This document shows positions 1-64,000 of a stretch of 64,000 nt of DNA, one piece after another (positions within the stretch are counted from its first letter, which is position 1; each line of letters begins with the position of its first letter). The translations under genes and the position numbers were made by a program. Source of the DNA: an uncultured Candidatus Saccharibacteria bacterium (GTDB lineage: Bacteria > Patescibacteriota > Saccharimonadia > Saccharimonadales > JAGQNJ01); contig CAZBPY010000003.1 of NCBI GenBank assembly GCA_964493895.1, positions 15,176 through 79,175 on the forward strand, read 5' to 3'. The notes beneath the pieces are model-generated. The model saw nothing but the letters and a program-made list of their open reading frames with translations, had not been told where the DNA came from and ran no database searches.

Positions 1-499
1 CGGCCAATTCATCATCGCCATCCTCCAGGGGTTGGTTGATGCCGCACTGCTGGCCATGGCCGGTTTGCCGGAATACTTCTTTTTCTTCTTTGTGCTGCTG
101 AGCGCCTTGTCAGTCATCCCCCTAGGCGGCGGCATTGTGGCCATTCCGATTGGAATAGTCATGATTCTAACCGGCCATATCTGGGAAGGAATTCTGGTCA
201 TCGCCGGTCACATTATTATAGTTACTAATATTGACAATGTCCTGCGACCACGTTTGGTACCCAAAGAAGCTAAATTAGATTCGGCTTTGACATTGCTGTC
301 GGTGTTTGCCGGGCTTAAATTGTTTGGTTTCTTAGGAATAGTGCTTGGCCCGGTAATTATGATCCTGATTGTCACCACCATCCAAGTCTATTTAGAAGTT
401 CACGGTTTTGATCCCAAGGATGGTAAGCCCCACCGCTCCAGAGGTATGGTGGCCCGTAGTATCCGGCGTCTTAAGAAGTTATTGGTTCGGCCCTCCTAA
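1..499 (+). CDS. AI-2E family transporter (UPF0118/PerM-like), C-terminal fragment; 5' end lies outside the window
   Basis: Hydrophobic C-terminal region with the NIDNVLRPRL...P motif typical of the AI-2E family. The frame is open to window position 1. Confidence 0.5.
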   Translation, partial: GQFIIAILQGLVDAALLAMAGLPEYFFFFFVLLSALSVIPLGGGIVAIPIGIVMILTGHIWEGILVIAGHIIIVTNIDNVLRPRLVPKEAKLDSALTLLSVFAGLKLFGFLGIVLGPVIMILIVTTIQVYLEVHGFDPKDGKPHRSRGMVARSIRRLKKLLVRPS

Positions 500-514
500 T
501 CGACTGATCGGTCT

Positions 515-523
515 TGTTATACT
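515..523 (+). promoter_or_regulatory. Extended -10 (TGTTATACT) 15 nt upstream of the ATPase ATG, flanked by the inverted repeat GTCTTGT/ACAAGAC
   Basis: TGnTATAnT-type match, no SD follows. The inverted repeat is at 511-517 and 528-534. Confidence 0.4.
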
Positions 524-538
524 AATGACAAGACACTT

Positions 539-3073
539 ATGGTTAAAAACAATCATCATTTGCACCACTGGCACGCCGAGCAGCCTAGTTTTGTGTTGAA
601 ATCTTTTGACACCAGTACCGAGGGTCTATCTTCAGCTAAGGCCAAGCAGCGGTTAAAACGCTTTGGTCTAAACGTTTTAACCACCGAAAAAACCTCCTGG
701 CTGAAACGTCTCGTCGAGCCTTTCACTAGCTTGTTTGTGATTATTATGGTGGTGGCCTTGGTAATTAGCCTGGTGATGCAGGAACCTACTGATGCCTTGG
801 TAATTAGTGCTGTTTTGATTGTCAACGCTTTGATTTACTACTTCCAGCAGTACTCGGTCGGCCGAGTGCTGGCGTCCTTAAAGAGTCAGGAAGCTGGTAC
901 GGTTAGCGTTATGCGCGACGGCAAAAGACTTGAGATTAAGGCCCGCGGAATTGTACCTGGTGATATTGTCTATCTGTTCGAGGGGTTGAAGGTACCGGCA
1001 GACGGTCGAGTTATTGAAGCCAGCAATCTAGACGTTGATGAGTCAATATTAACTGGCGAGTCTTTGCCGGTCAGTAAATCTATTGATAGTTTGCCAGAAA
1101 AAACTGAAATTGGAGATCAAAAGAACATGGTCTTTAAGGGCACGTTGGTTTATAAGGGCAGTGGCTTGTTTGTGGTAACGGCCACCGCCAATAATACCCA
1201 GTTGGGAACAATCAGCCGTCTAGCCAGTCAAAGCGATATTGGTCGAACCCCAATCGAACGCAAAATTGATGAAATCACCAAAAAAATAGTCTACGGCGTA
1301 GGGGTAATAGCGGTTATCGTTTTTGGCCTGGGCCTGCTGCGTGGCATCGGCTTGGCCGAGGCCATTCGCTTTACCCTCTCCCTAGTTGTCTCGGTAGTTC
1401 CCGAGGGCTTACCAGTTACTCTAACTGTAGTTCTGTTATTAAGCGCCAAACGGATGGCCCGCCACAAGGCTCTGGTCAAGCGTCTGGCCAGCATTGAAAC
1501 TATGGGGGCCATCACCTTGATTGCTACCGACAAAACCGGTACTCTGACTCAGAACAAACTTGATGTAGCGGCGGTTCATCCGGACAAAACCAGTGTAGCT
1601 CACGCCGCCGCGGCCAGCATTACCACTGAAAACGGTATAACCCTTGATCCGCTGGATAATTTGTTGGACAAAGCTTTCGGCAATTTCGTTAAGCCGGGGC
1701 GGCGGCTGGACGATTTTCCCTTTGATCAAAAATTGCGGATGAGCGGTGCCGTTTGGCAGACCAAGAGCGGCAAAATTACCTTTGTTAAGGGTGCTCCTGA
1801 AGTTATGATCAGCAGCCTGTCGGCAGCCGAAAGGCGTAAGATCATGCAGGTTCTAGACGACTATACCTCGCGCGGCTTTCGAACAATTGCCTTCGGTCAT
1901 CTATCTAGCGGTGTCAAGCAGCTTTCCGATGTTTCTAAACACAAGCTAAAGTTTGATGGACTGGTGGCTTTGGCTGATCCGCTGCGGCCTAATATTCCAT
2001 CGGCTATTGCCGAGGCTCGAGCAGCCGGCATCAAAGTAGTAATGTTAACCGGTGACCACAAAAATACCGCCGAAGAAATTGCTCGGCAAGCCGGACTGGT
2101 TACAAATTCAGACCAGGTAGCTGATAGTAGAATGCTGGAAAAGCCGCCCAATCGTCATCTTATGAAAACAGTTCTATCACGGATCCATGTCTTTGGCCGC
2201 GTCCTGCCGCAACACAAGTTTAACTTTCTTAAAAGCGTCAAGGACACTGAGGTTACGGCTATGACCGGAGACGGTGTTAATGATATCCCAGCCCTGGTAG
2301 AAGCCGACGCCGGTCTATCAATGGGTAGCGGTACCGACGCGGCCAAAGACGCCAGCGATATTGTTCTGTTAGACGACAATTTTGGCACCATCATTAACGC
2401 TGTCAAGCAAGGCCGAGCCGTGATTGCTAACATCCAAAAGATGCTATTCTATCTTATCTCAACTAGTCTCGGTGAAGCTGGAACCATGATTGGCGCCCTG
2501 CTGACCGGCTTGCCGCTGCCGGTAACTGCCGTACAAATTCTGTGGATCAACCTAGTGACCGATACTTTTACAGTGTTGCCGATTGGCATCTCCAAGCCCG
2601 AGCGCTACCAGATGAAGCAGCCGCCGCGAAGTCCTCACAGACCGTTGTTATCACGGCCAATGTTGTCACGCACCATCTGGACTGGCCTGCTGACCGCGGC
2701 GGCCACGCTTTTCGTATTCCATCGTTTGCTACCCAAAGGCTATGACTATGCCCAGACGGCGGCCTTCACAGCCATTGTGGTGGCCCAATGGGCCAATGCC
2801 CTGAACGCTGCTTTCGACCGCTATAGTTGGCTATATTTCTTCCTGCGACCAAACTTCCTGCTGTTAGGCGGAATTGTAATTTCAATCGGCCTGCAGGCTT
2901 TGGTCGTCTATGGTCCGCTGCAATCAGCCTTCGGCATCGTGCCGCTGTCGTCATCAGATCTCATGCTGACGGTGTTTGTACCGGCCGCCACGGTTCTGCT
3001 TGGCGTCGACCTGCACAAGCTAATTTTCCGCCGCTCGGATTTACCCCCTGAAAGGGCCGCCCAAACACCTTAG
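539..3073 (+). CDS. Cation-transporting P-type ATPase (P2-type, Ca2+/Mg2+-like)
   Basis: TGES actuator motif, DKTGTLT phosphorylation site and TGDGVNDIPAL hinge motif; ten-helix membrane architecture. Confidence 0.9.
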   Translation: MVKNNHHLHHWHAEQPSFVLKSFDTSTEGLSSAKAKQRLKRFGLNVLTTEKTSWLKRLVEPFTSLFVIIMVVALVISLVMQEPTDALVISAVLIVNALIYYFQQYSVGRVLASLKSQEAGTVSVMRDGKRLEIKARGIVPGDIVYLFEGLKVPADGRVIEASNLDVDESILTGESLPVSKSIDSLPEKTEIGDQKNMVFKGTLVYKGSGLFVVTATANNTQLGTISRLASQSDIGRTPIERKIDEITKKIVYGVGVIAVIVFGLGLLRGIGLAEAIRFTLSLVVSVVPEGLPVTLTVVLLLSAKRMARHKALVKRLASIETMGAITLIATDKTGTLTQNKLDVAAVHPDKTSVAHAAAASITTENGITLDPLDNLLDKAFGNFVKPGRRLDDFPFDQKLRMSGAVWQTKSGKITFVKGAPEVMISSLSAAERRKIMQVLDDYTSRGFRTIAFGHLSSGVKQLSDVSKHKLKFDGLVALADPLRPNIPSAIAEARAAGIKVVMLTGDHKNTAEEIARQAGLVTNSDQVADSRMLEKPPNRHLMKTVLSRIHVFGRVLPQHKFNFLKSVKDTEVTAMTGDGVNDIPALVEADAGLSMGSGTDAAKDASDIVLLDDNFGTIINAVKQGRAVIANIQKMLFYLISTSLGEAGTMIGALLTGLPLPVTAVQILWINLVTDTFTVLPIGISKPERYQMKQPPRSPHRPLLSRPMLSRTIWTGLLTAAATLFVFHRLLPKGYDYAQTAAFTAIVVAQWANALNAAFDRYSWLYFFLRPNFLLLGGIVISIGLQALVVYGPLQSAFGIVPLSSSDLMLTVFVPAATVLLGVDLHKLIFRRSDLPPERAAQTP

Positions 3074-3109
3074 GTTTTGCGATATACCTTAAAAGATATA
3101 TTGCAAAAC
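3074..3109. repeat. AT-rich palindromic repeat element, copy 1 (core GATATACCTTAAAAGATATATT)
   Basis: 36-bp imperfect palindrome starting 1 nt after the ATPase stop and lying between convergent genes. One of four copies of a conserved 22-mer. Confidence 0.6.
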
Positions 3110-3149
3110 AACCATCATCCAGACCAGGCATTGGCAAACGGCCGGACAC

Positions 3150-3467
3150 TTACCGCCGCGGCCAAATAACCGCCGCGGTAATTGACCCTAGAGGAATCGG
3201 GCCAAAGTCTCGGCTGTCGGTACTCATTGGCCGGTTGTCGCCCGAAACAATAAAACCGTCACCGTCTGTGTCGACAATTCGTTTGATTTTCTCTAGCCCG
3301 TGGTGACTAAATACCACGATCTGACCGGGACGATAATGCCGCCGGGGCACAGCCAAAATCAGACGTCCCGGCCTTAAGGTCGGCTGCATGCTGTCGCCAA
3401 CCACTCGGCGGACTAAAAACCTAGGCCGCCTTTTTGGTTTCGTGGAAGATCTTGGCGATCTCATCAA
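3150..3467 (-). CDS. sodX: Small S26 family (signal peptidase I-like) peptidase, candidate NiSOD maturation protease SodX
   Basis: GDSMQPTL (box B) and GDNRxxSxDSR (box E) motifs. There is no N-terminal TM segment and the product is only about 105 aa. It lies immediately downstream of sodN. The annotated start overlaps sodN by 47 nt, so the true start is probably internal. Confidence 0.6.
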   Translation of the reverse strand: MMRSPRSSTKPKRRPRFLVRRVVGDSMQPTLRPGRLILAVPRRHYRPGQIVVFSHHGLEKIKRIVDTDGDGFIVSGDNRPMSTDSRDFGPIPLGSITAAVIWPRR

Positions 3468-3804
3468 TCATGTCCAGCAATTTCTGACCCTCAGCCGGAT
3501 CAACAGACTTCTTGCAGTCACCGGCTTGCTTGGTAGCTTGCCAAAACTTATCATGCAAATCTGGATACTTTTCTAAATGCGGCGGCTTGAAATAATCTGT
3601 CCATAGTACCCATAAGTGATGCTTTACCAGTTCAGCTCGCTGTTCTTTGATAAAAATAGCCCGGATTTTATCTTCCTGGTGAAGGTCGGAACTGTATTTT
3701 TTCATAATCTCATGAACCGATTCAGCTTCGATACGAGCCTGAGCCGGATCATATACTCCGCATGGTAAATCACAATGTGCATAAACTGGCTTGATCAAAC
3801 TCAT
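3421..3804 (-). CDS. sodN: Nickel-containing superoxide dismutase (NiSOD) precursor
   Basis: 9-aa propeptide MSLIKPVYA followed by the Ni-hook HCDLPCGVYDPAQARIEAESV. Similarity to Streptomyces SodN runs over the full length. A GGAGGG SD sits 5 nt upstream. Confidence 0.9.
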   Translation of the reverse strand: MSLIKPVYAHCDLPCGVYDPAQARIEAESVHEIMKKYSSDLHQEDKIRAIFIKEQRAELVKHHLWVLWTDYFKPPHLEKYPDLHDKFWQATKQAGDCKKSVDPAEGQKLLDMIDEIAKIFHETKKAA

Positions 3805-3833
3805 AATCCCTCCTTCGATGTGATTCTAGTATA

Positions 3834-4556
3834 TCACTGGAGATATTTTATAGCCAGATCACGAGCCAATAGTCCGGAAATCGGATTAGCAAACCCTGCC
3901 AGGTCAGCCGTCAATGGACGTTTGTCCTGACTCAAAGCTTGTTGCAGATGATTGGGACTGAGTCCTACCATTCGCAAGGCCTCACCAGCTGCAAATCGGT
4001 ACAAAAGAGTCGGCTTGCCGTCCGACTTAGCATAGATTGACGGCCAGACCAATCTATCAAATTTATCGTGTATCATCGAAGGGTCCGGACGGTCACGAAC
4101 TACTTTTCGAGCCCGGTGTTGAGCAGCCATAACACCATGCAATACGGTTGTCGTGGCTGCTAAATCAACAGCCGGTCCTATATCTGTACGACAGGCGTGT
4201 TGCAGAATTCTAGGGAACTTCTTAGATACTGACACGATTGTTGCTGTCATATCATATTTACTACGTCGGTGCCAGGTGGACATAGGCGGATGAATATCAA
4301 CTGCAGGAGAAGTGTCAAACGACAGCTTTGTATGAGCAACATCAATGGCATCGTCAGACATGGCGTATCGGTCCTTTAGGTGACGAACTGCCTCCCCAGA
4401 TAGAGCAGCCGAGTACACAACATCGAGGAAGCCCTCGACTTCCTCGATACCATTCCTAATTTGGGGGTTGTCGGGGAATTGAATTACTTCGCCGCATTTA
4501 TCTCCGGGTCCATTAGTCATAATTACTATTATATCACACTTGTCAATCTTTTTCAA
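3834..4556 (-). CDS. Hypothetical protein (240 aa), no confident family assignment
   Basis: Long ORF with coding-like composition between sodN and trmD. The N-terminal GPGDKCGEV is only weakly reminiscent of UDG family motifs. Confidence 0.5.
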   Translation of the reverse strand: MKKIDKCDIIVIMTNGPGDKCGEVIQFPDNPQIRNGIEEVEGFLDVVYSAALSGEAVRHLKDRYAMSDDAIDVAHTKLSFDTSPAVDIHPPMSTWHRRSKYDMTATIVSVSKKFPRILQHACRTDIGPAVDLAATTTVLHGVMAAQHRARKVVRDRPDPSMIHDKFDRLVWPSIYAKSDGKPTLLYRFAAGEALRMVGLSPNHLQQALSQDKRPLTADLAGFANPISGLLARDLAIKYLQ

Positions 4557-4567
4557 TACCTAGTTCT

Positions 4568-5212
4568 CTAGCGGCTTTGCTGGCGGCGCCACTTTTCAAT
4601 GTCAGCATGGTGGCCTGATCGAAGCACTGATGGAACAGTTATACCGCGAAATTCTTCTGGCCGAGTGTAGTGTTCGTGCTCGATGGCCTGATCATCGTCT
4701 TGAAAGGACTCTTTTTCAGCACTGGTTTCACCTCCCAGAACGCCGGGCAACAACCTAGTGACGCTATCAATTATAATCATCGCCGGTAACTCACCGCCAG
4801 TTAAGACGTAGTTGCCAATGCATATCTGTTCGTCAACAAAGCTGGTAATTCGCTCATCATAACCCTCATAACGCGGGCAGACAATTATCAGGTCGTGGCT
4901 GGCTGAGGCCAGGCGCTTCGCATCGGACTGTTTGTACAGCTTGCCGCGAGGTGTCGGTAGTAGCACCCTGGCATCTGGCGAGCTGGTCTTAGCGTGTTCA
5001 ATTGCCGCCACTATTGGTTCTGGCCGCAGAACCATGCCGTCACCGCCACCATAAGGAATATCATCGACTTGCTGGCGAGGTCCCAGGCCAAAATCTCGCA
5101 ATGGTATATGGACAAAGTCTACTGCGCCAATGTCCTGAGCTTTGCGAAGCATGCTGGTGCCCAAAACCCCCTCAAACATGTCCGGAAACAGTGAGATTAT
5201 AATTATCTTCAC
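4568..5212 (-). CDS. trmD: tRNA (guanine37-N1)-methyltransferase TrmD
   Basis: DDIPYGGGDGMVLRPEP SPOUT knot motif. GTG start preceded by TGTATAAT 6 nt upstream. Confidence 0.9.
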   Translation of the reverse strand: MKIIIISLFPDMFEGVLGTSMLRKAQDIGAVDFVHIPLRDFGLGPRQQVDDIPYGGGDGMVLRPEPIVAAIEHAKTSSPDARVLLPTPRGKLYKQSDAKRLASASHDLIIVCPRYEGYDERITSFVDEQICIGNYVLTGGELPAMIIIDSVTRLLPGVLGGETSAEKESFQDDDQAIEHEHYTRPEEFRGITVPSVLRSGHHADIEKWRRQQSR

Positions 5213-5294
5213 AACATTATTATACAGGGGTAGAATTAAGATGCCTAGTTAGCGAATATATCGCTGTGAGGCCGTCTGGGTTAATATTAATACA

Positions 5295-6860
5295 ATGCGT
5301 AGCTTAAAAATGGCGGTAGGTTTTTTTATTGCTGCAGTGATATTATTTGCTCCAGCATTGGGTTCGGTGTCTTCGGCTCAAGCTTCGTCTGATTATGAAG
5401 ACAGTGAGTGTTATTTGGGCAACGTTCCTGCTTTTGATGCACGCGACCAGATTCGACCAGGCAGCTATGCTATCTATGCTAAATTGGCTCGCCGTGGACA
5501 ATTAGCACCTGTGACTCTTTATATTGAGGACAATGGAGCTTCTGCTTGCCAGCTAGTCGGTTCAATTGAAGCAAATGGCGAGACCTGGCAGAGGGTAGGC
5601 ACTTGGGATTCAATCGATGATGCGCCGGTTCGGTTTCAACTGAGTTCGCCGGCTTTTACTTATGAACTTGACGCTAACCGCCCATCGATAATGTTACTTC
5701 CGCTGACTAGTCCGCCCTGCCAGCCGGTTGTTAATTGTGAACTTGAGTACGAGGGTCAGCCTGCATACCTTGTGCCGACTAGTACTTTACTAAGCGAAAA
5801 TCAATTGCGGGTACAACAAGTCAAAGATCTACAATCAGATCGTTTGGTGCAGGTTGGGTATTTTTCTGATGGTCAATTACTTTACACCACGCCTAAGTTA
5901 GAGCCGTTTGACCTGCGGTATGTCCGTGGCGGTGATCACGACCTATCCAGGGTGCTGCAATTTGAGTCCGGGCAGAGGGTGGTTTTACCTTCCACTGCCA
6001 GGATTAGCTTTGCCAGAGATTTTCAAAATCTGTTATTCCGCCTTTTTCACAGCAATCGCATCGGCTTGCAAATTCTAGCCACCTTAATCATCTTGTCTCT
6101 AGTGGCCATGATTACTCTGGCCGCTATTCGCACCCTACATCGGCGACGTATTTGGAAGCTTAGTCATGGTTTATTGAGGCCGTCGCCTTCTAAACTGCAG
6201 CCACAGCAACAGCTGCCGGCCAATTATGTTCCGCCGGCCCATAAATTCATAGCTGAGGATTCGGCCCTGATAAAGCGAGTTAAACAGTTCATGCCTTATG
6301 TTTTTGCGGCGATTTGCATCGTTGTGGCCATTGGCGTAATTGACACTTATGTGGGTCAGCTATTTAAGGTTGATGGGCCAAGCATGGAAAACACTCTTCA
6401 GACCGATGATTTGATCTATGTTAACCGACTACCAAAAACCTGGGCCACTATCAATGGCGGTGAATTCGTGCCTAAACGCGGGCAAGTTGTCGTCTTCCAA
6501 AAGGCCCATAGCGAACTGTTTATTCAGGAAAGTCAGGGCGAAGAAAATACATATGTTGTCAAGCGAGTTTTGGGACTGCCTGGTGAGCGAGTACTGATCA
6601 AAAACGGTAAAATCACTATTTTTAACCGCGATCATCCTGGCGGCTTCAACCCTGATGATAACAGTGACTGGCAGGCAACATATATCGTTGACCCGAACGA
6701 GAATATTGACTTAACCCTAAATCAAAGCGAGATCTTTGTCACTGGCGACAATCGTCCAGAATCACTAGACTCTCGAACCAACGGACCGATTAATATCAAT
6801 GAGCTGATTGGAGTGGCCGAAGCCCGCCTATTGCCGTTTAGCAAACGCCAAACGCTTTAG
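5295..6860 (+). CDS. lepB: Signal peptidase I (S26A) with a long N-terminal extracytoplasmic extension
   Basis: C-terminal domain carries GPSMENTL (catalytic Ser), KRVLGLPGERV and GDNRPESLDSR boxes. N-terminal hydrophobic segment, a domain of about 230 aa, two TM helices, then the catalytic domain. Confidence 0.75.
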   Translation: MRSLKMAVGFFIAAVILFAPALGSVSSAQASSDYEDSECYLGNVPAFDARDQIRPGSYAIYAKLARRGQLAPVTLYIEDNGASACQLVGSIEANGETWQRVGTWDSIDDAPVRFQLSSPAFTYELDANRPSIMLLPLTSPPCQPVVNCELEYEGQPAYLVPTSTLLSENQLRVQQVKDLQSDRLVQVGYFSDGQLLYTTPKLEPFDLRYVRGGDHDLSRVLQFESGQRVVLPSTARISFARDFQNLLFRLFHSNRIGLQILATLIILSLVAMITLAAIRTLHRRRIWKLSHGLLRPSPSKLQPQQQLPANYVPPAHKFIAEDSALIKRVKQFMPYVFAAICIVVAIGVIDTYVGQLFKVDGPSMENTLQTDDLIYVNRLPKTWATINGGEFVPKRGQVVVFQKAHSELFIQESQGEENTYVVKRVLGLPGERVLIKNGKITIFNRDHPGGFNPDDNSDWQATYIVDPNENIDLTLNQSEIFVTGDNRPESLDSRTNGPININELIGVAEARLLPFSKRQTL

Positions 6861-7690
6861 TAGGCCTGTATGGTCATTTCGCTGACTTCAACCGGAGCTT
6901 CAAAGGGGTATTCATTAGGATAATCTGATGCAAACGCCCAGAATTCCAGGGATATAAAACTCTTTGCACTATCCTCAAACTCAATATCGTTACAGACATC
7001 GGTGAAGTTTGTGCTATTTAATATATGTGTATTATAACTTGAGTCCTCCGATTTCCGGTTTTTATCTGGACTGGCAACAATCCGTACAGAAGATGCCTTG
7101 TTCGGTTCTGTGACTCGGGCACGCGCGCAGACTTTAAATCTCTTCCCCCAATTCGCTTCAACAAATTTAGGTACTTGAATATATTCTTTTGTAAATTCAG
7201 GCGTCATGATATTGCCAACAACTGGGTCTGAGTGCCATTTAGGACCAGTCTCCCATACGCTTTCAGGTCCGGCAGTAATTGTTACAACATCACTCAGGAC
7301 ATGGTCACGTGAGCTGAGATTTCCGTCATACACTCTGAGCTGGTTGGCAATTAATTTATTGCCAGCTCGCTTTTGGCCTGGCAACGGCTTCCCAGCATAA
7401 TTATAGAGCGCATTCGCGAGCTGGGCTCTTAATAATGGATCGCTTGGTTTAAACGTCCCGTTTTGAAAGCCATTCATCATACCTATGTCAGAGGAAGTCG
7501 CCCAGGTTATGGCATCTTTGGCCCAGGCTGGCGTGTCGGTGAATCTAGCCGTCGTAACCGATTCCGCCTTGGATGAATTGCCTCTCACCCGATTGAATAC
7601 GTAGAATCCGACTGCCACGATCAAAACTATTACTATTAGAATAATAAAGGCTTCTACGTGTGCGAAGCCGCGCTGTCCAATTTTTTTCAT
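6857..7690 (-). CDS. Type IV prepilin-like N-terminus protein with an SLH (S-layer homology) domain
   Basis: N-terminus MKKIGQRG|FAHVEAFIILIVIVLIV matches the G/F...E(+5) prepilin signature. Residues about 49-96 (FTDTPAWAKDAITWATSSDIGMMNGFQNGTFKPSDPLLRAQLANALYNY) match the SLH consensus. Confidence 0.6.
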   Translation of the reverse strand: MKKIGQRGFAHVEAFIILIVIVLIVAVGFYVFNRVRGNSSKAESVTTARFTDTPAWAKDAITWATSSDIGMMNGFQNGTFKPSDPLLRAQLANALYNYAGKPLPGQKRAGNKLIANQLRVYDGNLSSRDHVLSDVVTITAGPESVWETGPKWHSDPVVGNIMTPEFTKEYIQVPKFVEANWGKRFKVCARARVTEPNKASSVRIVASPDKNRKSEDSSYNTHILNSTNFTDVCNDIEFEDSAKSFISLEFWAFASDYPNEYPFEAPVEVSEMTIQAY

Positions 7691-7775
7691 TTTTTAACCT
7701 TTTGATTTTATGTATTCTGGTCAAACTATACCATAATACGGCCCGCTTACCTAGAGCTTGTCCACAGCTCTAAAA

Positions 7776-8264
7776 CTATATATCAAGGTCGTCGAGATCA
7801 GCCAGTTCGCGGCGGGTTCGGTCAAAGTTGGATTGGCTGTCATCGGCTTCATCTTGTTCGTCAGCAAAGACCTGTACATCCGAATGGTCGGCGACGCTTT
7901 CGCTGGCATTCTCCGCACTGTCGTCTGCATCAATCGGATGGTCATCTTGTTTAGGTTTTTCTTCAGCTGCTGGCTGGGGCTTATCAGATTTTTCAGGTTT
8001 AGGCGGCTTCTCCCCGCCAACATCAACAATTTTTAGATTATAACGAGCATCATTCTTTGTCCCCAGAGCCCGCAGTAAAGTTCTCAACGCCTGGGCCCCG
8101 GCACCGCGCTTGCCAATAACTCGTCCAAGATCTTCGGGATTAACGGTCAGTTCTAGTAATACACCTTTTTCATCTATAGTACGCTTGATAGACACATCAT
8201 CGGGGTTGCCGACAATAGTTTTTACTACATATTCAATAAATTGTTCGTCAATACTGGCGCTCAT
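7776..8264 (-). CDS. KH-domain RNA-binding protein (KhpA/YlqC-like) with an acidic C-terminal tail
   Basis: VIGKRGAGAQALRTL KH GXXG loop. Position after rpsP is conserved. SD caGGAGGa 6 nt upstream. Confidence 0.75.
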   Translation of the reverse strand: MSASIDEQFIEYVVKTIVGNPDDVSIKRTIDEKGVLLELTVNPEDLGRVIGKRGAGAQALRTLLRALGTKNDARYNLKIVDVGGEKPPKPEKSDKPQPAAEEKPKQDDHPIDADDSAENASESVADHSDVQVFADEQDEADDSQSNFDRTRRELADLDDLDI

Positions 8265-8302
8265 AATGTCCTCCTGTAAGCTCAGTCTTTGGTAATACTT
8301 CG

Positions 8303-8311
8303 ATTATAGCA
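8303..8311 (-). promoter_or_regulatory. Extended -10 (TGCTATAAT) upstream of the KH-domain gene
   Basis: Perfect TGnTATAAT about 40 nt upstream of the SD and ATG. Confidence 0.4.
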
Positions 8312-8329
8312 CGAGCAAAATGCCGGTAC

Positions 8330-8806
8330 TTAAGACTTTTTGTCTTCTTTGGGAGCGCCTTCGGCAGCAGGCTTGTCGGTGGCCTCAGCTGATTCTGGTT
8401 CAGCTTTTGCGCCTTCGGCATCGGTAGACTGTTCAACATCTTCAGCGGGTGGTTCATCGGTGGCCGCCGGTGTCTCAGGCTCGGCCGGCTCGTCAGGGCG
8501 ATTCTTGCGCAACTTCTCGGGGTTGCGGATTTTACGCTTTAGAGGCTCGCTTAACTGAACCCAGGCGGGCAGCTTAACCCCTTCTTTCTTGAATAATCGG
8601 GCCACTCGATCGGATGGTTGAGCACCATTTTTAAGATAAAAATCGGCCTTCTCGCTGTCGATCGTTAAAACTTTGGTGTGCGGATCAAAATTTCCCAAAC
8701 GGTAAACAATCCGACCGCTGGTCGGCGTCAGACGGGATTCTTGGACCACCACACGGTATTGAGCATGGCCTTTGCGGCCAGTTCGTTGCAAACGGATAGC
8801 TAACAT
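8330..8806 (-). CDS. rpsP: 30S ribosomal protein S16 with a C-terminal low-complexity extension
   Basis: MLAIRLQRTGRKGHAQYRVVV N-terminus typical of bS16. Confidence 0.85.
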   Translation of the reverse strand: MLAIRLQRTGRKGHAQYRVVVQESRLTPTSGRIVYRLGNFDPHTKVLTIDSEKADFYLKNGAQPSDRVARLFKKEGVKLPAWVQLSEPLKRKIRNPEKLRKNRPDEPAEPETPAATDEPPAEDVEQSTDAEGAKAEPESAEATDKPAAEGAPKEDKKS

Positions 8807-8854
8807 ACTCGGACTATTCTACAGATAAGCGCCTCTGATGTCAACAGGGGTTAT

Positions 8855-9547
8855 TTATTGATATTTTTTCAAGGCTTCGGTGGCGGCTTCTTGCTGACCT
8901 ATTTGCTTGGACGGCCCTTGTCCGCTTCCCATTAGTTTGTCATTGATATAAACGCCAACTGTGAATAATTTGTCGTGGTCCGGACCCTCTTCCTCAATAA
9001 CTTTATAGACTGGTGTAGCGCTATCAATCGCTTGAGCCTTTTCCTGAAGATGCGACTTAGCATCCATCCAGGAACCAGATTCCAATATGCCATCGAATGT
9101 CGGCAGCAAACTCTTAGCAATAAAGTCGCGGGCGGCTTCATAGCCCTGATCCAGGTACAGCGCCCCAACCACAGCTTCGTAAGTATTAGCCAAAATTTGG
9201 GCCCGGGCCCGCTCGGAGCCGCGCTTTTCACCGCGGCTTAACCGCAACAAAGGTTCAAATTCTGATCGTCTGGCTGCCTCAGAAATGCTCTCGGTACGCA
9301 CTAAACTGCTGCGCCAGTTAGTTAATATTCCTTCCGGTTCAGAATAGTTGGAATACAGAAACTCAGTTACGACTAGCTCTAAAACGGCGTCGCCCAGAAA
9401 CTCCAGTCGCTCGTTGTGTTCGGTGACAGACTTACGGTGCTCATTAACATAACTGCGATGCGTAAAAGCCAGTAACAACAGTGCTGGATCTTTAAAGGTC
9501 GTACCTAATTGTTTCTTGGCAAACTCAACGTATGGTGCTATGTCCAT
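8855..9547 (-). CDS. rnc: Ribonuclease III
   Basis: ERLEFLGDAVLEL RNase III signature plus C-terminal dsRBD. Confidence 0.9.
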   Translation of the reverse strand: MDIAPYVEFAKKQLGTTFKDPALLLLAFTHRSYVNEHRKSVTEHNERLEFLGDAVLELVVTEFLYSNYSEPEGILTNWRSSLVRTESISEAARRSEFEPLLRLSRGEKRGSERARAQILANTYEAVVGALYLDQGYEAARDFIAKSLLPTFDGILESGSWMDAKSHLQEKAQAIDSATPVYKVIEEEGPDHDKLFTVGVYINDKLMGSGQGPSKQIGQQEAATEALKKYQ

Positions 9548-10060
9548 CTATTTCTTAAGCCCTATTTTCTTCTGTCTAATTTTCTTGAGTCCCAGCAAAA
9601 TAATCTTGCCAATATCATCATACTCTATTTTATCAAGCGCTTCTCTAGCTGGGAACCATTTTATATCATTCATCCAGTCTTCTTTGACTAGTTTCTGGTC
9701 AGCCGGATCAGCGTGAACCAGATAAATGTCCTGGGTGATCAACACTAAGCTGTTTTGCCGGCGATACTGGAAATTGATTTTCCCCAGCCAATCGTACATG
9801 GTGACCTTTTTCAGGCCGGTTTCTTCTTTAACTTCGCGTTCGGCGGTCTGTTTGGGTGTTTCTCCTTCTTCCATGTGACCTTTGGGAATTGTCCAGCGGT
9901 CACGAGCATCCTGAATTAGCAAGATGTCTATCTCGTCAGTACCCGGCCGGCGTCGAAAAATGACACCACCGGCGGTTGGTTCACGCAGGACCTCTTTGAT
10001 AGCCGGGCTGCGGCGCTGAGCAAACTTGCGAAACCGGTCAATTGGCTTTGGTCTTTTCAT
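9548..10060 (-). CDS. NUDIX hydrolase
   Basis: Perfect Nudix box [23 protein letters not shown]. Confidence 0.8.
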
Positions 10061-10490
10061 TCTTTTCCTTCTGTTGTCTGAGCAGTGACCCTAACACTCC
10101 ATTGATGAATTTTGAAGAGTTATCGCCGCCAAAGGCTTTGGCCAGCTCCACCGCTTCATTGATCACCACCTTGTCAGGAGTGTCCGTCTCGTAAAGAAGC
10201 TCGTAAGCTCCTATTCGAAGAACCAGGCGGTCCATCCGGGCAATCTGGTCCAGAGGCCACTCCGGCGCCAACGGCTGTAACACCTTATCAATATCAGATA
10301 CATGGGAATCCACACCTTTGACTAGCTGACGGACAAAAGCGGTGTCTTTCAGGGTCTTGTGATAGCGCTGGATATTTTTCTTGGTCACCTGGTCAAGATC
10401 AAAAGCCTTATCACCACTTGTGGTTCGAAACTCTTGCTCGAACAAGGTTTGCAGTGCGACGATGCGACCAAGATGCCTGTTTGCGCTCAT
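10038..10490 (-). CDS. nusB: Transcription antitermination factor NusB
   Basis: NusB fold motifs ([23 protein letters not shown]). Confidence 0.8.
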
Positions 10491-10572
10491 TGTTAAATTC
10501 CTATCTACCTGATATCCGGGTAATTTGGGAAGTTATTACTAGTATAGCAGGCTTCACCAAGCCCGGCGTGGC

Positions 10573-10743
10573 TTATTTTACAGACTTGGCAGCCTTCTGG
10601 CTGGCCTTCTTACCTGACTCCCGACGAGTTGTATAAGCCTTGACTGGTGATTGAGCATTCACCGCCCGAGCCAGCTTGACCACCAGGTGACTGCGGCGAG
10701 CCCCTGTTCGGCGCGGAGTGGTTCGTTTCTTGGGCTGTCCCAT
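10573..10743 (-). CDS. rpmF: 50S ribosomal protein L32 (56 aa; absent from the ORF track because it is under 60 aa)
   Basis: Translation MGQPKKRTTPRRTGARRSHLVVK... matches the bL32 N-terminal pattern (PKKRTS..RR..RRSH). Confidence 0.7.
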   Translation of the reverse strand: MGQPKKRTTPRRTGARRSHLVVKLARAVNAQSPVKAYTTRRESGKKASQKAAKSVK

Positions 10744-10818
10744 AAAAAATAATCCCTTTCCTTAAATTTCTAAATCCTTGAAACCTAGTCTACCACTAAA
10801 TCACCCCTGTTTCAAGAG

Positions 10819-13728
10819 CTAGCCAACTACGATGTTGAGAATCTTGTCCGGCACGTAAATGACCTTTTTAATGTCTTTGCCGGCAAGGTGCTTACTGACT
10901 TTTTTGTCATTTTTAGCCGCCTCTTCGGCAACCGCCTGATCGCTGCCAGCCGGAAGTTCCAATTGAGCCCGGACTTTACCGTTAATTTGCACCACCACTG
11001 TCACCACGTCGCTAACAAGATATTTCTCGTCCCACTTGGGCCAGTGGCCAACATGAACTGAATCCTCATGGCCTAGCTGGTGCCACAACTCTTCGGCAAT
11101 AAACGGGGCAAACGGAGCCGCGCACATAACGGTTTTTTCCAGACAATCGCGCCAGACTTTGGACTTAGCAATTCCAGCCTCGCCCTTCAGTTTGTAAAAG
11201 TCATTAACCACTGTCATCAGAGCCGAAATTGCCGTGTTATAGCGTTGTTCGTTAATGTCGTCAGTGACCTTATGAATCATTTTGTTTGTAGCTACCAGAA
11301 GCTGCTTCTCTAGGTCTCGGTCAACTTCTTTCTCGAGGGCATCATTAAATTCTTGGACAAGATTCCACAACCGCGACAGAAATCGGAATGTACCCGGCAC
11401 ACCCTGGGGGTCCCAATTGGTACCCAGCTCTAATGGTGCAGCAAACATCAGGTAGGTGCGTAAAGCGTCAGCCCCATACCCTTGATCGATGATCTCTAGC
11501 GGATCAGCCCCGATACCCTTTGATTTGGAAAATGCGCTGCCATCACTAGCTGTAACTTTGCCATTAAACAGGAATTTCTTGAAGGGCTCGGGATCATTAA
11601 TCAAGCCTCGCTTATGGAAAAAACGGGTTACAAACCGAGCATACAACATATGGGCCGTGGCGTGATCAGCTCCATTATAGAAATCCAGGGGCATCCATTT
11701 GTTGACGCGTTTAATGTCGAAGGCTTGTTTGTCATTGTGCGGATCAAAGTAACGCAGCATGTACCAGCTACTGCAAATATAGGTATCTAGGGTATCGGTT
11801 TCTCGTTCAGCCGGGCCGCCGCATTTTGGACATTTAACTTTCAGCCAGTCCTTAGCCCTTGCCAAGGCGCTGCGTCCATCACCGCTCGGCTTGAAATCAG
11901 TCAATTCAGGCAATATAACTGGCAGGTCTTCATCAGGCACCAACACCGGTCCGTCTTTCGGGCAGTTGATAATTGGGATAGGTGCCCCCCAGTATCTTTG
12001 GCGAGATACGCTCCAGTCACGCATCCGATAGTTAGTTACCGATTTAGCTACGCCCTTTAGTTCCAAATCAGACACAATTTTTTCTCTCGCCTCGGAGGCT
12101 TCCATACCGTCATACTCACCAGAATTTATTAATTCACCCTCTCCTTCAATCGATGTGGTTTCTTGTAGCAAGCTCCAGATCATCTTCTGATTGCTTGGCG
12201 TCAAACGATTCATCACCTCAGATTCATCGACCCACACTAAAGAATGTAACTTCTGTTCCCCTTCGTCAATTTTTTCTTGTTGGTCTAAGTTCTCGACAGT
12301 CGCTAATAACCCGTGGCTAATGCTTTTTCGATTCTGATTTTTATGTGAAGCATTGTAGCGAGCGCTAGTAACCCAAGGAGATTGCTTGATAATTTTGACA
12401 TGTTTAAGGCCGGCTTCTTCTTCAATTTCCATGCGTGCCGCATCCTCAGGCGTTTGGCCCTCCTCGATACCTCCCATGATGGCTGTGGTTATTCCTTCCA
12501 GTGTTCCATGCCAATCTAAAATTGCATACTTCCCAGTTGACTCATCACGCAGATGAACAACAACTGTCTGTCTTTCAACCTCTTCTAGACCTGGGGCTGG
12601 TGGATTTGAAGCATCAGGCGCACTTGGCATGACAACTTGTCGCATTGGCAGATCATATTTCTGAGCGAATTCGAAGTCGCGTTCGTCGTGGGCCGGGACG
12701 GCCATAATTGCGCCAGTTCCGTAACTGAGCAAGACATAATCAGCAATCCAGATAGGAATTTTTTCCTGATTGGCCGGATTGATAGCGTAGGCGCCGGTGA
12801 ACACGCCGGTCTTTTCTTTGGCTGCTTGCCTCTCCACTTCGGTTTTCTTAGCCGTGGACTTGATGTAGTCGTCAACTTCTTTTCTGCGCTCATCCGTTGT
12901 AATCTTGGCAACGATGTCGTGTTCGGGGGCGACAACCATAAAGGTAGCTCCAAACAGGGTGTCCGGCCGGGTGGTAAAGACGGTCAAGATCTCGTCGTGG
13001 CCATCGATCTTAAAGTCAATTTCGGCACCCTGGCTACGTCCAATCCAATTCTTCTGAGCCAGCTTGACGCTTTCTGTCCAATCCAGATCGTCAATAGCCT
13101 CTAGCAGCTCGTCGGCGTAATCCGTGATTTTGAAAAACCACTGCTTGACCTCTTTCTTCTCGACCAGCGGATCATCCGGCCCATCATGCCGCCAACATTT
13201 GCCGTCAATAACCTGCTCATTAGCCAACACCGTCTGGCACTTGGTACACCACCACTGCATCCGAGCATCCTGATAAGCCAGCCCGGCTCGATACATTTCA
13301 GAAAAGATCCATTGTGTCCATTTGTAGTAATCCGGTTGGTGGGTAGCAATTTCTTTGGACCAGTCATTGCTCCAGCCCATGGCCTTATACTGTTTGTGAT
13401 AATTCGGAATAATCTGAGCCATTGATTCTTGCGGCGAAATCCCAGCTTTGATGGCGTAATTCTCAGCCGGCAGACCAAAGCTATCCCAGCCCACCGGGTG
13501 ATAACTTTCATAACCCTGCTGCCTCTTGAACCGAGCCAGTACGTCGCTGATGGTGTAGTTCATGGCGTGGCCGATATGAATGCCAGCCCCGCTGGGGTAA
13601 TTGAACATGCTCATAGCAATAAACTTCGGCCTATCCGAATCTAGATCAGCCTTATAAGTTTGATGTTCATCCCAGTATTTCTGCCACTTCGGTTCAATGG
13701 CTTTTGGATCATAGCGTTTCATCGCCAT
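10819..13728 (-). CDS. leuS: Leucine--tRNA ligase carrying a Nudix-like domain insertion of about 150 aa; the true start is probably the second ATG at 13722
   Basis: HIGH motif (HIGHAMNYT), FGLPAEN, the editing-domain end motif AVPAHDERDFEFA, RDWSVSRQRYWG and FSKSKG (KMSKS) are all present. Residues about 369-530 are an extra domain not present in E. coli LeuRS. Confidence 0.9.
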   Translation of the reverse strand: MAMKRYDPKAIEPKWQKYWDEHQTYKADLDSDRPKFIAMSMFNYPSGAGIHIGHAMNYTISDVLARFKRQQGYESYHPVGWDSFGLPAENYAIKAGISPQESMAQIIPNYHKQYKAMGWSNDWSKEIATHQPDYYKWTQWIFSEMYRAGLAYQDARMQWWCTKCQTVLANEQVIDGKCWRHDGPDDPLVEKKEVKQWFFKITDYADELLEAIDDLDWTESVKLAQKNWIGRSQGAEIDFKIDGHDEILTVFTTRPDTLFGATFMVVAPEHDIVAKITTDERRKEVDDYIKSTAKKTEVERQAAKEKTGVFTGAYAINPANQEKIPIWIADYVLLSYGTGAIMAVPAHDERDFEFAQKYDLPMRQVVMPSAPDASNPPAPGLEEVERQTVVVHLRDESTGKYAILDWHGTLEGITTAIMGGIEEGQTPEDAARMEIEEEAGLKHVKIIKQSPWVTSARYNASHKNQNRKSISHGLLATVENLDQQEKIDEGEQKLHSLVWVDESEVMNRLTPSNQKMIWSLLQETTSIEGEGELINSGEYDGMEASEAREKIVSDLELKGVAKSVTNYRMRDWSVSRQRYWGAPIPIINCPKDGPVLVPDEDLPVILPELTDFKPSGDGRSALARAKDWLKVKCPKCGGPAERETDTLDTYICSSWYMLRYFDPHNDKQAFDIKRVNKWMPLDFYNGADHATAHMLYARFVTRFFHKRGLINDPEPFKKFLFNGKVTASDGSAFSKSKGIGADPLEIIDQGYGADALRTYLMFAAPLELGTNWDPQGVPGTFRFLSRLWNLVQEFNDALEKEVDRDLEKQLLVATNKMIHKVTDDINEQRYNTAISALMTVVNDFYKLKGEAGIAKSKVWRDCLEKTVMCAAPFAPFIAEELWHQLGHEDSVHVGHWPKWDEKYLVSDVVTVVVQINGKVRAQLELPAGSDQAVAEEAAKNDKKVSKHLAGKDIKKVIYVPDKILNIVVG

Positions 13729-13730
13729 CT

Positions 13731-13739
13731 ATTATAACA
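13731..13739 (-). promoter_or_regulatory. Extended -10 TGTTATAAT, 8 nt upstream of the second leuS ATG (leaderless-type arrangement)
   Basis: acctctgTTATAATag ATG gcg ATG. The same 15-mer recurs upstream of alaS. Confidence 0.45.
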
Positions 13740-13763
13740 GAGGTGGCCCAGGAGTAAACCCCA

Positions 13764-14513
13764 TCAAACTTTGGGAAAAATATGCAAAGCCTGACCGGTC
13801 ATGCGTTCAGCAAACTGCTTAGCCGGCTGTGAGTAGTACAAAGGTGTTCCAGGGTCACGGGCCGTTTGGATGTCTTGTTGGACTGCGGCATCACCTTCAT
13901 ACCTGAACATTGCATGGGTGTCAGTATCAATGTATTCAACTCGGTCAGTTTCATCATCAATATCAAACACCAAAACACTATGGGTATTAAGGCCAGCTCG
14001 TCCATCGACAATCGAAGGGATAAAAATGCTAACTGCCGATAATCCGTGCTGTCTAGTGGTGTATTTCAGCGCCTCGATCCATCGATTCTTATCCTTGCCG
14101 CCAAATTCGCCTAGCTGAAGTAAAATGTTTCTCTCGTTATCGGTTGTGACTCGTCGAGAATTGGTGCTCTGCTGAAGATCCGTAGAGTTTATATCGTATT
14201 GCAAATTCTGTGAAACTACGGGATGGCCAGCAAAGCGCAGTGTATCGGCTAAGGATGTTGCGACCCAACCAAGCCCTTCGGCATAGTATCCCTTTTCTTC
14301 ATGACCAGGACCGAAGGTATCGAGAAAACCTACAAGACCATCAAGACTTACATCGGCAGATTCATCAAGCATCAATCGGGCTACAGATACGCATTGCAGC
14401 AAACAAGCTCTGCCAAGCCTAAACTCGCGTTCTTTATCAATAATTTCGCCCATCAGCAGTTGCTGGGGGACTCTGAGTAGGTCATGATGTGTTGGATGGT
14501 GCATGTCTGCCAA
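13764..14513 (-). CDS. Hypothetical protein, possibly a papain-like (C39-like) cysteine peptidase fold
   Basis: Cys in GRACLLQCVSVARLML and downstream His/Asp-rich segments (HSVLVFDIDDETDRVEYIDTD) resemble C39-like domain spacing. Weak. Confidence 0.4.
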   Translation of the reverse strand: MADMHHPTHHDLLRVPQQLLMGEIIDKEREFRLGRACLLQCVSVARLMLDESADVSLDGLVGFLDTFGPGHEEKGYYAEGLGWVATSLADTLRFAGHPVVSQNLQYDINSTDLQQSTNSRRVTTDNERNILLQLGEFGGKDKNRWIEALKYTTRQHGLSAVSIFIPSIVDGRAGLNTHSVLVFDIDDETDRVEYIDTDTHAMFRYEGDAAVQQDIQTARDPGTPLYYSQPAKQFAERMTGQALHIFPKV

Positions 14514-15782
14514 CTACCTTGAGAAGTTTTGTTTCTTTTTAGCTAGCCAATCTGGGCTTTGACGAACAAGCAGTTTGACATCCTCTGGATCAGCCAGGAG
14601 CGGTTTGATGGCTTCTTCAGCGTAAACATTGTTTTGCGAGCCTTTGATCAACACCACCGCCCCGGTTTTTAAGTGTCTTTTTATAACTTCGCCGGCATCG
14701 TGCGGGTTTTCAGCCTTGATAACTTGACAGCCCTTAGCTTGAGCTGCCGCCGCTGTAAATTTATTGGCATCCGGACCCAGTGTGACCACTAAATCAAGCT
14801 GCTTAGGCTCGCAGTAATCACCGATATTTTTATGAGCTTGCTGAGACATATCGCCGAGTTCATTCATATTACCCAGCAAAGCAATTTTTTGTGGTGCCTT
14901 CATCTGATACAAACTATCTAGGGCTGACATGACTGCTGTCGGGCTGGCATTATAGCTCTCGTCAATAATCAGCGAATCCTTGATGCCTTTTAGGCGTTGC
15001 ATTCGGCCACTGACCGGTTGGATTTTGGCTATACCGTCGGTAATCGTTTGCTTGTTAAGCCCCAGTAGGTCAGCTACAGCGCTGGCGGCGGCCGCAGAGT
15101 ACAATTCACTTTTGGCAACGGCTTCCATAACAGCCGAGATCCACGGTTTACCAGACTTTTCGATGTCGAACCGGGCCGAGGCCACCGCAAACTGCGGCCG
15201 CCGCAGCCGATAATTACCGGCCGACTCACCATAGAAAATAGCCTTTAGATTCTTTGGTAGGTATTTCTTATCACACAAGTCTTGGTTGACAATCACTTGC
15301 TTGGAAAAATCGGCTACCGCAAATTCTTCTTCAGCCACTGCTGACATGGTCTGGAAAAATTCCATGTGTTCGGGAGTTATGGCCGTCACCACAGCCATGT
15401 CCAACTTTAAATACTTTTTAAATTGAGTGATCTGCCCGGGCCCATCAGTACCCAGTTCAACCACCACCACGTCGAAAGGATAGCGGCCTAATAGCTGAAG
15501 CTCAATTCTTAGAAAAACCCACAGCCAAGCCAACGGATTGAGTAGTGATGGCATATTAAGGCCAAAAAACACTAGCGGCACACTGACCGGGTCATTGTAG
15601 TTGCCGGCCTGAAATCGAACCCGCTGCGCCTGTCCTAAAACTGTAGCTATAGCAAACTTGGTGCTGGTCTTGCCGATGCTGCCAACGACGCCAACAATCT
15701 TGAACGAACGCTTGGCCCGCAATCGGCGAACCTGCCACCCCAAGATACTTACGACAAAGCGACGGGCCAGATTTTTCATCAC
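14514..15782 (-). CDS. murF: UDP-N-acetylmuramoyl-tripeptide--D-alanyl-D-alanine ligase (Mur ligase family, MurF-like)
   Basis: VVGSIGKTSTK P-loop and IDESYNASP motif of Mur ligases. Confidence 0.75.
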   Translation of the reverse strand: MMKNLARRFVVSILGWQVRRLRAKRSFKIVGVVGSIGKTSTKFAIATVLGQAQRVRFQAGNYNDPVSVPLVFFGLNMPSLLNPLAWLWVFLRIELQLLGRYPFDVVVVELGTDGPGQITQFKKYLKLDMAVVTAITPEHMEFFQTMSAVAEEEFAVADFSKQVIVNQDLCDKKYLPKNLKAIFYGESAGNYRLRRPQFAVASARFDIEKSGKPWISAVMEAVAKSELYSAAAASAVADLLGLNKQTITDGIAKIQPVSGRMQRLKGIKDSLIIDESYNASPTAVMSALDSLYQMKAPQKIALLGNMNELGDMSQQAHKNIGDYCEPKQLDLVVTLGPDANKFTAAAAQAKGCQVIKAENPHDAGEVIKRHLKTGAVVLIKGSQNNVYAEEAIKPLLADPEDVKLLVRQSPDWLAKKKQNFSR

Positions 15783-15787
15783 AACTC

Positions 15788-16705
15788 CTAGTTTCCCGTC
15801 GGCGTAAAGATTTTCTGGATCTGTAGTTCAAGCTGTTCACGCATTAGGTTGGTGTCCGGAACTTCAACCGGCACCTGTGCTCCATAGCCGAAATACTTCT
15901 CTGTTCTGGCAGAGCCACCAAAAGTTATCTCAAGAACCTGTCGACTATTAATGCCGCTAACGATGGTTAGCTGGGCAGGATCAAGTCCAGCGTATTGGTC
16001 AGGATCAACAGCACTCATTTGCTTTAGCCCCATCCACTCGTCAATTTTTTTCAGTGCTTCGATGTAGCTTTTCAGATTAACATTCACTTTATATTCATAA
16101 GCCTGCTTGCCAGCCCGCTCAACGACTTTGGCGCCGCGGTAATCAACATCATAAACTTTGTTGTCCTTCATAAACTGCAGTAATTCTTGCTGTTGAGCCG
16201 AAGTCAGATTAGCAAATGGCACCGATGAAAAAACTGTTTCAGCAAAGACACTTTGATTTTGTCCAAAACCTTGAACTAGATTCTCCCGGCTCCAGACATT
16301 TTGAATAGACGAAATATCTGGCCGATTAGCAGTCTGGATATCAGTATAACGAGCAAAGTTATTGTCCGGCGTCCCGATGATTTCAGTTAATACTTTTGTC
16401 TCACCGTTAGCCGATGGCTGAGTAATTGTTGTAATCCCCCGAGCCACATTATTCTGCCCCAGCGATAATTGAATAGTCTGATCAAGTTCAGTCTGACCGG
16501 TGGTCTGCTTGATCTGCCGGGTTACCCCTTGTGTCCGCAGACTAGTCGCTACACTATCCCAAAAAACCTTGTAGGGATTGCGGTGAATAAATGAGTACCA
16601 CATCCAAACCCCGCCTACTAAAATCAAAGTTCCAAGAATACACAGCCAAACTATCGCCAACTTCCGGCCATCCATAGGAACATCTTTAACGCGTGCCATT
16701 GACAC
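15788..16705 (-). CDS. Hypothetical membrane-anchored extracytoplasmic protein; the true start is probably the ATG at 16699
   Basis: Single N-terminal TM segment (LAIVWLCILGTLILVGGVWMWY). Co-directional and adjacent to murF. TGTTATAAT lies 8 nt upstream of the internal ATG. Confidence 0.55.
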   Translation of the reverse strand: MSMARVKDVPMDGRKLAIVWLCILGTLILVGGVWMWYSFIHRNPYKVFWDSVATSLRTQGVTRQIKQTTGQTELDQTIQLSLGQNNVARGITTITQPSANGETKVLTEIIGTPDNNFARYTDIQTANRPDISSIQNVWSRENLVQGFGQNQSVFAETVFSSVPFANLTSAQQQELLQFMKDNKVYDVDYRGAKVVERAGKQAYEYKVNVNLKSYIEALKKIDEWMGLKQMSAVDPDQYAGLDPAQLTIVSGINSRQVLEITFGGSARTEKYFGYGAQVPVEVPDTNLMREQLELQIQKIFTPTGN

Positions 16706-16781
16706 CTATTATAACACTGGCGAGCTGACTCAAACACCCCTGGAAATTTCATTCTCACTCCTGTAGAATAGGCAATGCTAA

Positions 16782-16858
16782 GGGGTATTAGCTCAGTTGG
16801 CTAGAGCGCTTCGCTGGCAGCGAAGAGGTCAGCGGTTCGAGTCCGCTATACTCCACCA
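16782..16858 (+). tRNA. tRNA-Ala (anticodon GGC)
   Basis: Cloverleaf with G3:U70, anticodon loop cuGGCag and encoded CCA. Confidence 0.85.
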
Positions 16859-16884
16859 TTTTGATCGATAATTTTTTGATAGCA

Positions 16885-16909
16885 AGCTATACACAGGTGT
16901 AGCTTTTTT
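16885..16909 (+). terminator. Hairpin plus T-run downstream of tRNA-Ala
   Basis: agctatacac-ag-gtgtagct followed by TTTTTT. Confidence 0.5.
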
Positions 16910-17288
16910 ACTTTTTCGTCTTCGTCTGGTGGACTCAATAAAATACCACCGAATTCGGTTAATTCTTGTTTGCAGAAATCACAGTGTGGTTTGATAGCCA
17001 TAATAAATTGCGAAAATCGTGCGCGCCCACCCGGCGACGGGTAATTTTATGTTTAGTGGTTTTTGTTTTACACGTCGCGTTTTTGCGCACGATCCTCCTG
17101 AATACAATTAAACGCTTATGTTTAGTATATGTCAACTTGCAGTCGATTATTTGCGGCTCAATCTATCAACGCTACCATAGTTGCCATAGTGGTAGTTGCA
17201 AAGTGATACACTTTTTGTGTATAGAGTGTATCAAAATATTTATCACTGATTTTAGACGTATAGCCGCCAAAACATCTATAGCGCCATG

Positions 17289-19313
17289 TCAACTTAGAAA
17301 ACCAAGGAGTTGCCGTTCGTCAATTTGTTTGACGCCGAGTTTATCGGCTTTGGCTAGCTTGCTGGAGCCGACATTGTTGCCAACTACTAAGTAGTCAGTC
17401 TCTTTTCCGACAGATGATTGAAAGGTGCCGCCTAAGGCACGGATCTTTTCGGCAGCTTCTTCTCGCTGCATTGAGTCCAGACTGCCGGTGATAACAAAGG
17501 ATTTGCCGGACAATTTGCCGCCAACCTGTTTTACCTCCTGGGGGTGAACTCCGAGTTTAGCGAACTGTTGCAAAATCTTCTGGTTAGCCGGATCAGCGAA
17601 CCACGCCACAACGGCTTCAGCAACCACTTCGCCAACTCCTTCAACAGCAGCTAGATCATCAATTTCAGCGGCTGCAATTGCCTCCAGGCTGCGGAAATGA
17701 TTGGCCAAATCAATAGCAGTTTGAGTGCCGACATGACGAATACCAAGTCCGTATAAGAACCGTGCCAGGGTTGGGCTTTTCTTAGTTTGGATAGCATCTA
17801 CTAGTTTGCGGGCTGAGACTTCGGCGAATCGTTCCAGTTTTTCAACTTGTTCGGCCTTTAGTCTGTAGATATCGGGCGTCTCGCGGATTAGTCCGGCGTC
17901 CAGTAGGGCGATAACGTTTTTCTCGCCCAAGCCTTCGATGTCCAGAGCACTTTTGCTGGCAAAATGCTGGATGCGTTTGTAAACCCGCGAGGGACACTGG
18001 TTGTTGGGGCAGCGCCAGACAGCCTCGTCGGCTTTGAGCTTAGACAGTCGCGTGCCGCATTCCGGACAGGTGCTGGGGAATTTGAAGGGTTTGGCTGACT
18101 TTGGACGAAGCTTTTCGACGACCTCAACAACTTCAGGAATAATGTCACCGGCTTTTTGGATGATAACCGTATCGCCAACTCGGATATCTTTGCGAGCCAC
18201 TTCGCTTTCATTGTGCAGCGTGGCCATCTGGACGGTTGAGCCAGCCACTACCACTGGTTCGAGCATGGCGACCGGGGTGGCCGCGCCGGTGCGGCCGATG
18301 GAGATAAAGATGTCTTTGACGGTAGTTGTGGCTTGCTCGGCCGGATATTTGTAAGCGATCGCACCGCGCGGCGCTTTGCCAGCTATTCCTAGACGAGCAT
18401 AAACCTGGCGATCATTAACCTTAACTACCAGGCCATCGGTACCATAGGGCAATTTGTGGCGTTTCTCTTCCCACTGGTCGGCGTATTTTTTGACTTCGGA
18501 GATGGTTTTTAGGACCGGAGCTTGCTTGTTAACCAAAAAACCAAGCTGGCTGGCTACTTTGTAGGTGTCGGCATAAGTCGGCAAATCATCCGGGTTGTCG
18601 CGCAGGACATCATAAGCTCGAAAATGCAGCGGCCGCTGAGCTACCAGCTTCGGATCGAGCTGCCTGATGGTTCCAGCAGCTGTATTACGGGGGTTGGCAA
18701 ACAGCGGCAGGCCCTGAGCCTGGCGGTTTTTGTTTAGTTTTTCAAAATCCTTTTTATACATGACAATTTCACCGCGGATTTCAGTTCGGCCAATCAGAAA
18801 CTTTTCATAACCTTTGTGTTTGTGCAGCCGCAATGGCACCGAATCCAGAGTGCGAACATTAACCGTAACATCCTCGCCAATGAAACCATCGCCGCGAGTC
18901 ACCGCTCGGGACAATAAACCGTCTTCGTACACCAACGCACAGGCAAAACCGTCCATTTTTAGATCGACGAAATATTCGATTTTAGAATCCGGAGCCAATT
19001 TAGTTATGCGAGCCGCCCAAGCTTCTAGCTCAGCCTGGTCAAAAGCATCGTTTAAACTCAACATTCGACTAGTGTGCCTGGCCGAAGCAAACTTACCCAA
19101 AGCTTTGCCGGCCACTCGTTGAGTTGGTGAATCCGGAGTTACTAGGTCCGGATATTGCTCCTCCAGTTGAGACAGTTCGTGCTTGAGCGAGTCGGCCGCC
19201 GCCTCGCTCATTATCGAGCGATCGTTGACGTGGTATTCATAGCGATACTCGTTTATGGCTTCTTTAAGGCGCGCCACCCGCTCGGCGGCGGCCGACCGGT
19301 CAAGCTTTTTCAC
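17289..19313 (-). CDS. ligA: NAD-dependent DNA ligase LigA
   Basis: KxDG adenylation motif (KMDGFA), OB fold, Zn finger, HhH repeats and C-terminal BRCT. Confidence 0.9.
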   Translation of the reverse strand: MKKLDRSAAAERVARLKEAINEYRYEYHVNDRSIMSEAAADSLKHELSQLEEQYPDLVTPDSPTQRVAGKALGKFASARHTSRMLSLNDAFDQAELEAWAARITKLAPDSKIEYFVDLKMDGFACALVYEDGLLSRAVTRGDGFIGEDVTVNVRTLDSVPLRLHKHKGYEKFLIGRTEIRGEIVMYKKDFEKLNKNRQAQGLPLFANPRNTAAGTIRQLDPKLVAQRPLHFRAYDVLRDNPDDLPTYADTYKVASQLGFLVNKQAPVLKTISEVKKYADQWEEKRHKLPYGTDGLVVKVNDRQVYARLGIAGKAPRGAIAYKYPAEQATTTVKDIFISIGRTGAATPVAMLEPVVVAGSTVQMATLHNESEVARKDIRVGDTVIIQKAGDIIPEVVEVVEKLRPKSAKPFKFPSTCPECGTRLSKLKADEAVWRCPNNQCPSRVYKRIQHFASKSALDIEGLGEKNVIALLDAGLIRETPDIYRLKAEQVEKLERFAEVSARKLVDAIQTKKSPTLARFLYGLGIRHVGTQTAIDLANHFRSLEAIAAAEIDDLAAVEGVGEVVAEAVVAWFADPANQKILQQFAKLGVHPQEVKQVGGKLSGKSFVITGSLDSMQREEAAEKIRALGGTFQSSVGKETDYLVVGNNVGSSKLAKADKLGVKQIDERQLLGFLS

Positions 19314-20242
19314 AGCATACTCCGATAAAGGTTATAGACGTAAGTTATAGCTACTGGAAAAAGTAAAGCGGACAATATGAAGAAAGCTCCCTGAGCAGCC
19401 ACCGGTGCCAGAGCAATAAACGGCACTACCACCAAACCCATAACCAACAGTAAGATCAGCGGCAAAAACAACAGTTTTCTAATCACTGCCATCCGTCGAA
19501 ACCGCACTAATCCTCGGGCCGAGCGCAGTGCTCTCATCGGGGCCATATCCGGCAAGCTGACAATCAACAAGGCGAATATTGAGCTGCTGATGAGATAAAG
19601 GCTCAGTAGAGCTAAAAGAATCAAAAAAACCAGCCACAAAATTTTTTCAATTTCAGTAACAGCTAAACCGTTGGCAGTTACTGTTGCATATATACTGCTG
19701 CCTAGAGATAGTGGTAGTAGTTGAAGAGCTATCACCGCAATAACCAAAATAACTGGTATCAACGGTGTCATGCCGTTATAAAAAGCCTCCTTGACTGTTA
19801 CCGGATTAGACTTTGATTGAGAACCGTACATCCGCCTTAGACCATACAAAACGGCCAAGCTGAACAACAAAACCAAAGCAAATTGATAAATCCCCACTGA
19901 TTGATTGCTGAGCTGGGTGCTTGACCCAACCAAGGCAGTATAGACAATAGTACTTGCCGGTAACGATCCCATGGTGTCCATGAGTATGTCCCTGGCTTCG
20001 GTGACGTCAAAGACGCTGCTGCTCATCTGGACAAACACAAACGTCAGCACACCGTATATCAAAGAGAAGGTTATAAAAAAGCGTTTATTTTGACGAATAA
20101 TTCTTATGGTTTGGCGGCTCAACTCCATGACACTTGGCAGTTTGGCTTGCGATGGCTTAATCCGCTTCTGCAGATGAAACGATTTGTATTCTGGATCGGC
20201 TAATTTGCGCGGTTGTTTGGTGGTTGGTTTTTTACTTGCCAC
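19310..20242 (-). CDS. Hypothetical polytopic membrane protein
   Basis: Six or more predicted TM helices. Start overlaps ligA by 4 nt (ATGA). Lies downstream of htpX. Confidence 0.55.
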   Translation of the reverse strand: MASKKPTTKQPRKLADPEYKSFHLQKRIKPSQAKLPSVMELSRQTIRIIRQNKRFFITFSLIYGVLTFVFVQMSSSVFDVTEARDILMDTMGSLPASTIVYTALVGSSTQLSNQSVGIYQFALVLLFSLAVLYGLRRMYGSQSKSNPVTVKEAFYNGMTPLIPVILVIAVIALQLLPLSLGSSIYATVTANGLAVTEIEKILWLVFLILLALLSLYLISSSIFALLIVSLPDMAPMRALRSARGLVRFRRMAVIRKLLFLPLILLLVMGLVVVPFIALAPVAAQGAFFILSALLFPVAITYVYNLYRSML

Positions 20243-20243
20243 T

Positions 20244-21119
20244 TTAAGCAGCCTCTCCCATTTCCTTTAGCCGGGCAATCCTATCTTCAATTGGCGGGTG
20301 GGTACTAAATAGTGACGACATAAAACTTTTCTTCAATGGATTAGCAAAAAACAGATGAGCTGTAGAGCTGTTTTGTCGCCGCATGGTGCTGCCGTGAGCT
20401 TGCATTTTTTCCAGGGCGCCAATCAAGCCTTCAGGATAGCGAGTAGTTAAAGCACCGGTGGCATCAGCCAGGTACTCTCGCTTCCTGGAGATGGCCAGCT
20501 GAATGAACATAGCAATCAATGGAGCCAACAGGGCAGCCACAATGCCAATCAACATAACAACCTGATTGTTATTGCTGTTATTGTCGTCGCGAAACCACAT
20601 CGCCCGCAGGATGATGTCGGAAATCAAGGCTACTACCGCCACCAAAGCAAAGGCTACCATTGATACTCGAATGTCATAGTTTTTGACATGACCCAATTCG
20701 TGAGCCATAACCCCCTGGAGCTCCTTGTCATTCAACTTATCCAGCAGGCCTGTTGTAATTGCTACACTGGCCTTTTGAGGATTACGGCCGGTAGCAAAAG
20801 CGTTCAGGGCCGGATCGTCAATGATATAAATCCGGGGCGTCGGCAAACCTTCAGTAATAGCCAAGTTTTCGACAATCCGATACAGACGCGGATTATCTCG
20901 CTTGGTGATTTCCTGAGCTCCGTTCATAGTCAGCGACAATTTCGAGCTCGAATAATAGCTAAATAAAACGTACACCAGGGCGCCGATCAAAACATAAACC
21001 GTGATCGAAGTGTCACCCCACCATAGAGCGAACAGCCAGCCCAACAAGGCCACAAAGGCCACAAAGAAAATCATCAGAAAAACAGTTTTGCGCTTGTTGC
21101 CAGCAATTTGCTTATACAT
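20244..21119 (-). CDS. htpX: Zinc metalloprotease HtpX (M48 family)
   Basis: HELGHVKNYD HExxH motif, two N-terminal TM segments, downstream Glu ligand. Confidence 0.85.
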   Translation of the reverse strand: MYKQIAGNKRKTVFLMIFFVAFVALLGWLFALWWGDTSITVYVLIGALVYVLFSYYSSSKLSLTMNGAQEITKRDNPRLYRIVENLAITEGLPTPRIYIIDDPALNAFATGRNPQKASVAITTGLLDKLNDKELQGVMAHELGHVKNYDIRVSMVAFALVAVVALISDIILRAMWFRDDNNSNNNQVVMLIGIVAALLAPLIAMFIQLAISRKREYLADATGALTTRYPEGLIGALEKMQAHGSTMRRQNSSTAHLFFANPLKKSFMSSLFSTHPPIEDRIARLKEMGEAA

Positions 21120-21148
21120 TAACTCTAAACGCCTCCTGACTTGTTTGG

Positions 21149-21706
21149 TTAAAACTTAACGTCAGTCGGTTTTTCAATATTGGCTTGTTCAGCCTCGTCA
21201 ACTTCAAAAAATTCACGAATTTTAAAGCCCATCATGCCAGCAAAAACACTGGTGGGAAAGACCTGGATTTTAGTGTTTAGGTCGCGGACAGAACCGTTAT
21301 AGAATCGCCGCGCAGCCTGGATTTTATCTTCAGTGTCAACCAGTTCGGCCTGCAGTTCTTTGAAATTGTCGCTAGCCTTCAGATCTGGATAGTTCTCGGC
21401 CACGGCAAACAAACTTTTCAAAGCTTGCTCGAATTGGTTATCAGCCTTGGCGGTTTCCGCCGGCCCTTGAGCTTTGGTTATGGCACTACGAGCCTTGGTG
21501 ACTTCTTCAAAAACTCCCTTTTCATGCTTGGCATAACCCTTAACGGTGTTGACTAAATTTGGAATTAAATCACCTCGGCGCTTTAACTGAACTGTAATGT
21601 CGCTCCAGGCCTCATCGACTCGAATTTTGGCTCGAATCAAGCCGTTATAAATCAGCACCAGTATCAGCACTAATGCAGCTGCGGCGATGCCAATGTATAT
21701 CCACAT
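21149..21706 (-). CDS. lemA: LemA family protein
   Basis: N-terminal TM segment plus the LemA core. Start moved to MWIYIG (ATG 21706, SD aGGGGAG) because the longer ORF would overlap the tRNA-Leu gene. Confidence 0.8.
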   Translation of the reverse strand: MWIYIGIAAAALVLILVLIYNGLIRAKIRVDEAWSDITVQLKRRGDLIPNLVNTVKGYAKHEKGVFEEVTKARSAITKAQGPAETAKADNQFEQALKSLFAVAENYPDLKASDNFKELQAELVDTEDKIQAARRFYNGSVRDLNTKIQVFPTSVFAGMMGFKIREFFEVDEAEQANIEKPTDVKF

Positions 21707-21736
21707 AATTTTCTCCCCTGTTAAAACTGTAGTTTC

Positions 21737-21745
21737 ATTATAGCA
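21737..21745 (-). promoter_or_regulatory. Extended -10 TGCTATAAT for lemA-htpX
   Basis: About 30 nt upstream of the lemA ATG, between tRNA-Leu and lemA. Confidence 0.4.
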
Positions 21746-21770
21746 AAATCGCCGGCTGAAAAACAGAAGT

Positions 21771-21857
21771 TGGTGCGCGGGGCGGGACTCGAACCCGCAC
21801 GCCCAGTTGGGCATTTGATTTTAAGTCAAACTTGGCTACCAGTTACAACACCCGCGC
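21771..21857 (-). tRNA. tRNA-Leu (anticodon TAA), long variable arm
   Basis: 87 nt. Acceptor gcgcggg/cccgcgc, anticodon loop cuUAAaa, encoded CCA. Confidence 0.85.
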
Positions 21858-22349
21858 TCTCTGTAATCTTAACGCAACTTTCTTATTTTTGCCACGGTGT
21901 GTTGGTTGCAGACTGTGACAATTGGGACATAATATTCTTAGGTTTACTAACCTATTGTCTGTGGGATCACCATTGATGTGATCTAATTCCACTGGGATTC
22001 TACCGTCTATACTTCTTTCTGCCCATCCACAAATTTCACATTTTGGATTTTTTAATCCATCTTTGTAGAGACGGAGCTTTAGGGTATGGCTTTGGACTTT
22101 GCTGCCTTTTCGAAGCCACTTTTTTGTAGGTGTAATAGGAAGATTAAATTTATACAATCCGCCCTTGTTCCAGCCTCGACCGGTAAAATGATGGGTTGAG
22201 AGTTTTAGTTCAGCAACTCGTTCGGAAACTTGTTTATAGTTGCCGCCTGCCGGAATAAGGCCAATCTTTTTTATTACGGCTCGGTAACTAGTGCAAGTAG
22301 CCACCGCTTTCACTAATTGCTCGTCCGTCCAGCTGCGTTGCTTCGGCAT
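21843..22349 (-). CDS. HNH endonuclease (homing-endonuclease-like) with an N-terminal HTH-like region
   Basis: ELDHINGDPTDNRLVNLRILCPNCHS HNH/zinc motif. The 3' end overlaps the 5' end of tRNA-Leu(TAA) by about 15 nt. Confidence 0.75.
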   Translation of the reverse strand: MPKQRSWTDEQLVKAVATCTSYRAVIKKIGLIPAGGNYKQVSERVAELKLSTHHFTGRGWNKGGLYKFNLPITPTKKWLRKGSKVQSHTLKLRLYKDGLKNPKCEICGWAERSIDGRIPVELDHINGDPTDNRLVNLRILCPNCHSLQPTHRGKNKKVALRLQRARVL

Positions 22350-22643
22350 ACAGCCAGAGTACCAAACACATATTAAATACCTATTAAACGTGAATAATTT
22401 GGAGGCGCGTACGAGATTTGCACTCGTGTATAAGGTTTTGCAGACCTTTGCCTAACTCCTCGGCCAACGCGCCGCATAATATCCCTGTTCATTGTAACGT
22501 AAACCCCTGTTCAAGAAAATCGCTAAATATAGACCATTACATCCGACGACAGCCGGTTTTTTATGATCTAACCTAGCCCCTCTTCGCGAATTGCTCGGCA
22601 ATATCTTTATTTATAACCCAGAGGTTGGTTTGCCATCTCTGTC

Positions 22644-23021
22644 TTAGCCTTCGACTACCACCTCAAACCCGCCGTAAGCCATCTTGGTCATGTCGCTGGG
22701 CATCTCAAAGTTATCACCCACGTCCATGGCGTTCATCTCGGCCATGACCTTTTTGTTAACCTCATCGCGATGAGCTTTAGATTTGAAAATAATAAATGAA
22801 AACCAGATATTTTCGTCGGCATTGGCCCCGGCCATTTCCGTGAAAGCCCGCGATTTCACCGGCCCCATTTCTTGCTGCCCGAGATCGTCACCGCGGCATT
22901 CAAAATACTGCAAGGCACCATGCTTCATCCAAGAATCACGCCCCATTTCAGCCATTTTCTGATACTCTGCCTCTTTACCCTTGGGCACCACCAACACGAA
23001 TCCATCTACATACTTACCCAT
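22644..23021 (-). CDS. DUF1428 family protein
   Basis: MGKYVDGFVLVVPKGKEAEYQKMAE...WMKHGALQYFEC resembles DUF1428. Start chosen at the ATG at 23021. Confidence 0.55.
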   Translation of the reverse strand: MGKYVDGFVLVVPKGKEAEYQKMAEMGRDSWMKHGALQYFECRGDDLGQQEMGPVKSRAFTEMAGANADENIWFSFIIFKSKAHRDEVNKKVMAEMNAMDVGDNFEMPSDMTKMAYGGFEVVVEG

Positions 23022-23125
23022 TACTCTACTCCCCCTCACTTGGCCTTTACTCTCCTAGTTTAGCATTTAGCGCAAACGATAGGCAGCCAAATATCTGCTG
23101 GGTTTACTTTGGCTCGCCTGTCGTC

Positions 23126-23212
23126 TGGTGCGCGAGAGAGGACTTGAACCTCCACGCCCCTAGGGGCACAGGCCCCTCAAGCCTGCGCGTCTACCAATTC
23201 CGCCACTCGCGC
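23126..23212 (-). tRNA. tRNA-Leu (anticodon GAG), long variable arm
   Basis: 87 nt. Acceptor gcgcgag/ctcgcgc, anticodon loop uuGAGgg, CCA. Confidence 0.85.
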
Positions 23213-23308
23213 TTACCTGTTAATAATACGAATTTACCTCTGGAAAAGCAACCTCCCCAAAGCGAGCCATATTGCTTATGATTAAAATTTGTGTTATAAT
23301 TAGAAGAT

Positions 23309-24118
23309 ATGGTATCGCCAGAGGTGAAACTGACAGGTGTACTGCCAGGCAAACAACCGCCTTTTATATCGGCTGCTGATTATGAACATCTGGCCAAAAT
23401 ACAAACTTCCAAAATTATTCCGACTCAACTTTCCAGCGATCCAATTCGCTTTACTCATGATTTGGTACGCTTCCCGGTTGATAAAAAACTTCCAAAGCCA
23501 TTTGCCAAGTGGCTGGTTTATTGGGCTTCGCATGATACCGAACTAATTGACCATACACCAGATGATTTGCAACGCTTCCCAGGCATAAAGGATGCTCAAC
23601 AAACTCCATTGGAAGCTGGAGGGCGATGGTTTTGGGGAACAATTGCCCGTGCCAAGGAGACCAAGAAGGGTGCACATAAAGGTCCGGTTTCAGCATTTGG
23701 TTGGGCTCATCCGCTAAAAGGAGCTTTGACCAGTCGCGACATCCGGCAGCAAAGCAAAGAATTTGGGCTGAATATCAAGAGGACGGCCACGATTGCTATG
23801 CGGGTTACAGACGGCTTTCGGCATAGCGGTCTATTTACTCCATTTATGTTAGGCTCACTTTATGATTTTGTGCAGAGGACAACTGAAGGCAGTGAACAAC
23901 TCTATACAGATGCAGCCTTTCGAGTGTCATCGACAGAGAGGATATCTTTTCCGTTTCTGGAAAATGGAAGAGTAAGACAAATTTTGCGACCAGAGATTAT
24001 GGGCGGTAACCAAGGTGGGGTGCTTTATGCGCATTATGATCTGCGGAAATTGCTTGAATGCGAGCCGCGCGACCTCGGGTTGGAGCATCTGACCGAAGAT
24101 GATATAATAGCAAGCTGA
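23309..24118 (+). CDS. Hypothetical protein (269 aa), orphan, flanked by tRNA genes
   Basis: Long ORF with coding-like composition and no recognisable motif. Confidence 0.5.
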   Translation: MVSPEVKLTGVLPGKQPPFISAADYEHLAKIQTSKIIPTQLSSDPIRFTHDLVRFPVDKKLPKPFAKWLVYWASHDTELIDHTPDDLQRFPGIKDAQQTPLEAGGRWFWGTIARAKETKKGAHKGPVSAFGWAHPLKGALTSRDIRQQSKEFGLNIKRTATIAMRVTDGFRHSGLFTPFMLGSLYDFVQRTTEGSEQLYTDAAFRVSSTERISFPFLENGRVRQILRPEIMGGNQGGVLYAHYDLRKLLECEPRDLGLEHLTEDDIIAS

Positions 24119-24125
24119 AACTCAT

Positions 24126-24202
24126 GGGTTGTTAGCTCAGTTGGCTAGAGCACCTCGTTTACACCGAGGGGGTCGGGGGTTCGAGTCCCTCACAACCCAC
24201 CA
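24126..24202 (+). tRNA. tRNA-Val (anticodon TAC)
   Basis: Cloverleaf, anticodon loop uuUACac, CCA encoded. Confidence 0.85.
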
Positions 24203-24294
24203 TCTATTGTCGCTGGTAACGGTTCGTCAAAATTCTCACATCAGTGAGATTTTTTGTTTGCTAGAGTGGGGGTATTAAGGAAGGGACGATACCG

Positions 24295-24558
24295 ATGCCA
24301 ACAGGAGATCAATTTCGCCAAGCAGCTACAACAGCTAAACAAGCAGCCGAAGCTAAAAAAGCCGAAGTCCAGCGGATGCGTGAGACTGTAGCTCAGATGA
24401 AGCGCGACATGGAAGATCTGCATAAAACGGCTGACAGTTGGGAGCAGGAAATTAAACAGTTAGACAATCAGATTCGAGATCTTGAAGATCAGGCCCGCGA
24501 GGCCGATGAAGCCGAGCGCCGCCTTGAGTCTCAGCGACAGCAATACGATATCCGTTAG
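24295..24558 (+). CDS. Hypothetical small coiled-coil protein (87 aa)
   Basis: AAGGAAG SD 6 nt upstream. Heptad-rich, charged sequence. Confidence 0.5.
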   Translation: MPTGDQFRQAATTAKQAAEAKKAEVQRMRETVAQMKRDMEDLHKTADSWEQEIKQLDNQIRDLEDQAREADEAERRLESQRQQYDIR

Positions 24559-24646
24559 CCGGCCCAGGCCTGCATATACGTTGATTATCCAGAGGTAATA
24601 CGATAGAATACAGGGGTCTTTTGACATCGCTGTCTGGCGGCCGCTC

Positions 24647-24722
24647 GGCGCTATAGCTCAGTTGGTAGAGCAGAGGCCTGAAGAGCCTTGTGTCCCTGGT
24701 TCGAGTCCAGGTGGCGCCACCA
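24647..24722 (+). tRNA. tRNA-Phe (anticodon GAA)
   Basis: 76 nt, anticodon loop cuGAAga, CCA encoded. Confidence 0.85.
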
Positions 24723-24732
24723 TTTTAAGTTT

Positions 24733-24809
24733 GCGGGTGTAGCTCAGTTGTTTAGAGCGCATCCTTGCCAAGGATGAGGCCAGGGGTTAGAGTCCCCTCA
24801 CCCGCACCA
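24733..24809 (+). tRNA. tRNA-Gly (anticodon GCC)
   Basis: Anticodon loop uuGCCaa, CCA encoded. Confidence 0.85.
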
Positions 24810-24835
24810 AAGATTTCTAACTATGCTAATCTGTA

Positions 24836-24863
24836 AAACACCGAGAAAATCGGTGTTTTTTCG
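24836..24863 (+). terminator. Rho-independent terminator after the tRNA-Val/Phe/Gly cluster
   Basis: aacaccg-agaaaat-cggtgtt followed by TTTTTCG. Confidence 0.6.
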
Positions 24864-25000
24864 TTTAACCCATAGGGGACTTAAACTAACTAATAGAATA
24901 ACTATATGATGGACGAGCGAATAGAGCGTGGAAAATGGCTACTCAATAATGTTAAACACGCAGCAATGGCCACTGTGAGACACAAGGTCTACTCGTCTGA

Positions 25001-26662
25001 CTAGCTGCGTGGCAAGTGGTCTGCCAAATGATCCATGTTGTATTCGTCTCGCAGTTGAGCGACCTGCTTGGCCCGAGTTGCGCCAATCTTAACACCAGGA
25101 TTTAAAATTCCGTGCGGATCAAATATCTCTTTGACCTTTTCGAACAGGCCGTAGACTTGCTCACCAAAGAGGTCTTTCAGGTATATGGCCCTTAGCCGGC
25201 CATCGTTGTGTTCTCCGGCTGTGCTGCCGCCCATTTCAATCACCATTTTGTAGTAGTCGTCCATCAATTTGAAAACTGTCTGGCGATCGGCGACTTGCGA
25301 CAAATCTAGAAACGGTTGCAGATGAAGATTTGCGTCAGCAGCATGCCCCCACAGAGCCACCTTCAGGTGATACTTGTCAAACAATTTATAAATGCTCTCA
25401 ACAAATTCTTTGAATCTAGTCACCGGCACAATTCCATCCTCGACAATCGGCAGAGCCTTTTTCTTGCCCGAGACATGGGTTATCAGTGAAGCCGCCGAGT
25501 GGCGAATCTTCCACAGCTCATCACGTTTGTGATAATCAGAAGTCGTCTCGATATTATTAGTGTATGGCTTGACAATTTTGTGCAGCCGCTTGGTCTGTTT
25601 CTTTTGAATGCTGGTCTTAGCGTCATCAAATTCAACCAGCATGACAATCGCCGGATAAGGCGGCTCTATAAGGTTCTTCAGCTGATTTGGGTTGGTCTCG
25701 GCAATAAAGTCCAACAGGTGCCTGTCAACCATCTCGATTGCCGCTGGATTCAGCTTGCGAATTTCAGTCACTACATGGCTGGCATCCTCGATGTTATCAA
25801 AGCCAATCACCGTCAAAGTCCGCTGTGTATTATTAGGAATAACTTTTAGCTGAGCCGCTGTGACAATGCCCAGCGTCCCCTGCGATCCGACAATCAGCGG
25901 TGTCAGATCGAACACGCCGTGCTTTTGCTTGACATTGCTCAGGTCATAGCCAGCCGAATTTTTGGAGGTGTTCAGTTGGATTTGTTTGATCAGTTCGGAA
26001 TGGTCAGTTAAAAGATTATCCAGCTCGCGGTAAATCTCGCCCTCGAAGTTGGTCTGGCCTTTCTTTTTGTTGAGCTCGCGCCTCGACAATGGTCGGGTTT
26101 CAATCACTTCGCCATTGGCAAGGACCACCCGCAGAGCCTCGGTGTAACCGCGGGTATCGCCGTATTTGACCGTTCTCTCGCCGGCAGTGTTATTGGCCAC
26201 TGCTCCGCCTAGGGTAGCGTAATCGATTGAACTTGGAAACGGCGGCAAGAAGTAGCCGTGAGTTTTCAAAGTGTCTTGCAGGTTGCGGTAGTTAAGACCG
26301 GGCTGAACCAAGACCATGCCGTGCCGACTATCAAATTCCAGGAGTTTATTCATATGAGCCGGAAAAACCATGACGATTCCTTCGCCTATGGCTGCTCCGC
26401 CCTGGTCAGAACCCCGGCCACGGGCCGTGATCGGCAAAACCCGACCCCTTTCAGCTAGCTGCCAGGCAAACTTAGCGGTCTTGCGGACATCGTTTTCGTT
26501 CTCTGGGTAAACCACAAACTGAGGCAAAACTTCAAATACCCCGCCATCAGTCGAAAAATACTTCCGAGCTGTCATTGAGGTGATGACCTCGCCAACTAAA
26601 TGCTCTTGCAAATAATGCGCAATTTTACTCATGTCTGATCTCGGCTTTCCCTCCTCAGCCAA
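25001..26662 (-). CDS. FAD-binding oxidoreductase (GlcD / D-lactate dehydrogenase-like, FAD-linked oxidase family)
   Basis: FAD-binding PCMH domain (RGRGSDQGGAAIGEGIVMVF) and the C-terminal FAD-linked oxidase domain. Confidence 0.8.
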   Translation of the reverse strand: MAEEGKPRSDMSKIAHYLQEHLVGEVITSMTARKYFSTDGGVFEVLPQFVVYPENENDVRKTAKFAWQLAERGRVLPITARGRGSDQGGAAIGEGIVMVFPAHMNKLLEFDSRHGMVLVQPGLNYRNLQDTLKTHGYFLPPFPSSIDYATLGGAVANNTAGERTVKYGDTRGYTEALRVVLANGEVIETRPLSRRELNKKKGQTNFEGEIYRELDNLLTDHSELIKQIQLNTSKNSAGYDLSNVKQKHGVFDLTPLIVGSQGTLGIVTAAQLKVIPNNTQRTLTVIGFDNIEDASHVVTEIRKLNPAAIEMVDRHLLDFIAETNPNQLKNLIEPPYPAIVMLVEFDDAKTSIQKKQTKRLHKIVKPYTNNIETTSDYHKRDELWKIRHSAASLITHVSGKKKALPIVEDGIVPVTRFKEFVESIYKLFDKYHLKVALWGHAADANLHLQPFLDLSQVADRQTVFKLMDDYYKMVIEMGGSTAGEHNDGRLRAIYLKDLFGEQVYGLFEKVKEIFDPHGILNPGVKIGATRAKQVAQLRDEYNMDHLADHLPRS

Positions 26663-26726
26663 ACCATTACCATCTTACCCACTATAATACCACGACCACA
26701 ATCCTACATAAACATAAGCTGGAGAT

Positions 26727-26813
26727 TGGTGCGGATGAGAGGACTCGAACCTCCACGAGTCGAAGCTCACTAGCTCCTGAAGCTAGCGCGTCTACCAATT
26801 CCGCCACATCCGC
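26727..26813 (-). tRNA. tRNA-Leu (anticodon CAG), long variable arm
   Basis: 87 nt. Acceptor gcggatg/catccgc, anticodon loop uuCAGga, CCA. Confidence 0.85.
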
Positions 26814-26835
26814 GTGAACCACAAGGGGCTGAAAA

Positions 26836-28620
26836 CTACTCTATTGTAACTCGTTTTTCACGGATCGCCCAGTTCTGAACATTGGCAAAGCGATCAGTCG
26901 CCGAGTTAAAGCCTGTCGGCTCAAACCCATAAACCTTTTCGGTAGTCACATACAAAAACCTGGGTTGAAACAAGGCAATGGCCGGAGCATCCTTGCGCCA
27001 CTGGTCTAGCATTGGTTTATACTTTGGTATCCTCAACACCGGATCCACCCGGCTGCGTCCACCTTCGAGCCCAGTGTCAACCACTTCCGACTTATACTCA
27101 GCCAAGTTCAAGCGCTGGTCAGCACTTGGATCAGCCTGGCTGGAGTGCCAATAGGCATAAATGTCCGGATCATTACCCAGCGAGACTCCATAAAGCAAGG
27201 CATCGTAGTTGTGGAAAGCGATGGTCGATTGCAGCTCGGCATCCGGCTGTAAGACAACGTCAACCTTCACCCCTACATCGCGCCACTGCTTTTGAATCAT
27301 GCTGGCTACATAGGAGTACTGGTCGGAGCTGCGTGATACTAACTGAATTTGCAGAGGTTGTCCGGCTTTAAGGCGAATGCCGTCTTTGCCAACGGTCCAA
27401 CCATTGCTTTCCAGTAACTTTTTCGCTTCACCTGGGTTGTAGGGTAACTGGATTGAACTTGGGTCGTAACCTATATGACTGCGCAACAGCAGACTGTCAG
27501 CCTTGATGACCGGATAGCCAAGTCCGGCAATGATGGCATCGGTGTTGGTAGCCTGGGTTAGAGCTTGGCGGACAGTTACATCAGATAAAATTGGCGCACT
27601 GTTCTTCAAAAATATCATCACCTCTCCGGCTAGTGGCACATTATATCTATCGATTCCATCGGTATCGTGAAGCTCCTGGGGCAATACGTCTAAGCCAGCT
27701 GCTGCCGTAATTTCACGATGGACCAATGCGGCACTGAGCGACTCCTCGCTACGAAAAGCTCGAATGACAAACCGATCCAACTGAGGTCGGCCCTGGTAGT
27801 ATTGGTCGTAGTTGACTAACCCAACCTGCTCTTCTCTGGTCTCAGGAGTATTACCAACGACCTGCACAGCATCCCATTTGAACGGCCCTGATCCAACCGG
27901 GTTAACAGTATTAAAATTGCTGGAACGCAAACTTGATGAAGGCACGCCTTCCAGAATGTGTTTCGGCACCAATCCGGTCGTTAGGGTGTGCGGGAATGAT
28001 GCCAAGCCGTGCGGCAAGGTAAATTTGATGGTTCGATCATCCAGGGCTTCAATCTTGACATTTTGCCAGATAGGCAAAAGCGGTGACTTGGCATCAGGGT
28101 TTTGTATGGTCTTGAAGGTAAAGGCAGCGTCATCAGCTGTCAATTGCCTGCCGTCATGCCAGAAGACATCATCACGCAAATAGGCTGTGTACTCAGATGC
28201 TTGGGGATTGGAATCCAACTTGTAAGCAATGTCACCGACCAACTGATTGTTACTGTCGTACTGCATTAACCCAGAGAAAACCAAACGCGATACCGCAGCA
28301 TCAACTGGGCCAGTGGCATACAGCGGGCTGGCATTGGTAAATGCCCCTACTATACCCTCCGTGTAGGTGCCCCCTGGGGCTGGGCCATCGACTTGATAAA
28401 AGCGGGTCAATCCTCTGGTTTGAGCCACTACACTACCGGCCAGCAAGACTAGTAATAGCAGCCATCCAAGAATAAAACGCCGAACACCGACAATGTGATC
28501 AAGCCGCTTAAACAAATATCGGTCCAAACCTTTTTCGGCTTGTTGACCCAATTCCTGAGCCTGGTGCTTGCTCCTCTTAACACGTCTGCGGATCCGTAAT
28601 TTTTGTACGCGACTAATCAT
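26836..28620 (-). CDS. ABC transporter substrate-binding protein, family 5 (peptide/nickel-type), membrane anchored
   Basis: N-terminal TM anchor and SBP family 5 architecture. Start set at MISRVQ to avoid overlap with secG. Confidence 0.6.
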   Translation of the reverse strand: MISRVQKLRIRRRVKRSKHQAQELGQQAEKGLDRYLFKRLDHIVGVRRFILGWLLLLVLLAGSVVAQTRGLTRFYQVDGPAPGGTYTEGIVGAFTNASPLYATGPVDAAVSRLVFSGLMQYDSNNQLVGDIAYKLDSNPQASEYTAYLRDDVFWHDGRQLTADDAAFTFKTIQNPDAKSPLLPIWQNVKIEALDDRTIKFTLPHGLASFPHTLTTGLVPKHILEGVPSSSLRSSNFNTVNPVGSGPFKWDAVQVVGNTPETREEQVGLVNYDQYYQGRPQLDRFVIRAFRSEESLSAALVHREITAAAGLDVLPQELHDTDGIDRYNVPLAGEVMIFLKNSAPILSDVTVRQALTQATNTDAIIAGLGYPVIKADSLLLRSHIGYDPSSIQLPYNPGEAKKLLESNGWTVGKDGIRLKAGQPLQIQLVSRSSDQYSYVASMIQKQWRDVGVKVDVVLQPDAELQSTIAFHNYDALLYGVSLGNDPDIYAYWHSSQADPSADQRLNLAEYKSEVVDTGLEGGRSRVDPVLRIPKYKPMLDQWRKDAPAIALFQPRFLYVTTEKVYGFEPTGFNSATDRFANVQNWAIREKRVTIE

Positions 28621-28630
28621 ACCACCTCTG

Positions 28631-28846
28631 TTATGCCAAGACGATGCTAAGCAAAATCGAAGCCGCAAACACAAAGGCTACGATAATAGTTAGCTGAAAA
28701 ATCGTCTTGTCAGAACCCCGCCGAACAGTATTAATCTCTGAACCACCGCCAAAGCCAGCCCCCAAGGTTGCTCCACGGACTTGAATCAAAATAAGAATGG
28801 TCATCAGTATGGCGCTTACGACTGTTGTGTAACCTAGAAAATCCAT
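28631..28846 (-). CDS. secG: Preprotein translocase subunit SecG
   Basis: Two TM helices with a Gly-rich loop LGAGFGGGSEINTV. Confidence 0.7.
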   Translation of the reverse strand: MDFLGYTTVVSAILMTILILIQVRGATLGAGFGGGSEINTVRRGSDKTIFQLTIIVAFVFAASILLSIVLA

Positions 28847-29236
28847 TTACCTCTCCTCTAAAATAGTCGTCACTAAATAGTTTACCAGCCCGATGATAAT
28901 TCCAGCAATAAGAGCCGATCCAAAACTCTCAACATTTAAGTCGCCGTATAGATGGCTGGCTAGTAAGACCATAAGGGCATTGATGACAATCATAAACAGC
29001 CCCAGACTAAACAACAATGCCGGCAAGGCCAACAGAACAATGATCGGCTTTATGACGGTGTTAATTAAGGCCAGAACCAGACCTGCCACCACAATCACGC
29101 CCAAGCGATTATCATAAGTAATTCGATCAGGCCCAAGTATGCTAGCAGCTATCCATAGACCAAGGCCGCAGACAAACCAGCGGACTACAAATCGAGCAAT
29201 TGGGTTATTCATAATGCTTATTCTATTGTAGGCCAT
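28847..29236 (-). CDS. YvlD / phage-holin-4_2-like small membrane protein
   Basis: Four TM helices of about 125 aa, with the VINALMVLLAS-type pattern of this family. Confidence 0.5.
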   Translation of the reverse strand: MAYNRISIMNNPIARFVVRWFVCGLGLWIAASILGPDRITYDNRLGVIVVAGLVLALINTVIKPIIVLLALPALLFSLGLFMIVINALMVLLASHLYGDLNVESFGSALIAGIIIGLVNYLVTTILEER

Positions 29237-30444
29237 CAGAGAAGCGGGGGCAAATTCTTGCTAAGCAAGCGGCTACCGTTTTTGGTTACCAGGATGTCGT
29301 CCTCAATGCGAACGCCAATATTCTCTTCGGGGATGATGATGCCCGGCTCGACTGCCAGCACCATGTTTTCGGCAAACTCGGTGTGATAATCACCAATGTC
29401 ATGGGTGTCCAGGCCTAGGTAGTGCGAGGTGGCGTGAGGGAAATACTTACGAATGGCTTTTCGAGACCGGACTTTAATCAGACCCAACTTTTTGAGCTCG
29501 TCACCAACAAACTTTTCAACCATTTTTTCGTATTCGCGGAAAGCCACGCCCGGCTTTATCAGACTGATGGCATAATCATGAGCCCTCAGACAGGCCTGTA
29601 AAACGGCTTGTTGTCTTTTGGTAGCTCTGCCCACCGGCAAAGTCCGGCTAATATCGGCGGCGTAATTATTAACCTCGGCGCCGGTGTCGATTAACAGCAG
29701 CTGGTTTTTGTAAATTTTGCCGCCATTGGCAAAACTATGAACCAGGGTTGCTTCGGGGCCGCTGGCTACTATGGTCTGAAAGGCATTGCCACGGGCACCC
29801 ATACGAACATACTCGTAATCCAGCCAAGCCACAGCTTCATAGGAGTATTCAATTTTCGGCAATCGACGAATTAGTGACTTAATAGCTGTTTCGGTTATCT
29901 CAATTGCCCGCTGTATTTCGGCAATCTCCTCTGGTTGTTTGATCATTCTCAGCTGCACAAAGGCTTCTCGCACATCGCGGGTTTTGAGGCCGGGATTGGT
30001 ACGGCGCAGACGTTCTTTAAGGTGGCGCCGAGCCGGATTGCTGTAAAAATCATAAAACCTGACAAACCGGGCCAGCGGCTCTAGGATCATCACCTCACGA
30101 ATATCTTTCAGTTTTTGGTTAAGCGGCGGCCAACCCTGAGCCTCGGTCAGAACTGATTTAATTCCAGAGGTTTTCTTTAGTTGCTCAACATCAATGCGAC
30201 CATCAAAGATGTTGCGAATCTCATCACGTGGCGGCAGGATCAGATATTCCCGCTCATCGTCCATTACCAGAATAATGTCCGGTTCGTCAATGCCGGTTAG
30301 GTACCAAAAATTGCTGTCCTGGCGAAAAGGATAAGTCGTATCGCCGGTGCGTTGCATCAGCCCGTTTGCGGTAATGATAATTAGTCCGGAGCCCACCGCC
30401 TCACGTAACTTGCGCCGGTTATTTACAAAAAACGAAGCTTTCAT
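29236..30444 (-). CDS. Xaa-Pro aminopeptidase (M24B family)
   Basis: Pita-bread fold metal-ligand motifs (HATSHYLGLDTHD, VLAVEPG). Confidence 0.8.
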   Translation of the reverse strand: MKASFFVNNRRKLREAVGSGLIIITANGLMQRTGDTTYPFRQDSNFWYLTGIDEPDIILVMDDEREYLILPPRDEIRNIFDGRIDVEQLKKTSGIKSVLTEAQGWPPLNQKLKDIREVMILEPLARFVRFYDFYSNPARRHLKERLRRTNPGLKTRDVREAFVQLRMIKQPEEIAEIQRAIEITETAIKSLIRRLPKIEYSYEAVAWLDYEYVRMGARGNAFQTIVASGPEATLVHSFANGGKIYKNQLLLIDTGAEVNNYAADISRTLPVGRATKRQQAVLQACLRAHDYAISLIKPGVAFREYEKMVEKFVGDELKKLGLIKVRSRKAIRKYFPHATSHYLGLDTHDIGDYHTEFAENMVLAVEPGIIIPEENIGVRIEDDILVTKNGSRLLSKNLPPLL

Positions 30445-31910
30445 GTTTTTGACTTCTTCTGCGCCCGGATGTACTGCTTTAGTATAGCGGCTTTTTTGAC
30501 TCCGACAACCTTTTCTAGTTCGCCGCTCCGAGCTTCCATAATACGTTTCATAGATCCAAAATGCCGCAGCAATTTTTGGCGACTGATCGGTCCGATGGTT
30601 GGAATGTCGTCCAGGAAACTGGCGGTTTGGCGCTGGCGCTTTAAAACCGTGTGGTAACTGACTGCAAATCTATGTGATTCGTCGCGGATTCTCTGCAGCA
30701 GCTTAACTATGTGTGACGACTTCGGCAACAACTGCATTTGAAAGCCATTATCGGTTTTTATAACGATTTCTTCCTCGCGTTTGGCCAATCCAATCATCGG
30801 AATATGCGAATAGCCGGCCTTATCTCTTGCCGCCAAAGCCGCACTGAGTTGCCCTTTGCCGCCATCAATCAAAAATAGATCTGGCAGCTTCCATTGCTTG
30901 ACATTTTTAGGACTAAGCCGGCGTATAATGGCTTCATTCATGTGAGCAAAGTCGTCGTTGCCAGGAATACGCATCTTGAATTTTCGGTACTCGGCCTTGT
31001 TAGGCAAGCCATTGGTGAAAACTACCATGCTAGCGGTGGTATCGGTGCCGCTCATGTGTGAAATGTCATAGCCCTCGATACGGCGCGGCGGCGCGGCTAG
31101 CCCCAAGAGATCGGCCAATCCGGCCAGGCCTTCGTCTTTACTGAGATCCATAAACTCGCGGTCACTAAACACGATCTGTCGAGTCAACCCCTTCAGAGCA
31201 AACAACTGCTTTTTCAGCCGCGCCGCCTCCTCGAACTGCTTAGCCTTAGCGGCTGCCATCATGTCACGTTCGACCTGGCTGATCAGAACCTTTCGCTCAC
31301 CCTTAAAGTACTGCATCAGCTTTCGTAAGTTTGCCCGGTAGTCTTTAACGTCGGTTTTACCTTCCTCCAAACCAGGGCACAGGCCCAGATGATACTGCAA
31401 ACAGGCTCGCTTTGGCACAACACCAGTGTGAGTCGAAAAAGGAAAAGCTCGCCGAAGATACTGTAAGGCTTTTTTAATGCTAAAAACATTAAAATACGGC
31501 CCAAAATACTTGGCTCCGTCATCCAGTGGCCGCCGGGTTATAGTCACTGTCGGATGCTCAGAGTTGTAATCGACCCGGATATAGCCGCTGCTTTTGTCAT
31601 CGCGCAGCAGAATGTTGTATCGTGGCTGGTAGCGCCGGACCAACTCGGCCTCCAAAAATAGGGCATCGAGTTCGGTTTCAACCGTAATCCAATCCAGGTC
31701 AGCAATCTCAGCTACCAGGGCTTCGGTCTTTGGATCCGGTGCCCGGCCCTTTTGAAAATACTGCCGCACCCGATTACGCAACCGGGCCGCTTTACCAACA
31801 TAAATAATTTTGCCGGACTTATTTTTGTACAAGTACACGCCCGGTTCCATCGGCAGGTCCTTTAGTCGGTCAGTATTAAACTTCTGATTCATGTTGAGCT
31901 CTTTTGGCAA
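30441..31910 (-). CDS. uvrC: Excinuclease ABC subunit C; likely true start is ATG 31892 (MNQKFNTDRL...)
   Basis: GIY-YIG domain (GVYLYKNKSGKIIYVGKA), UvrC RNase H-like domain and C-terminal HhH. Confidence 0.85.
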   Translation of the reverse strand: MPKELNMNQKFNTDRLKDLPMEPGVYLYKNKSGKIIYVGKAARLRNRVRQYFQKGRAPDPKTEALVAEIADLDWITVETELDALFLEAELVRRYQPRYNILLRDDKSSGYIRVDYNSEHPTVTITRRPLDDGAKYFGPYFNVFSIKKALQYLRRAFPFSTHTGVVPKRACLQYHLGLCPGLEEGKTDVKDYRANLRKLMQYFKGERKVLISQVERDMMAAAKAKQFEEAARLKKQLFALKGLTRQIVFSDREFMDLSKDEGLAGLADLLGLAAPPRRIEGYDISHMSGTDTTASMVVFTNGLPNKAEYRKFKMRIPGNDDFAHMNEAIIRRLSPKNVKQWKLPDLFLIDGGKGQLSAALAARDKAGYSHIPMIGLAKREEEIVIKTDNGFQMQLLPKSSHIVKLLQRIRDESHRFAVSYHTVLKRQRQTASFLDDIPTIGPISRQKLLRHFGSMKRIMEARSGELEKVVGVKKAAILKQYIRAQKKSKT

Positions 31911-31930
31911 TATACCTTAAAAGATATATT
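31909..31930. repeat. AT-rich palindromic repeat element, copy 2 (AATATACCTTAAAAGATATATT)
   Basis: Abuts the trhO stop codon and lies 16 nt upstream of the uvrC ATG. Confidence 0.6.
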
Positions 31931-32871
31931 CAAGTTCTACCTGCGTGTCTGGTCCTGCCAGCTGGAGCGGCCGGGACTTGAGTTTGCCGGTGAAGTTTTT
32001 GGCACTGGAGCTTTTCGCAAACTGGTGTTTGACGCTCGAGGCAAGTGGCGCAAATTAGCACCAGGCGATTGCAGGCCTTATTACTGCAGTTCTCATAATT
32101 GCTAGTCTTGTTCGAGCAATGGACGCAATCGCCAATATCTTTGGATTTTTCAGAAAAGCGCTGCACCATCCGATCATCAAAAATGTGCAAAGCCCCTTCC
32201 CACAAACCATCGTCACCATATTTTTCACCGTACTTAACTATGCCGCCGTCGAGCTGATAAACCTCTTTAAAACCACGATTTTTCATTAATGCCGACAATA
32301 TTTCGCAACGAATCCCGCCCGTGCAATATGTCACCACTGGCTTGTCTTTTATGTCATCGTACTTTCCCGACTCCAACTCCCGAACAAAATCATGTGTCGT
32401 TTTAGTATCAGGTACCGCGGCGTTTTTGAACTTGCCAATTTTAGCTTCGTAAGCATTCCGGCCATCGAAAAAAACTACGTCATCGCGTCGTTTTTCAACC
32501 AATTTATGAACTTGAGCCGGCTTGAGATGCTTGCCGCCACCTTTGACACCTTTTTCGTCAACCTCAATTTCATCCGGCCGGCCAAAGGCTACCAATTCTG
32601 GCCGGACTTTGACGCTCAACCGAGGAAAATCATCACCTGACCCTTGGCTCCACTTATAAGTTATTCCCTTAAAAATAACCGATTTGTTCATCTCCGACTT
32701 ATATTGACGCAAGGATTTTAGCGGCCCGCCTAAGGTTCCGTTGATGCCGTGTTTACTGATGATAACCCGACCCTTGAGGCCCAGACGGGTACAAAGTTCG
32801 CGTTGCCAACGCATAGTCATTTCCGGATCAATTACCGGCACAAACTTGTAGTATAGAATCACCTTTTCCAT
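31930..32871 (-). CDS. trhO: tRNA uridine(34) hydroxylase TrhO (rhodanese-related, UPF0176/YceA)
   Basis: Rhodanese active-site CTGGIRCE and the YceA-type N-terminus. C-terminal Cys cluster. Confidence 0.8.
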   Translation of the reverse strand: MEKVILYYKFVPVIDPEMTMRWQRELCTRLGLKGRVIISKHGINGTLGGPLKSLRQYKSEMNKSVIFKGITYKWSQGSGDDFPRLSVKVRPELVAFGRPDEIEVDEKGVKGGGKHLKPAQVHKLVEKRRDDVVFFDGRNAYEAKIGKFKNAAVPDTKTTHDFVRELESGKYDDIKDKPVVTYCTGGIRCEILSALMKNRGFKEVYQLDGGIVKYGEKYGDDGLWEGALHIFDDRMVQRFSEKSKDIGDCVHCSNKTSNYENCSNKACNRLVLICATCLERQTPVCEKLQCQKLHRQTQVPAAPAGRTRHAGRT

Positions 32872-32901
32872 AGACTGTTATTCTAGCAAAGCACCTCTGT
32901 T

Positions 32902-32930
32902 TTGTCATCATTTGACATAAGTGCTATAAT
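32902..32930 (+). promoter_or_regulatory. Sigma70-type promoter: -35 TTGTCA, 17-bp spacer, extended -10 TGcTATAAT
   Basis: Near-consensus elements about 190 nt upstream of the ABC exporter start. Confidence 0.55.
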
Positions 32931-32963
32931 TGTAGGATTGTAAAAGTAACGGAGAGGCGACAG

Positions 32964-33035
32964 ATGTACCACGTACAAAATTCAATCATGATCGACACGT
33001 TTGTCGCTGAGCAAACTTGCGCATATGTGCGCTAA
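32964..33035 (+). CDS. Candidate 23-aa upstream ORF / leader peptide (MYHVQNSIMIDTFVAEQTCAYVR)
   Basis: GGAGAGG SD 6 nt upstream of the ATG. Lies in the 5' leader between the promoter and the ABC gene. A GC hairpin (gcgcatatgtgcgc) overlaps its last codons. Confidence 0.35.
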   Translation: MYHVQNSIMIDTFVAEQTCAYVR

Positions 33036-33116
33036 GCTGCCTCCCGGACTCTCGTACACTAAAACCCAAAATTCCCAAAATCCCCACCAACTAACCGCAG
33101 CAAGGAGCCTGCGAAT

Positions 33117-34875
33117 GTCATTATCTAAACGAACTGTAAAAATTTACTTTCAAGCCAATTGGCGCCGCAAAAAACTATTTTTCGGGGCAATTTTTGGCTG
33201 GACTGCTGGTTTTATACTTCAGCGTCTAGTAGTGCCAATTGTCATTGCCAGGGCTTTCGACAAGCTGATTGAGCATCAGGGCAACGTTGATTTTTCGATG
33301 TTTAAAGATGAAATCGGATTGTTCGTACTGGCCGCGCTTACTGCTCAAGCCTTGATAGATGGCGGGCTCTTCACCCTCAGCCGACTTGAGTATCGTGTGA
33401 TGGAGGAATTTTATGACAAGATTTTCGCTAAACTTTTAAGCCATAGCCAGAATTTTCACAACAATTCATTCACGGGTGCCTTAGTGAACCAAGCAAACAG
33501 ATTTGTTAGTGGATATGTAACTGTAACAGACACCTTTGTTATGAGCTTCTTCCAGCTGTTTGTTTTAGTGGTTTTATCATCTGTTGTGTTGCTATTTCTA
33601 TCGCCGCCTCTGGGCGTCATCATAATTACTTGGTCGCTTATCTTTGTGGTGATTAATTACCGACTGACAAAGAGACGGGTTGCTGCTGGTAGAGAAAGGG
33701 CTAGGCGGGACTCCATCCTGACTGGCAATCTTGCCGACAGCATCAGTAACATTAGCGCCATCAAAGCAACAGCCGCAGAAGCCTACGAGAAAAAGGCCTT
33801 CAATGTCAATGTTCGGGCTAAGGTTATGGCCAATTTAAGATACTGGGATTTGACGGTTACCAATGACATATTTTATGGCATATTAATGGTGTTGCTGCAG
33901 TTCACGGTTCTGATAGCCTGTATTTTCCTCATGAAGAACGGAAGTATTACTGCAGGTGTATTAATTTTGTCACAGATTTACATAACACAAATCATTAACA
34001 GTCTGTGGAATTTAAGTAGTGTTCTAAAGAACCTGGAACAAAGCCTATCTGATGCTGCAGAAATGACAGAAATTCTTGACCTGCCAGCTTCGGTCTTTGA
34101 TTCCCACAATGCCAAAGAACTAAGAGTTAAAAACGGCGAGATAACTCTTGACCATATTGATTTCACCCATGCCGACAATCAAGAAGCTTTGTTTAAAAAC
34201 CTCTCAGTAAGTATTGTCGCCGGTGAAAAGGTTGGCCTGGTCGGACGAAGTGGTGGTGGTAAAACAACCATAACTAAATTGTTGCTAAGATTTTCTGACA
34301 TCCAGGGAGGCCAAATTCTGATTGATGGTCAGAATATTGCCGAAGTAACCCAAGAAAGTCTGCGTAAAAGCATCTCCTATGTCCCTCAAGAACCGTTGCT
34401 CTTTCACCGATCACTCGCTGAAAACATCTCTTATGGTAAGCCTGAAGCCAGCCAAAAGGAAATCGAACGCGTCGCAAAAATGGCTCATGCCCACGAGTTC
34501 ATCAAGGATTTGCCGCAAGGTTACGACACCCTGGTCGGCGAACGTGGTGTAAAGCTGTCGGGTGGTCAGCGTCAGCGTGTTGCCATAGCCCGGGCCATGA
34601 TTAAAGATGCCCCTATTTTGGTCCTGGACGAAGCCACTTCAGCCCTGGACTCCGAGAGTGAGCTGCTAATTCAGGATGCTCTCTGGAAATTGATGGAGGG
34701 TCGCACTGCGATTGTTATTGCTCACCGTCTAAGCACCATCCAAAAGATGGACCGGATAATTGTTATGGACAACGGCGAGATCGTTGAACAGGGCACTCAT
34801 AAAGAACTGATTGCCAAAAAAGGTACGTACGCCGATTTATGGAAGCATCAATCTGGAGGCTTTATAGATGAATAA
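33117..34875 (+). CDS. ABC transporter ATP-binding/permease protein (type I exporter half-transporter, MsbA-like)
   Basis: Six TM helices, Walker A GRSGGGKTT, signature LSGGQRQR, Walker B ILVLDEATS. Start taken at the ATG with AAGGAG SD rather than the upstream TTG at 33001. Confidence 0.8.
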
Positions 34876-36676
34876 CCGCACTGATGCCATAAAAAGAAAC
34901 ATCCAGCTAATTGTACGGATGTTGGGAACAGGTTTTAAGTTGCGTCCAGCTGGGGTGATTCTCTATTTCGCTGGAGCAATATTGGAGATTGGAGCATTCA
35001 TTGGCTCGGTTTATGCAACAGCTCGACTTGGTGCCTTGCTGGCTGCTTTCATTACTAGCGGTAATACCGAGGGCATTTGGTTCTGGCTGTGGGTTGATAT
35101 TGTCGCCGCCTTAATAATCGCTCTTGGCCACTTTGTTATGGGATACGCCAAGCGATTGATGTACTTCGCTTTTGTTCGCTGGTCGACCAATAGTTACCTG
35201 GCCGCGCTATCTCGACTAGATATTGAAGATTTTTACGATGAAGAACGTCGAAACTTAATCAACAAAGTCGGTAGCGCCTATAGCTGGCAAATTCCTAACT
35301 TGATGGAAATGAACCTGGACCTGATTTACGGAATTATGAGGTTCTTAGCAATCACTATGGTGGTGGCCCAAATTACGTGGTGGCTGGTTCCTTTGATCGC
35401 TCTTTTCTTGGTGCCAACTTTAATTGCCGAGAGTCGGATGGCTAAGTTGCAGTGGTTTGTCTGGGATCAAAAAGGTGATGAGCGCCATATTTTCTGGGGC
35501 CTTGATTGGATAATCAAGCGGGCTCGGGGGCAAATGGAGCTTCGTAGTACCCAGGCTACAAATTATATGCTTAACAAAATCGATAGCATGAACAATGACT
35601 TCTACTCAACTCAGGAACGAGAATTCAACAAAGCTTCGAAAATCAGCTTGCCAACCAGATTTCTAGAAGTAGTTGGAACTTCGATAGGCTCGATAGTGTT
35701 ATTAAAACAATTACTATCGCGGACGATACCACTCGATCGATATTTCTTCCTTTCAGGAGCTTTGCTGCGGGTCGGCGGTGCTTTAAATGCTATATTTATG
35801 ACCTTATCGCGCATGCAAGAATCATTGTTGTTCGCCGACAGTTATTTCAGCCTAGCGGACTTCAAGCCTAAACTAGTTGACCAGCTCAGATCGATCGACC
35901 TTCCGATCGATGGCCAAGCACCAACAATTGAATTTAGAAATGTTTACTTCACCTATCCTGGCCACAACCAGCCGGTGTTTGAAAATCTTAACCTAAAAGT
36001 TGGGGCCGGAGAGCATGTAGCATTAGTGGGCGAAAACGGAGCTGGCAAGACTACATTAATTAAGTTGTTACTACGTTTTTACAAACCAACTTCGGGTCAA
36101 ATTTTAATCAACGGACACGATTTGCAGGAGTTATCGATTGAATCTTGGTACAACCACATAGCGACTTTGTTCCAGCAATTTAACGAGTATCCCTTCCCGA
36201 TTGACGAGAATATCTATGTTGGTCGTTCGACAGCCAAACCAGATAAGAAGGCTCTGAAAGAAGCAGCTGACTTTGGTGGTGTGAGTAGTTTTGTTAAACG
36301 TTACAAGCACGGTTGGGACACAGTTTTGGACAGCAGTTTTAAAAATGGTGTTGAGCCAAGTGGCGGCCAATGGCAGCGCGTTGCTTTGGCTCGAGCCTTC
36401 TACCGCCAAGCCAGTGTTCTAATTCTAGATGAGCCAACTTCTGCCATCGATGCCCGAGCCGAGTACGATATTTTCAACAATATCTTCAAGCATTTTCAAA
36501 GCAAAACTGCCTTGATTGTCAGCCACCGTTTTAGTACCGTTCGCCGGGCTGACCGAATTATTGTAATCGACCGGGGCAAAATCATTGCCGAGGGCAGCCA
36601 TCAAGAATTAATGCACGATAAAAAGGGAATGTACTACGACCTATTCACCAAACAGGCTGAAGGCTACTTAGACTAG
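34868..36676 (+). CDS. ABC transporter ATP-binding/permease protein (second half of a probable heterodimer)
   Basis: Six TM helices, Walker A GENGAGKTT and a degenerate signature PSGGQWQR. Start overlaps the upstream gene by 8 nt. Confidence 0.8.
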   Translation: MNNRTDAIKRNIQLIVRMLGTGFKLRPAGVILYFAGAILEIGAFIGSVYATARLGALLAAFITSGNTEGIWFWLWVDIVAALIIALGHFVMGYAKRLMYFAFVRWSTNSYLAALSRLDIEDFYDEERRNLINKVGSAYSWQIPNLMEMNLDLIYGIMRFLAITMVVAQITWWLVPLIALFLVPTLIAESRMAKLQWFVWDQKGDERHIFWGLDWIIKRARGQMELRSTQATNYMLNKIDSMNNDFYSTQEREFNKASKISLPTRFLEVVGTSIGSIVLLKQLLSRTIPLDRYFFLSGALLRVGGALNAIFMTLSRMQESLLFADSYFSLADFKPKLVDQLRSIDLPIDGQAPTIEFRNVYFTYPGHNQPVFENLNLKVGAGEHVALVGENGAGKTTLIKLLLRFYKPTSGQILINGHDLQELSIESWYNHIATLFQQFNEYPFPIDENIYVGRSTAKPDKKALKEAADFGGVSSFVKRYKHGWDTVLDSSFKNGVEPSGGQWQRVALARAFYRQASVLILDEPTSAIDARAEYDIFNNIFKHFQSKTALIVSHRFSTVRRADRIIVIDRGKIIAEGSHQELMHDKKGMYYDLFTKQAEGYLD

Positions 36677-37365
36677 TTTTCGTCAGACGATTTTTCTTCT
36701 GAGTCTTTGCTGTCGTCATCGGACTTGTCGTCCTCGGCATTTTCCTCGCCCTCGGCACCTTCTTCGCCTTCGGCAGCTTCTTCAGCTTCGGCTTCTTCAG
36801 ATACTTGGGCTGGTGTTTCTTCAACGATAGCTACGCCGTGTTCGGGTTCGGTCAAAACTGTAATGCCACTTGGCACTTGCAGGTCGGCCACGCTGATGCG
36901 GTCGCCAATTTCGGCTAAGCCTTCAACACTGACTTTAATCTCATCAATCAGGTCGCGCGGCAAGGCTTTGACCTGGACATGGTCGAGTTGGCGAATGACC
37001 ATAAGTCCAGCTTTTTCGGCCGGAGCATCACCTTCAAAAACAATCGGTACTTCGGTTTCAACTTCTTCGTCTTGGCGAATAGCACTAAATACGATATGGC
37101 GAATTTGGTGCTTGCGCGGTTCAAAATCAACATCTTTAATAATCGTCAAAAATTTTTGCCCGTCAACCGATACATCAACGGCATGGTGCTTGCCAGCGGC
37201 ATCGTACAGCTTGACCAGATCCTGATAATTACCCTGAGCAATAACCGACGCTTGTCCGTGGTTATGAATAACAACCGGGACCTTGCCTGCCTTCTTCAGT
37301 TGGCCGAGACCTTTGCCCACCGTTTCGCGCTTTTCGAGCGATATAGTAATTTGGTCGTTACTCAA
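36673..37365 (-). CDS. rplY: 50S ribosomal protein L25 / general stress protein Ctc form, with an acidic tail
   Basis: bL25 beta-barrel N-domain plus Ctc-type C-domain. TTG start with GGAGG SD. Confidence 0.8.
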   Translation of the reverse strand: MSNDQITISLEKRETVGKGLGQLKKAGKVPVVIHNHGQASVIAQGNYQDLVKLYDAAGKHHAVDVSVDGQKFLTIIKDVDFEPRKHQIRHIVFSAIRQDEEVETEVPIVFEGDAPAEKAGLMVIRQLDHVQVKALPRDLIDEIKVSVEGLAEIGDRISVADLQVPSGITVLTEPEHGVAIVEETPAQVSEEAEAEEAAEGEEGAEGEENAEDDKSDDDSKDSEEKSSDEN

Positions 37366-37391
37366 TGTTTCCTCCTTTAAGTTTGGCTTGT

Positions 37392-37400
37392 ATTATAGCA
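37392..37400 (-). promoter_or_regulatory. Extended -10 TGCTATAAT for rplY (divergent from the dedA promoter)
   Basis: Located about 25 nt upstream of the rplY SD. Confidence 0.4.
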
Positions 37401-37431
37401 TAGAATCAGCCGGTTTTTGACCTGTTAGCCA

Positions 37432-37440
37432 TGCTATACT
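37432..37440 (+). promoter_or_regulatory. Extended -10 TGCTATACT, 9 nt upstream of the DedA ATG (leaderless-type)
   Basis: No SD. The ATG sits about 7-9 nt after the -10. Confidence 0.4.
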
Positions 37441-37449
37441 AACACTTAC

Positions 37450-38103
37450 ATGTTCGACACCCAAGCTTTAATTGCCAGCGGCGGGATCCTAATCGTAGCC
37501 GCTATTGTTTTTGCCGAATCGGGACTATTGATCGGCTTTTTCCTGCCCGGTGACACTTTGCTATTTAGTGCCGGACTATTAGCCGCCCAAGACGTAGTGT
37601 CTTTGCCGTGGTTATTATTATTCACCATACTAGCCGCCATCATCGGCGACAATGTTGGCTATTCAATCGGCCGGCGCACCGGACATCGGATCTTTAAGAA
37701 AGAGGACGGAATCCTATTTCACAAAGCCCATCTGGTCCGAGCCGAAAAATTTTACCATCAACACGGCGGCAAAACTGTCACCTTGGCGCGATTTGTACCA
37801 GTGGTCCGAACTTTTGCTCCGCTGGTAGCCGGCATCGGAAAAATGCCCCGCCAGCGATTTATGTTTTATAACATCATTGGTGCCTTTCTGTGGGGCGGTG
37901 GCGTTACTTTATTAGGTTATTGGCTGGGCAGCAAAATCCCAGGGCTCGACCACTACATCGAATACATCTTAATCGGCGTGATTGTTGTCAGCCTTAGCCT
38001 GTCCTTCTTGCACGTTCTGCGTGAGCCGCGGGCTCGAAAAGCCATGGTCGCCGGCATCAAGAGTCAGCTCAGTAAAATCGCTCTAAACAAAAAGGTCGAT
38101 TAA
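37450..38103 (+). CDS. DedA family membrane protein
   Basis: GLLIGFFLPGDTLLFSAGLLAA DedA/SNARE-associated motif. Confidence 0.8.
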   Translation: MFDTQALIASGGILIVAAIVFAESGLLIGFFLPGDTLLFSAGLLAAQDVVSLPWLLLFTILAAIIGDNVGYSIGRRTGHRIFKKEDGILFHKAHLVRAEKFYHQHGGKTVTLARFVPVVRTFAPLVAGIGKMPRQRFMFYNIIGAFLWGGGVTLLGYWLGSKIPGLDHYIEYILIGVIVVSLSLSFLHVLREPRARKAMVAGIKSQLSKIALNKKVD

Positions 38104-38489
38104 GCTTCTTTTAGAAATTTATTGGCGCCTTCGATCAGTAAGTGCGGCCTATAGCCATAGCTGCCGGCGGGGTTGATGTATTCTGCAGCCGGAGCATTGC
38201 TGCAAAACCTAGCCAATCTAAAGTCGGTTATTCTCATGGCATAATCTTGGGCTGTGTCTTCATCCATACCTACGCGGCGAAATCTTTCGACAGCCGTCTC
38301 ACGCAACGACAGCCGCTCACCTTCTGGTTGCATTTCACGCCCAAGACCAAGACAAAATAGCAACAAAGTGGCACCGGCCACAGCCTTTTCATCTGGAAAG
38401 CCAGGATTCTCAGCCGCCTGCGTGAAATATGAAGCCAGGGCGTTTTGGGCCGCCTCTAATTTTACTGAGTCAATCTCTCTATAGACCAT
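38100..38489 (-). CDS. Hypothetical protein (129 aa)
   Basis: ORF with coding-like composition, no motif recognised. Confidence 0.4.
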   Translation of the reverse strand: MVYREIDSVKLEAAQNALASYFTQAAENPGFPDEKAVAGATLLLFCLGLGREMQPEGERLSLRETAVERFRRVGMDEDTAQDYAMRITDFRLARFCSNAPAAEYINPAGSYGYRPHLLIEGANKFLKEA

Positions 38490-38496
38490 CTCTATA

Positions 38497-41307
38497 TTAT
38501 AACATACTTGACAAGTATTTTCCAGTGTAAGATTTTTTGTTTTGAGCGACTACCTCTGGTGTACCTTCGGCGATGATTTGACCACCGCCACTGCCGCCCT
38601 CCGGCCCCATGTCGATGATGTAATCGGCCGATTTTATGACGTCCAGGTTGTGCTCGATAACGATCATGCTGTTGCCATTGTCGACAAGAGCGTGCAGCAC
38701 GTTGAGCAGTTTATTGACATCATCCATATGCAGACCGGTGGTTGGCTCGTCCAGGATGTAGAGCGTGCGGCCAGTCGGCCGGCGCGATAACTCGGTCGCT
38801 AATTTAACTCGCTGAGCCTCGCCGCCGCTCAAAGTCGTGGCCGACTGGCCCAGAGCGATATAGCCCAACCCCACATCAACCAAGGTCTGCAGTTTACGGG
38901 CAATCGCCGGCTGGTTGGCAAAAAACTCTAGGGCCTGGTCACAGGTCATAGCCAAAACGTCAGCAATGGTCTTACCTTTATAGTGAATTTCCAGGGCTTC
39001 TTTGTTATAGCGCTGGCCGTGGCAGACTTCGCAAGCTACATAAACATCCGGCAAAAAGTGCATTTCAATCTTGATAATTCCGTCGCCGGCGCAGTTTTCA
39101 CAGCGGCCGCCTTTAACGTTAAAACTAAATCGGCCCGGGCTATAGCCGCGAATTTTTGATTCTGGAACCGAGGCAAATAACTCCCGAATTGGCGTAAATA
39201 GTCCAGTGTAAGTTGCCGGGTTGGAACGGGGTGTTCGACCGATTGGTGATTGATCAATGACGATCGCTTTATCCAAATTATCAATTCCTTCAATGTCGTC
39301 ATGCCGGCCAGGCACGCTGTTGGCTCGGTGCAACCGGGCGGACAATTCCTTGGCCAAGATATCGTTGATCAAGCTGGATTTGCCAGAGCCGGAGACGCCA
39401 CTGACTACTACCAATTCGCCGAGAGGTATAGTGACATCGATGCTTTGCAGGTTGTGCTCGCGGGCACCTTTAATGACCAGCATTTTGCCATTGCCGGATC
39501 GGCGTAGTTTGGGGGTTTTGACTTCCTTTTCACCACGCAAGTACTGCCCAGTTATACTTTTGGGATTTTTAGCCACGACTGTTGGCGAGCCTTCGGCCAC
39601 TATTCGGCCGCCGTGCACACCGGCACCCGGTCCAATATCCAAAAGATAATCAGCAGTTCGGATAGTCTCTTCGTCATGCTCAACCACAATCACGGTGTTG
39701 CCTAGGTCGCGCAGGTGCTTCAAAGTCTTAATCAGCCGAGAATTGTCGCGTTGATGAAGTCCGATCGACGGTTCATCCAAAACGTACAATACGCCCATCA
39801 GACCTGATCCAATCTGGGTAGCCAGCCGGATTCTTTGGGCTTCGCCGCCACTTAAAGTCGTGGCGCTGCGCGACAAAGTCAGATAATTCAGGCCGACTTC
39901 TTTCAAAAAGCCAATCCGGGCCTTAATCTCTTTTATGATTTGTGAGGCAATGTGCTGTTGTTTGTCAGTCAGCTTTAGCTTTTCAAAAAACTCCACGGCT
40001 TCATCGACCGAAAAGTCACAAATATCAATAATCGACAAGTCAGCTACAGTGATAGCCAGCACCTCTGGCTTGAGGCGCTTGCCCTGACAAGCATGACACG
40101 GCCGTTGCTGCATGAACCGCTCGATATCGCGGCGGATGAAGTCGGACTCGGTCTCTTTGTGCCGGCGCTCCAGATTTGGGATAACCCCTTCGTAGGTACT
40201 GTCAAAAGCTCGACCACTGCCCAAAGGCACACGGTAGGTTTGCTCACCGGTGCCGTACAGAATTTTGTCCAGATCTGCCTTACTTAGCTGGCCGGTCGGC
40301 ACGTGAATGCTAAAACCATGAGCCTCGGCCACAGCCGCCATTTTCTTCATATACCAAGCATCGGTGTTGATGCGGTTATAGGGGCGAATAGCGCCTTCGG
40401 CAATCGTCAAGCGGCCATTAGGAATCACCAACTCTGGATCAACTTCCATCCGCGAGCCCAATCCGGTACACACCGGGCATGCTCCAAAAGGTGAGTTGAA
40501 ACTAAATGTCCGCGGCTCTAATTCCGGAATCAAAACGTCCGGATGATCAATGCAAGCATACATCTGGCTGTACTGAGCATCGCTTTTGCTGTCAGCATTG
40601 TGAACTGTCAAGCGGCCATCGGTAATATCCAGAGCCTGCTCGATTGATTGAACCAACCGACCCCGGCTCTCCTCATTATTCACCAGACGATCAATGACGA
40701 TTTCAATGCTGTGCTTTTTGGCTTTATCTAACTGAGGAAACTCATCCAAAGCATAAACAACTCCATCGACTCGAGCCCGAGCAAAGCCGCCGCGCATGTA
40801 CTGTTCCGGAATGTGCTCGAAAGCGCCTTTTTTCTGGGTGACAACCGGTGCCAGGATTATCAACCGGGCACCTTTGGTCTGTTCAGTAACCTGTTTAACG
40901 ATGTCGGCTGCAGTTTGCCTGGAAACCACCTTGCCACAGACTGGGCAGTGCGGCGTGCCAATCCTGGCAAACAACAGCCGCAAGTAGTCATAAATTTCGG
41001 TCACCGTGGCCACCGTCGAACGCGGGTTGCGTGAAGTCGATTTCTGATCAATCGAAATAGCCGGGCTTAGGCCATCAATTTGATCAACATCAGGCTTTTC
41101 CATCAGCCCTAGAAACTGCCGAGCATAAGACGACAAACTTTCAACATAGCGGCGCTGGCCTTCGGCATAAATCGTATCAAACGCCAAACTAGACTTACCC
41201 GAACCACTCAGTCCAGTAATGACGATTAACTTCTCTCGGGGCAACTCAACCGAAATATCCTTCAGGTTGTGCTCGCGGGCACCTTTAACAACAATTTTCT
41301 CCGGCAT
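38497..41307 (-). CDS. uvrA: Excinuclease ABC subunit A
   Basis: Two ABC ATPase modules (GLSGSGKSSL / GVSGSGKSSL), zinc-finger insertions and LSGGEAQR signatures. Confidence 0.95.
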   Translation of the reverse strand: MPEKIVVKGAREHNLKDISVELPREKLIVITGLSGSGKSSLAFDTIYAEGQRRYVESLSSYARQFLGLMEKPDVDQIDGLSPAISIDQKSTSRNPRSTVATVTEIYDYLRLLFARIGTPHCPVCGKVVSRQTAADIVKQVTEQTKGARLIILAPVVTQKKGAFEHIPEQYMRGGFARARVDGVVYALDEFPQLDKAKKHSIEIVIDRLVNNEESRGRLVQSIEQALDITDGRLTVHNADSKSDAQYSQMYACIDHPDVLIPELEPRTFSFNSPFGACPVCTGLGSRMEVDPELVIPNGRLTIAEGAIRPYNRINTDAWYMKKMAAVAEAHGFSIHVPTGQLSKADLDKILYGTGEQTYRVPLGSGRAFDSTYEGVIPNLERRHKETESDFIRRDIERFMQQRPCHACQGKRLKPEVLAITVADLSIIDICDFSVDEAVEFFEKLKLTDKQQHIASQIIKEIKARIGFLKEVGLNYLTLSRSATTLSGGEAQRIRLATQIGSGLMGVLYVLDEPSIGLHQRDNSRLIKTLKHLRDLGNTVIVVEHDEETIRTADYLLDIGPGAGVHGGRIVAEGSPTVVAKNPKSITGQYLRGEKEVKTPKLRRSGNGKMLVIKGAREHNLQSIDVTIPLGELVVVSGVSGSGKSSLINDILAKELSARLHRANSVPGRHDDIEGIDNLDKAIVIDQSPIGRTPRSNPATYTGLFTPIRELFASVPESKIRGYSPGRFSFNVKGGRCENCAGDGIIKIEMHFLPDVYVACEVCHGQRYNKEALEIHYKGKTIADVLAMTCDQALEFFANQPAIARKLQTLVDVGLGYIALGQSATTLSGGEAQRVKLATELSRRPTGRTLYILDEPTTGLHMDDVNKLLNVLHALVDNGNSMIVIEHNLDVIKSADYIIDMGPEGGSGGGQIIAEGTPEVVAQNKKSYTGKYLSSML

Positions 41308-41385
41308 ACGTCAGCGGATTGTATCAAAAAATCGGCATTTTTTCCACTCCCTGCGTTAGAGCCAAGACTATGAGACAATAGCCTT

Positions 41386-41790
41386 ATGCGTCTAATCAAG
41401 GTAATCCTGACTGATATCGCCGGTGTTGGACTGATAATATTGTCAGCTTTAACCGGTTGGATACCCGGCCCGGGTGGGATTCCGCTATTCCTAGCTGGAC
41501 TGGGCCTGCTGGCCATTAATCATAAATGGGCGCACCGCTTGCTGGACGAAGTTAAAAAACACGGCCTGAAAATTGCCGAAAAGTTTTTCCGAGAGCATCC
41601 AGCCATAATGGCTGTCTATGACGTTTTTTCTCTAGCGTTAGTAGCTGCCGGAATCTTCATATCTATCAAAGTGCAAAGCAATCTTCGATTTTCGGCTATC
41701 TCGGTGATTATTATAGGTATTGGTTTATTCCTTGGTAATCGTCGTCGCCTGAGAAGAATTACCAGTTACTTCAAGGGCCAAAACAAGTAG
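41386..41790 (+). CDS. PGPGW-motif transmembrane protein
   Basis: WIPGPGGIPLFLAGLGLLA matches the PGPGW family. Confidence 0.55.
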   Translation: MRLIKVILTDIAGVGLIILSALTGWIPGPGGIPLFLAGLGLLAINHKWAHRLLDEVKKHGLKIAEKFFREHPAIMAVYDVFSLALVAAGIFISIKVQSNLRFSAISVIIIGIGLFLGNRRRLRRITSYFKGQNK

Positions 41791-41855
41791 ATAAAAAGCT
41801 TAAGCATGAATAGTACTTAGTTGATTTTTACGCAACTTGGTGTAGAATTAAATCA

Positions 41856-42027
41856 ATGTTGGAATTGATTGTGTTGGGTCAAATTCCTGGGACTCAACTA
41901 AGAATTACTATCGCCTGGTTTGTGTTTGCTCTGCTTGGAGTGCTGATTTGGGCTGATCTTAAATTTCACGCCAGTCAAAATACCAAAGCTGCGCTGGATA
42001 AGACCAGGCAACGTCTTCACCAATTGG

Positions 42028-42047
<20 letters not shown>
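41856..42047 (+). CDS. Hypothetical small membrane protein (63 aa)
   Basis: One or two TM segments. Weak. Confidence 0.3.
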
Positions 42048-44770
<2,723 letters not shown>

Positions 44771-44793
44771 CTAGCTGGCTCTTGTAGGTGACT

Positions 44794-45843
44794 CTAGTAA
44801 ATGTAGCTGTAGGCGGCAGCCTGAGCAGCTGATAGAGTCTTGTGCGAAACAACTCCCCAACCGACAACGTTCATTTCTGAAACATTAACACTGCCGTCGG
44901 AGTTAACCGATTCAACATAACCGACGTGACCGTAATAGTCGCGGGGTGGCGTCCAGATGACTGCGCCAGCTCTAGGGACGTTACCGACAGAGAAACCAGC
45001 CCTTTGAGCCAATACCTTCCATGTGGAAGCGTTACCCAGGTTATTAGGCAAGTCTGGACGACGGTTTTTGACATACCATGTACAATAGCCGTAGTCATAG
45101 CCATTGCCGCCATAAATCGCGCCATTACCCCAGGCAAAACCACCAGAGGTAGCCACGTTAGAAAGGCTTGGGTTACTGATAGCTCGACTAGCCGGTTGAG
45201 CTCCAGGCAAGACAATGTATTCTCCGACTGGCAGATTACCGCTTTCAACGTCGTTAAAAGCAACAACTTGGTCGCGGTTAGCCTGATATTTACTTAAAAT
45301 GCTGTCGATGGTATCACTAGCGGCCACCTTGTAAACAATACCGTTAATAGGTGAAATGACCAGTACTTGGCCAGGGGTCAAAGAGTCACCGCTCAAATTG
45401 TTTGACCAACGAATGGTATCAGAGGTCACACCGAATTTAGCTGCTACTGACGAGACGTCATCGCCAGCTTGAACAGTATAATTTTGGATATCAGCCCGTG
45501 ATTTTAGAGCTGTAGCAATAATCTGCGGCCGAGCCGTTACCACGTTATCAGACGGTGCAAAGTTCAGCTGAGCATTAACTGTATCGGCTTGGTTGGCTAC
45601 GGCCCTCTTTTCAGGCAAGTCGGCTACCCACGCCACATTGACGGCAATGTCAGCCGAGGAAATAGCGTCTAACGGATTGACTATCTCGTCAGCCACATCG
45701 CTAGTCGCTAGGCTATTAGCCTGGGCAGTGTTGGTAGTTTGCGGCTTTTGAGCTACAAAGGCCACCACGACCATCAACAGAATAGCGTTACCGACTAACA
45801 GAGAGTAGCGAATCGTTTTGCCGCGATTCTTTTTACTAAACAT
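44794..45843 (-). CDS. Peptidoglycan hydrolase with two LysM domains and a C-terminal CHAP domain
   Basis: N-terminal TM anchor. LysM repeats (YTVQAGDDVSSVAAKFGV, YKVAASDTIDSILSKY). CHAP Cys (CTWYV) and His (YGHVGYVE). Confidence 0.8.
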   Translation of the reverse strand: MFSKKNRGKTIRYSLLVGNAILLMVVVAFVAQKPQTTNTAQANSLATSDVADEIVNPLDAISSADIAVNVAWVADLPEKRAVANQADTVNAQLNFAPSDNVVTARPQIIATALKSRADIQNYTVQAGDDVSSVAAKFGVTSDTIRWSNNLSGDSLTPGQVLVISPINGIVYKVAASDTIDSILSKYQANRDQVVAFNDVESGNLPVGEYIVLPGAQPASRAISNPSLSNVATSGGFAWGNGAIYGGNGYDYGYCTWYVKNRRPDLPNNLGNASTWKVLAQRAGFSVGNVPRAGAVIWTPPRDYYGHVGYVESVNSDGSVNVSEMNVVGWGVVSHKTLSAAQAAAYSYIY

Positions 45844-46074
45844 TCGTCGATACCAACGCTTGCGCTTGATATCTGATTCTAGATTACCCAGACGGGTGGA
45901 AACTTCTTGACTTAGAACTTCAGTGGTACGAATACCAGCCTCCGTTTACATTGTTTGCAACTCTGACCTCTGTTGTAACAGATAGGAAAGCGTCAAAATT
46001 GCAAGCTTAATTATAGCACATTTGAGCTTATGTAAATAGGCTTTTTTAGCTTCTTTTTACCCCTGTTAAATAAG

Positions 46075-47112
46075 CTAATTACAGAGAGTTTTACAATATT
46101 TTTTAGTATTTTGCTCGTGTTCTTCCTGGGTATGGGCAAAATGGGTCGTGCCATCATCACCTGACACAAAGTATAGGTAATCTGTTGGAGCTGGATTGAT
46201 AACAGCGTTCAGTGCTGAAATCTCGATATTGCTAATTGGTCCCGGCGGTAAGCCATTGTTAAAATAGGTATTATAAGGTGAATCAAAGGTCAATGACGGC
46301 GGCTGACCGGCTAAGATTGCTCCGTAGCCAGAGGTGGCATCTGATTGGAGGCGCATGCCTTCCCGCAAGCGACGCAAGAACACCTGGGCCACAATCGGCC
46401 GGTCAGCCGCCCGGGCCACCTCTTGCTCTACCATAGAAGCCAGGATTATACCCTGGTGTACAGTCAATCCCTGAGCCACAATCGCCGCCCGTACCTCTGG
46501 GGTAAGGCGTTTTTGCATCTCATCCAAACTTGATTTGATAATACTGTGCGGATTGGTGTTAGCCGTTTTTTGGAAGCTCTCAGGGTAAAGATAGCCCTCC
46601 AGGCTGGCTCCAGCCGGTTTGTCGACCAGGGCAGGATGGCCTTCGTACTGGGTTGGCTCTAGGGCAGCATGAACTTCTTCGGGGTCAAAACCACTGTTAA
46701 TCAGGGCTGCGCTGACCTGATCTAGCCGCGTTCCAGGTACAATTGTCACCAGATCAATCGTCACGTCACCTCTTGCCAGTATCTCGACAATCTCTGGCAC
46801 AGATTGGCTGGGCCTTAAGGCATAGGTCCCCGCCTTCAGATCTTCGCGCAAACTCTGGTTTTTAACATACCAATCAAAAGCCCACGATTCCCGGATAAGT
46901 CCTTGTTCCTTTAAATCACGGCCGATTTCCTGGACTGTGGCACCGCTTGGCACCTCAACAACGACAATATTTTGCGAGTTGCTAACCGGTTCTAAAGCCC
47001 GGTCATACATGACACGCACTAAAATGGCCGTGGACAGCACTAACACCACCGCTACAGATACCAGTACGGTTATTTTCTTGGCTTTACTGGTCATATTCGA
47101 CCACCACTTCAT
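46075..47112 (-). CDS. mltG: Endolytic murein transglycosylase MltG (YceG-like)
   Basis: N-terminal TM segment and YceG domain. Position after ruvX is conserved. Confidence 0.8.
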   Translation of the reverse strand: MKWWSNMTSKAKKITVLVSVAVVLVLSTAILVRVMYDRALEPVSNSQNIVVVEVPSGATVQEIGRDLKEQGLIRESWAFDWYVKNQSLREDLKAGTYALRPSQSVPEIVEILARGDVTIDLVTIVPGTRLDQVSAALINSGFDPEEVHAALEPTQYEGHPALVDKPAGASLEGYLYPESFQKTANTNPHSIIKSSLDEMQKRLTPEVRAAIVAQGLTVHQGIILASMVEQEVARAADRPIVAQVFLRRLREGMRLQSDATSGYGAILAGQPPSLTFDSPYNTYFNNGLPPGPISNIEISALNAVINPAPTDYLYFVSGDDGTTHFAHTQEEHEQNTKKYCKTLCN

Positions 47113-47522
47113 AAATGCTCCTCAATATAATCTTGCAGTATTAGTGTAGCAGCTTCAGCATCAATCGCCTCCTTAGGATAAGCATCCCCCCGCCGGCGCA
47201 AGACAGTCTCGGCTTTAATAGAACTTTCGGCTTCATCGTGGAAGACAAACTCTACCGGCACTTCTTTTTGCAAACGGTTAACAAAATCACGAACAAATTT
47301 GGTCTGCTCAGTATCTTCTAAATTCTGATTTTGCGGCAAGCCGACAACCACAGTTCTAGCTTTTTCGTCCTCTATAATTTCTTTCAGGGTATCGACCACC
47401 GTATCGTCATTTGTCACAGTTTTAAGCGGCTCGGCAATTTTAGCAATCACATTTGCCCTAGCCACGCCAATGCGCACAGCTCCAACATCAAGGCAAATCA
47501 AAGATTCATCGACAGCATTCAT
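47109..47522 (-). CDS. ruvX: Holliday-junction-resolvase-like nuclease RuvX/YqgF
   Basis: LDVGAVRIGVA RNase H-like motif. alaS-ruvX-mltG synteny. Confidence 0.85.
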   Translation of the reverse strand: MNAVDESLICLDVGAVRIGVARANVIAKIAEPLKTVTNDDTVVDTLKEIIEDEKARTVVVGLPQNQNLEDTEQTKFVRDFVNRLQKEVPVEFVFHDEAESSIKAETVLRRRGDAYPKEAIDAEAATLILQDYIEEHL

Positions 47523-47526
47523 AAGC

Positions 47527-49164
47527 TTAGTTTGCCGAATTAAATTCGACGGTTATTTTCTTGGTAGCCTTCGGTGTGCGCGACACCCAGAAGGGACTGT
47601 AGTCGACCTCGACACTTTTTACCCCCGGCAAACTCCGGACGGCATTTTCAGTCTCACCGCGTTTTTTGCCGCGGATTTCTTCTTTGAGAGTATCTATATC
47701 GATGTCCGGACCGACTTCTGCTTTGGTGCTGACCTCAATGACAGTGTCACCATTCTCGGCCACTGATTTCACAGTAAAGGTAGCCTGGTCTAGTCCATCC
47801 TCCTGAACCATCTGTCGCTCAATATCGATTTCATCTTTGAGACTTTGTTCAACCAACTTCTTTAGATCATCACGTTCAATACCAAGCATGGTGTAATCCG
47901 CCGAATAAGTCACCTTAACCTCGTTGCCTTCTTGATCGACGCCTGGACTCGGAGTAGTTGATTCGTTGGATTTTTTAAATGAACTTTGGATAACGAAAAA
48001 TTTATCTTTCTCTAGCTGATCTTGAAGATTTTTCTTGACCACGTCGTCTTTGGCAGCAATTTTGGCTTTGGCCGTTTCAACATCCTGAGCCGTTACCACC
48101 CGAGCTATTTTGCTGCTACCGCCCTTCATTTGACCGCCGCGGCCGCTGACATTGCTATACCCAGAGACGGTGTAATTGGCCGGACCAATATTATATTGAT
48201 CGCCATTATTTTGAGCATTAACTACAGTTGTTCCAGTAAAGCTACAGCCGCCATTGAAGTTTGGCGTTGTTAACGAGGCCGAACTTTGGGTTATGAAAGT
48301 CAAACCATTAGTACTTACCCCAGTTCCTGCCGGAATAGTCGGCGGCGAACCGCTGACTGCTGAGCAAGGAATTGATAGGGTCATATTGCCGCTGGCTTTG
48401 GTGCCAAGATCTTTTTGGCCAGTCGCCGGCGCCGTCTGGGTTTCGTCAACTTTTTCAGTCACTAATTTGGCTGGCACCACTTTGGCTGACTCATCTAACT
48501 GGGATGAGGCCGGGCTAGCTATAAACTCAAAACTGGTATCGACAGATTCGGTGTCAGTTTCGATGGCAATTGTAGCCTTTGGTAAGACAACCACAGCCAA
48601 GATAAATAACAAGACTGCCCCAGCTACAGCACCAATAATCAACAGGATTTTTTTGCGGAACTGTTCAAAGTTAGGAATTTTTGGACTTTTGCCCTTGCCT
48701 GGTTTCTTAGACTTGGACTTCGGTGTTTTAGCCGAGCTACCTTTTAAAGCCGCTGAGGCCGCTGCAGCGTCAGTTTCCTCTTCCATGTCAATGTCATCTT
48801 CGGTCTTGGCGGCCGGGGTGGTTTCTGGCTCGAGATGAGCCTCTAACTCCTCGTCGTCGACCACCTTCTTATCGGGAGCCGCCGGAATCTCCGGCTTGGA
48901 GTTCAGGTTCTTGGCCACATGCAAACCGGTTGCGCCGGCCAAAGGCAGCAAGCCTTTCTCAGATGTAATTAGAACCGGACTTTTACCAGCCTCGTCAGCA
49001 GCCCGTTTTAAAAGCTTCATATTGACAATGCTCTGCAATGCTGCGGTTCTCTTAGGCAAGACTAAAGCCACAATCTTGGAATCGCTCTTAGACAGCTTGT
49101 CAATAACGGCGGTGATTTCGTCGTCTATATCAATGTAGATGGTGTCTTTTTTCTCAGCAGCCAT
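47527..49164 (-). CDS. Hypothetical membrane protein: cytoplasmic N-domain, acidic/Pro linker, one TM segment, large extracytoplasmic domain
   Basis: TM segment ILLIIGAVAGAVLLFILAVVVL near residue 180. Lies immediately downstream of the ftsA-like gene. Confidence 0.55.
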   Translation of the reverse strand: MAAEKKDTIYIDIDDEITAVIDKLSKSDSKIVALVLPKRTAALQSIVNMKLLKRAADEAGKSPVLITSEKGLLPLAGATGLHVAKNLNSKPEIPAAPDKKVVDDEELEAHLEPETTPAAKTEDDIDMEEETDAAAASAALKGSSAKTPKSKSKKPGKGKSPKIPNFEQFRKKILLIIGAVAGAVLLFILAVVVLPKATIAIETDTESVDTSFEFIASPASSQLDESAKVVPAKLVTEKVDETQTAPATGQKDLGTKASGNMTLSIPCSAVSGSPPTIPAGTGVSTNGLTFITQSSASLTTPNFNGGCSFTGTTVVNAQNNGDQYNIGPANYTVSGYSNVSGRGGQMKGGSSKIARVVTAQDVETAKAKIAAKDDVVKKNLQDQLEKDKFFVIQSSFKKSNESTTPSPGVDQEGNEVKVTYSADYTMLGIERDDLKKLVEQSLKDEIDIERQMVQEDGLDQATFTVKSVAENGDTVIEVSTKAEVGPDIDIDTLKEEIRGKKRGETENAVRSLPGVKSVEVDYSPFWVSRTPKATKKITVEFNSAN

Positions 49165-49183
49165 AATAAACCTATTTTTCAGT

Positions 49184-50476
49184 TTACACTTTCAAAATTC
49201 TATCCAGTCGTTCGCGTATCGAACCGCTTGGGGCATTGAGTTCTTGCTGAAGCGTATCAAGACCAACACGGAGAAGACCCATAGCGGTAATAAAGGTATG
49301 GTCGCTAACATCGCCGGTTTTGTCAACAATACCGACCACTTGACCGGGCTTGATGTGATGAACCTGCGGCTTTTTGGTGAATGGTAAACTTCGGTACCAG
49401 TCAGTGGAGTTGAGTTCATGCATCAGCATTTCAAGTGACGAGCCGCCTCCGCACAGCAGTAGTTTCTGCGGTAAATGATCCAGTTGGTCAAATTCGCTCA
49501 GGGCCAATTCAACACCGCTCATCCAAACATCCAAGGTCTTTTCTAAAGCTCTGGTGACATCCTTGTTTTCTTTGACCGGATGAGCTCCGTCCGACAGCGC
49601 CGTTTTTAGTTGTTCAGCCTTGTCAAACGGTATGTCTAGCTCCCTTTCGATAGAGCGGGTGTAAGCCCGGCCGCCAATGCCAAACATCTTTGTTCCCTGG
49701 ACTCCGCCGTCGTTGATAACGGCAATATCGGTGGTGCCGCCACCGACATCCATCAAGATTGCGCTCATGTTGGCATTGCCGTCATCGCCAATAACTGATC
49801 GGGCCACAGCAAATGGCTCGGCAGCCACCGCCAGCAAATCCAGGTCCAATTCCTGGGCAGCCCGTTCCAGTGCCCCAATATGCACCAACGGCGCAAAAGC
49901 TGTGTATAGCTGAACCACCACATCTTTACCCTGAAAACCAAGCGGATTGGTCACCTTATAGCCGTCAATCTCAATGCCAACTAGAGCGCTGTTGACCAGG
50001 CGAATCTCAACCTCTTTGCCGCCCATTTCCCAGGCCAGCTGATTTCGGGCTTTTTCTTCGGCCCGACTTTGAACAACTTTGATGATTTGCTCAACTTCGG
50101 CGATGTCCAGAGGTTTTTCAGCATCGGCGCGTTTGACACGGACAGTGGTTGTAGTGCCTTTGACCAGTTCGCCAGCGATGCCGATAACAGCTGTTCTGGC
50201 GCTGATTCCAGCCTGCTCCTCGGCCTCAGCCAAAGCTTTGTCACAATTAGCCACCACCCCTGAAATATCGGCAATGGCTCCGGCTTGCATATCACCTAAA
50301 CTCTGATGAGCCCGGCCAACGCCAATAACCTCAACGCCCTTATCTGTTATACGGGCAATCAGAGCCTTCACAAATTCGGTACCAACATCCAAAGCCACCA
50401 AATAGCGGTCCGAACTAACCTTTGTCGGCGCCTTATCGGTAGCTGCCTGTTTCAGCTTCTTTATTTTCTCAAGCAT
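49184..50476 (-). CDS. ftsA: Actin-like ATPase of the FtsA/PilM family (cell division protein FtsA-like)
   Basis: LDVGTEFVK phosphate-1, DVGGGTTDIAV phosphate-2 and an AEQLK adenosine-like motif. Length 430 aa fits FtsA better than PilM. Confidence 0.6.
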   Translation of the reverse strand: MLEKIKKLKQAATDKAPTKVSSDRYLVALDVGTEFVKALIARITDKGVEVIGVGRAHQSLGDMQAGAIADISGVVANCDKALAEAEEQAGISARTAVIGIAGELVKGTTTTVRVKRADAEKPLDIAEVEQIIKVVQSRAEEKARNQLAWEMGGKEVEIRLVNSALVGIEIDGYKVTNPLGFQGKDVVVQLYTAFAPLVHIGALERAAQELDLDLLAVAAEPFAVARSVIGDDGNANMSAILMDVGGGTTDIAVINDGGVQGTKMFGIGGRAYTRSIERELDIPFDKAEQLKTALSDGAHPVKENKDVTRALEKTLDVWMSGVELALSEFDQLDHLPQKLLLCGGGSSLEMLMHELNSTDWYRSLPFTKKPQVHHIKPGQVVGIVDKTGDVSDHTFITAMGLLRVGLDTLQQELNAPSGSIRERLDRILKV

Positions 50477-50518
50477 AATTATCTCTGGTAATTATAGCAT
50501 GAGCGTAAACAGTTACGG

Positions 50519-52483
50519 CTATTGGAGTACAGCTTTTATGCGGCGTATACCGGCAGAGGATGATTCTTCTTTGACAATCTTGAATTTCTTACCGTCTTCG
50601 GTCAATTGAGCAGTGTGCTCAACATGCGGACCGCCGCAGATTTCGAAACTGTAGGGCCGCTCATCGGGCGGTGACTTCGGATCTTTCATCGAATAAACTT
50701 TGACAGTGTCGCCATAGCGGTCGCCAAACTGTCCCAAAGCTCCTAGTTTGCCGGTGGCCTCTTCGGTAGGATATTCTTTCCAGGTAATTTTCAGATCCTT
50801 AGCAATCTCACGATTGACGATGTCTTCGACTTGTTTGATCTCTTCTGGCGTAACTTTTTGAGGATGCGAGAAATCGAACCGTAAGCGTTCCTCGGTGATA
50901 TTCGAGCCATGCTGAATCACATGATCCCCTAGGACATCGCGCAGAGCCTGATACATCAAGTGCGTCGCCGTGTGGTACTTCCTGTGTTGCATGGTCTGAC
51001 CGCCCAAACCACCTTTGAATGTACCCTTTGCCGCCGTTTGTGACCTCTGACGCTGTTCTTCCATCTTGGTATCAAACTGTTTTTTCCAATTCTTTGATAC
51101 CGGTATGTCTCGTTTAAAGGCTTCCTCTAGACTAAGCTCTACAGGAAAACCATGCGTATCATATAGTTTAAAAATTAGTTCTCCATTAATCTCTTTTTTC
51201 TTAACGGAGGCAAGAATTTTATTTCCATTTTCATCTGTAATACTATCTCCATCGTGATCCGTCAGAGGTTCGTTCTTCAAAAACTCTTTCAAACCTTTGC
51301 GCAGCGTCTGACGGAAAACTTTTTCTTCTTTGGTCAAGACTTCTATGACCTTGGTTTCATTCTTAGCAACTTCCGGAAAATCTTCCTTGTAGAGATCGAC
51401 TATCACTGGCACAACTTCCTGGAGGAAGTTCTGCTCGACACCAAGATCAAAAGCAAAACGAATAGCTCGGCGCAACAAACGGCGCATCACATAGCCTTGC
51501 TCTTTGTTAGAAGGAGTGACCCCGTCGACCGCCAGCCAAGTGGCACCCTTGAGATGATCAGCAATAACCCGCATAGCATTGGTGTTGGAATCGTAGGTTT
51601 TGCCACTTAATTTCTCTAGTTTCTCAATTATGGGCCAAAACAGGCTAATTCGGAAAACGTCCGGATTATCCAAAACGGCGGCAGCGATACGTTCCAGGCC
51701 AGAACCTTGGTCGATGTTCGGAGCTTCCAACTCCACAAAACCATCTTCGGTTTTCTTATAGCCCATGAAGACGTTGTTGCCGATTTCGAAAAACCGCGGT
51801 GAATCGCTGGCCGGATGTGGTTTACCCCATTTCGTTTCATCGTGATACTGCTCGCCAAAATCAAAGAACATCTCAGAATCCGGCCCGCACGGATCACCCA
51901 CCAAGGTTCCTTCCTCATCACCGTTACGGCTCCACCAGTTTTCCTGGCCGTCATAGAGGAAGATGCGCCCTCCTTGCATGCCCAGTTCGGCTCCCTTTTC
52001 AGCAGGACCAACTTCAACGACTTTGGCGTCAATGCCGCGCTTTTTAAACTCAGCTTGCCACAAAGAAATGGCTTCATCGTCCCTAGGGATGCCGTATTTT
52101 TCGTTGCCGATATAGCACGAAACATAGACTCGATTCGGGTCCAGGCCAACTTCGTCGAACAAAAACTCGGCCATCCAAGGAATTTGCTCTTTCTTGAAAT
52201 AATCCCCCAAACTCCAGTTGCCCAGCATCTCAAATGTCGTGGTGTGCGATTCGTCGCCAACTTCCTCAATATCCTGGGCTCGCAAACACACCTGACTATC
52301 TGTTAACCGTTTACCTTTGGGATGAGTCTCGCCCAGCAGATACGGTATCATCGGCTGCATACCCGACCCAGTAAACAGCGTCGTTGGATCGTTTTGCGGC
52401 ACTAAAAGAGCCCGCGGAATAATCTTATGCCCGCGCTCCTCAAAAAATTTCAAGTATGCCTGGCGAATTTCCTGAGCTGTCAT
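50519..52483 (-). CDS. alaS: Alanine--tRNA ligase (short form lacking the C-Ala domain)
   Basis: Class II catalytic core and editing domain HxxxH/CxxxH (HTATHLMYQAL). Start set at MTAQEIRQ (ATG 52483) with TGTTATAAT 7 nt upstream. Confidence 0.9.
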   Translation of the reverse strand: MTAQEIRQAYLKFFEERGHKIIPRALLVPQNDPTTLFTGSGMQPMIPYLLGETHPKGKRLTDSQVCLRAQDIEEVGDESHTTTFEMLGNWSLGDYFKKEQIPWMAEFLFDEVGLDPNRVYVSCYIGNEKYGIPRDDEAISLWQAEFKKRGIDAKVVEVGPAEKGAELGMQGGRIFLYDGQENWWSRNGDEEGTLVGDPCGPDSEMFFDFGEQYHDETKWGKPHPASDSPRFFEIGNNVFMGYKKTEDGFVELEAPNIDQGSGLERIAAAVLDNPDVFRISLFWPIIEKLEKLSGKTYDSNTNAMRVIADHLKGATWLAVDGVTPSNKEQGYVMRRLLRRAIRFAFDLGVEQNFLQEVVPVIVDLYKEDFPEVAKNETKVIEVLTKEEKVFRQTLRKGLKEFLKNEPLTDHDGDSITDENGNKILASVKKKEINGELIFKLYDTHGFPVELSLEEAFKRDIPVSKNWKKQFDTKMEEQRQRSQTAAKGTFKGGLGGQTMQHRKYHTATHLMYQALRDVLGDHVIQHGSNITEERLRFDFSHPQKVTPEEIKQVEDIVNREIAKDLKITWKEYPTEEATGKLGALGQFGDRYGDTVKVYSMKDPKSPPDERPYSFEICGGPHVEHTAQLTEDGKKFKIVKEESSSAGIRRIKAVLQ

Positions 52484-52490
52484 CTGCTCT

Positions 52491-52499
52491 ATTATAACA
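52491..52499 (-). promoter_or_regulatory. Extended -10 TGTTATAAT, 7 nt upstream of the alaS ATG (leaderless-type)
   Basis: Same acctctgttataatag 15-mer as upstream of leuS. Confidence 0.45.
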
Positions 52500-52503
52500 G
52501 AGG

Positions 52504-52755
52504 TTAGTCTTTGGTCGAGCAGAGCAGTAGAATGCCCGATACTGGGTTCACAAATATCAGCGTGCAAACGCCGAAGGCGACGGTGTTATTCTTGGTTCCT
52601 TTGTAAATACCCCAAGAAATGACGGTCATTGGAATCATCCAGGCCAACGGAATAAGTAGCCAACCGAACGCTACAGTTGAAATAATGTTAAAAATAAAGG
52701 CAATCAAGCGTAGCGTCTCATCGGTGCTGCTAACATTTGTTTTTGCTTTTGCCAT
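52504..52755 (-). CDS. Hypothetical small membrane protein (83 aa)
   Basis: Two TM helices. aGGGAG SD 6 nt upstream. Confidence 0.45.
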   Translation of the reverse strand: MAKAKTNVSSTDETLRLIAFIFNIISTVAFGWLLIPLAWMIPMTVISWGIYKGTKNNTVAFGVCTLIFVNPVSGILLLCSTKD

Positions 52756-52795
52756 ATCTATCTCCCTGTTAATAATTTATTAAATCATACCTTAT

Positions 52796-53854
52796 TCACC
52801 TCTGTTGAGCAATAATCCCGCCACCCAAGACTTTGTCGCCGTCGTAGATAACGGCCGACTGTCCAGGGGTGGCAGCCCGGATTTCATCTGACAACGCTAC
52901 CTGTAGCGTACCTTTCTTCGATGACGCTATATCTAGCGTCCCGCCTACCAGAGGTGCTCTATGTCTAGTGCGAACTTGAACCTTAGCCCCATCCCTAGGA
53001 GTATCATTAATCCAGTGGACATCCTCCAGAGAAAGTTGTTTATACCACAATCTTTTATCACCTAAATCCGTTGTGACGTAAACTTCGTTTTTGTCCATAT
53101 CCTTCCCGGCGACGTAATATGGTAAGCCGCCGCCGACTCCCAAGCCCTGCCGCTGGCCAATGGTGTAGAAAATCGCTCCGTCGTGCTGGCCTACCTCGGC
53201 ACCATTCTCGTCAATGATGCGGCCGGGCTTGGTCTTAACGTACTGGCTGAGAAATTCTTTGATGCCGACTTTGCCGACAAAGCAAATGCCCATACTTTCC
53301 TTTTTGCCAGCTGTAACTAGGCCAAATTCTTTTGCCAGTTTTCGAACCTCTGGCTTGGTTAGATCACCCAACGGTAACCGGGTTCGCTGCAGAGCCTCTT
53401 CAGTTACCCTGTACAAAAAATAAGTCTGGTCTTTGTTGTCGTCTTTAGCCTTAAGCAGCTGGCCATCTTCAGCTCGAGCATAGTGTCCGGTGGCAATCAG
53501 ATCGGCTCCTTCTTCCAGGCAAGTTTCCAAAAACAGCTTGAACTTGACCTCTTGATTGCACATGATGTCCGGGTTCGGCGTTCGGCCCGCCCGGTATTCA
53601 GCAATCATGTAGTCAACGACTTTTTGCTTGTACTGCTTTTCAAAATCAAATACCTTAAAATCAATACCCAATTGCACCGCCACCCGCTTAGCGTCCTCAA
53701 AATCCTCTTTCCAGGGGCAAACAAAGCCAGGCAGGCTCTTAGTCCAGTTCTTCATATAAACGCCAACGACGTTATAACCCTGCTGTTTGAGCAGAGCTGC
53801 AGCCACCGACGAATCCACGCCGCCGGACATACCAACGTAAACTGTCTTAGCCAT
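52796..53854 (-). CDS. mnmA: tRNA-specific 2-thiouridylase MnmA
   Basis: PP-loop VGMSGGVDSSVAA and the catalytic Cys pattern. Confidence 0.9.
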   Translation of the reverse strand: MAKTVYVGMSGGVDSSVAAALLKQQGYNVVGVYMKNWTKSLPGFVCPWKEDFEDAKRVAVQLGIDFKVFDFEKQYKQKVVDYMIAEYRAGRTPNPDIMCNQEVKFKLFLETCLEEGADLIATGHYARAEDGQLLKAKDDNKDQTYFLYRVTEEALQRTRLPLGDLTKPEVRKLAKEFGLVTAGKKESMGICFVGKVGIKEFLSQYVKTKPGRIIDENGAEVGQHDGAIFYTIGQRQGLGVGGGLPYYVAGKDMDKNEVYVTTDLGDKRLWYKQLSLEDVHWINDTPRDGAKVQVRTRHRAPLVGGTLDIASSKKGTLQVALSDEIRAATPGQSAVIYDGDKVLGGGIIAQQR

Positions 53855-54998
53855 TCAAAATCTCCTTGAGCGCAGTAACGGTTTTCTTAATTTCGCTGTT
53901 AGTTGTGCTTCGGCCGAGCGTGAAGCGCAGGGTTGAGCGAGCAGCTTCATCAGATAGGCCGATGGCTCGCAGAACGTGCGACGACTCCTCTTTGCTGGCG
54001 CTGCAGGCTGAACCGACGGCGCAAATGATTCCGGCTTCGTCGAGTTGCATCATCAGCCGTTCGTTGTCTTGTCCGGGAAAAGTCACGTTGACATTATTGG
54101 GCAAACGCTTTTTAAGCGAACCGTTGATGATAACCTCGGACAGTTCAGCCTGCAGCGCCCTGATAAACTCATCGCGTAACTGGGTGAGGCGGCGGCTTTC
54201 ATCGGCGCGCATCTTCTGAGCTATCTCTAAGGCTTTGGCCATGCCGGCGGCGGCGGCCACATTTTCGGTGCCCGACCTTAGCCCGCGCTCTTGGCCGCCG
54301 CCGCGCACTTGCGGCACCAGTTTTACCCCTGTTCGGACGTATAAAACACCCGACTGCTTAGGTCCGTAAATCTTGCCAGCGTTCAGAGTCATTAGATCCA
54401 CACCTAGACTGGCAACATGCAAGTCCAAATAGTTGGCGGCCTGACAAGCGTCGGTGTGGAAATATAAGGGTAATTCGTTACCAGCGACACGTCGCTGTTG
54501 GCGAATTTTTTGCAACAATGTCGCAATTTCTTTCAGGGGCTGAATAGCACCGATTTCATTATTGGCATACATAACACTGACCAGCACGGTATTATTGTCG
54601 ATTTTATCTTCTAAGCTCTTTAGATCAATTAGACCTTCTTTGGTCACAGCCGCTTCATGGCGGCCGAATTGACCAGCTGGTTCGCGAACTGATTCGTGCT
54701 CGATAGCACTAATCACTAGGTTGGCATTTGGGAATTGCTCCAAGACACCGGTAATCGCTAGGTTGTTGGCCTCGGTACCGCCAGCCGTAAAAATCACTTC
54801 AGACGGCTTGGCGCCCAACCAATGGGCCACCGACTCGCGGGCGGCCGACAGGTCGGCTGCCACGGCTTTGGCCGCTAAATAATTAGCTGACGGATTGAAA
54901 AACTTTTCAGAAAAATAAGGCTCCATAGCCTTTAGAACCGCCGAATCTACAGGGGTAGCAGCAGCATAATCCAAATAAATTGGTGTCGAGGCACTCAT
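53847..54998 (-). CDS. Cysteine desulfurase (class V aminotransferase, IscS/NifS-like)
   Basis: PLP-lysine region and active-site Cys loop (GSACSAS). Adjacent to mnmA. Confidence 0.85.
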   Translation of the reverse strand: MSASTPIYLDYAAATPVDSAVLKAMEPYFSEKFFNPSANYLAAKAVAADLSAARESVAHWLGAKPSEVIFTAGGTEANNLAITGVLEQFPNANLVISAIEHESVREPAGQFGRHEAAVTKEGLIDLKSLEDKIDNNTVLVSVMYANNEIGAIQPLKEIATLLQKIRQQRRVAGNELPLYFHTDACQAANYLDLHVASLGVDLMTLNAGKIYGPKQSGVLYVRTGVKLVPQVRGGGQERGLRSGTENVAAAAGMAKALEIAQKMRADESRRLTQLRDEFIRALQAELSEVIINGSLKKRLPNNVNVTFPGQDNERLMMQLDEAGIICAVGSACSASKEESSHVLRAIGLSDEAARSTLRFTLGRSTTNSEIKKTVTALKEILNG

Positions 54999-55022
54999 AT
55001 CTATAGCCTAACGCTTTAGGGC

Positions 55023-55421
55023 TTAGGAAACAAAGTTATAAACTTCTTTGCGAACCCGGTCCTGGTACAGAGTCGCAGCATCGTACAGACGGCGAACTTC
55101 ATCTCGTGAAGCCCGTTTATAGGCTCCGCCATTTTGTGACTTCAAAACACCAGCCGGTTGGACGTTATAGCGAGTCGAAACAATCCGATGTCGGCCATTT
55201 TGGTCAGTCCATTCTTCGTGCCAGACCCAAGTATGTTCATCCAGACAGAAAAACTCGCGTTTGCGGCCCTTGGGAATTGGACCAAAAACCTGGCCGCCGA
55301 CTCGAGCTTCGCGGCGAATCAAACTCTGGCGCAAAGCCTGCAGGCGACCCTGTTGCCGGCCCGAATTAGACGGCATCAATAAATCAAGCAGCTTGGCCAT
55401 AATTTTCCTCGATTTCTTCAA
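55023..55421 (-). CDS. Hypothetical basic protein (132 aa)
   Basis: ORF only. Confidence 0.35.
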   Translation of the reverse strand: MKKSRKIMAKLLDLLMPSNSGRQQGRLQALRQSLIRREARVGGQVFGPIPKGRKREFFCLDEHTWVWHEEWTDQNGRHRIVSTRYNVQPAGVLKSQNGGAYKRASRDEVRRLYDAATLYQDRVRKEVYNFVS

Positions 55422-55776
55422 AGGCAGCTTCTATTTTTTGTCGAGCTGTCTTCTCATTAATCTCTTCATCAGCCGGCCCGTTGTTTTCAGCCTGGTCGGT
55501 CTGTTCGGCCTGATTGGGCACTGCATAAGTCTCAGGCTGAGTTGCTACTACTCCAACTACCGAGCTGGCTTGCTCCAGTTTGGCGGCATCGGCCCGGGCG
55601 ACTTCTTCTTCTTTAACCAAAGCTTGATAAGCATTGCCCACCCCATAGCTTATTTGGTCCAGACGAGCCTGAAGAAACTGGGCAACTTCTGGGCTAAGAC
55701 CCATCGACGCCTGTGATGTTTCTTTGTCGCTGCCGCGCAGAAATTCTCCGATACCTTCTATAACTTCTTGTAACAT
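55384..55776 (-). CDS. Hypothetical acidic protein (130 aa)
   Basis: ORF only. Overlaps the previous ORF, so one of the two starts is wrong. Confidence 0.35.
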   Translation of the reverse strand: MLQEVIEGIGEFLRGSDKETSQASMGLSPEVAQFLQARLDQISYGVGNAYQALVKEEEVARADAAKLEQASSVVGVVATQPETYAVPNQAEQTDQAENNGPADEEINEKTARQKIEAAFEEIEENYGQAA

Positions 55777-56550
55777 TTAAGCCTTAATTCTGAATAATTT
55801 CTCTGCGTTGTGAGTAGTTGCTTTGGCAATTTCTTCTAGAGATTCACCTCGTAAACTGCTCAGAAACTCCGCCGTCACACGAACGTGCTTAGGCTGACAG
55901 ATTGTACCACGAAAAGGAACAGGAGTCAAGAAAGGAGCGTCAGTTTCTAACAGTAGTTTTGACAACGGCACTTTTTTAGCCATTTCCAGCTGTTTCTCCT
56001 CTTTAGTAAAGGTCATAATGCCATTTAAGCCAATATAAAGCTCTCTACGCAATATTTTATTCATTTCCGCAATAGTGCCGGTGAAACTATGCACCACGCC
56101 CCTAACCCCCTCAAAATCGTCCAAAATGGCAAAAAAATCATCGAAGGCTTCTCGTACGTGGAAAACTAGGGGCAAACCGTGTTCCTGGGCCAATGTCAAC
56201 TGAAACCTCAATAGCTTCTTCTGATCCTTCTTTGGAGAGTGATTGTAATAATAATCCAAACCTGTTTCGCCAACGGCTACCACTTTGGGCTTGGTGGCCA
56301 AATCACTAAATTGCTGCAAAGCCTTTTCGTCCCCGACATAGACCGAACCTTCGTGTGGATGGAGGCCAATAGTTGCCCAAACATTGTCATGTCGGGCGGC
56401 CATCTCAATTGCTGATTTTGAGTCAGGCAAGCTACAGCCGACACACAACACTTTAGTTACCTCGTCATCAGCGGCGGCCTTTAGGACTTCATCCGGATCA
56501 AGCTCATAATCCGGAAACTGAATATGTGCGTGGGTATCAACCAACTTCAT
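55777..56550 (-). CDS. tatD: TatD family metal-dependent hydrolase (DNase)
   Basis: MKLVDTHAHIQ N-terminal HxH and TIM-barrel metal ligands. Confidence 0.85.
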   Translation of the reverse strand: MKLVDTHAHIQFPDYELDPDEVLKAAADDEVTKVLCVGCSLPDSKSAIEMAARHDNVWATIGLHPHEGSVYVGDEKALQQFSDLATKPKVVAVGETGLDYYYNHSPKKDQKKLLRFQLTLAQEHGLPLVFHVREAFDDFFAILDDFEGVRGVVHSFTGTIAEMNKILRRELYIGLNGIMTFTKEEKQLEMAKKVPLSKLLLETDAPFLTPVPFRGTICQPKHVRVTAEFLSSLRGESLEEIAKATTHNAEKLFRIKA

Positions 56551-56617
56551 AATGATATTCTACCACTGTTAGTTTGAGCTTGCCTGAGTCACTGAATCTA
56601 TCCGGCGGCGCTAGCCT

Positions 56618-56653
56618 CCCCGGATCGGTCCCCGGATCGGTCCCCGGACCGGT
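56618..56653. repeat. Tandem 12-bp repeat (CCCCGGATCGGT) x3 in the metG-tatD intergenic region
   Basis: Three head-to-tail copies. The third has one mismatch. Confidence 0.6.
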
Positions 56654-56661
56654 CGAATCGC

Positions 56662-56683
56662 AATATATCTTTAAAGATATATC
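56662..56683. repeat. AT-rich palindromic repeat element, copy 3 (AATATATCTTTAAAGATATATC)
   Basis: Perfect 10-bp arms. Overlaps the metG stop codon by 2 nt. Confidence 0.6.
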
Positions 56684-58148
56684 AGGTTTTAGCAGGCTTG
56701 GATGTGCTGGTAGCATCAATATCTGTTCGCGGGAACAGAGTGGTCTTCGGCGCCCGAATCACGCCTTCTTCAAAGATGTGCCGGATGCGAACAGCGGTCT
56801 CTGGCAAAAACGGCTCGAGCATCTCGGCAATTTGCAGTAAACTAGCCACTTGATAGCTCAACACCTCTTGCAGGTGGCCCTCGGTGTCGTCTTTGGCGAT
56901 TTCCCAAGGTTTTTGCTCTTCAATATACTGGTTCAGACCCCTGATACGGTTCCAAATTATCTCTAGAGCCCGGTCAAACTTACAATCAAGAATAGCTTCT
57001 TCAAACTGACCGACATCATGGCCGACATCCGGCAAAGTACCGATCAGGCCGTTTTGATAGCTCTGGATCATAGCCAGCGTTCGCTGGACGGTATTGCCCA
57101 ACTCATTGGCTAGATCGGTGTTATACACCTCGTCCAGCTTTTGCCACATAAAGTTACCATCTTCGTAACTGGGGATATAGCGCAGGAAATAATAGCGAAA
57201 AGTGTCAACACCATATTTATCAACAACGTCCTTAGGATGAATTACGTTGCCAAGCGACTTGCTCATCTTCTTTCCCTCAACATTTATGAAGCCATGGACA
57301 TAAAGAGTTTTTGGTAAGGGTAGGCCCAGCGCCAATAACATTCCCGGCCAAATCGCGGCGTGAAACCGGATGATATCCTTGCCAATAACTTGAATATCGG
57401 CCGGCCAAAACTTCTTGAAGTCAGCGTGTTCGGGATAGCCAAGCACGGTGATGTAATTCATCAAGGCCTCAAACCAAACGTACATTACCTGATTGGCGTC
57501 ACCCGGCACTGGGATTCCCCAGCTGATTTTGTCTTTCGGCCGGGAAATGCTGATGTCCTCCAGGCCTTCGTTGATAATAGCTAAAATCTCATGTTTGCGG
57601 GTGCTGGGGATAATTCGAAAACTACCTTCTTCGATGGCCTTTTTAATCTGCGGAGCGAAAGCTGACAAGCGAAAGAAATAATTTTCTTCTTCGATTTTTT
57701 CGTACGGCCGGTTGTGGTTCGGGCAAACACCGCCGTTAGCCTTGACAATTTGCTCGGTGAAAAAAGCCTCGTCACCAGTGCAGTACCACCCCTCATATTT
57801 GCCTTTGTAAATGTGCTTGGCCAGGTTCTTCCAGACAATCTGAGCTCGTTGTTCGTGCCCCTGATCCGTAGTCCGGATAAATCGGTCGTTAGAAATGTTG
57901 AGCAGCTTGGTCAGATTCTGGAAACTCTGGCTGATGCTGTCAGCATAATCTTTGGGGGTCAGTTTAGCCTCGGCGGCTTTCTCGGCGATTTTACCCCCAT
58001 GCTCGTCAGTACCAGTACTGAACAAGGTGGTCTTACCGCGCTGGCGAGCAAACCGAGCCAAAACATCAGCGTAAACCAATTCCATGCCAAAGCCAACATG
58101 CGGCTCATCATTAATATATGGAATTGCGGTCGTCACATAATAGTTCAT
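56682..58148 (-). CDS. metG: Methionine--tRNA ligase (short form)
   Basis: Class I HIGH-region variant (PHVGFGMELVYADV) and KMSKSLGN. Confidence 0.9.
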   Translation of the reverse strand: MNYYVTTAIPYINDEPHVGFGMELVYADVLARFARQRGKTTLFSTGTDEHGGKIAEKAAEAKLTPKDYADSISQSFQNLTKLLNISNDRFIRTTDQGHEQRAQIVWKNLAKHIYKGKYEGWYCTGDEAFFTEQIVKANGGVCPNHNRPYEKIEEENYFFRLSAFAPQIKKAIEEGSFRIIPSTRKHEILAIINEGLEDISISRPKDKISWGIPVPGDANQVMYVWFEALMNYITVLGYPEHADFKKFWPADIQVIGKDIIRFHAAIWPGMLLALGLPLPKTLYVHGFINVEGKKMSKSLGNVIHPKDVVDKYGVDTFRYYFLRYIPSYEDGNFMWQKLDEVYNTDLANELGNTVQRTLAMIQSYQNGLIGTLPDVGHDVGQFEEAILDCKFDRALEIIWNRIRGLNQYIEEQKPWEIAKDDTEGHLQEVLSYQVASLLQIAEMLEPFLPETAVRIRHIFEEGVIRAPKTTLFPRTDIDATSTSKPAKT

Positions 58149-58213
58149 CTCTGGTAGTATAACGAACTTCTAAGGCCAATCAAAAAGTATGCCCTGATAC
58201 CATCCGCCAGTCC

Positions 58214-58672
58214 TTGCTTGTTGAAGTAAAGGGGAATATAGTTGTTAATATGAATTGGGGTAAGTTTCAAGGGGAACACTCCCGTAATGCGGGGGGAGCA
58301 ATTGCAGATACAGACTTTGATGTGGTGTCCATCGGGAGAGCTATGTTGGATCATAACAATGGCTGTGGTGTCCAGGAGGGGCTGGCCTGTGCTGACTGTT
58401 GGAAATCAGCTAAAATAGTTACTGCATCACTAAGAGAAAGAGGTTATCTTGGCGACAGCCCCGGCCCATTCAGTAAAATTAGATGGCAGGTGCAATCAGA
58501 TATGAGTGGACCGTGGCACTTTGATTTAGAGGAAGATCACCCCTATGTTGTGACCTCCGTAGAAGCACTGGGGCAATTTGAAAATGCCTGGTCAGAAGAG
58601 CCAGTAGAGTTCAGTAAAGTTGCAGTGTCAGCTTTAATTCGAGCTCAACGTCTAGAAAGAATTACTCCGTAG
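58214..58672 (+). CDS. Hypothetical protein (152 aa) containing three Cys, divergent from metG
   Basis: ORF only. Purine-rich and compositionally unlike its neighbours. Could instead be part of a structured leader. Confidence 0.3.
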   Translation: MLVEVKGNIVVNMNWGKFQGEHSRNAGGAIADTDFDVVSIGRAMLDHNNGCGVQEGLACADCWKSAKIVTASLRERGYLGDSPGPFSKIRWQVQSDMSGPWHFDLEEDHPYVVTSVEALGQFENAWSEEPVEFSKVAVSALIRAQRLERITP

Positions 58673-59966
58673 GGTCGATGTAGTCCTTGCACAGCCGTTC
58701 AAAAATAGCATTGGTCCAACCAAAACCAGTTTGCGAAGGATAAAGCCCTTTTTGCGGTGGCTTGTCGGGGTTGACGACGTTGTATTTTTCCAGGAAAATT
58801 CCGTGTTTGTTAAACCAATCCAGATTGATGCGCAGCCATTTCATGGCGATGCGGCGGGCATCTTTGTGATAGCCATATCTTTCCAGGCCCTGAATAACGA
58901 TCCATTCCAAGGGCGCCCAACCATTAGGATGCGCCCACTGGGTTGGCAAACTGCCCGGCACCAAGTGACTGACTGGCTGATTGTCGGTGGTGCTGAGCCC
59001 GCCGCGGTTCTCGAACCGGCCCAAAGCGCCAATCAGTTTCCGAGCCCGGGCGTCATCGACCATGCCGGCCCACAGCGGGAAGAATCCAGCCAGTGAACTG
59101 ATGTTACCGCGGCGCTCTTTAACAAAATTGTAATCATAGTAAAAGCCTTTGGCATTACTCCACATCAGCTCGTCCATCATCTGTTTTCGGGTATGAGCCC
59201 GGTTCAGCCAAACGCCGGCCTCGTTGTCTCGGCCTAAAATTTTGGCGGCTCGGGCAAAGTCCGATTCGTACCGATATAACAGGGAGTTCAAATCGACAGG
59301 TAAATAATTCAGTGCTCGGCGGTTAAAACGCGGCGTCATATCCCAACCGCTCTCGGCTTCAGCCAGGTCGTTAAGCATGTTGATGTCGTAATAGCGGCTC
59401 AGGCCCATATAAACCGCTCGCCAGTTTGGCTTGGCCGTTCCCAGCCAAACAGTCGAATACTCATCATGAGCCACAGCGATGTGCTCTTCCAGCCATTTTC
59501 GATCCTTCTTATAGGTGTCATAAACCTGGAAAATGAAAGTCGTCAGAAACGGCGGCTGGGAGCGCCCCATCAGATAAGTTCGCGAAGCGTTGGGAATAAT
59601 CCGAAACCGCTTTTGCATGCTGATCAAATTTTCTAAAATGCCTTCGACTAGTTGTTGGTGCTCGGCGTCCAACAATCCTTGGACCATAAAAAAGCTGTCC
59701 CAATAATACATTTCGTTGAAATCAAACGGGTGACCCTCTTCATAAGCTGGCACCAAATAGGCGTAGGGCAGGCCAATCAAAGTCTCGTCATCTTTTGGAT
59801 GATAGCGCTCTAACTTCTTCCAATAGGCAGCGATGTACTCTCGAGCCTTGGCCACATCCTGCGGCTGCAGGTCCCGGGTGCGTCCGGCCGGCAGAACTGA
59901 TTTTGCAACGTCTTTTATCTTGCCAAGCATAAGCCTTAGTGTATGCTGGCCCACCTCGGTGGTCAA
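58662..59966 (-). CDS. Trehalase (glycoside hydrolase family 37), cytoplasmic
   Basis: GH37 signatures EMYYWDSFF and QWAHPNGWAPLEW, plus C-terminal GFGWTNA. Confidence 0.8.
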   Translation of the reverse strand: MTTEVGQHTLRLMLGKIKDVAKSVLPAGRTRDLQPQDVAKAREYIAAYWKKLERYHPKDDETLIGLPYAYLVPAYEEGHPFDFNEMYYWDSFFMVQGLLDAEHQQLVEGILENLISMQKRFRIIPNASRTYLMGRSQPPFLTTFIFQVYDTYKKDRKWLEEHIAVAHDEYSTVWLGTAKPNWRAVYMGLSRYYDINMLNDLAEAESGWDMTPRFNRRALNYLPVDLNSLLYRYESDFARAAKILGRDNEAGVWLNRAHTRKQMMDELMWSNAKGFYYDYNFVKERRGNISSLAGFFPLWAGMVDDARARKLIGALGRFENRGGLSTTDNQPVSHLVPGSLPTQWAHPNGWAPLEWIVIQGLERYGYHKDARRIAMKWLRINLDWFNKHGIFLEKYNVVNPDKPPQKGLYPSQTGFGWTNAIFERLCKDYIDPTE

Positions 59967-59975
59967 ATAATTCGC

Positions 59976-60458
59976 CTAGCAATCGAAACTGAAATCGCTG
60001 TAGTCGGGCTGCCTGGCCAGTTCTTGGCAATCACTTTGGTGTTGTTGTTGACTCGCTTCTATTGCTTCGGCCTCTGCAGCAACCGCTCGCCATTCGTCAC
60101 GCTGGTCATAATAGGCGACCATCACAGATATGCCGGTCAAGTTTAACCGCAACTGGTCACCGTAGTAACAAAATATCTCTCCTGGTTTGTCGGGTGTATC
60201 ATCACTCCAAGCTAGACTGCCCTGCTCAGCGTCCTCTACCCCTGATTGACCTGACTGAGCATATTCGAGCAACTCGCCGACGGTCAGCCAATTATGCTCG
60301 GCGGCTCGCCGGGTTGTTATGCGTCCATCTACTATGGGGTGATGTGTAAATCCGCAAGCCTCAATTTCTTCACCGTTTCCAGTTGAACAAGCTGTAGCAC
60401 CAGCTAGTAGTGCCGCTGTCAAGGCTAAAGCTTTTGGTGCCAGTCGTCTTTCTGACAT
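59976..60458 (-). CDS. Hypothetical lipoprotein
   Basis: Signal peptide with lipobox LLAGATAC. AAAGGAG SD. Confidence 0.55.
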   Translation of the reverse strand: MSERRLAPKALALTAALLAGATACSTGNGEEIEACGFTHHPIVDGRITTRRAAEHNWLTVGELLEYAQSGQSGVEDAEQGSLAWSDDTPDKPGEIFCYYGDQLRLNLTGISVMVAYYDQRDEWRAVAAEAEAIEASQQQHQSDCQELARQPDYSDFSFDC

Positions 60459-60526
60459 ATGTCTCCTTTACTGGCCATATTACGCCAGCAATGACTCAAA
60501 GACAAGCACAAGCCTTTTTACGATAT

Positions 60527-60548
60527 AATATATCTTAAAAGATATATT
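60527..60548. repeat. AT-rich palindromic repeat element, copy 4 (AATATATCTTAAAAGATATATT)
   Basis: Perfect 10-2-10 palindrome, 54 nt downstream of the cytochrome b5 fusion gene and about 70 nt upstream of the lipoprotein gene. Confidence 0.6.
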
Positions 60549-60601
60549 TATGATCTGGGACTATGGTCTGGGACTGACGACCAGCCAGACCGGCCAATGA
60601 T

Positions 60602-61675
60602 CTACTCAGCGATTACGCCGATTTTGAATTGTTCTAGTTGACTAGCGGCGCTGGAGCTGTGCGGTGTGCCGCTGCCAATTGATCGGCCGTCAGCATCTTG
60701 GCGTTGGGTGAAGTGAGTGGTTGCATCTATGCCGCAGGCGCGCAAGATCTCAGATCCGCCAGGGTGGCTGGCAATAAAATCAGTGATGTCATAGACTGAA
60801 CCACGAATTATTGTCCAGCAATCCTCGGAGTTGTCATGAGTAGCTACTTCAGCAACCGTAAAAACCTCTCCCTCGATCGTCTCTGTCTCGGTCTCTGGAG
60901 CATCCTCGAATTCCTCAATCACAGTGCTGGTTTCCTCTACCGGTTGTTCGTCCTTATTGAGCTGGCCGTAGACTAACCAACCACCGCCGACCAATACGGC
61001 CATCACGACGATAATAGCTATTACTTTCTTCATTAATTTACCCTCCTTGTGGGCTTTAATTGCTTCGACTATTTGAATATACCCTATGCACACGGCTAAG
61101 ACCAAGGCATACCAAAGCCAAAGCGTTCTGTACCAACCTTGCTGTAGATTGGCACCCAATGCCAAAGCATGAGCTACAATCGCAAACATGGCAATGATTT
61201 GAGCGTACTCAATAATCGGCCACCAATTTTTTTGCTCGAACCAGCGCTTAGTCTCGAAGGCCAGAAAGGTCAGGAAAGCCAACGTCCCGAAAGTGGCTGC
61301 CCACTGCAAACTTATTCCAACATATTCCAGATAGCTCCCGGGCGGAAAACCAAGCCCCGCCAGCCAAAGACCGGCAATTAACAGAGACGGGTGCAGCAAA
61401 ATAAAAATCAACGCCGCCCAGCCAGTAACCTTAAAGTAATGTTTGAGCGGTTCCTTTTCTACCCCAGCCGCTCGCCTAATGGCTCCGACGACGTAATGAG
61501 CCCACATCAAGCTGAACGCCAACAGACCAAAGAGAGGGAAGAGCCGAAAATCAGTAAAAGTGGCTAATTCAAAACCTTCATAAACCTGCCCCCAGGCTAT
61601 GACGGCCAAAAGGCAGACCACCACACTTAAGGCCCAGGCGCTGGCGATAACCCCCCTTTGTTTCATACGAAGCAT
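60602..61675 (-). CDS. Polytopic membrane protein (His-rich six-TM heme-binding-like N-domain) fused to a C-terminal cytochrome b5-like domain
   Basis: C-terminus SEDCWTIIRGSVYDITDFIASHPGG matches the cytochrome b5 HPGG heme-binding motif. N-terminal six TM helices have conserved His. Confidence 0.6.
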   Translation of the reverse strand: MLRMKQRGVIASAWALSVVVCLLAVIAWGQVYEGFELATFTDFRLFPLFGLLAFSLMWAHYVVGAIRRAAGVEKEPLKHYFKVTGWAALIFILLHPSLLIAGLWLAGLGFPPGSYLEYVGISLQWAATFGTLAFLTFLAFETKRWFEQKNWWPIIEYAQIIAMFAIVAHALALGANLQQGWYRTLWLWYALVLAVCIGYIQIVEAIKAHKEGKLMKKVIAIIVVMAVLVGGGWLVYGQLNKDEQPVEETSTVIEEFEDAPETETETIEGEVFTVAEVATHDNSEDCWTIIRGSVYDITDFIASHPGGSEILRACGIDATTHFTQRQDADGRSIGSGTPHSSSAASQLEQFKIGVIAE

Positions 61676-61697
61676 TATACCACTAGGCTTTCTTAAC

Positions 61698-62162
61698 CTA
61701 GTCGATGTCAGCGAGTATATTCCAGTCTGTTTGGGCTTGATCGCCCATGATCACACCCAGCAACCCCTCAGCAAAGCGACCATCTTCCTTGATAGCTTCA
61801 ACGCTTGAAGGCAGTTGTAAGACGTCGAGCAAAGTGCAGCCGTGACGGCGCACATAATATTCAAGCCCGCCAAATAGCTCGTTAATGCCTGCCTCGTTAA
61901 CCTCATAATTTGTTACCGGTTTGGGGCCCCGGCGTAGTGTCTGACTTTCCACAACCTTGATAGTATCCAATAAACCTTTGTCTGCCAGAATTTTAGCTCT
62001 ACAAAGTATCAGTCCCCGCTTAACTGAATATCCTGTATCTTCAAGTTCTAGGTGCATTTCTCGCGGAGTGAATTTTGATCCCCCTCTTTGCCGCTGAGCA
62101 AAACCAAAACCCAGGACAGACAGTCCAGCCTTTTGCGTGCGCCTCCGCTTTTGCTCTGTCAT
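61698..62162 (-). CDS. Hypothetical protein, possible winged-helix (PadR-like) regulator
   Basis: GY...GLL...RRGPKPVTNYEVNEAG resembles PadR-type wHTH spacing. Weak. Confidence 0.35.
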   Translation of the reverse strand: MTEQKRRRTQKAGLSVLGFGFAQRQRGGSKFTPREMHLELEDTGYSVKRGLILCRAKILADKGLLDTIKVVESQTLRRGPKPVTNYEVNEAGINELFGGLEYYVRRHGCTLLDVLQLPSSVEAIKEDGRFAEGLLGVIMGDQAQTDWNILADID

Positions 62163-62243
62163 AATAACTAATTATGAAACTCTAGTCTGCCTGTTGCAAG
62201 CATAAGCCGATGAAAAAAGCACCAGCGATTGCTGATGCCCTCT

Positions 62244-62632
62244 TGGTGGAGCTGCAGGGAATTGCACCCTGGTCCGCGGGATTATTCGGTTAGTCGTCTA
62301 CAGGCTTAGTTTGTTTTCGATACTTGAAGCCGGGCCTAAAAACAAACAAAATAGCACGCGACTCGCAGTCCTAAAGTCTTAAGTTGCTTTACGGATCATA
62401 AAGCAACCGCAGCCAGAAAATATGGCACGCTCTAGGCCTATCCGGCGTCAGACTAGGCGCGGCTGTAGGCAATTAAGCTACAGCTGGTGCGAAAGCTAGA
62501 GCTTTGAACGGATTCAAAGCAGCTAGGCGTTCACTAATAGATGTTTTTGCATCTAAAAAAACTGCCTATAACGCTGACAAGCGGCCTGCGGATCTAACCA
62601 ATAAAGTCCTACGTCGAGCTAAAATCAGCCCC
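62244..62632 (-). ncRNA. ssrA: tmRNA (SsrA), 389 nt; predicted tag AKTSISERLAALNPFKALAFAPAVA
   Basis: 5' GGGGCUGAUUUUAGCUCGACGUAGGAC (compare E. coli GGGGCUGAUUCUGGAUUCGACGGGAU). tRNA-like 3' end with T-arm cagggUGCAAUUccctg, acceptor CAGCUCC-A-CCA and a G3:U Ala determinant. Resume codon GCA at RNA position 83. Tag ORF 62473..62550 ends UAA. Confidence 0.8.
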
Positions 62633-62643
62633 ATGTACACTTA

Positions 62644-62652
62644 TTATACCAT
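62644..62652 (-). promoter_or_regulatory. Extended -10 TGGTATAAT upstream of ssrA
   Basis: Located 10 nt upstream of the mature tmRNA 5' end. Confidence 0.4.
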
Positions 62653-62827
62653 AAGCGGTCAAGATATCATACCCTGCTCTACTTGTGACTTTGCTCACAC
62701 TCAGAGTTATGAAATGAAAGTAGGGAAGTAGCAAATTTTGGGATAGGGGAGTTTTTTAGGTTTTTTGGGCCGGCATCCCCAGTCACCAATTTCTTTAGTG
62801 TGTTATTTTTACAACAAAGGGTAGGGG

Positions 62828-63616
62828 CTAGGGGAGGGCGAGGTAGAGTTGATGCCACTGTTCTAGTGACAACTCTTGAGCCCTGGCATCTGGACTAATC
62901 CTAGCTCTGAGCAGTAAATCACCTGGGTCAATTCCCTTGTCCAAACCACTTTTCAGCGCTGACTTGAGCTTCTTTCGTCTCTGTGAAAAGCCAGCTTTGA
63001 CCAGCCTGAAGAATCTATTACTGTCAATACCCGGAAACAGTGGTTGAGGGCGGCGGCGGAGAATCAGAATCTGGGAATCAACCTTCGGGGGCGGCGTAAA
63101 TAAGTGGGCCAGGACCAGCTCGCCGGGCTCAACTTCATAAAATAACTGCAGCGCCACGGCCACGAAAGACAACTTCCCTGGCTCCGCCGCCGCCCGCTCG
63201 GCCACTTCTTTCTGGACCAGCAGCACGGCTGTCGCCGGCTTATGCTGGCTATCAATCAGTTTTCGAAACAAGTTGGCTGTCAGGTAGTAAGGAATATTTG
63301 CCACGACTTTATAGCTGTCGGGCAGTGACGACAGATCAAAAGTTCGGATATCACCCTCTTGGATCTGAAGCTGGTTGTCCCAAGTTTTAGCAAATTTTTT
63401 ATGCAAAGGTTCGATGGCATCTTGGTCAAACTCTAGTGCCAACACTTCGGCCCCCTTCTCCAGCAGCACCTCTGTCAAACTGCCGGTTCCGGGCCCAATT
63501 TCTAAAACCTGATCCCCGGCGGCCACCTCGGCGGCGTCGGCTATTGATTCCAGTGAAGCTCGGTCAGTCAGCCAGTGCTGGCCTAGCGACTTTTTAGCCC
63601 AGGGTAAGTCATTCAT
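62828..63616 (-). CDS. rsmA: 16S rRNA (adenine1518/1519-N6)-dimethyltransferase RsmA/KsgA
   Basis: SAM-binding LEIGPGTGSLT and NIPY motif. Confidence 0.85.
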   Translation of the reverse strand: MNDLPWAKKSLGQHWLTDRASLESIADAAEVAAGDQVLEIGPGTGSLTEVLLEKGAEVLALEFDQDAIEPLHKKFAKTWDNQLQIQEGDIRTFDLSSLPDSYKVVANIPYYLTANLFRKLIDSQHKPATAVLLVQKEVAERAAAEPGKLSFVAVALQLFYEVEPGELVLAHLFTPPPKVDSQILILRRRPQPLFPGIDSNRFFRLVKAGFSQRRKKLKSALKSGLDKGIDPGDLLLRARISPDARAQELSLEQWHQLYLALP

Positions 63617-63619
63617 GGC

Positions 63620-64000
63620 TCACCACCAGTGATTAACACTCCAAAAGCTATAGGCCTGCTGCCAGCTGCCGTAGCGGCCATTGGCATAACCAGAGAAGTG
63701 GTTCAGCTGACAAACCGGGTCAGTCTGCCAGTTTGGACAAGCACTAATCAAGATCTGAGCGTTACAACGCTGTCCTAGGCCAATACAGCGGTTAGAGCTT
63801 ACTGCCGCCGGGTTCCAACCCGACTCCCGGCCAATGATGTAATCGACATATTGGTACTGTGACGGATCGATGCCGGCAGCTCGCATCCAGTCCAATTTGC
63901 TGCCGCTGACTGAACCGCTTGGCACCTTGCTGCCCTTGGCAACAATTCGGTTGACCGGACTGACCGCCAAGACCTCGTGCAGAACAGCTCGCTGCGTCGG
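63620..64000 (-). CDS. Lytic transglycosylase (SLT/lysozyme-like domain) protein; N-terminus probably outside the window
   Basis: IIGRESGWNPAAVSSNRCIGLGQ matches the SLT ES...GLMQ catalytic motif. Frame is open upstream to the window end (TTG at 63970 may be internal). Confidence 0.5.
   Translation of the reverse strand, partial: PTQRAVLHEVLAVSPVNRIVAKGSKVPSGSVSGSKLDWMRAAGIDPSQYQYVDYIIGRESGWNPAAVSSNRCIGLGQRCNAQILISACPNWQTDPVCQLNHFSGYANGRYGSWQQAYSFWSVNHWW

Follow-up and report, generated by a model that had tools for sequence, protein, structure and literature searches.

The ABC1 locus

In the window, by which is meant the whole 64-kb stretch of DNA that was analysed, from a genome of the Saccharibacteria (Candidate Phyla Radiation, CPR), the half-transporter gene ABC1 is preceded by a long leader containing a short upstream open reading frame (uORF), predicted helices and a G-poor spacer (Table 1). 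The divergent neighbour trhO serves as a synteny anchor, its synteny with the leader recurring at loci L161, L162, L165 and L167, and its predicted promoter lies back-to-back with that of the leader.

Table 1. Features of the ABC1 leader and flanking genes (window coordinates)
Feature	Position	Strand	Description
trhO	31930..32871	-	tRNA U34 hydroxylase, rhodanese family; divergent neighbour
Promoter	32902..32930	+	TTGTCA, 17-nt gap, extended -10; predicted from sequence
Closing helix P0	32950..33046	+	32950-58 CGG.GAGGC with 33039-46 GCCUC.CCG; predicted in the window only
Shine-Dalgarno (SD)-like GGAGAGG of uORF	32951..32957	+	6 nt (cgacag) 5' of ATG
Helix P1	32959..33005	+	32959-67 GACAGAUGU with 32997-33005 ACGUUUGUC; predicted fold
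uORF	32964..33035	+	23 codons, MYHVQNSIMIDTFVAEQTCAYVR; ATG 32964, stop TAA 33033-35
Stop-proximal hairpin P2	33006..33037	+	includes GCGCAUAUGUGCGC (33019-32); stop codon on 3' edge; predicted
Spacer	33036..33095	+	G-depleted, C/A-rich, predicted unstructured; A20 C25 G5 T10 of 60 nt
Hairpin P3	33096..33113	+	arms 33096-101 / 33107-113; SD AAGGAG (33102-07) mostly in loop
ABC1	33115..34875	+	586 aa, ABCB-type half-transporter (TMD + NBD); ATG 33115, AAGGAG at 33102-07
ABC2	34868..36676	+	602-aa half-transporter; overlaps ABC1 by 8 nt (ATGAATAA)

The predicted promoter combines a -35 element at 32902-32907 with TATAAT at 32925-30 (TGcTATAAT at 32922-30) and matches consensus at 11 of 12 positions, with the TG extension in addition. 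A second -35-like hexamer, TTGACA at 32912-17, stands only 7 nt 5' of the -10, and TTGACA-N7-(TGn)TATAAT recurs 5' of the uORF in orthologous loci; it is this 7-nt arrangement that relatives keep, not the 17-nt TTGTCA spacing of the window. Promoter-like matches are not enriched in the region as a whole (6, against 7.9 expected from shuffles). With a predicted transcription start at ~32937, the leader extends over ~178 nt, up to 33114.

Both ABC proteins retain Walker A, the Walker B Asp-Glu (LDE) and the H-loop His. The ATPase motifs of ABC1 are fully canonical, and ABC_membrane and ABC_tran are the only domains found on it; neither a C39 peptidase nor any other accessory or cargo-recognition domain is present. 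In ABC2, Walker A, the Walker B Glu and the H-loop are likewise canonical and the signature, PSGGQWQR, has its SGGQ core intact. An ABC2 orthologue follows ABC1 only at L003/4, L006, L019, L031, L035 and L093, and is absent from most relatives. Assignment to the asymmetric heterodimeric exporters with a degenerate ATP site (BmrCD / TM287-288 / LmrCD type) was considered: the adjacent pair of half-transporter genes that goes with this type is found in the window, with its 8-nt overlap, but the degenerate ATP site (loss of the Walker B Glu, non-canonical H-loop and signature) is not, both proteins keeping Walker A, LDE and the H-loop His.

An earlier note on this DNA had described the TTGTCA-17-TGcTATAAT promoter, a mini-ORF with a GGAGAGG-N6-ATG start (32951-33035) and two half-size ABC genes overlapping by 8 nt, and these are all in place, as is the long leader, for which ~190 nt had been given. 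Its description of the ABC2 signature as degenerate was overstated, since the motif barely departs from consensus. Its heterodimeric pair is plausible in the window, where the two genes are adjacent and overlapping, but most relatives lack an ABC2 orthologue next to ABC1.

Conservation of the leader

A lone ORF of 23 codons proves nothing; the decisive evidence is the conservation of the layout in ~40 orthologous loci, which share it though their ABC1 proteins are only 44-62% identical. The common parts are an extended -10, a purine-rich SD, an ATG-initiated uORF closed by TAA or TAG, P1, a G-poor spacer and a hairpin at the ABC1 SD. (The family, that of Saccharimonadia ABC1 leaders, is defined by two covariance models, R1 and R2.) A covariance model derived from 14 leaders gives a single match in each Saccharibacteria locus, always just 5' of ABC1, and none elsewhere in 0.83 Mb. 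A search of Rfam 15 with the window leader and two orthologous leaders gives no match, even at E up to 10.

The window leader itself has diverged too far to be picked up by R1 or R2, even with filters off. It carries ~6 extra codons, and occupies the same genomic position with the same ordered parts as the family: promoter type, purine block, uORF, P1, spacer and P3. Its apparent family membership rests on synteny, on architecture and on the shared UUUGUCGCU / GGCGACA arms. Judged by comparison of these sequences, the leader is a 5' element conserved throughout the Saccharibacteria (class Saccharimonadia) ahead of one ABCB-type exporter gene, and it is with ABC1 in particular that this conservation is seen. 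Neither an unconserved uORF nor absence of the leader from relatives, the outcomes that would speak against a leader element, was found.

The upstream reading frame

The GGAGAGG of the window is part of a conserved purine block that reads UAACGGAAAGGGCGRC or GGAGGCGGC in relatives; the first of these is the best-conserved sequence of the entire leader. The uORF that follows measures 14-24 codons across loci (mode 17), the window's belonging to a long class together with those of its closest relatives, L164 (24 codons) and L165 (23 codons). All 36 of the loci counted have a reading frame of 14-23 codons; the other two frames give one in 5/36 and 2/36, the shuffle null being 0.21. When the leaders are aligned by a model that is blind to frame, the distance from the aligned ATG to TAA/TAG is a multiple of 3 in 29 of 31 distinct rows (the distances being 42, 48, 51, 54 and 57 nt). 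Stop codons are 24 TAA and 12 TAG with no TGA, which makes up 25% among the window's long ORFs.

The encoded peptides, on the other hand, are not conserved in sequence: mean identity is 15%, no residues recur but those specified by an arm of P1, and most of the substitutions that separate close relatives are non-synonymous. At L084/L087 a 1-nt deletion shifts the frame, yet the nucleotides GUGCUAACUCU are kept, and the altered C-terminus is tolerated. Half of the 17-residue peptides end in Cys. The peptides of the family contain no conserved arrest motif or regulatory codon runs, and no double-glycine motif was found in them; the uORF is not annotated as a gene in the database records that were examined. 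What is kept, then, is position, SD, ATG, frame, stop and length, and not the peptide. Conservation of this kind, with a free peptide, is typical of regulatory leader ORFs, and the uORF is probably translated. Since no arrest motif is conserved, no specific signal can be named.

Helices of the uORF region

In the window, the 5' arm of P1 extends from the SD spacer over the start codon, and the 3' arm is formed by uORF codons 12-14 (codons ~11-14 in relatives). The core of the helix, GGCGACA:UGUCGCU, has its homologue in the GGGCGRC:GYCGCCC of relatives, and duplex energies are -12 to -28 kcal/mol. The helix covaries: 83% of cells are paired, slid controls reaching 64% at most, and none of 500 shuffles attains its score. 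The 45-55 nt that it encloses vary in length and show no sequence conservation. In the computed ensemble the unpaired fraction of the uORF SD is only 0.29. Because P1 ties up the SD/spacer with codons ~11-14, the uORF initiation site should be shut unless a ribosome covers the 3' arm.

P0 would pair the uORF SD itself with sequence just past the stop codon. UAACGG : CCGUUA pairings like it can be drawn in several relatives, but they are not significant family-wide. The hairpin sequence GCGCATATGTGCGC of P2, at 33019-32, stands directly 5' of TAA. L165 has a hairpin at the P2 position, of unrelated sequence; across the family, hairpins at this position are not significant (mean z only -1.0). 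The GC hairpin proposed earlier for the last uORF codons is predicted in the window and in L165, without family-wide significance.

The spacer and the ABC1 initiation region

The window spacer is 42% C and 8% G. The pooled spacers of the family (A.42, C.24, G.07, T.27) are clearly G-depleted by comparison with control 5' regions, which have 18% G, but C-richness is not general, the spacers of AT-rich relatives being A-rich and G-poor. The unstructured stretch is 40-100 nt long in the family, and the distance from uORF stop to ABC1 start is 48-150 nt (79 nt in the window).

All 36 orthologous initiation regions have a P3-type hairpin (mean dG -10.4 kcal/mol, mean z -2.5). Its loop contains GGA in 32 of the 36; arm sequences vary yet remain complementary. 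P3 is a self-contained local hairpin, its two arms covarying with each other. No U-run follows it in most loci, and no terminator-like hairpin with a T-run occurs in the leader (32937-33114). A simulated ribosome footprint on the uORF leaves the accessibility of the ABC1 SD unchanged (0.65 vs 0.62-0.66). Duplexes between the uORF domain and the ABC1 initiation region are no better than those of shuffles (mean z -0.6; 4 of 35 below -2). Thus a check of the leader for terminator/antiterminator pairing, which the earlier note had proposed, yields neither an intrinsic terminator nor an alternative pairing from the uORF to the ABC1 ribosome-binding site.

A possible mechanism

The reading that we prefer, giving it somewhat less than an even chance, is that the leader senses ribosome occupancy, the act of uORF translation being sensed and the output passing through the naked spacer. 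The extended -10 promoter would generate a transcript with a mini-cistron in its first ~100 nt. Ribosomes would load on the uORF mainly during RNA synthesis, as long as the 3' arm of P1 has yet to emerge, or alternatively while an earlier ribosome still occupies the last uORF codons. How long a ribosome dwells at the uORF end, through slow elongation or termination, would decide whether P1 stays open and whether the start of the spacer is shielded; the dwell might be raised, for example, by translation stress or ribosome-targeting antibiotics. With the spacer shielded, transcription or the mRNA would survive and ribosomes would reach ABC1; a bare spacer would be exposed to Rho-dependent termination or endonuclease attack, and output of ABC1(-ABC2) would stay low. 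(Rho, RNase and standby loading were all considered as output routes for the spacer.) The sensed input would be uORF translation and not the peptide, and the coupling would operate with neither an ermC-type hairpin swap nor an intrinsic terminator.

The link from the uORF to ABC1 output is the weakest step of this proposal, no alternative pairing and no terminator having been found. A Rho homologue is present neither within the 64-kb window nor in the other loci retrieved; reviews of Rho absence name only other phyla, and literature searches on Saccharibacteria Rho came back empty. The A-rich, G-poor spacer of AT-rich relatives would fit a ribosome standby or enhancer site no less well than a rut site. 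A more ambitious form of the proposal, which must be called doubtful, takes the leader for a new class of sensor joining RNA structure and uORF, ancient in Saccharibacteria: the mini-cistron would shut its own ribosome-binding site through P1 and be read about once per transcript, and the dwell of the pioneer ribosome would gate a G-free spacer.

Alternative explanations

Four other readings have to be weighed against this one. The leader might be a constitutive 5' UTR that tunes expression and senses nothing: the SD-like block and uORF, close to the 5' end, would keep either a ribosome or a stable stem in place as protection of the mRNA against 5' decay, with the A-rich, G-poor spacer as a standby or enhancer platform that offsets the P3 hairpin. 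(SD-type protection of mRNA against 5' decay is familiar from the STAB-SD of cryIIIA.) The SD-like block does lie ~15-20 nt from the predicted 5' end, most relatives have spacers enriched in A rather than C, a hairpin with a single-stranded flank is the classic standby arrangement, and neither arrest motif nor regulatory codons need explaining. But a pure stabiliser needs no in-frame stop at 14-24 codons and no avoidance of TGA, and sequestration of the uORF SD in P1 is typical of a single, timed round of translation; we regard this reading as unlikely. It is more improbable still that P1 and the purine block constitute a structured RNA sensor, a riboswitch or protein-binding element to which the ORF is incidental or secondary. 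Covariation of P1, the standing of UAACGGAAAGGGCGRC as best-conserved sequence and the retention of the GUGCUAACUCU nucleotides at L084/L087 despite the frame change would all fit, but the segment enclosed by P1 is unlike an aptamer core in its variability, ATG, frame, stop and length are conserved, P0 and P2 lack family-wide significance and no Rfam family matches.

Classic translation attenuation of the ermC, cat and cmlA type, in which a ribosome stalled on the uORF melts a hairpin that hides the ABC1 SD, was the mechanism suggested in the earlier note, and it has very little probability. A well-initiated short uORF does precede an efflux-type gene whose SD lies inside a hairpin, and at a few loci, L090/L091, L082 and L034, the ABC1 SD region has a possible partner in the 3' arm of P1, which resembles an anti-SD (z -2.5 to -4.3). 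Against it stand the 48-150 nt of unstructured spacer between stop and start, the footprint simulation, family duplex energies close to those of shuffles and the local pairing and joint covariation of the P3 arms; with no intrinsic terminator and no pairing between uORF and ABC1 ribosome-binding site, attenuation of this type is unsupported. What survives of the suggestion is that the leader, uORF included, is a conserved cis element; its mechanism does not. The note's other idea, an exported peptide, has fared no better. A functional micropeptide, whether it left the cell through the ABC pair as cargo or signal or served the transporter as a small subunit or regulator, would account for an ORF conserved beside a transporter and perhaps for the terminal Cys of half of the 17-residue versions, but the low peptide identity with recurrent residues only from the P1 arm, the mostly non-synonymous changes among close relatives and the tolerated frameshift argue against it, ABC1 has no peptidase or accessory domain, and the peptides are too short and insufficiently hydrophobic for a membrane helix. 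It seems scarcely credible. A bacteriocin/RiPP system with ABC export of a peptide cargo was likewise rejected, there being no C39 domain and no conserved precursor with a leader motif.

Implications

CPR genomes are tiny and, to our knowledge, encode few transcription factors, and gene regulation in these bacteria is almost unexplored. The cis leader, conserved at the level of a class before a syntenic exporter gene that is itself widely conserved, and absent from Rfam, is very probably an undescribed control element and, if it depends on ribosomes, would be a concrete, testable case of CPR gene regulation. Ribosome-occupancy sensing would point to a response of the exporter to translation stress, which is relevant to life on antibiotic-producing Actinobacteria, the hosts to which Saccharibacteria are attached. 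If the more ambitious version were true, the new sensor class would be a general switch from translation stress to exporter for epibionts poor in regulators, and might counter ribosome-targeting antibiotics from their actinobacterial hosts. A design that dispenses with terminator and hairpin swap also bears on how bacterial uORFs signal at a distance, an open question generally.

Comparison with known leaders

The nearest parallel in gene content is bmrB-bmrCD of Bacillus subtilis, an ABC multidrug exporter controlled by ribosome-mediated transcription attenuation (PMC4191407). Both have a small ORF just 5' of, and co-transcribed with, ABCB-type half-transporter genes (translation and co-transcription being presumptive here), and in both the regulatory input would be the translating leader ORF rather than its product. 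In contrast, bmrB works through alternative stem-loops that include an intrinsic terminator, and the window leader has neither a terminator nor stems linking uORF to gene; its uORF is also shorter, with its own SD sequestered. Moreover, BmrCD is an asymmetric heterodimer, whereas ABC1 usually stands alone, and in the window the ATP sites of both proteins conform to consensus.

The toiL uORF of E. coli topAI is a multipurpose antibiotic sensor that acts with Rho (PMC12121999). The ABC1-leader uORF, without a single conserved arrest motif, could similarly report many translation stresses; here too the downstream ribosome-binding site lies in structured RNA, and the outputs proposed include premature termination. 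On the other hand, ribosomes stalled on toiL remodel the structure of the topAI ribosome-binding site, and no such pairing is detectable in the ABC1 leader. In tnaC-tnaA and speFL-speF the uORF stop codon adjoins a rut site and Rho is involved (PMC12360218). Common to these leaders and the window's is a short uORF with an unstructured region, richer in C than in G, directly behind it; this region could be shielded by a ribosome that lingers on the stop codon. TnaC and SpeFL, however, are conserved arrest peptides that sense a metabolite, unlike the unconserved peptides of the ABC1 leaders, and the spacers of AT-rich relatives are A-rich, not C-rich.

With the ermC, cat and cmlA leaders the ABC1 leader shares a short leader ORF, preceded by a good SD, ahead of a resistance- or efflux-type gene whose own SD is in a hairpin, but the overlap of leader ORF and SD-sequestering stem that defines those systems is missing. 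In trp-type leaders a distal segment pairs with the leader-peptide ribosome-binding site after the first round of translation. The ABC1 leader differs from these in lacking regulatory codon runs and a terminator/antiterminator pair, but comes close to them in one respect: with its own SD sequestered by P1, the uORF would be translated only in a pioneer round during transcription.

The ABC1 leader and its relatives

The leader of ABC1 (the first of two ABC half-transporter genes lying 3' of it) belongs, as a divergent form with a long upstream ORF (uORF), to a leader family that is class-wide and new: no Rfam family matches it, and a full-text literature search found no account of such a leader. 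The same order of parts recurs within 150-330 nt upstream of ABC1 in ~40 orthologous loci (Table). A covariance model trained on 14 orthologous leaders yields a single match for each Saccharibacteria locus, in the orientation of ABC1 and directly 5' of that gene (35 matches at E <=1 in 0.83 Mb), and none in non-Saccharibacteria ABC loci; it also retrieves leaders that had not been chosen by eye (in loci L008, L014, L015 and L031). The family models R1 and R2 miss the window's own leader, along with several that are visibly homologous. The window leader is tied to the family by synteny, by the order of its parts, and by arms in common with L019, L164 and L165, loci from other genomes. The promoter, the Shine-Dalgarno sequence (SD) and 23 codons of the uORF, the hairpin sequence adjoining its stop and the 8-nt overlap of ABC1 with ABC2, all described in an earlier note, are present as tabulated.

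Table. Features of the window leader and its genes, and parts shared by orthologous leaders
Feature	Position	Strand	Remark
Promoter	TTGTCA 32902-07, 17-nt gap, TGcTATAAT 32922-30	+	11/12 match with TG extension
uORF SD	GGAGAGG 32951-57, 6 nt before ATG 32964	+	from sequence
uORF	ATG 32964 to TAA 33033-35	+	product MYHVQNSIMIDTFVAEQTCAYVR
P1	32959-67 with 32997-33005	+	fold prediction
GC hairpin sequence GCGCATATGTGCGC	33019-32, adjoining uORF stop	+	part of P2
P3	33096-101 with 33107-113	+	fold prediction
ABC1	ATG 33115, end 34875; AAGGAG 33102-07 in front	+	ABCB-type half-transporter
ABC2	34868-36676; 8-nt overlap with ABC1	+	ABCB-type half-transporter
Shared part 1			promoter TTGACA-N7-TATAAT, TG at -15/-14; ~40 orthologous loci
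Shared part 2			purine block ~25 nt beyond promoter, UAACGGAAAGGGCGRC or CC(N)GGAGGCGGC; ~40 orthologous loci
Shared part 3			ATG 4-10 nt after purine block, ORF of 14-24 codons; ~40 orthologous loci
Shared part 4			spacer, then AGGAGG-bearing hairpin, then ABC1 start; ~40 orthologous loci

The source genome is that of a member of the Saccharibacteria (TM7, Candidate Phyla Radiation) with 48% GC. Gene order in the window is uvrC, trhO (divergent), leader, ABC1, ABC2, rplY (convergent), dedA, and the order uvrC-trhO-leader-ABC1-rplY-dedA is retained in the closest relatives, whose ABC1 is 57-62% identical (44-51% in species representatives; none above 62% in the collections searched). The products of ABC1 and ABC2 are ABCB-type, each with TMD and NBD, and among bacterial proteins of solved structure Sav1866, Atm1-type exporters and MsbA are the closest to ABC1; neither protein reaches an NCBIfam equivalog cut-off. 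Walker A, the Walker B Asp-Glu and the H-loop His are intact in both, and to call the ABC2 signature degenerate, as had been done, overstates the case: the motif reads PSGGQWQR. An ABC2 orthologue (58-68% identical) follows ABC1 in a minority of loci only (L003/4, L006, L019, L031, L035, L093), so that the leader belongs to ABC1 and not to the heterodimer as such; most loci have ABC1 without ABC2, and some have other tandem ABC genes.

Several features of these surroundings can be recorded separately. ABC2 is patchy in occurrence, yet more conserved (58-68%) than the universal ABC1 (44-49%) of the same genomes (L003, L006, L019, L031, L035, L093, L166), and its TMD (gene at window 34868-36676) has no Pfam ABC_membrane match. 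Tandem arrays of three or four ABC half-transporter genes occur in some relatives (L166, L006, L035, L031). UvrC (window 30441-31910, -) has only 489 aa (497-504 aa in relatives), and since its profile is matched in two separated stretches (residues 14-245 and 265-485, corresponding to profile positions 3-231 and ~386-606) it seems to be without ~150 central residues, a shortening that is probably typical of the lineage. Eight tRNA genes are spread over ~10 kb (window 16782-26813), and a tmRNA gene lies at window 62244-62632 (-).

Promoters of the form TTGACA-N7(8)-TATAAT with TG at -15/-14, in which the -35-like hexamer lies one helical turn nearer the -10 element than usual, are found in the window at 32912-32930 (+), 4546 (-), 38514 (-) and 62662 (-), the last being upstream of tmRNA with a spacing of 8. 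The same form is seen in orthologous leaders (e.g. L019, L006, L021, L164, L165), and a second hexamer sometimes stands at the usual distance of 17 nt (window 32902; 4556, -). Spacing 7 is enriched across Saccharibacteria loci (31 observed vs 8 expected, many of the counts being the ABC1 leader itself). The arrangement may be how promoters of this lineage are built in general, or it may be an operator.

The mini-ORF

The uORF has the marks of a translated ORF, and its peptide appears to be without importance in itself. Counted from the conserved ATG, its length is 14-23 codons in 36/36 distinct leaders (mode 17), a range in which the first stop of the other two frames falls in 5/36 and 2/36 (0.21 in shuffles). 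In a model-based, frame-blind alignment, the distance from the aligned ATG to the aligned TAA/TAG is a multiple of three in 29/31 distinct rows, with five length classes (42, 48, 51, 54 and 57 nt); the two out-of-frame rows have a common 1-nt deletion and a new stop two codons later. The stops of the 36 leaders are 24 TAA and 12 TAG with no TGA, which accounts for 25% of stops in long window ORFs. The base 3' of the stop is C in 21/36 (8/40 for long window ORFs). The absence of TGA, and the C that often follows the stop, could reflect a need for a particular release factor or termination context, or RNA pairing.

The peptides themselves diverge. Within the 17-codon class the peptides are 15% identical. 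Residues recur only at positions 12-13, where the P1 arm encodes (T/V)-A, and at the C-terminus, which is Cys in half of the peptides; when three close relatives are compared, 8/10 codon differences are non-synonymous. The uORFs of the window's nearest relatives have 24 codons (MVFKPITSETEMLVADARLAFLAS) and 23 codons (MYYNSTLKQPRATVAVMSSSCNC), and their peptides have in common with that of the window only xVA, encoded by GUCGCY. What is conserved is thus start, frame, stop and length, in answer to the question, put by the earlier note, of peptide versus position.

Leader structure

RNAalifold proposed no structure from MAFFT alignments of either the leader or the ABC1 initiation region, the helices lying in shifted registers; these were assessed instead by counting paired positions, by computing duplexes and folds sequence by sequence, and with a covariance model. 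Two helices, P1 and P3, have good support. Helix P1 pairs the uORF SD and its spacer (GGGCGRC and flanking purines) with codons ~11-14 (GYCGCCC). Its cells are 83% paired (36-64% in slid controls), with compensatory changes in 22 cells; its covariation score was reached by 0/500 shuffles, and a second alignment agrees. Per-sequence duplexes range from -12 to -28 kcal/mol. The uORF SD is unpaired only 0.29 in the ensemble, and the ATG lies within a large open loop. Helix P3, a local hairpin where ABC1 translation is initiated, is found in 36/36 loci (mean dG -10.4 kcal/mol, mean z -2.5 vs flank shuffles), with GGA of the SD in a 4-5 nt loop in 32/36; its arms vary freely in sequence among loci while complementarity is kept. 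(Pair counting on the MAFFT alignment gives 56% paired for P3, diluted by two registers.)

Two further helices, P0 (SD with sequence after the stop) and P2 (proximal to the stop), are predicted in many folds of single sequences, that of the window among them, and would make an attractive three-way junction with P1. Across the family neither does better than shuffles (mean z -0.4 for P0 and -1.0 for P2), so that only P1 and P3 are claimed here; P0 and P2 are treated as lineage-specific predictions. The GC hairpin described at the uORF stop in the earlier note is P2. At that position L165 also has a hairpin, though of unrelated sequence.

The spacer, from the uORF stop to P3, is strongly depleted of G (A.42, C.24, G.07, T.27, pooled over 1831 nt; 18% G in control 5' regions of the same genomes). 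In the window its 60 nt (A20, C25, G5, T10) are predicted to be unstructured. A reading of the spacer as rut is weakened by the AT-rich relatives, in which it is A-rich and not C-rich; tblastn of the window and the loci used here with E. coli Rho gave no match.

Two variants are set down as side observations. One sub-clade has an extra spacer hairpin (L001:3924-3942, L026:3903-3921, L016:3868-3884), with a covarying stem (GGCUAC/GUAGCC vs CUGGC/GCCAG) and an invariant AGCGUGA loop, which may be a protein-binding site. Three orthologous loci whose intergenic regions are short and without the uORF leader (L005:3897-3913, L011:3940-3956, L002:3902-3916, and flanks) keep the P3 SD hairpin and have in common the element AUCCUCUAU..CGC(C)AAC-GAUCGGACGYGCCGAUC-CUAUAGCG, in which an anti-SD-like CCUCU precedes a long hairpin; this element may be another way of regulating ABC1.

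How the leader might act

The earlier note had favored translation attenuation. A regulatory uORF leader is upheld; a hairpin-swap attenuator is not. Accessibility of the ABC1 SD is 0.65 and stays unchanged when a ribosome is simulated at the uORF stop (0.62), on codon 9 (0.64) or across the entire uORF (0.66). The best duplex that the uORF domain forms with the ABC1 initiation region does not surpass those of shuffled uORF domains (mean z -0.6); L090/91, L082 and L034 are exceptions because their anti-SD-like P1 arm also fits a similar ABC1 SD. A search of the leader for a terminator-like hairpin with a T-run found none. Attenuation of the ermC/cat and bmrB/trpL types is therefore not supported. 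No known riboswitch is matched in Rfam. The other suggestion, that the peptide is a cargo of the transporter pair, fails on ABC domain content and on the lack of peptide conservation.

A different scheme can be outlined. The uORF SD would be sequestered by a segment of the same RNA transcribed ~45 nt later, so that ribosomes would load mainly during transcription, or as long as an earlier ribosome sits on the 3' arm of P1, which lies 3-8 codons before the uORF stop. Occupancy of the last uORF codons would decide whether the mini-cistron stays open and whether the naked spacer is shielded at its beginning. Higher ABC1 output might come from protection of the spacer from Rho or endonucleases, or from ribosomes fed onto the spacer as a standby site for the SD embedded in P3. 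A constitutive stabilizer-plus-standby leader that senses nothing is a serious rival. The reading that we propose is that ribosomes slow to elongate or to terminate on the uORF would raise expression of ABC1(-ABC2); it rests on analogy with tnaC/speFL (PMC12360218), toiL (PMC12121999) and bmrB-bmrCD (PMC4191407).

Follow-up and report, generated by a model that had tools for sequence, protein, structure and literature searches.

A conserved pair of an FtsA/PilM-type actin-fold ATPase and a bitopic membrane protein upstream of ruvX-mltG in Saccharibacteria

Introduction

In the FtsA-FtsN system, FtsA is a membrane-proximal scaffold that grips a short peptide in the cytoplasmic part of a bitopic partner, and the outer part of that partner is wall-active. 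FtsA binds this FtsN peptide via its 1C subdomain, and its 2B subdomain is the binding site for the FtsZ tail. Other described systems of comparable layout are PilM-PilN(-PilO) of T4P, its fused counterpart GspL in type II secretion systems, and MreB-RodZ, whose adaptor joins a small globular domain at the cytoplasmic N-terminus to a basic stretch beside the membrane, a single transmembrane (TM) helix and an outer domain. The wedge proteins of phage and CIS baseplates (P2 gpJ, Mu gp47, T4 gp6 and T6SS TssF; PF04865) oligomerize as rings.

The alaS-ruvX-mltG arrangement is an old housekeeping synteny that occurs in other phyla without the two genes described here, which are called A and B. Both were analyzed in a 64-kb window (the whole stretch of DNA examined; all coordinates are positions within it) from a member of Candidatus Saccharibacteria (Patescibacteria/CPR).

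Results

Locus organization and conservation

The ORF list placed gene A (49184..50476; ATG start, 430 aa) and gene B (47527..49164; ATG start, 545 aa) on the minus strand between alaS and ruvX-mltG, exactly as a first-pass annotation of the sequence had described. The flanking genes were also on the minus strand: alaS (50519..52567; Pfam PF01411, tRNA-synt_2c, 8e-113), the upstream neighbor of A; ruvX (YqgF; 47109..47522; Pfam PF03652, 3e-31); mltG, encoding the YceG endolytic transglycosylase (46075..47112; Pfam PF02618, 3e-77); and, next downstream of mltG, a LysM-CHAP peptidoglycan hydrolase gene (44794..45843; Pfam CHAP 7e-20, LysM 3e-16) whose position was also kept in related loci. Gene A started 42 nt after alaS and B 19 nt after A, ruvX lay 4 nt beyond the end of B, and ruvX and mltG shared a 4-nt overlap. 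No ftsZ followed the pair, as had been noted, and neither ftsZ nor any pil gene was found within the whole 64-kb window. A and B are genuine genes rather than chance ORFs, since they have thousands of homologs and their gene order was kept in every related locus examined. Their GC content matched that of the flanks, so the pair is not a recent insertion.

The A-B-ruvX-mltG order was fixed in all 169 Saccharibacterial loci open to judgement. A and B adjoined in all 82 GTDB/JGI loci and, among the 88 metagenome loci with sufficient downstream sequence, in 87. The single metagenome exception was a frameshifted assembly in which the motif was still visible. Median gaps in related loci were 3 nt from A to B and -4 nt from ruvX to mltG, so that B, ruvX and mltG overlap or abut. 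The spacing from alaS to A was variable among genomes (median 418 nt, range 7-3330 nt), and some genomes carried additional genes inserted between the two. The earlier description of an alaS-ruvX-mltG synteny "interrupted" by A and B is misleading, as in Saccharibacteria the four genes A, B, ruvX and mltG make up a fixed, operon-like unit of ancient standing. Every retrieved A-B locus kept the Saccharibacterial synteny, and within the Saccharibacteria, which this statement of occurrence covers, A-B is a lineage-specific two-protein module present throughout.

Direct reading of the sequence revealed an extended -10 promoter-like element, TGCTATAAT (50491..50499, minus strand), whose end lay 14 nt before the start codon of A; the stretch between them lacked a Shine-Dalgarno sequence. 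Of 70 related loci, 51 had the pattern TGnTAnAAT within 60 nt 5' of A; in the inspected examples it sat immediately 5' of the start codon. A and B are the first two genes of a conserved, co-directional A-B-ruvX-mltG unit that follows a conserved extended -10 element.

Distance matrices of A correlated with those of the B N-domain (0.71) and B ectodomain (0.73), compared with 0.57 for obg and 0.32 for alaS; partial r between A and the parts of B was 0.61-0.63. By this measure, the evolutionary rates of A and B covary. Rate covariation of adjoining genes can also come from a shared recombination history.

Protein A

Protein A was 55-91% identical over about 200 loci. Its score against Pfam FtsA (PF14450) was 51 bits, above the threshold of 31.8, whereas its 116 bits against the FtsA equivalog TIGR01174 fell short of the 175.9 cut-off. 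Matches to PilM were weaker than those to FtsA and fell under the curated Pfam and NCBIfam cut-offs, and the match to MreB (PF06723) reached 20.6 bits, where the cut-off is 27. The best PDB sequence match was FtsA (7q6f, 9e-14). An AF2 model of moderate confidence (pLDDT 69) matched FtsA (8e-25) and PilM (2e-19) in Foldseek, as well as PilM:PilN complexes. As had been proposed, A is an actin-fold ATPase of the FtsA/PilM clade, and FtsA is nearest to it by sequence and predicted fold.

The nucleotide-binding motifs of A were located on the minus strand at residues 28-38 (phosphate-1, ALDVGTEFVKA; 50363..50395; invariant D30, G32, T33, E34 and K37), residues 241-252 (phosphate-2, LMDVGGGTTDIA; 49721..49756; invariant D243 and G245-D250) and residues 339-348 (adenosine, LLLCGGGSSL; 49433..49462; invariant L341-L348). 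Residues 100-180 (49937..50179, minus strand) formed an SHS2-like insertion of the FtsA 1C type in the AF2 secondary structure, with the order strand-helix-strand-strand (E106-115, H125-150, E157-170, E173-175). Pfam SHS2_FTSA was not detected in A by Pfam search, and in the PDB sequence match this region aligned with FtsA residues throughout. The SHS2-like region was conserved (0.64-0.86), whereas residues 281-320 (49517..49636, minus strand), corresponding to the FtsZ-binding 2B subdomain of FtsA, were the least conserved core segment (0.43-0.44 vs 0.7-0.9 in other segments).

Conserved amphipathic helices were found at both ends (alignment A2). The basic N-terminal helix, residues 1-12 (MLEKIKKLKQAA; 50441..50476, minus strand), contained nearly invariant M1, L2 and K4, was predicted by AF2 with low confidence and preceded a spacer whose length varied. 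Its hydrophobic moment was comparable with that of known membrane-targeting helices, and it is a candidate membrane-binding element. The C-terminal helix lay within residues 418-430 (GSIRERLDRILKV; 49187..49225, minus strand), with AF2 predicting helix at 420-429 behind a variable linker, and its hydrophobic moment was in the 98th percentile among the 11-mers of A. From these motifs A is predicted to be a competent ATP binder of FtsA-like type that combines an SHS2-type insertion with a conserved amphipathic helix at either terminus.

Protein B

Protein B had no Pfam or NCBIfam match; a profile search collected 10,950 representative clusters at E<=1e-3, and in related genomes PGAP names the protein "baseplate J/gp47 family protein". 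The AF2 model had a mean pLDDT of 82.8. All features of B lie on the minus strand. Residues 1-95 (48880..49164) formed a cytoplasmic alpha/beta domain (b-a-b-a-b-a-b; AF2 pLDDT 78-90) with the invariant motifs YxDxDxEIT, LPKR, SIxN..LL, VLI(TSE) and KP..P (alignment A1). The N-domain of an ortholog is assigned to ECOD "SpoIIaa-like" (PMC10633639 Table S2). A linker at residues 96-160 (48685..48879) was acidic and then basic by composition and disordered in AF2 (pLDDT <50 at 99-160).

The juxtamembrane cytoplasmic motif PNFxxFR (KIPNFEQFR, residues 162-170; 48655..48681) was retained even in the most divergent lineage, L087. P164, F166, F169 and R170 were identical in 63 of 63 aligned sequences and N165 in 55 of 63, and the motif is a candidate docking peptide for A. 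Mean pairwise identity was 70.5% for the cytoplasmic domain of B, 69.3% for A, 40% for the B ectodomain and 26.8% for the linker; the cytoplasmic N-domain and PNFxxFR are conserved about as strongly as A. Hydropathy placed the sole TM helix at residues 172-195 (48580..48651; AF2 helix 166-193), with 10 K/R inside and one outside. These data confirm, at the level of prediction, a single-pass N-in/C-out topology, in line with the bitopic layout of linker, one TM segment and ectodomain first suggested for this protein.

The extracytoplasmic region (residues 196-545; 47530..48579) was multi-domain, mostly with pLDDT >90, and carried a C-terminal YSPFW motif. B had no cytoplasmic cysteines and two in the ectodomain (C267 and C307); the ectodomain count was exactly two in 63 of 63 sequences. 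Foldseek matched the ectodomain in the PDB to the cyanophage A-1(L) baseplate (8kea, 1e-5), a GlxA barrel (3e-5), and the P1 and phiCD508 baseplates, and in BFVD to baseplate J-like proteins over 330-360 columns. Among the homologs of B, one (P0098) was matched by phrog_6 "baseplate wedge" and some reached Pfam Baseplate_J; B of the window was itself under the threshold of that family (PF04865). The modeled ectodomain is thus predicted to have a phage baseplate-wedge (gpJ/gp6)-like fold with a conserved cysteine pair.

Related proteins and fitness data in Saccharibacteria

In Southlakia epibionticum the syntenic pair is SEML1_0656 (A) and SEML1_0655 (B), and a separate canonical ftsA-ftsZ pair is encoded by SEML1_0174/0175 (PMC10633639). 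The canonical ftsA carries the SHS2 Pfam domain and adjoins ftsZ. The S. epibionticum tables also contained two complete pilM-pilN-pilO sets apart from A-B, and no rows for MreB, SepF or DivIVA. PGAP names the A ortholog of this species "pilus assembly protein PilM". Both PilM genes of TM7x were in loci other than A-B. TM7x_02800, which we infer to be the ortholog of A, is annotated as FtsA, lies far from ftsZ and is transcriptionally regulated during host recovery. Because A scored below the curated cut-offs and separate ftsA-ftsZ and pilMNO sets exist in S. epibionticum, A-B is neither a divisome FtsA nor a T4P PilM-PilN pair. A is a third FtsA/PilM-family actin of the lineage, distinct from both.

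Tn-seq of S. epibionticum shows fitness defects for the orthologs of both A (normalized reads falling from 2427 to 660 and then 221; GD at last passage) and B (falling from 373 to 34 and then 24; called ES), while ftsA and ftsZ were depleted already from T0 (PMC10633639 Table S1). In the same data mltG was non-essential and ruvX essential. The phenotype of B exceeded that of A, a poor fit with a simple obligate pair; the stronger phenotype of B could reflect a polar effect on the essential downstream ruvX.

Discussion

The first-pass annotation had offered two roles for A-B, a divisome module of FtsA with an FtsQ/DivIB- or FtsN-like partner, or a PilM-PilN/O-like alignment module, and its interpretation as a whole is partly supported. 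As an accessory divisome, A would be a second FtsA at the septum or bud neck, working with FtsZ and canonical FtsA, and B would be an FtsN/FtsQ/DivIB-like protein that passes a signal from the cytoplasm to the wall enzymes of the septum. FtsA is the best match of A by sequence, profile and fold; A shares with it the actin fold, a terminal amphipathic helix and an SHS2-like insertion at the 1C position, the very site by which FtsA takes hold of FtsN. The neighbors MltG and LysM-CHAP are wall-cleaving enzymes, and the regulation of the FtsA-annotated TM7x_02800 in host recovery, its orthology to A being presumed, also favors this role. A nevertheless falls under the FtsA equivalog cut-off and is beside ftsZ in none of about 200 loci, the separate true ftsA-ftsZ pair is much more strongly essential than the orthologs of A and B, and the region equivalent to FtsZ-binding 2B is the most variable part of A, which has an additional conserved N-terminal amphipathic helix. 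B is unrelated to FtsN, FtsQ and ZipA and has no POTRA, FtsQ or SPOR similarity. Clear FtsA best matches joined to a known divisome partner were not what was found, so the pair is not ordinary. A divisome role is unlikely. We consider it doubtful, to a somewhat greater degree, that A-B is a PilM-PilN-like alignment or platform pair in the inner membrane, serving an apparatus for piliation, competence or secretion whose other genes lie elsewhere in the genome, with B as an enlarged PilN/GspL type. The gene order and logic of pilM-pilN, an ATPase followed by a bitopic protein whose invariant short cytoplasmic motif abuts its TM helix, recur here, as do sub-threshold PilM matches, structural matches to PilM and PilM:PilN, and the PilM name given by PGAP. 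Pili are also central in Saccharibacterial biology (PMC6744442; PMC11623550). However, the PilM scores are weaker than the FtsA scores, B matches none of PilN, PilO and GspM, and it carries an extra 95-aa cytoplasmic domain, a 65-aa disordered linker and a baseplate-J-like ectodomain in place of the ferredoxin-like PilN/PilO fold. In no locus do pilB, pilC, pilT, pilD or pilin genes adjoin A-B, the two T4P systems in S. epibionticum and in TM7x each come with a PilM-PilN-PilO of their own, and the A-B locus is absent from a T4P survey of TM7x. The window does contain an ORF with a prepilin-like N-terminus (6857..7690), but it is 40 kb distant, and the suggested tie to A-B is unsupported.

The remaining alternatives are less probable again. 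A could be a non-polymerizing Hsp70/EutJ-like chaperone or switch controlling the conformation or turnover of B, given its intact ATP-binding motifs, its weak matches to EutJ, EutA, DnaK and diol-dehydratase reactivase, and the SpoIIAA/STAS-like assignment of the B N-domain, which is typical for partner-switching modules. This is improbable: the membrane-associated scaffolds FtsA and PilM match A better by many orders of magnitude, and whole-surface conservation with amphipathic termini would better fit membrane-bound, polymer-forming actins. Very little weight attaches to a prophage or contractile injection system remnant, with B as a phage-derived baseplate J and A as a phage partition-like actin. 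The B ectodomain resembles baseplate J/wedge proteins in fold and domain order, B has its database name, and A weakly matches a PHROG "partition protein" family. Against this, the genes hold a fixed place amid housekeeping genes in about 200 genomes at normal GC, and no further phage genes or tail, sheath or other baseplate genes were found near A-B. Searches by tblastn of 50,697 phage genomes gave 0 matches, IMG/VR held no relative, PADLOC returned no meaningful match, and B is a cellular, membrane-anchored protein whose TM helix and cytoplasmic domain are lacking in virion proteins. The phage-remnant reading of gene B as it now stands is effectively refuted; an ancient phage origin of its ectodomain fold is possible.

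The reading preferred here, to which we assign a probability of roughly 45%, is that A-B is a third, uncharacterized FtsA/PilM-type module that would couple a cytoskeleton to the envelope in wall or cell morphogenesis. MreB-RodZ offers a functional analogy, in which an actin-like protein bearing an amphipathic helix at its N-terminus works with a bitopic adaptor of the same general build as B, and no MreB is listed for the related S. epibionticum genome. The analogy is limited in that A is in the FtsA clade and not MreB, the B N-domain has no helix-turn-helix and no Pfam match, and mreC, mreD and rodA do not adjoin A-B.

In the proposed coupler, A would form an oligomer or filament at the inner face of the membrane and capture the cytoplasmic part of B, either through PNFxxFR in the 1A/1C groove, as in PilM/PilN and FtsA/FtsN, or else through the acidic N-domain. 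Polymerization of A, its membrane binding and its binding to B are all proposed steps. Capture by A would position or cluster the oligomerizing ectodomain of B in a wall zone. The link to peptidoglycan remodeling comes entirely from the gene neighborhood. The likely output would be to organize envelope or peptidoglycan remodeling as cells grow, take shape or bud, in a lineage without MreB/RodZ.

Genomic context of the A-B gene pair

Gene A (49184..50476, minus strand) encoded an actin-fold ATPase of 430 aa, and the adjoining downstream gene B (47527..49164, minus strand) encoded a bitopic protein of 545 aa. Both open reading frames (ORFs) lay exactly where the first-pass annotation had placed them, between alaS (50519..52567) upstream and ruvX (47109..47522) downstream, with mltG (46075..47112) following ruvX. 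In the window, A and B were separated by 19 nt and B and ruvX by 4 nt, and ruvX and mltG overlapped by 4 nt. The GC content of A-B was similar to that of its surroundings. The remainder of the window was housekeeping in nature (tRNAs, tmRNA, leuS, ligA, uvrA, uvrC, obg, ABC transporters, and similar genes), and named homologues identified the source organism as Candidatus Saccharibacteria.

Neither ftsZ nor pilus machinery (pilB/C/T/D, pilins) was found in the 64-kb window. The early remark that no ftsZ follows the pair was borne out more widely: ftsZ was absent from approximately 200 related loci, and no paralogous ftsA or ftsZ occurred in 1.4 Mb of related loci plus the window. The annotated related loci also contained no pilus gene cluster (pilB/C/T/D, pilins).

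An extended -10-like element (TGnTAnAAT; 50491..50499, minus strand) was found upstream of A, with its end 14 nt from the start codon. The element, identified by direct inspection, was conserved at the equivalent position across related loci (L001-L082); of 70 loci, 51 had it no more than 60 nt ahead of A. No Shine-Dalgarno sequence lay between the element and the start codon of A. From sequence, this arrangement implies that A would head its own transcription unit with a nearly leaderless mRNA. A generic promoter and terminator scan returned counts barely above those of shuffled sequences.

The listed alaS ORF (50519..52567, minus strand) began with TTG, encoded 682 aa, and overlapped an upstream 83-aa ORF with two transmembrane (TM) segments (52504..52755, minus strand). 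Since alaS orthologues were 629-636 aa, the true start is probably an internal Met (MTAQEIRQAYLKFFE...). The AlaRS of the window was short, with no Pfam-matched region beyond the SAD domain.

Protein A belongs to the FtsA/PilM clade

FtsA (PF14450) was the only Pfam family matching A above threshold (51 bits vs. a cut-off of 31.8); PilM_2, EutA, and MreB matched below threshold. The top NCBIfam match was ftsA TIGR01174 at 116.4 bits, under the equivalog cut-off of 175.85, and the FtsA model NF007009 scored 57.8 bits against a cut-off of 409. PilM models also fell short (PF11104, 25.2 vs. 27 bits; TIGR01175, 37.3 vs. 133 bits), as did MreB models (PF06723, 20.6 vs. 27 bits; TIGR00904, 18.4 vs. 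366 bits). The best PDB sequence match was FtsA 7q6f (9e-14, residues 18-293), followed by PilM (2e-6). An AF2 model of A (pLDDT 69, pTM 0.66) gave Foldseek matches to FtsA at 8e-25 to 1e-19, to PilM at 2e-19 to 5e-15, and to EutJ or MreB at 1e-9 or worse. Profile and structure evidence were thus concordant in placing A in the FtsA/PilM clade, with FtsA nearest.

The nucleotide-binding motifs DxGT, DVGGGTTD, and CGGGSS were invariant in the alignment of A. Residues 106-175 aligned to FtsA and formed, in the moderate-confidence AF2 model, the strand-helix-strand-strand order of the SHS2 pattern of FtsA subdomain 1C; Pfam SHS2_FTSA (PF02491) did not match A. Two conserved amphipathic helices are candidate membrane-targeting helices: an N-terminal one (MLDKxKxL), after which comes a variable-length spacer, and a C-terminal one of mixed charges (GSxRExIDRMLxV). 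The least conserved segment of the core was residues 281-320 (2B region). Subdomain 2B of FtsA binds the C-terminal tail peptide of FtsZ.

Protein B is a bitopic protein with a wedge-like ectodomain

B had no match in Pfam or NCBIfam, including POTRA/FtsQ, SPOR, PilN, PilO, and GspM. Its architecture was defined from an alignment of 39 homologues and a confident AF2 model (pLDDT 82.8). Residues 1-95 formed a b-a-b-a-b-a-b domain that was rich in invariant residues and had no Pfam match, including to the RodZ helix-turn-helix. A disordered linker, acidic then basic (residues 96-160), led to a juxtamembrane PNFxxFR motif (residues 162-170), in which P, F, F, and R were identical in 63 of 63 sequences, and to a single TM helix (residues 172-195). 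The remaining residues (196-545) made up the ectodomain, which was beta-rich, comprised several domains, and terminated in YSPFW. Ten K/R residues were counted ahead of the TM helix and one beyond it. Exactly two cysteines occurred in the ectodomain of all 63 homologues, and none in the cytoplasmic part of 60 of the 63. This charge bias and cysteine distribution support a predicted N-in/C-out topology with an extracytoplasmic disulfide.

Foldseek matched the modelled ectodomain to the cyanophage A-1(L) baseplate protein 8kea in the PDB (probability 1.0, 1e-5, 337 columns), as well as to the P1 and phiCD508 baseplates, and to baseplate J-like proteins in BFVD (probability 1.0, 330-360 columns). 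TM-scores against wedge proteins were low because the domains were oriented differently. The beta-barrel additionally matched the GlxA barrel. On the model, therefore, the predicted ectodomain of B has the fold of a phage baseplate wedge protein. At the sequence level, only some B homologues reached Baseplate_J, GlxA, or PHROG "baseplate wedge" families. Precomputed PF04865 or PF21110 matches existed for some homologues, and phrog_6 matched one homologue of B (P0098) at 3e-8 over residues 257-360 only; PF04865 did not match B of the window even at E<=10 with the ectodomain alone. Structure-based annotation of the B orthologue of Southlakia epibionticum gave the same picture and assigned the N-domain a SpoIIAA-like fold (PMC10633639 Table S2).

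Conservation and covariation of A and B

Searched against 1.84 billion representatives, a B profile recovered 10,950 representative clusters at E<=1e-3, of which 3,044 passed E<=1e-30. Among JGI contigs and GTDB species genomes, 82 loci were compared, and all kept the order (mnmA)-alaS-A-B-ruvX-mltG-LysM/CHAP-obg-exoI as far as their contigs extended. Scanning metagenomes for an A-specific motif contributed a further 120 loci, with identities down to 55% (A) and 29% (B). B was directly downstream of A in 87 of these loci, and 32 ended too early to judge; the sole exception was a frameshifted assembly in which the PNF motif was still visible. One metagenome contig (L169) had unchanged gene order and frameshifts in nearly all genes, probably reflecting a low-quality long-read assembly rather than pseudogenisation. 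Relatives beyond Saccharibacteria were sought with the GTDB scan, the weakest listed representatives, the metagenome A-motif scan, and a search starting from the most divergent B; every locus recovered had Saccharibacterial synteny or a Saccharibacterial name.

Across loci, median gaps were 3 nt from A to B and -4 nt from ruvX to mltG. The gap from alaS to A was variable (median 418 nt), with extra genes inside in some loci. A divergent low-GC Saccharibacterium carried a 462-aa Lys/Glu-rich single-pass membrane protein between alaS and A (L087 10604..11992, minus strand), and another locus (L002) carried a formyltransferase and an unannotated 338-aa gene in this slot. These inserts mark the alaS-A junction as a variable insertion point; A-B-ruvX-mltG was never interrupted.

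Median identity to the window protein was highest within the block for A (69%), with mnmA at 69%, alaS at 66%, obg at 62%, mltG at 54%, B at 43%, and ruvX at 42%. Within B, mean pairwise identity was 70.5% in the cytoplasmic domain, 40% in the ectodomain, and 27% in the linker. The distance matrix of A correlated with those of the B N-domain (r = 0.71) and ectodomain (0.73), compared with 0.32 for alaS and 0.57 for obg, and the partial correlation of A with B was approximately 0.6 with alaS and obg controlled. It is established that the bitopic protein encoded alongside A has cytoplasmic elements under as much constraint as the ATPase itself.

Comparison with cultivated Saccharibacteria

S. 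epibionticum ML1 carried the corresponding gene string (Wang et al., 2023; PMC10633639 supplementary tables): alaS (SEML1_0657), a "PilM" of 427 aa with PF14450 only (SEML1_0656), a "baseplate J/gp47 family protein" of 556 aa (SEML1_0655), ruvX (0654), mltG (0653), LysM (0652), and obg (0651). A and B of the window were equated with SEML1_0656/0655 on the basis of synteny and protein size rather than sequence. The same genome encoded a canonical ftsA with the PF02491 SHS2 domain (SEML1_0174) adjoining ftsZ (SEML1_0175), as well as two pilM-pilN-pilO sets (0104-0106 and 0760-0762), and its tables contained no MreB, SepF, or DivIVA entries (PMC10633639). In N. lyticus TM7x, both PilM genes were located in dedicated pilus loci (PMC11623550). 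TM7x_02800, annotated as ftsA and far from ftsZ (TM7x_00785), is an orthologue of A by inference only.

Tn-seq calls for the A orthologue were NE, NE, and GD (normalised reads 2427, 660, and 221), and those for the B orthologue were NE, ES, and ES (373, 34, and 24). Calls for ftsA and ftsZ were GD, ES, and ES, with reads near zero from T0; mltG was NE, and ruvX was NE, ES, and ES (PMC10633639). A polar effect on ruvX is possible for insertions in B. Both orthologues carried flags, taken from Meheust et al. 2019, as members of "core" and of "Patescibacteria-enriched" families (PMC10633639 tables); the flag for A may reflect its placement in a merged FtsA/PilM family. Overall, both the fixation of the A-B module in the lineage and its contribution to fitness are established. 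No discussion of the pair was found in the literature searched; there it is visible only in the supplementary tables, not the main text, of PMC10633639.

Other features of the window

A 277-aa ORF (6857..7690, minus strand) carried a class III (prepilin-type) signal at its N-terminus (MKKIGQRG|FAHVEAFIILIVIVLIVAV; G-1, F+1, E+5). Its sole Pfam match was an S-layer homology (SLH) domain (residues 50-92, 29 bits), an unusual combination with a pilin-like N-terminus. Under its pilus reading, the first-pass annotation would have tied this ORF to A-B, from which it lies 40 kb away; no link was found. A 521-aa signal peptidase I homologue (5295..6860, plus strand) had its S26 peptidase domain only at residues 336-512, with no Pfam match in the N-terminal 335 residues. 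The leucyl-tRNA synthetase (10819..13728, minus strand; 969 aa) contained an internal NUDIX match (PF00293, 8e-10, residues 415-515) right after the editing domain.

An HNH endonuclease motif (PF13392) marked a 168-aa ORF (21771..22473, minus strand) flanked by tRNA-Leu(taa) and tRNA-Cys. The LemA ORF, as listed (21149..21814), was overlapped at its 5' end by the tRNA-Leu. The arrangement may represent either a small mobile or homing element within the tRNA cluster or an ORF call that is over-extended. A 357-aa protein (60602..61675, minus strand) had a C-terminal cytochrome b5-like heme/steroid-binding domain (PF00173, 1e-17), unexpected given the strongly reduced metabolism of the organism. 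The tmRNA (62244..62632, minus strand) encoded a long tag peptide of 25 residues (AKTSISERLAALNPFKALAFAPAVA).

Identity and possible function of the A-B module

PilM-PilN, FtsA-FtsN, and MreB-RodZ are established systems in which an actin-family protein acts with a bitopic partner. The general idea of the first-pass annotation, an actin-family ATPase with such a partner, was right; the two assignments it offered, a divisome FtsA with an FtsQ/DivIB- or FtsN-like protein and a PilM-PilN/O-like pair, failed on profiles and context and, for the pilus pair, also on the fold of B. As a divisome FtsA, A scored under the TIGR01174 and NF007009 cut-offs and did not adjoin ftsZ or a dcw cluster, and the S. 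epibionticum genome has a separate ftsA-ftsZ pair (SEML1_0174/0175). As a type IV pilus PilM, it fell below PF11104 and TIGR01175 and was followed by B, ruvX, and mltG, not pilN and pilO, with no pilus cluster. B contained neither a POTRA/FtsQ domain, as in FtsQ/DivIB, nor the SPOR domain of FtsN. A MreB/RodZ identity was likewise rejected on sub-threshold MreB profiles and on the N-domain of B lacking a Pfam match, and a defence system was rejected with only trivial partial matches from PADLOC. The decisive outside evidence came from the S. epibionticum tables (PMC10633639): A-B represents neither the FtsA of the divisome nor a PilM but a third, distinct module. It is best filed under the theme of an FtsA/PilM protein plus a bitopic partner, and the architecture of this partner has no described counterpart. 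Since public annotations and one published data table already show the genes, the novelty lies in the interpretation and in recognition of the third module. The finding is real and not ordinary.

By analogy with PilM-PilN, FtsA-FtsN, and MreB-RodZ, the favoured mechanism is one in which A would assemble on the membrane through an amphipathic terminus and would hold B by the PNFxxFR peptide, the acidic N-domain, or both. The wedge-like, probably oligomerising ectodomain of B would thereby be organised in the wall zone. The output, which is the weakest step, would be wall or envelope morphogenesis; co-transcription with mltG, a nearby essential LysM-CHAP hydrolase, and a lineage lacking MreB point in this direction. 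The alaS-ruvX-mltG neighbourhood is old, however, and may be incidental. Tentatively, and with a probability of about one in four, A-B may be a cytoskeleton-to-envelope machine hitherto unrecognised in Saccharibacteria, with a possible wider occurrence in Patescibacteria. Beneath the membrane, a filament derived from FtsA would organise an extracellular ring or lattice of wedge domains through a single-pass adaptor, and this assembly would set a site of wall remodelling, for instance at the budding pole or where the epibiont contacts its host. A module partly of phage-type fold would then stand in for the missing MreB/RodZ.

An accessory role in the divisome is fairly unlikely: A resembles FtsA in its actin/ASKHA fold and intact nucleotide motifs, but differs in falling below the equivalog cut-offs and in coexisting with a separate FtsA in S. 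epibionticum. A pilus or secretion platform is rather doubtful; the invariant juxtamembrane PNFxxFR of B, a candidate peptide for A, recalls PilM-PilN, and the related loci lack pilus genes. That A is a regulatory ATPase that does not polymerise appears unlikely; its nucleotide-binding motifs are invariant, and its conserved terminal helices are candidates for membrane attachment. A phage remnant is highly improbable in spite of the wedge-like fold. Unlike wedge proteins, B is membrane-anchored, has a cytoplasmic domain, and lies outside any tail cluster, and it was rejected as a structural protein of a phage tail or injection cluster on its TM helix, its cytoplasmic domain, and the housekeeping context of all loci. 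No relatives of B were found in IMG/VR or by tblastn against 50,697 phage genomes, a result that speaks against a phage element.

The genomes of Saccharibacteria and other Patescibacteria, which live as ultrasmall epibionts, are reduced, so genes retained in every member are likely important. The A-B pair matches a tRNA synthetase in conservation, and Tn-seq in the only species amenable to genetics revealed fitness defects for it. Database labels such as "FtsA," "PilM," and "baseplate J" mask that A-B is none of these, and recognition of a third module corrects annotation-based inferences on cell division and pili in the CPR. B exemplifies a cellular membrane protein whose predicted ectodomain takes a phage baseplate-wedge fold. 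The pair is a concrete, testable candidate for the control of shape, budding, or envelope remodelling in epibionts lacking MreB.
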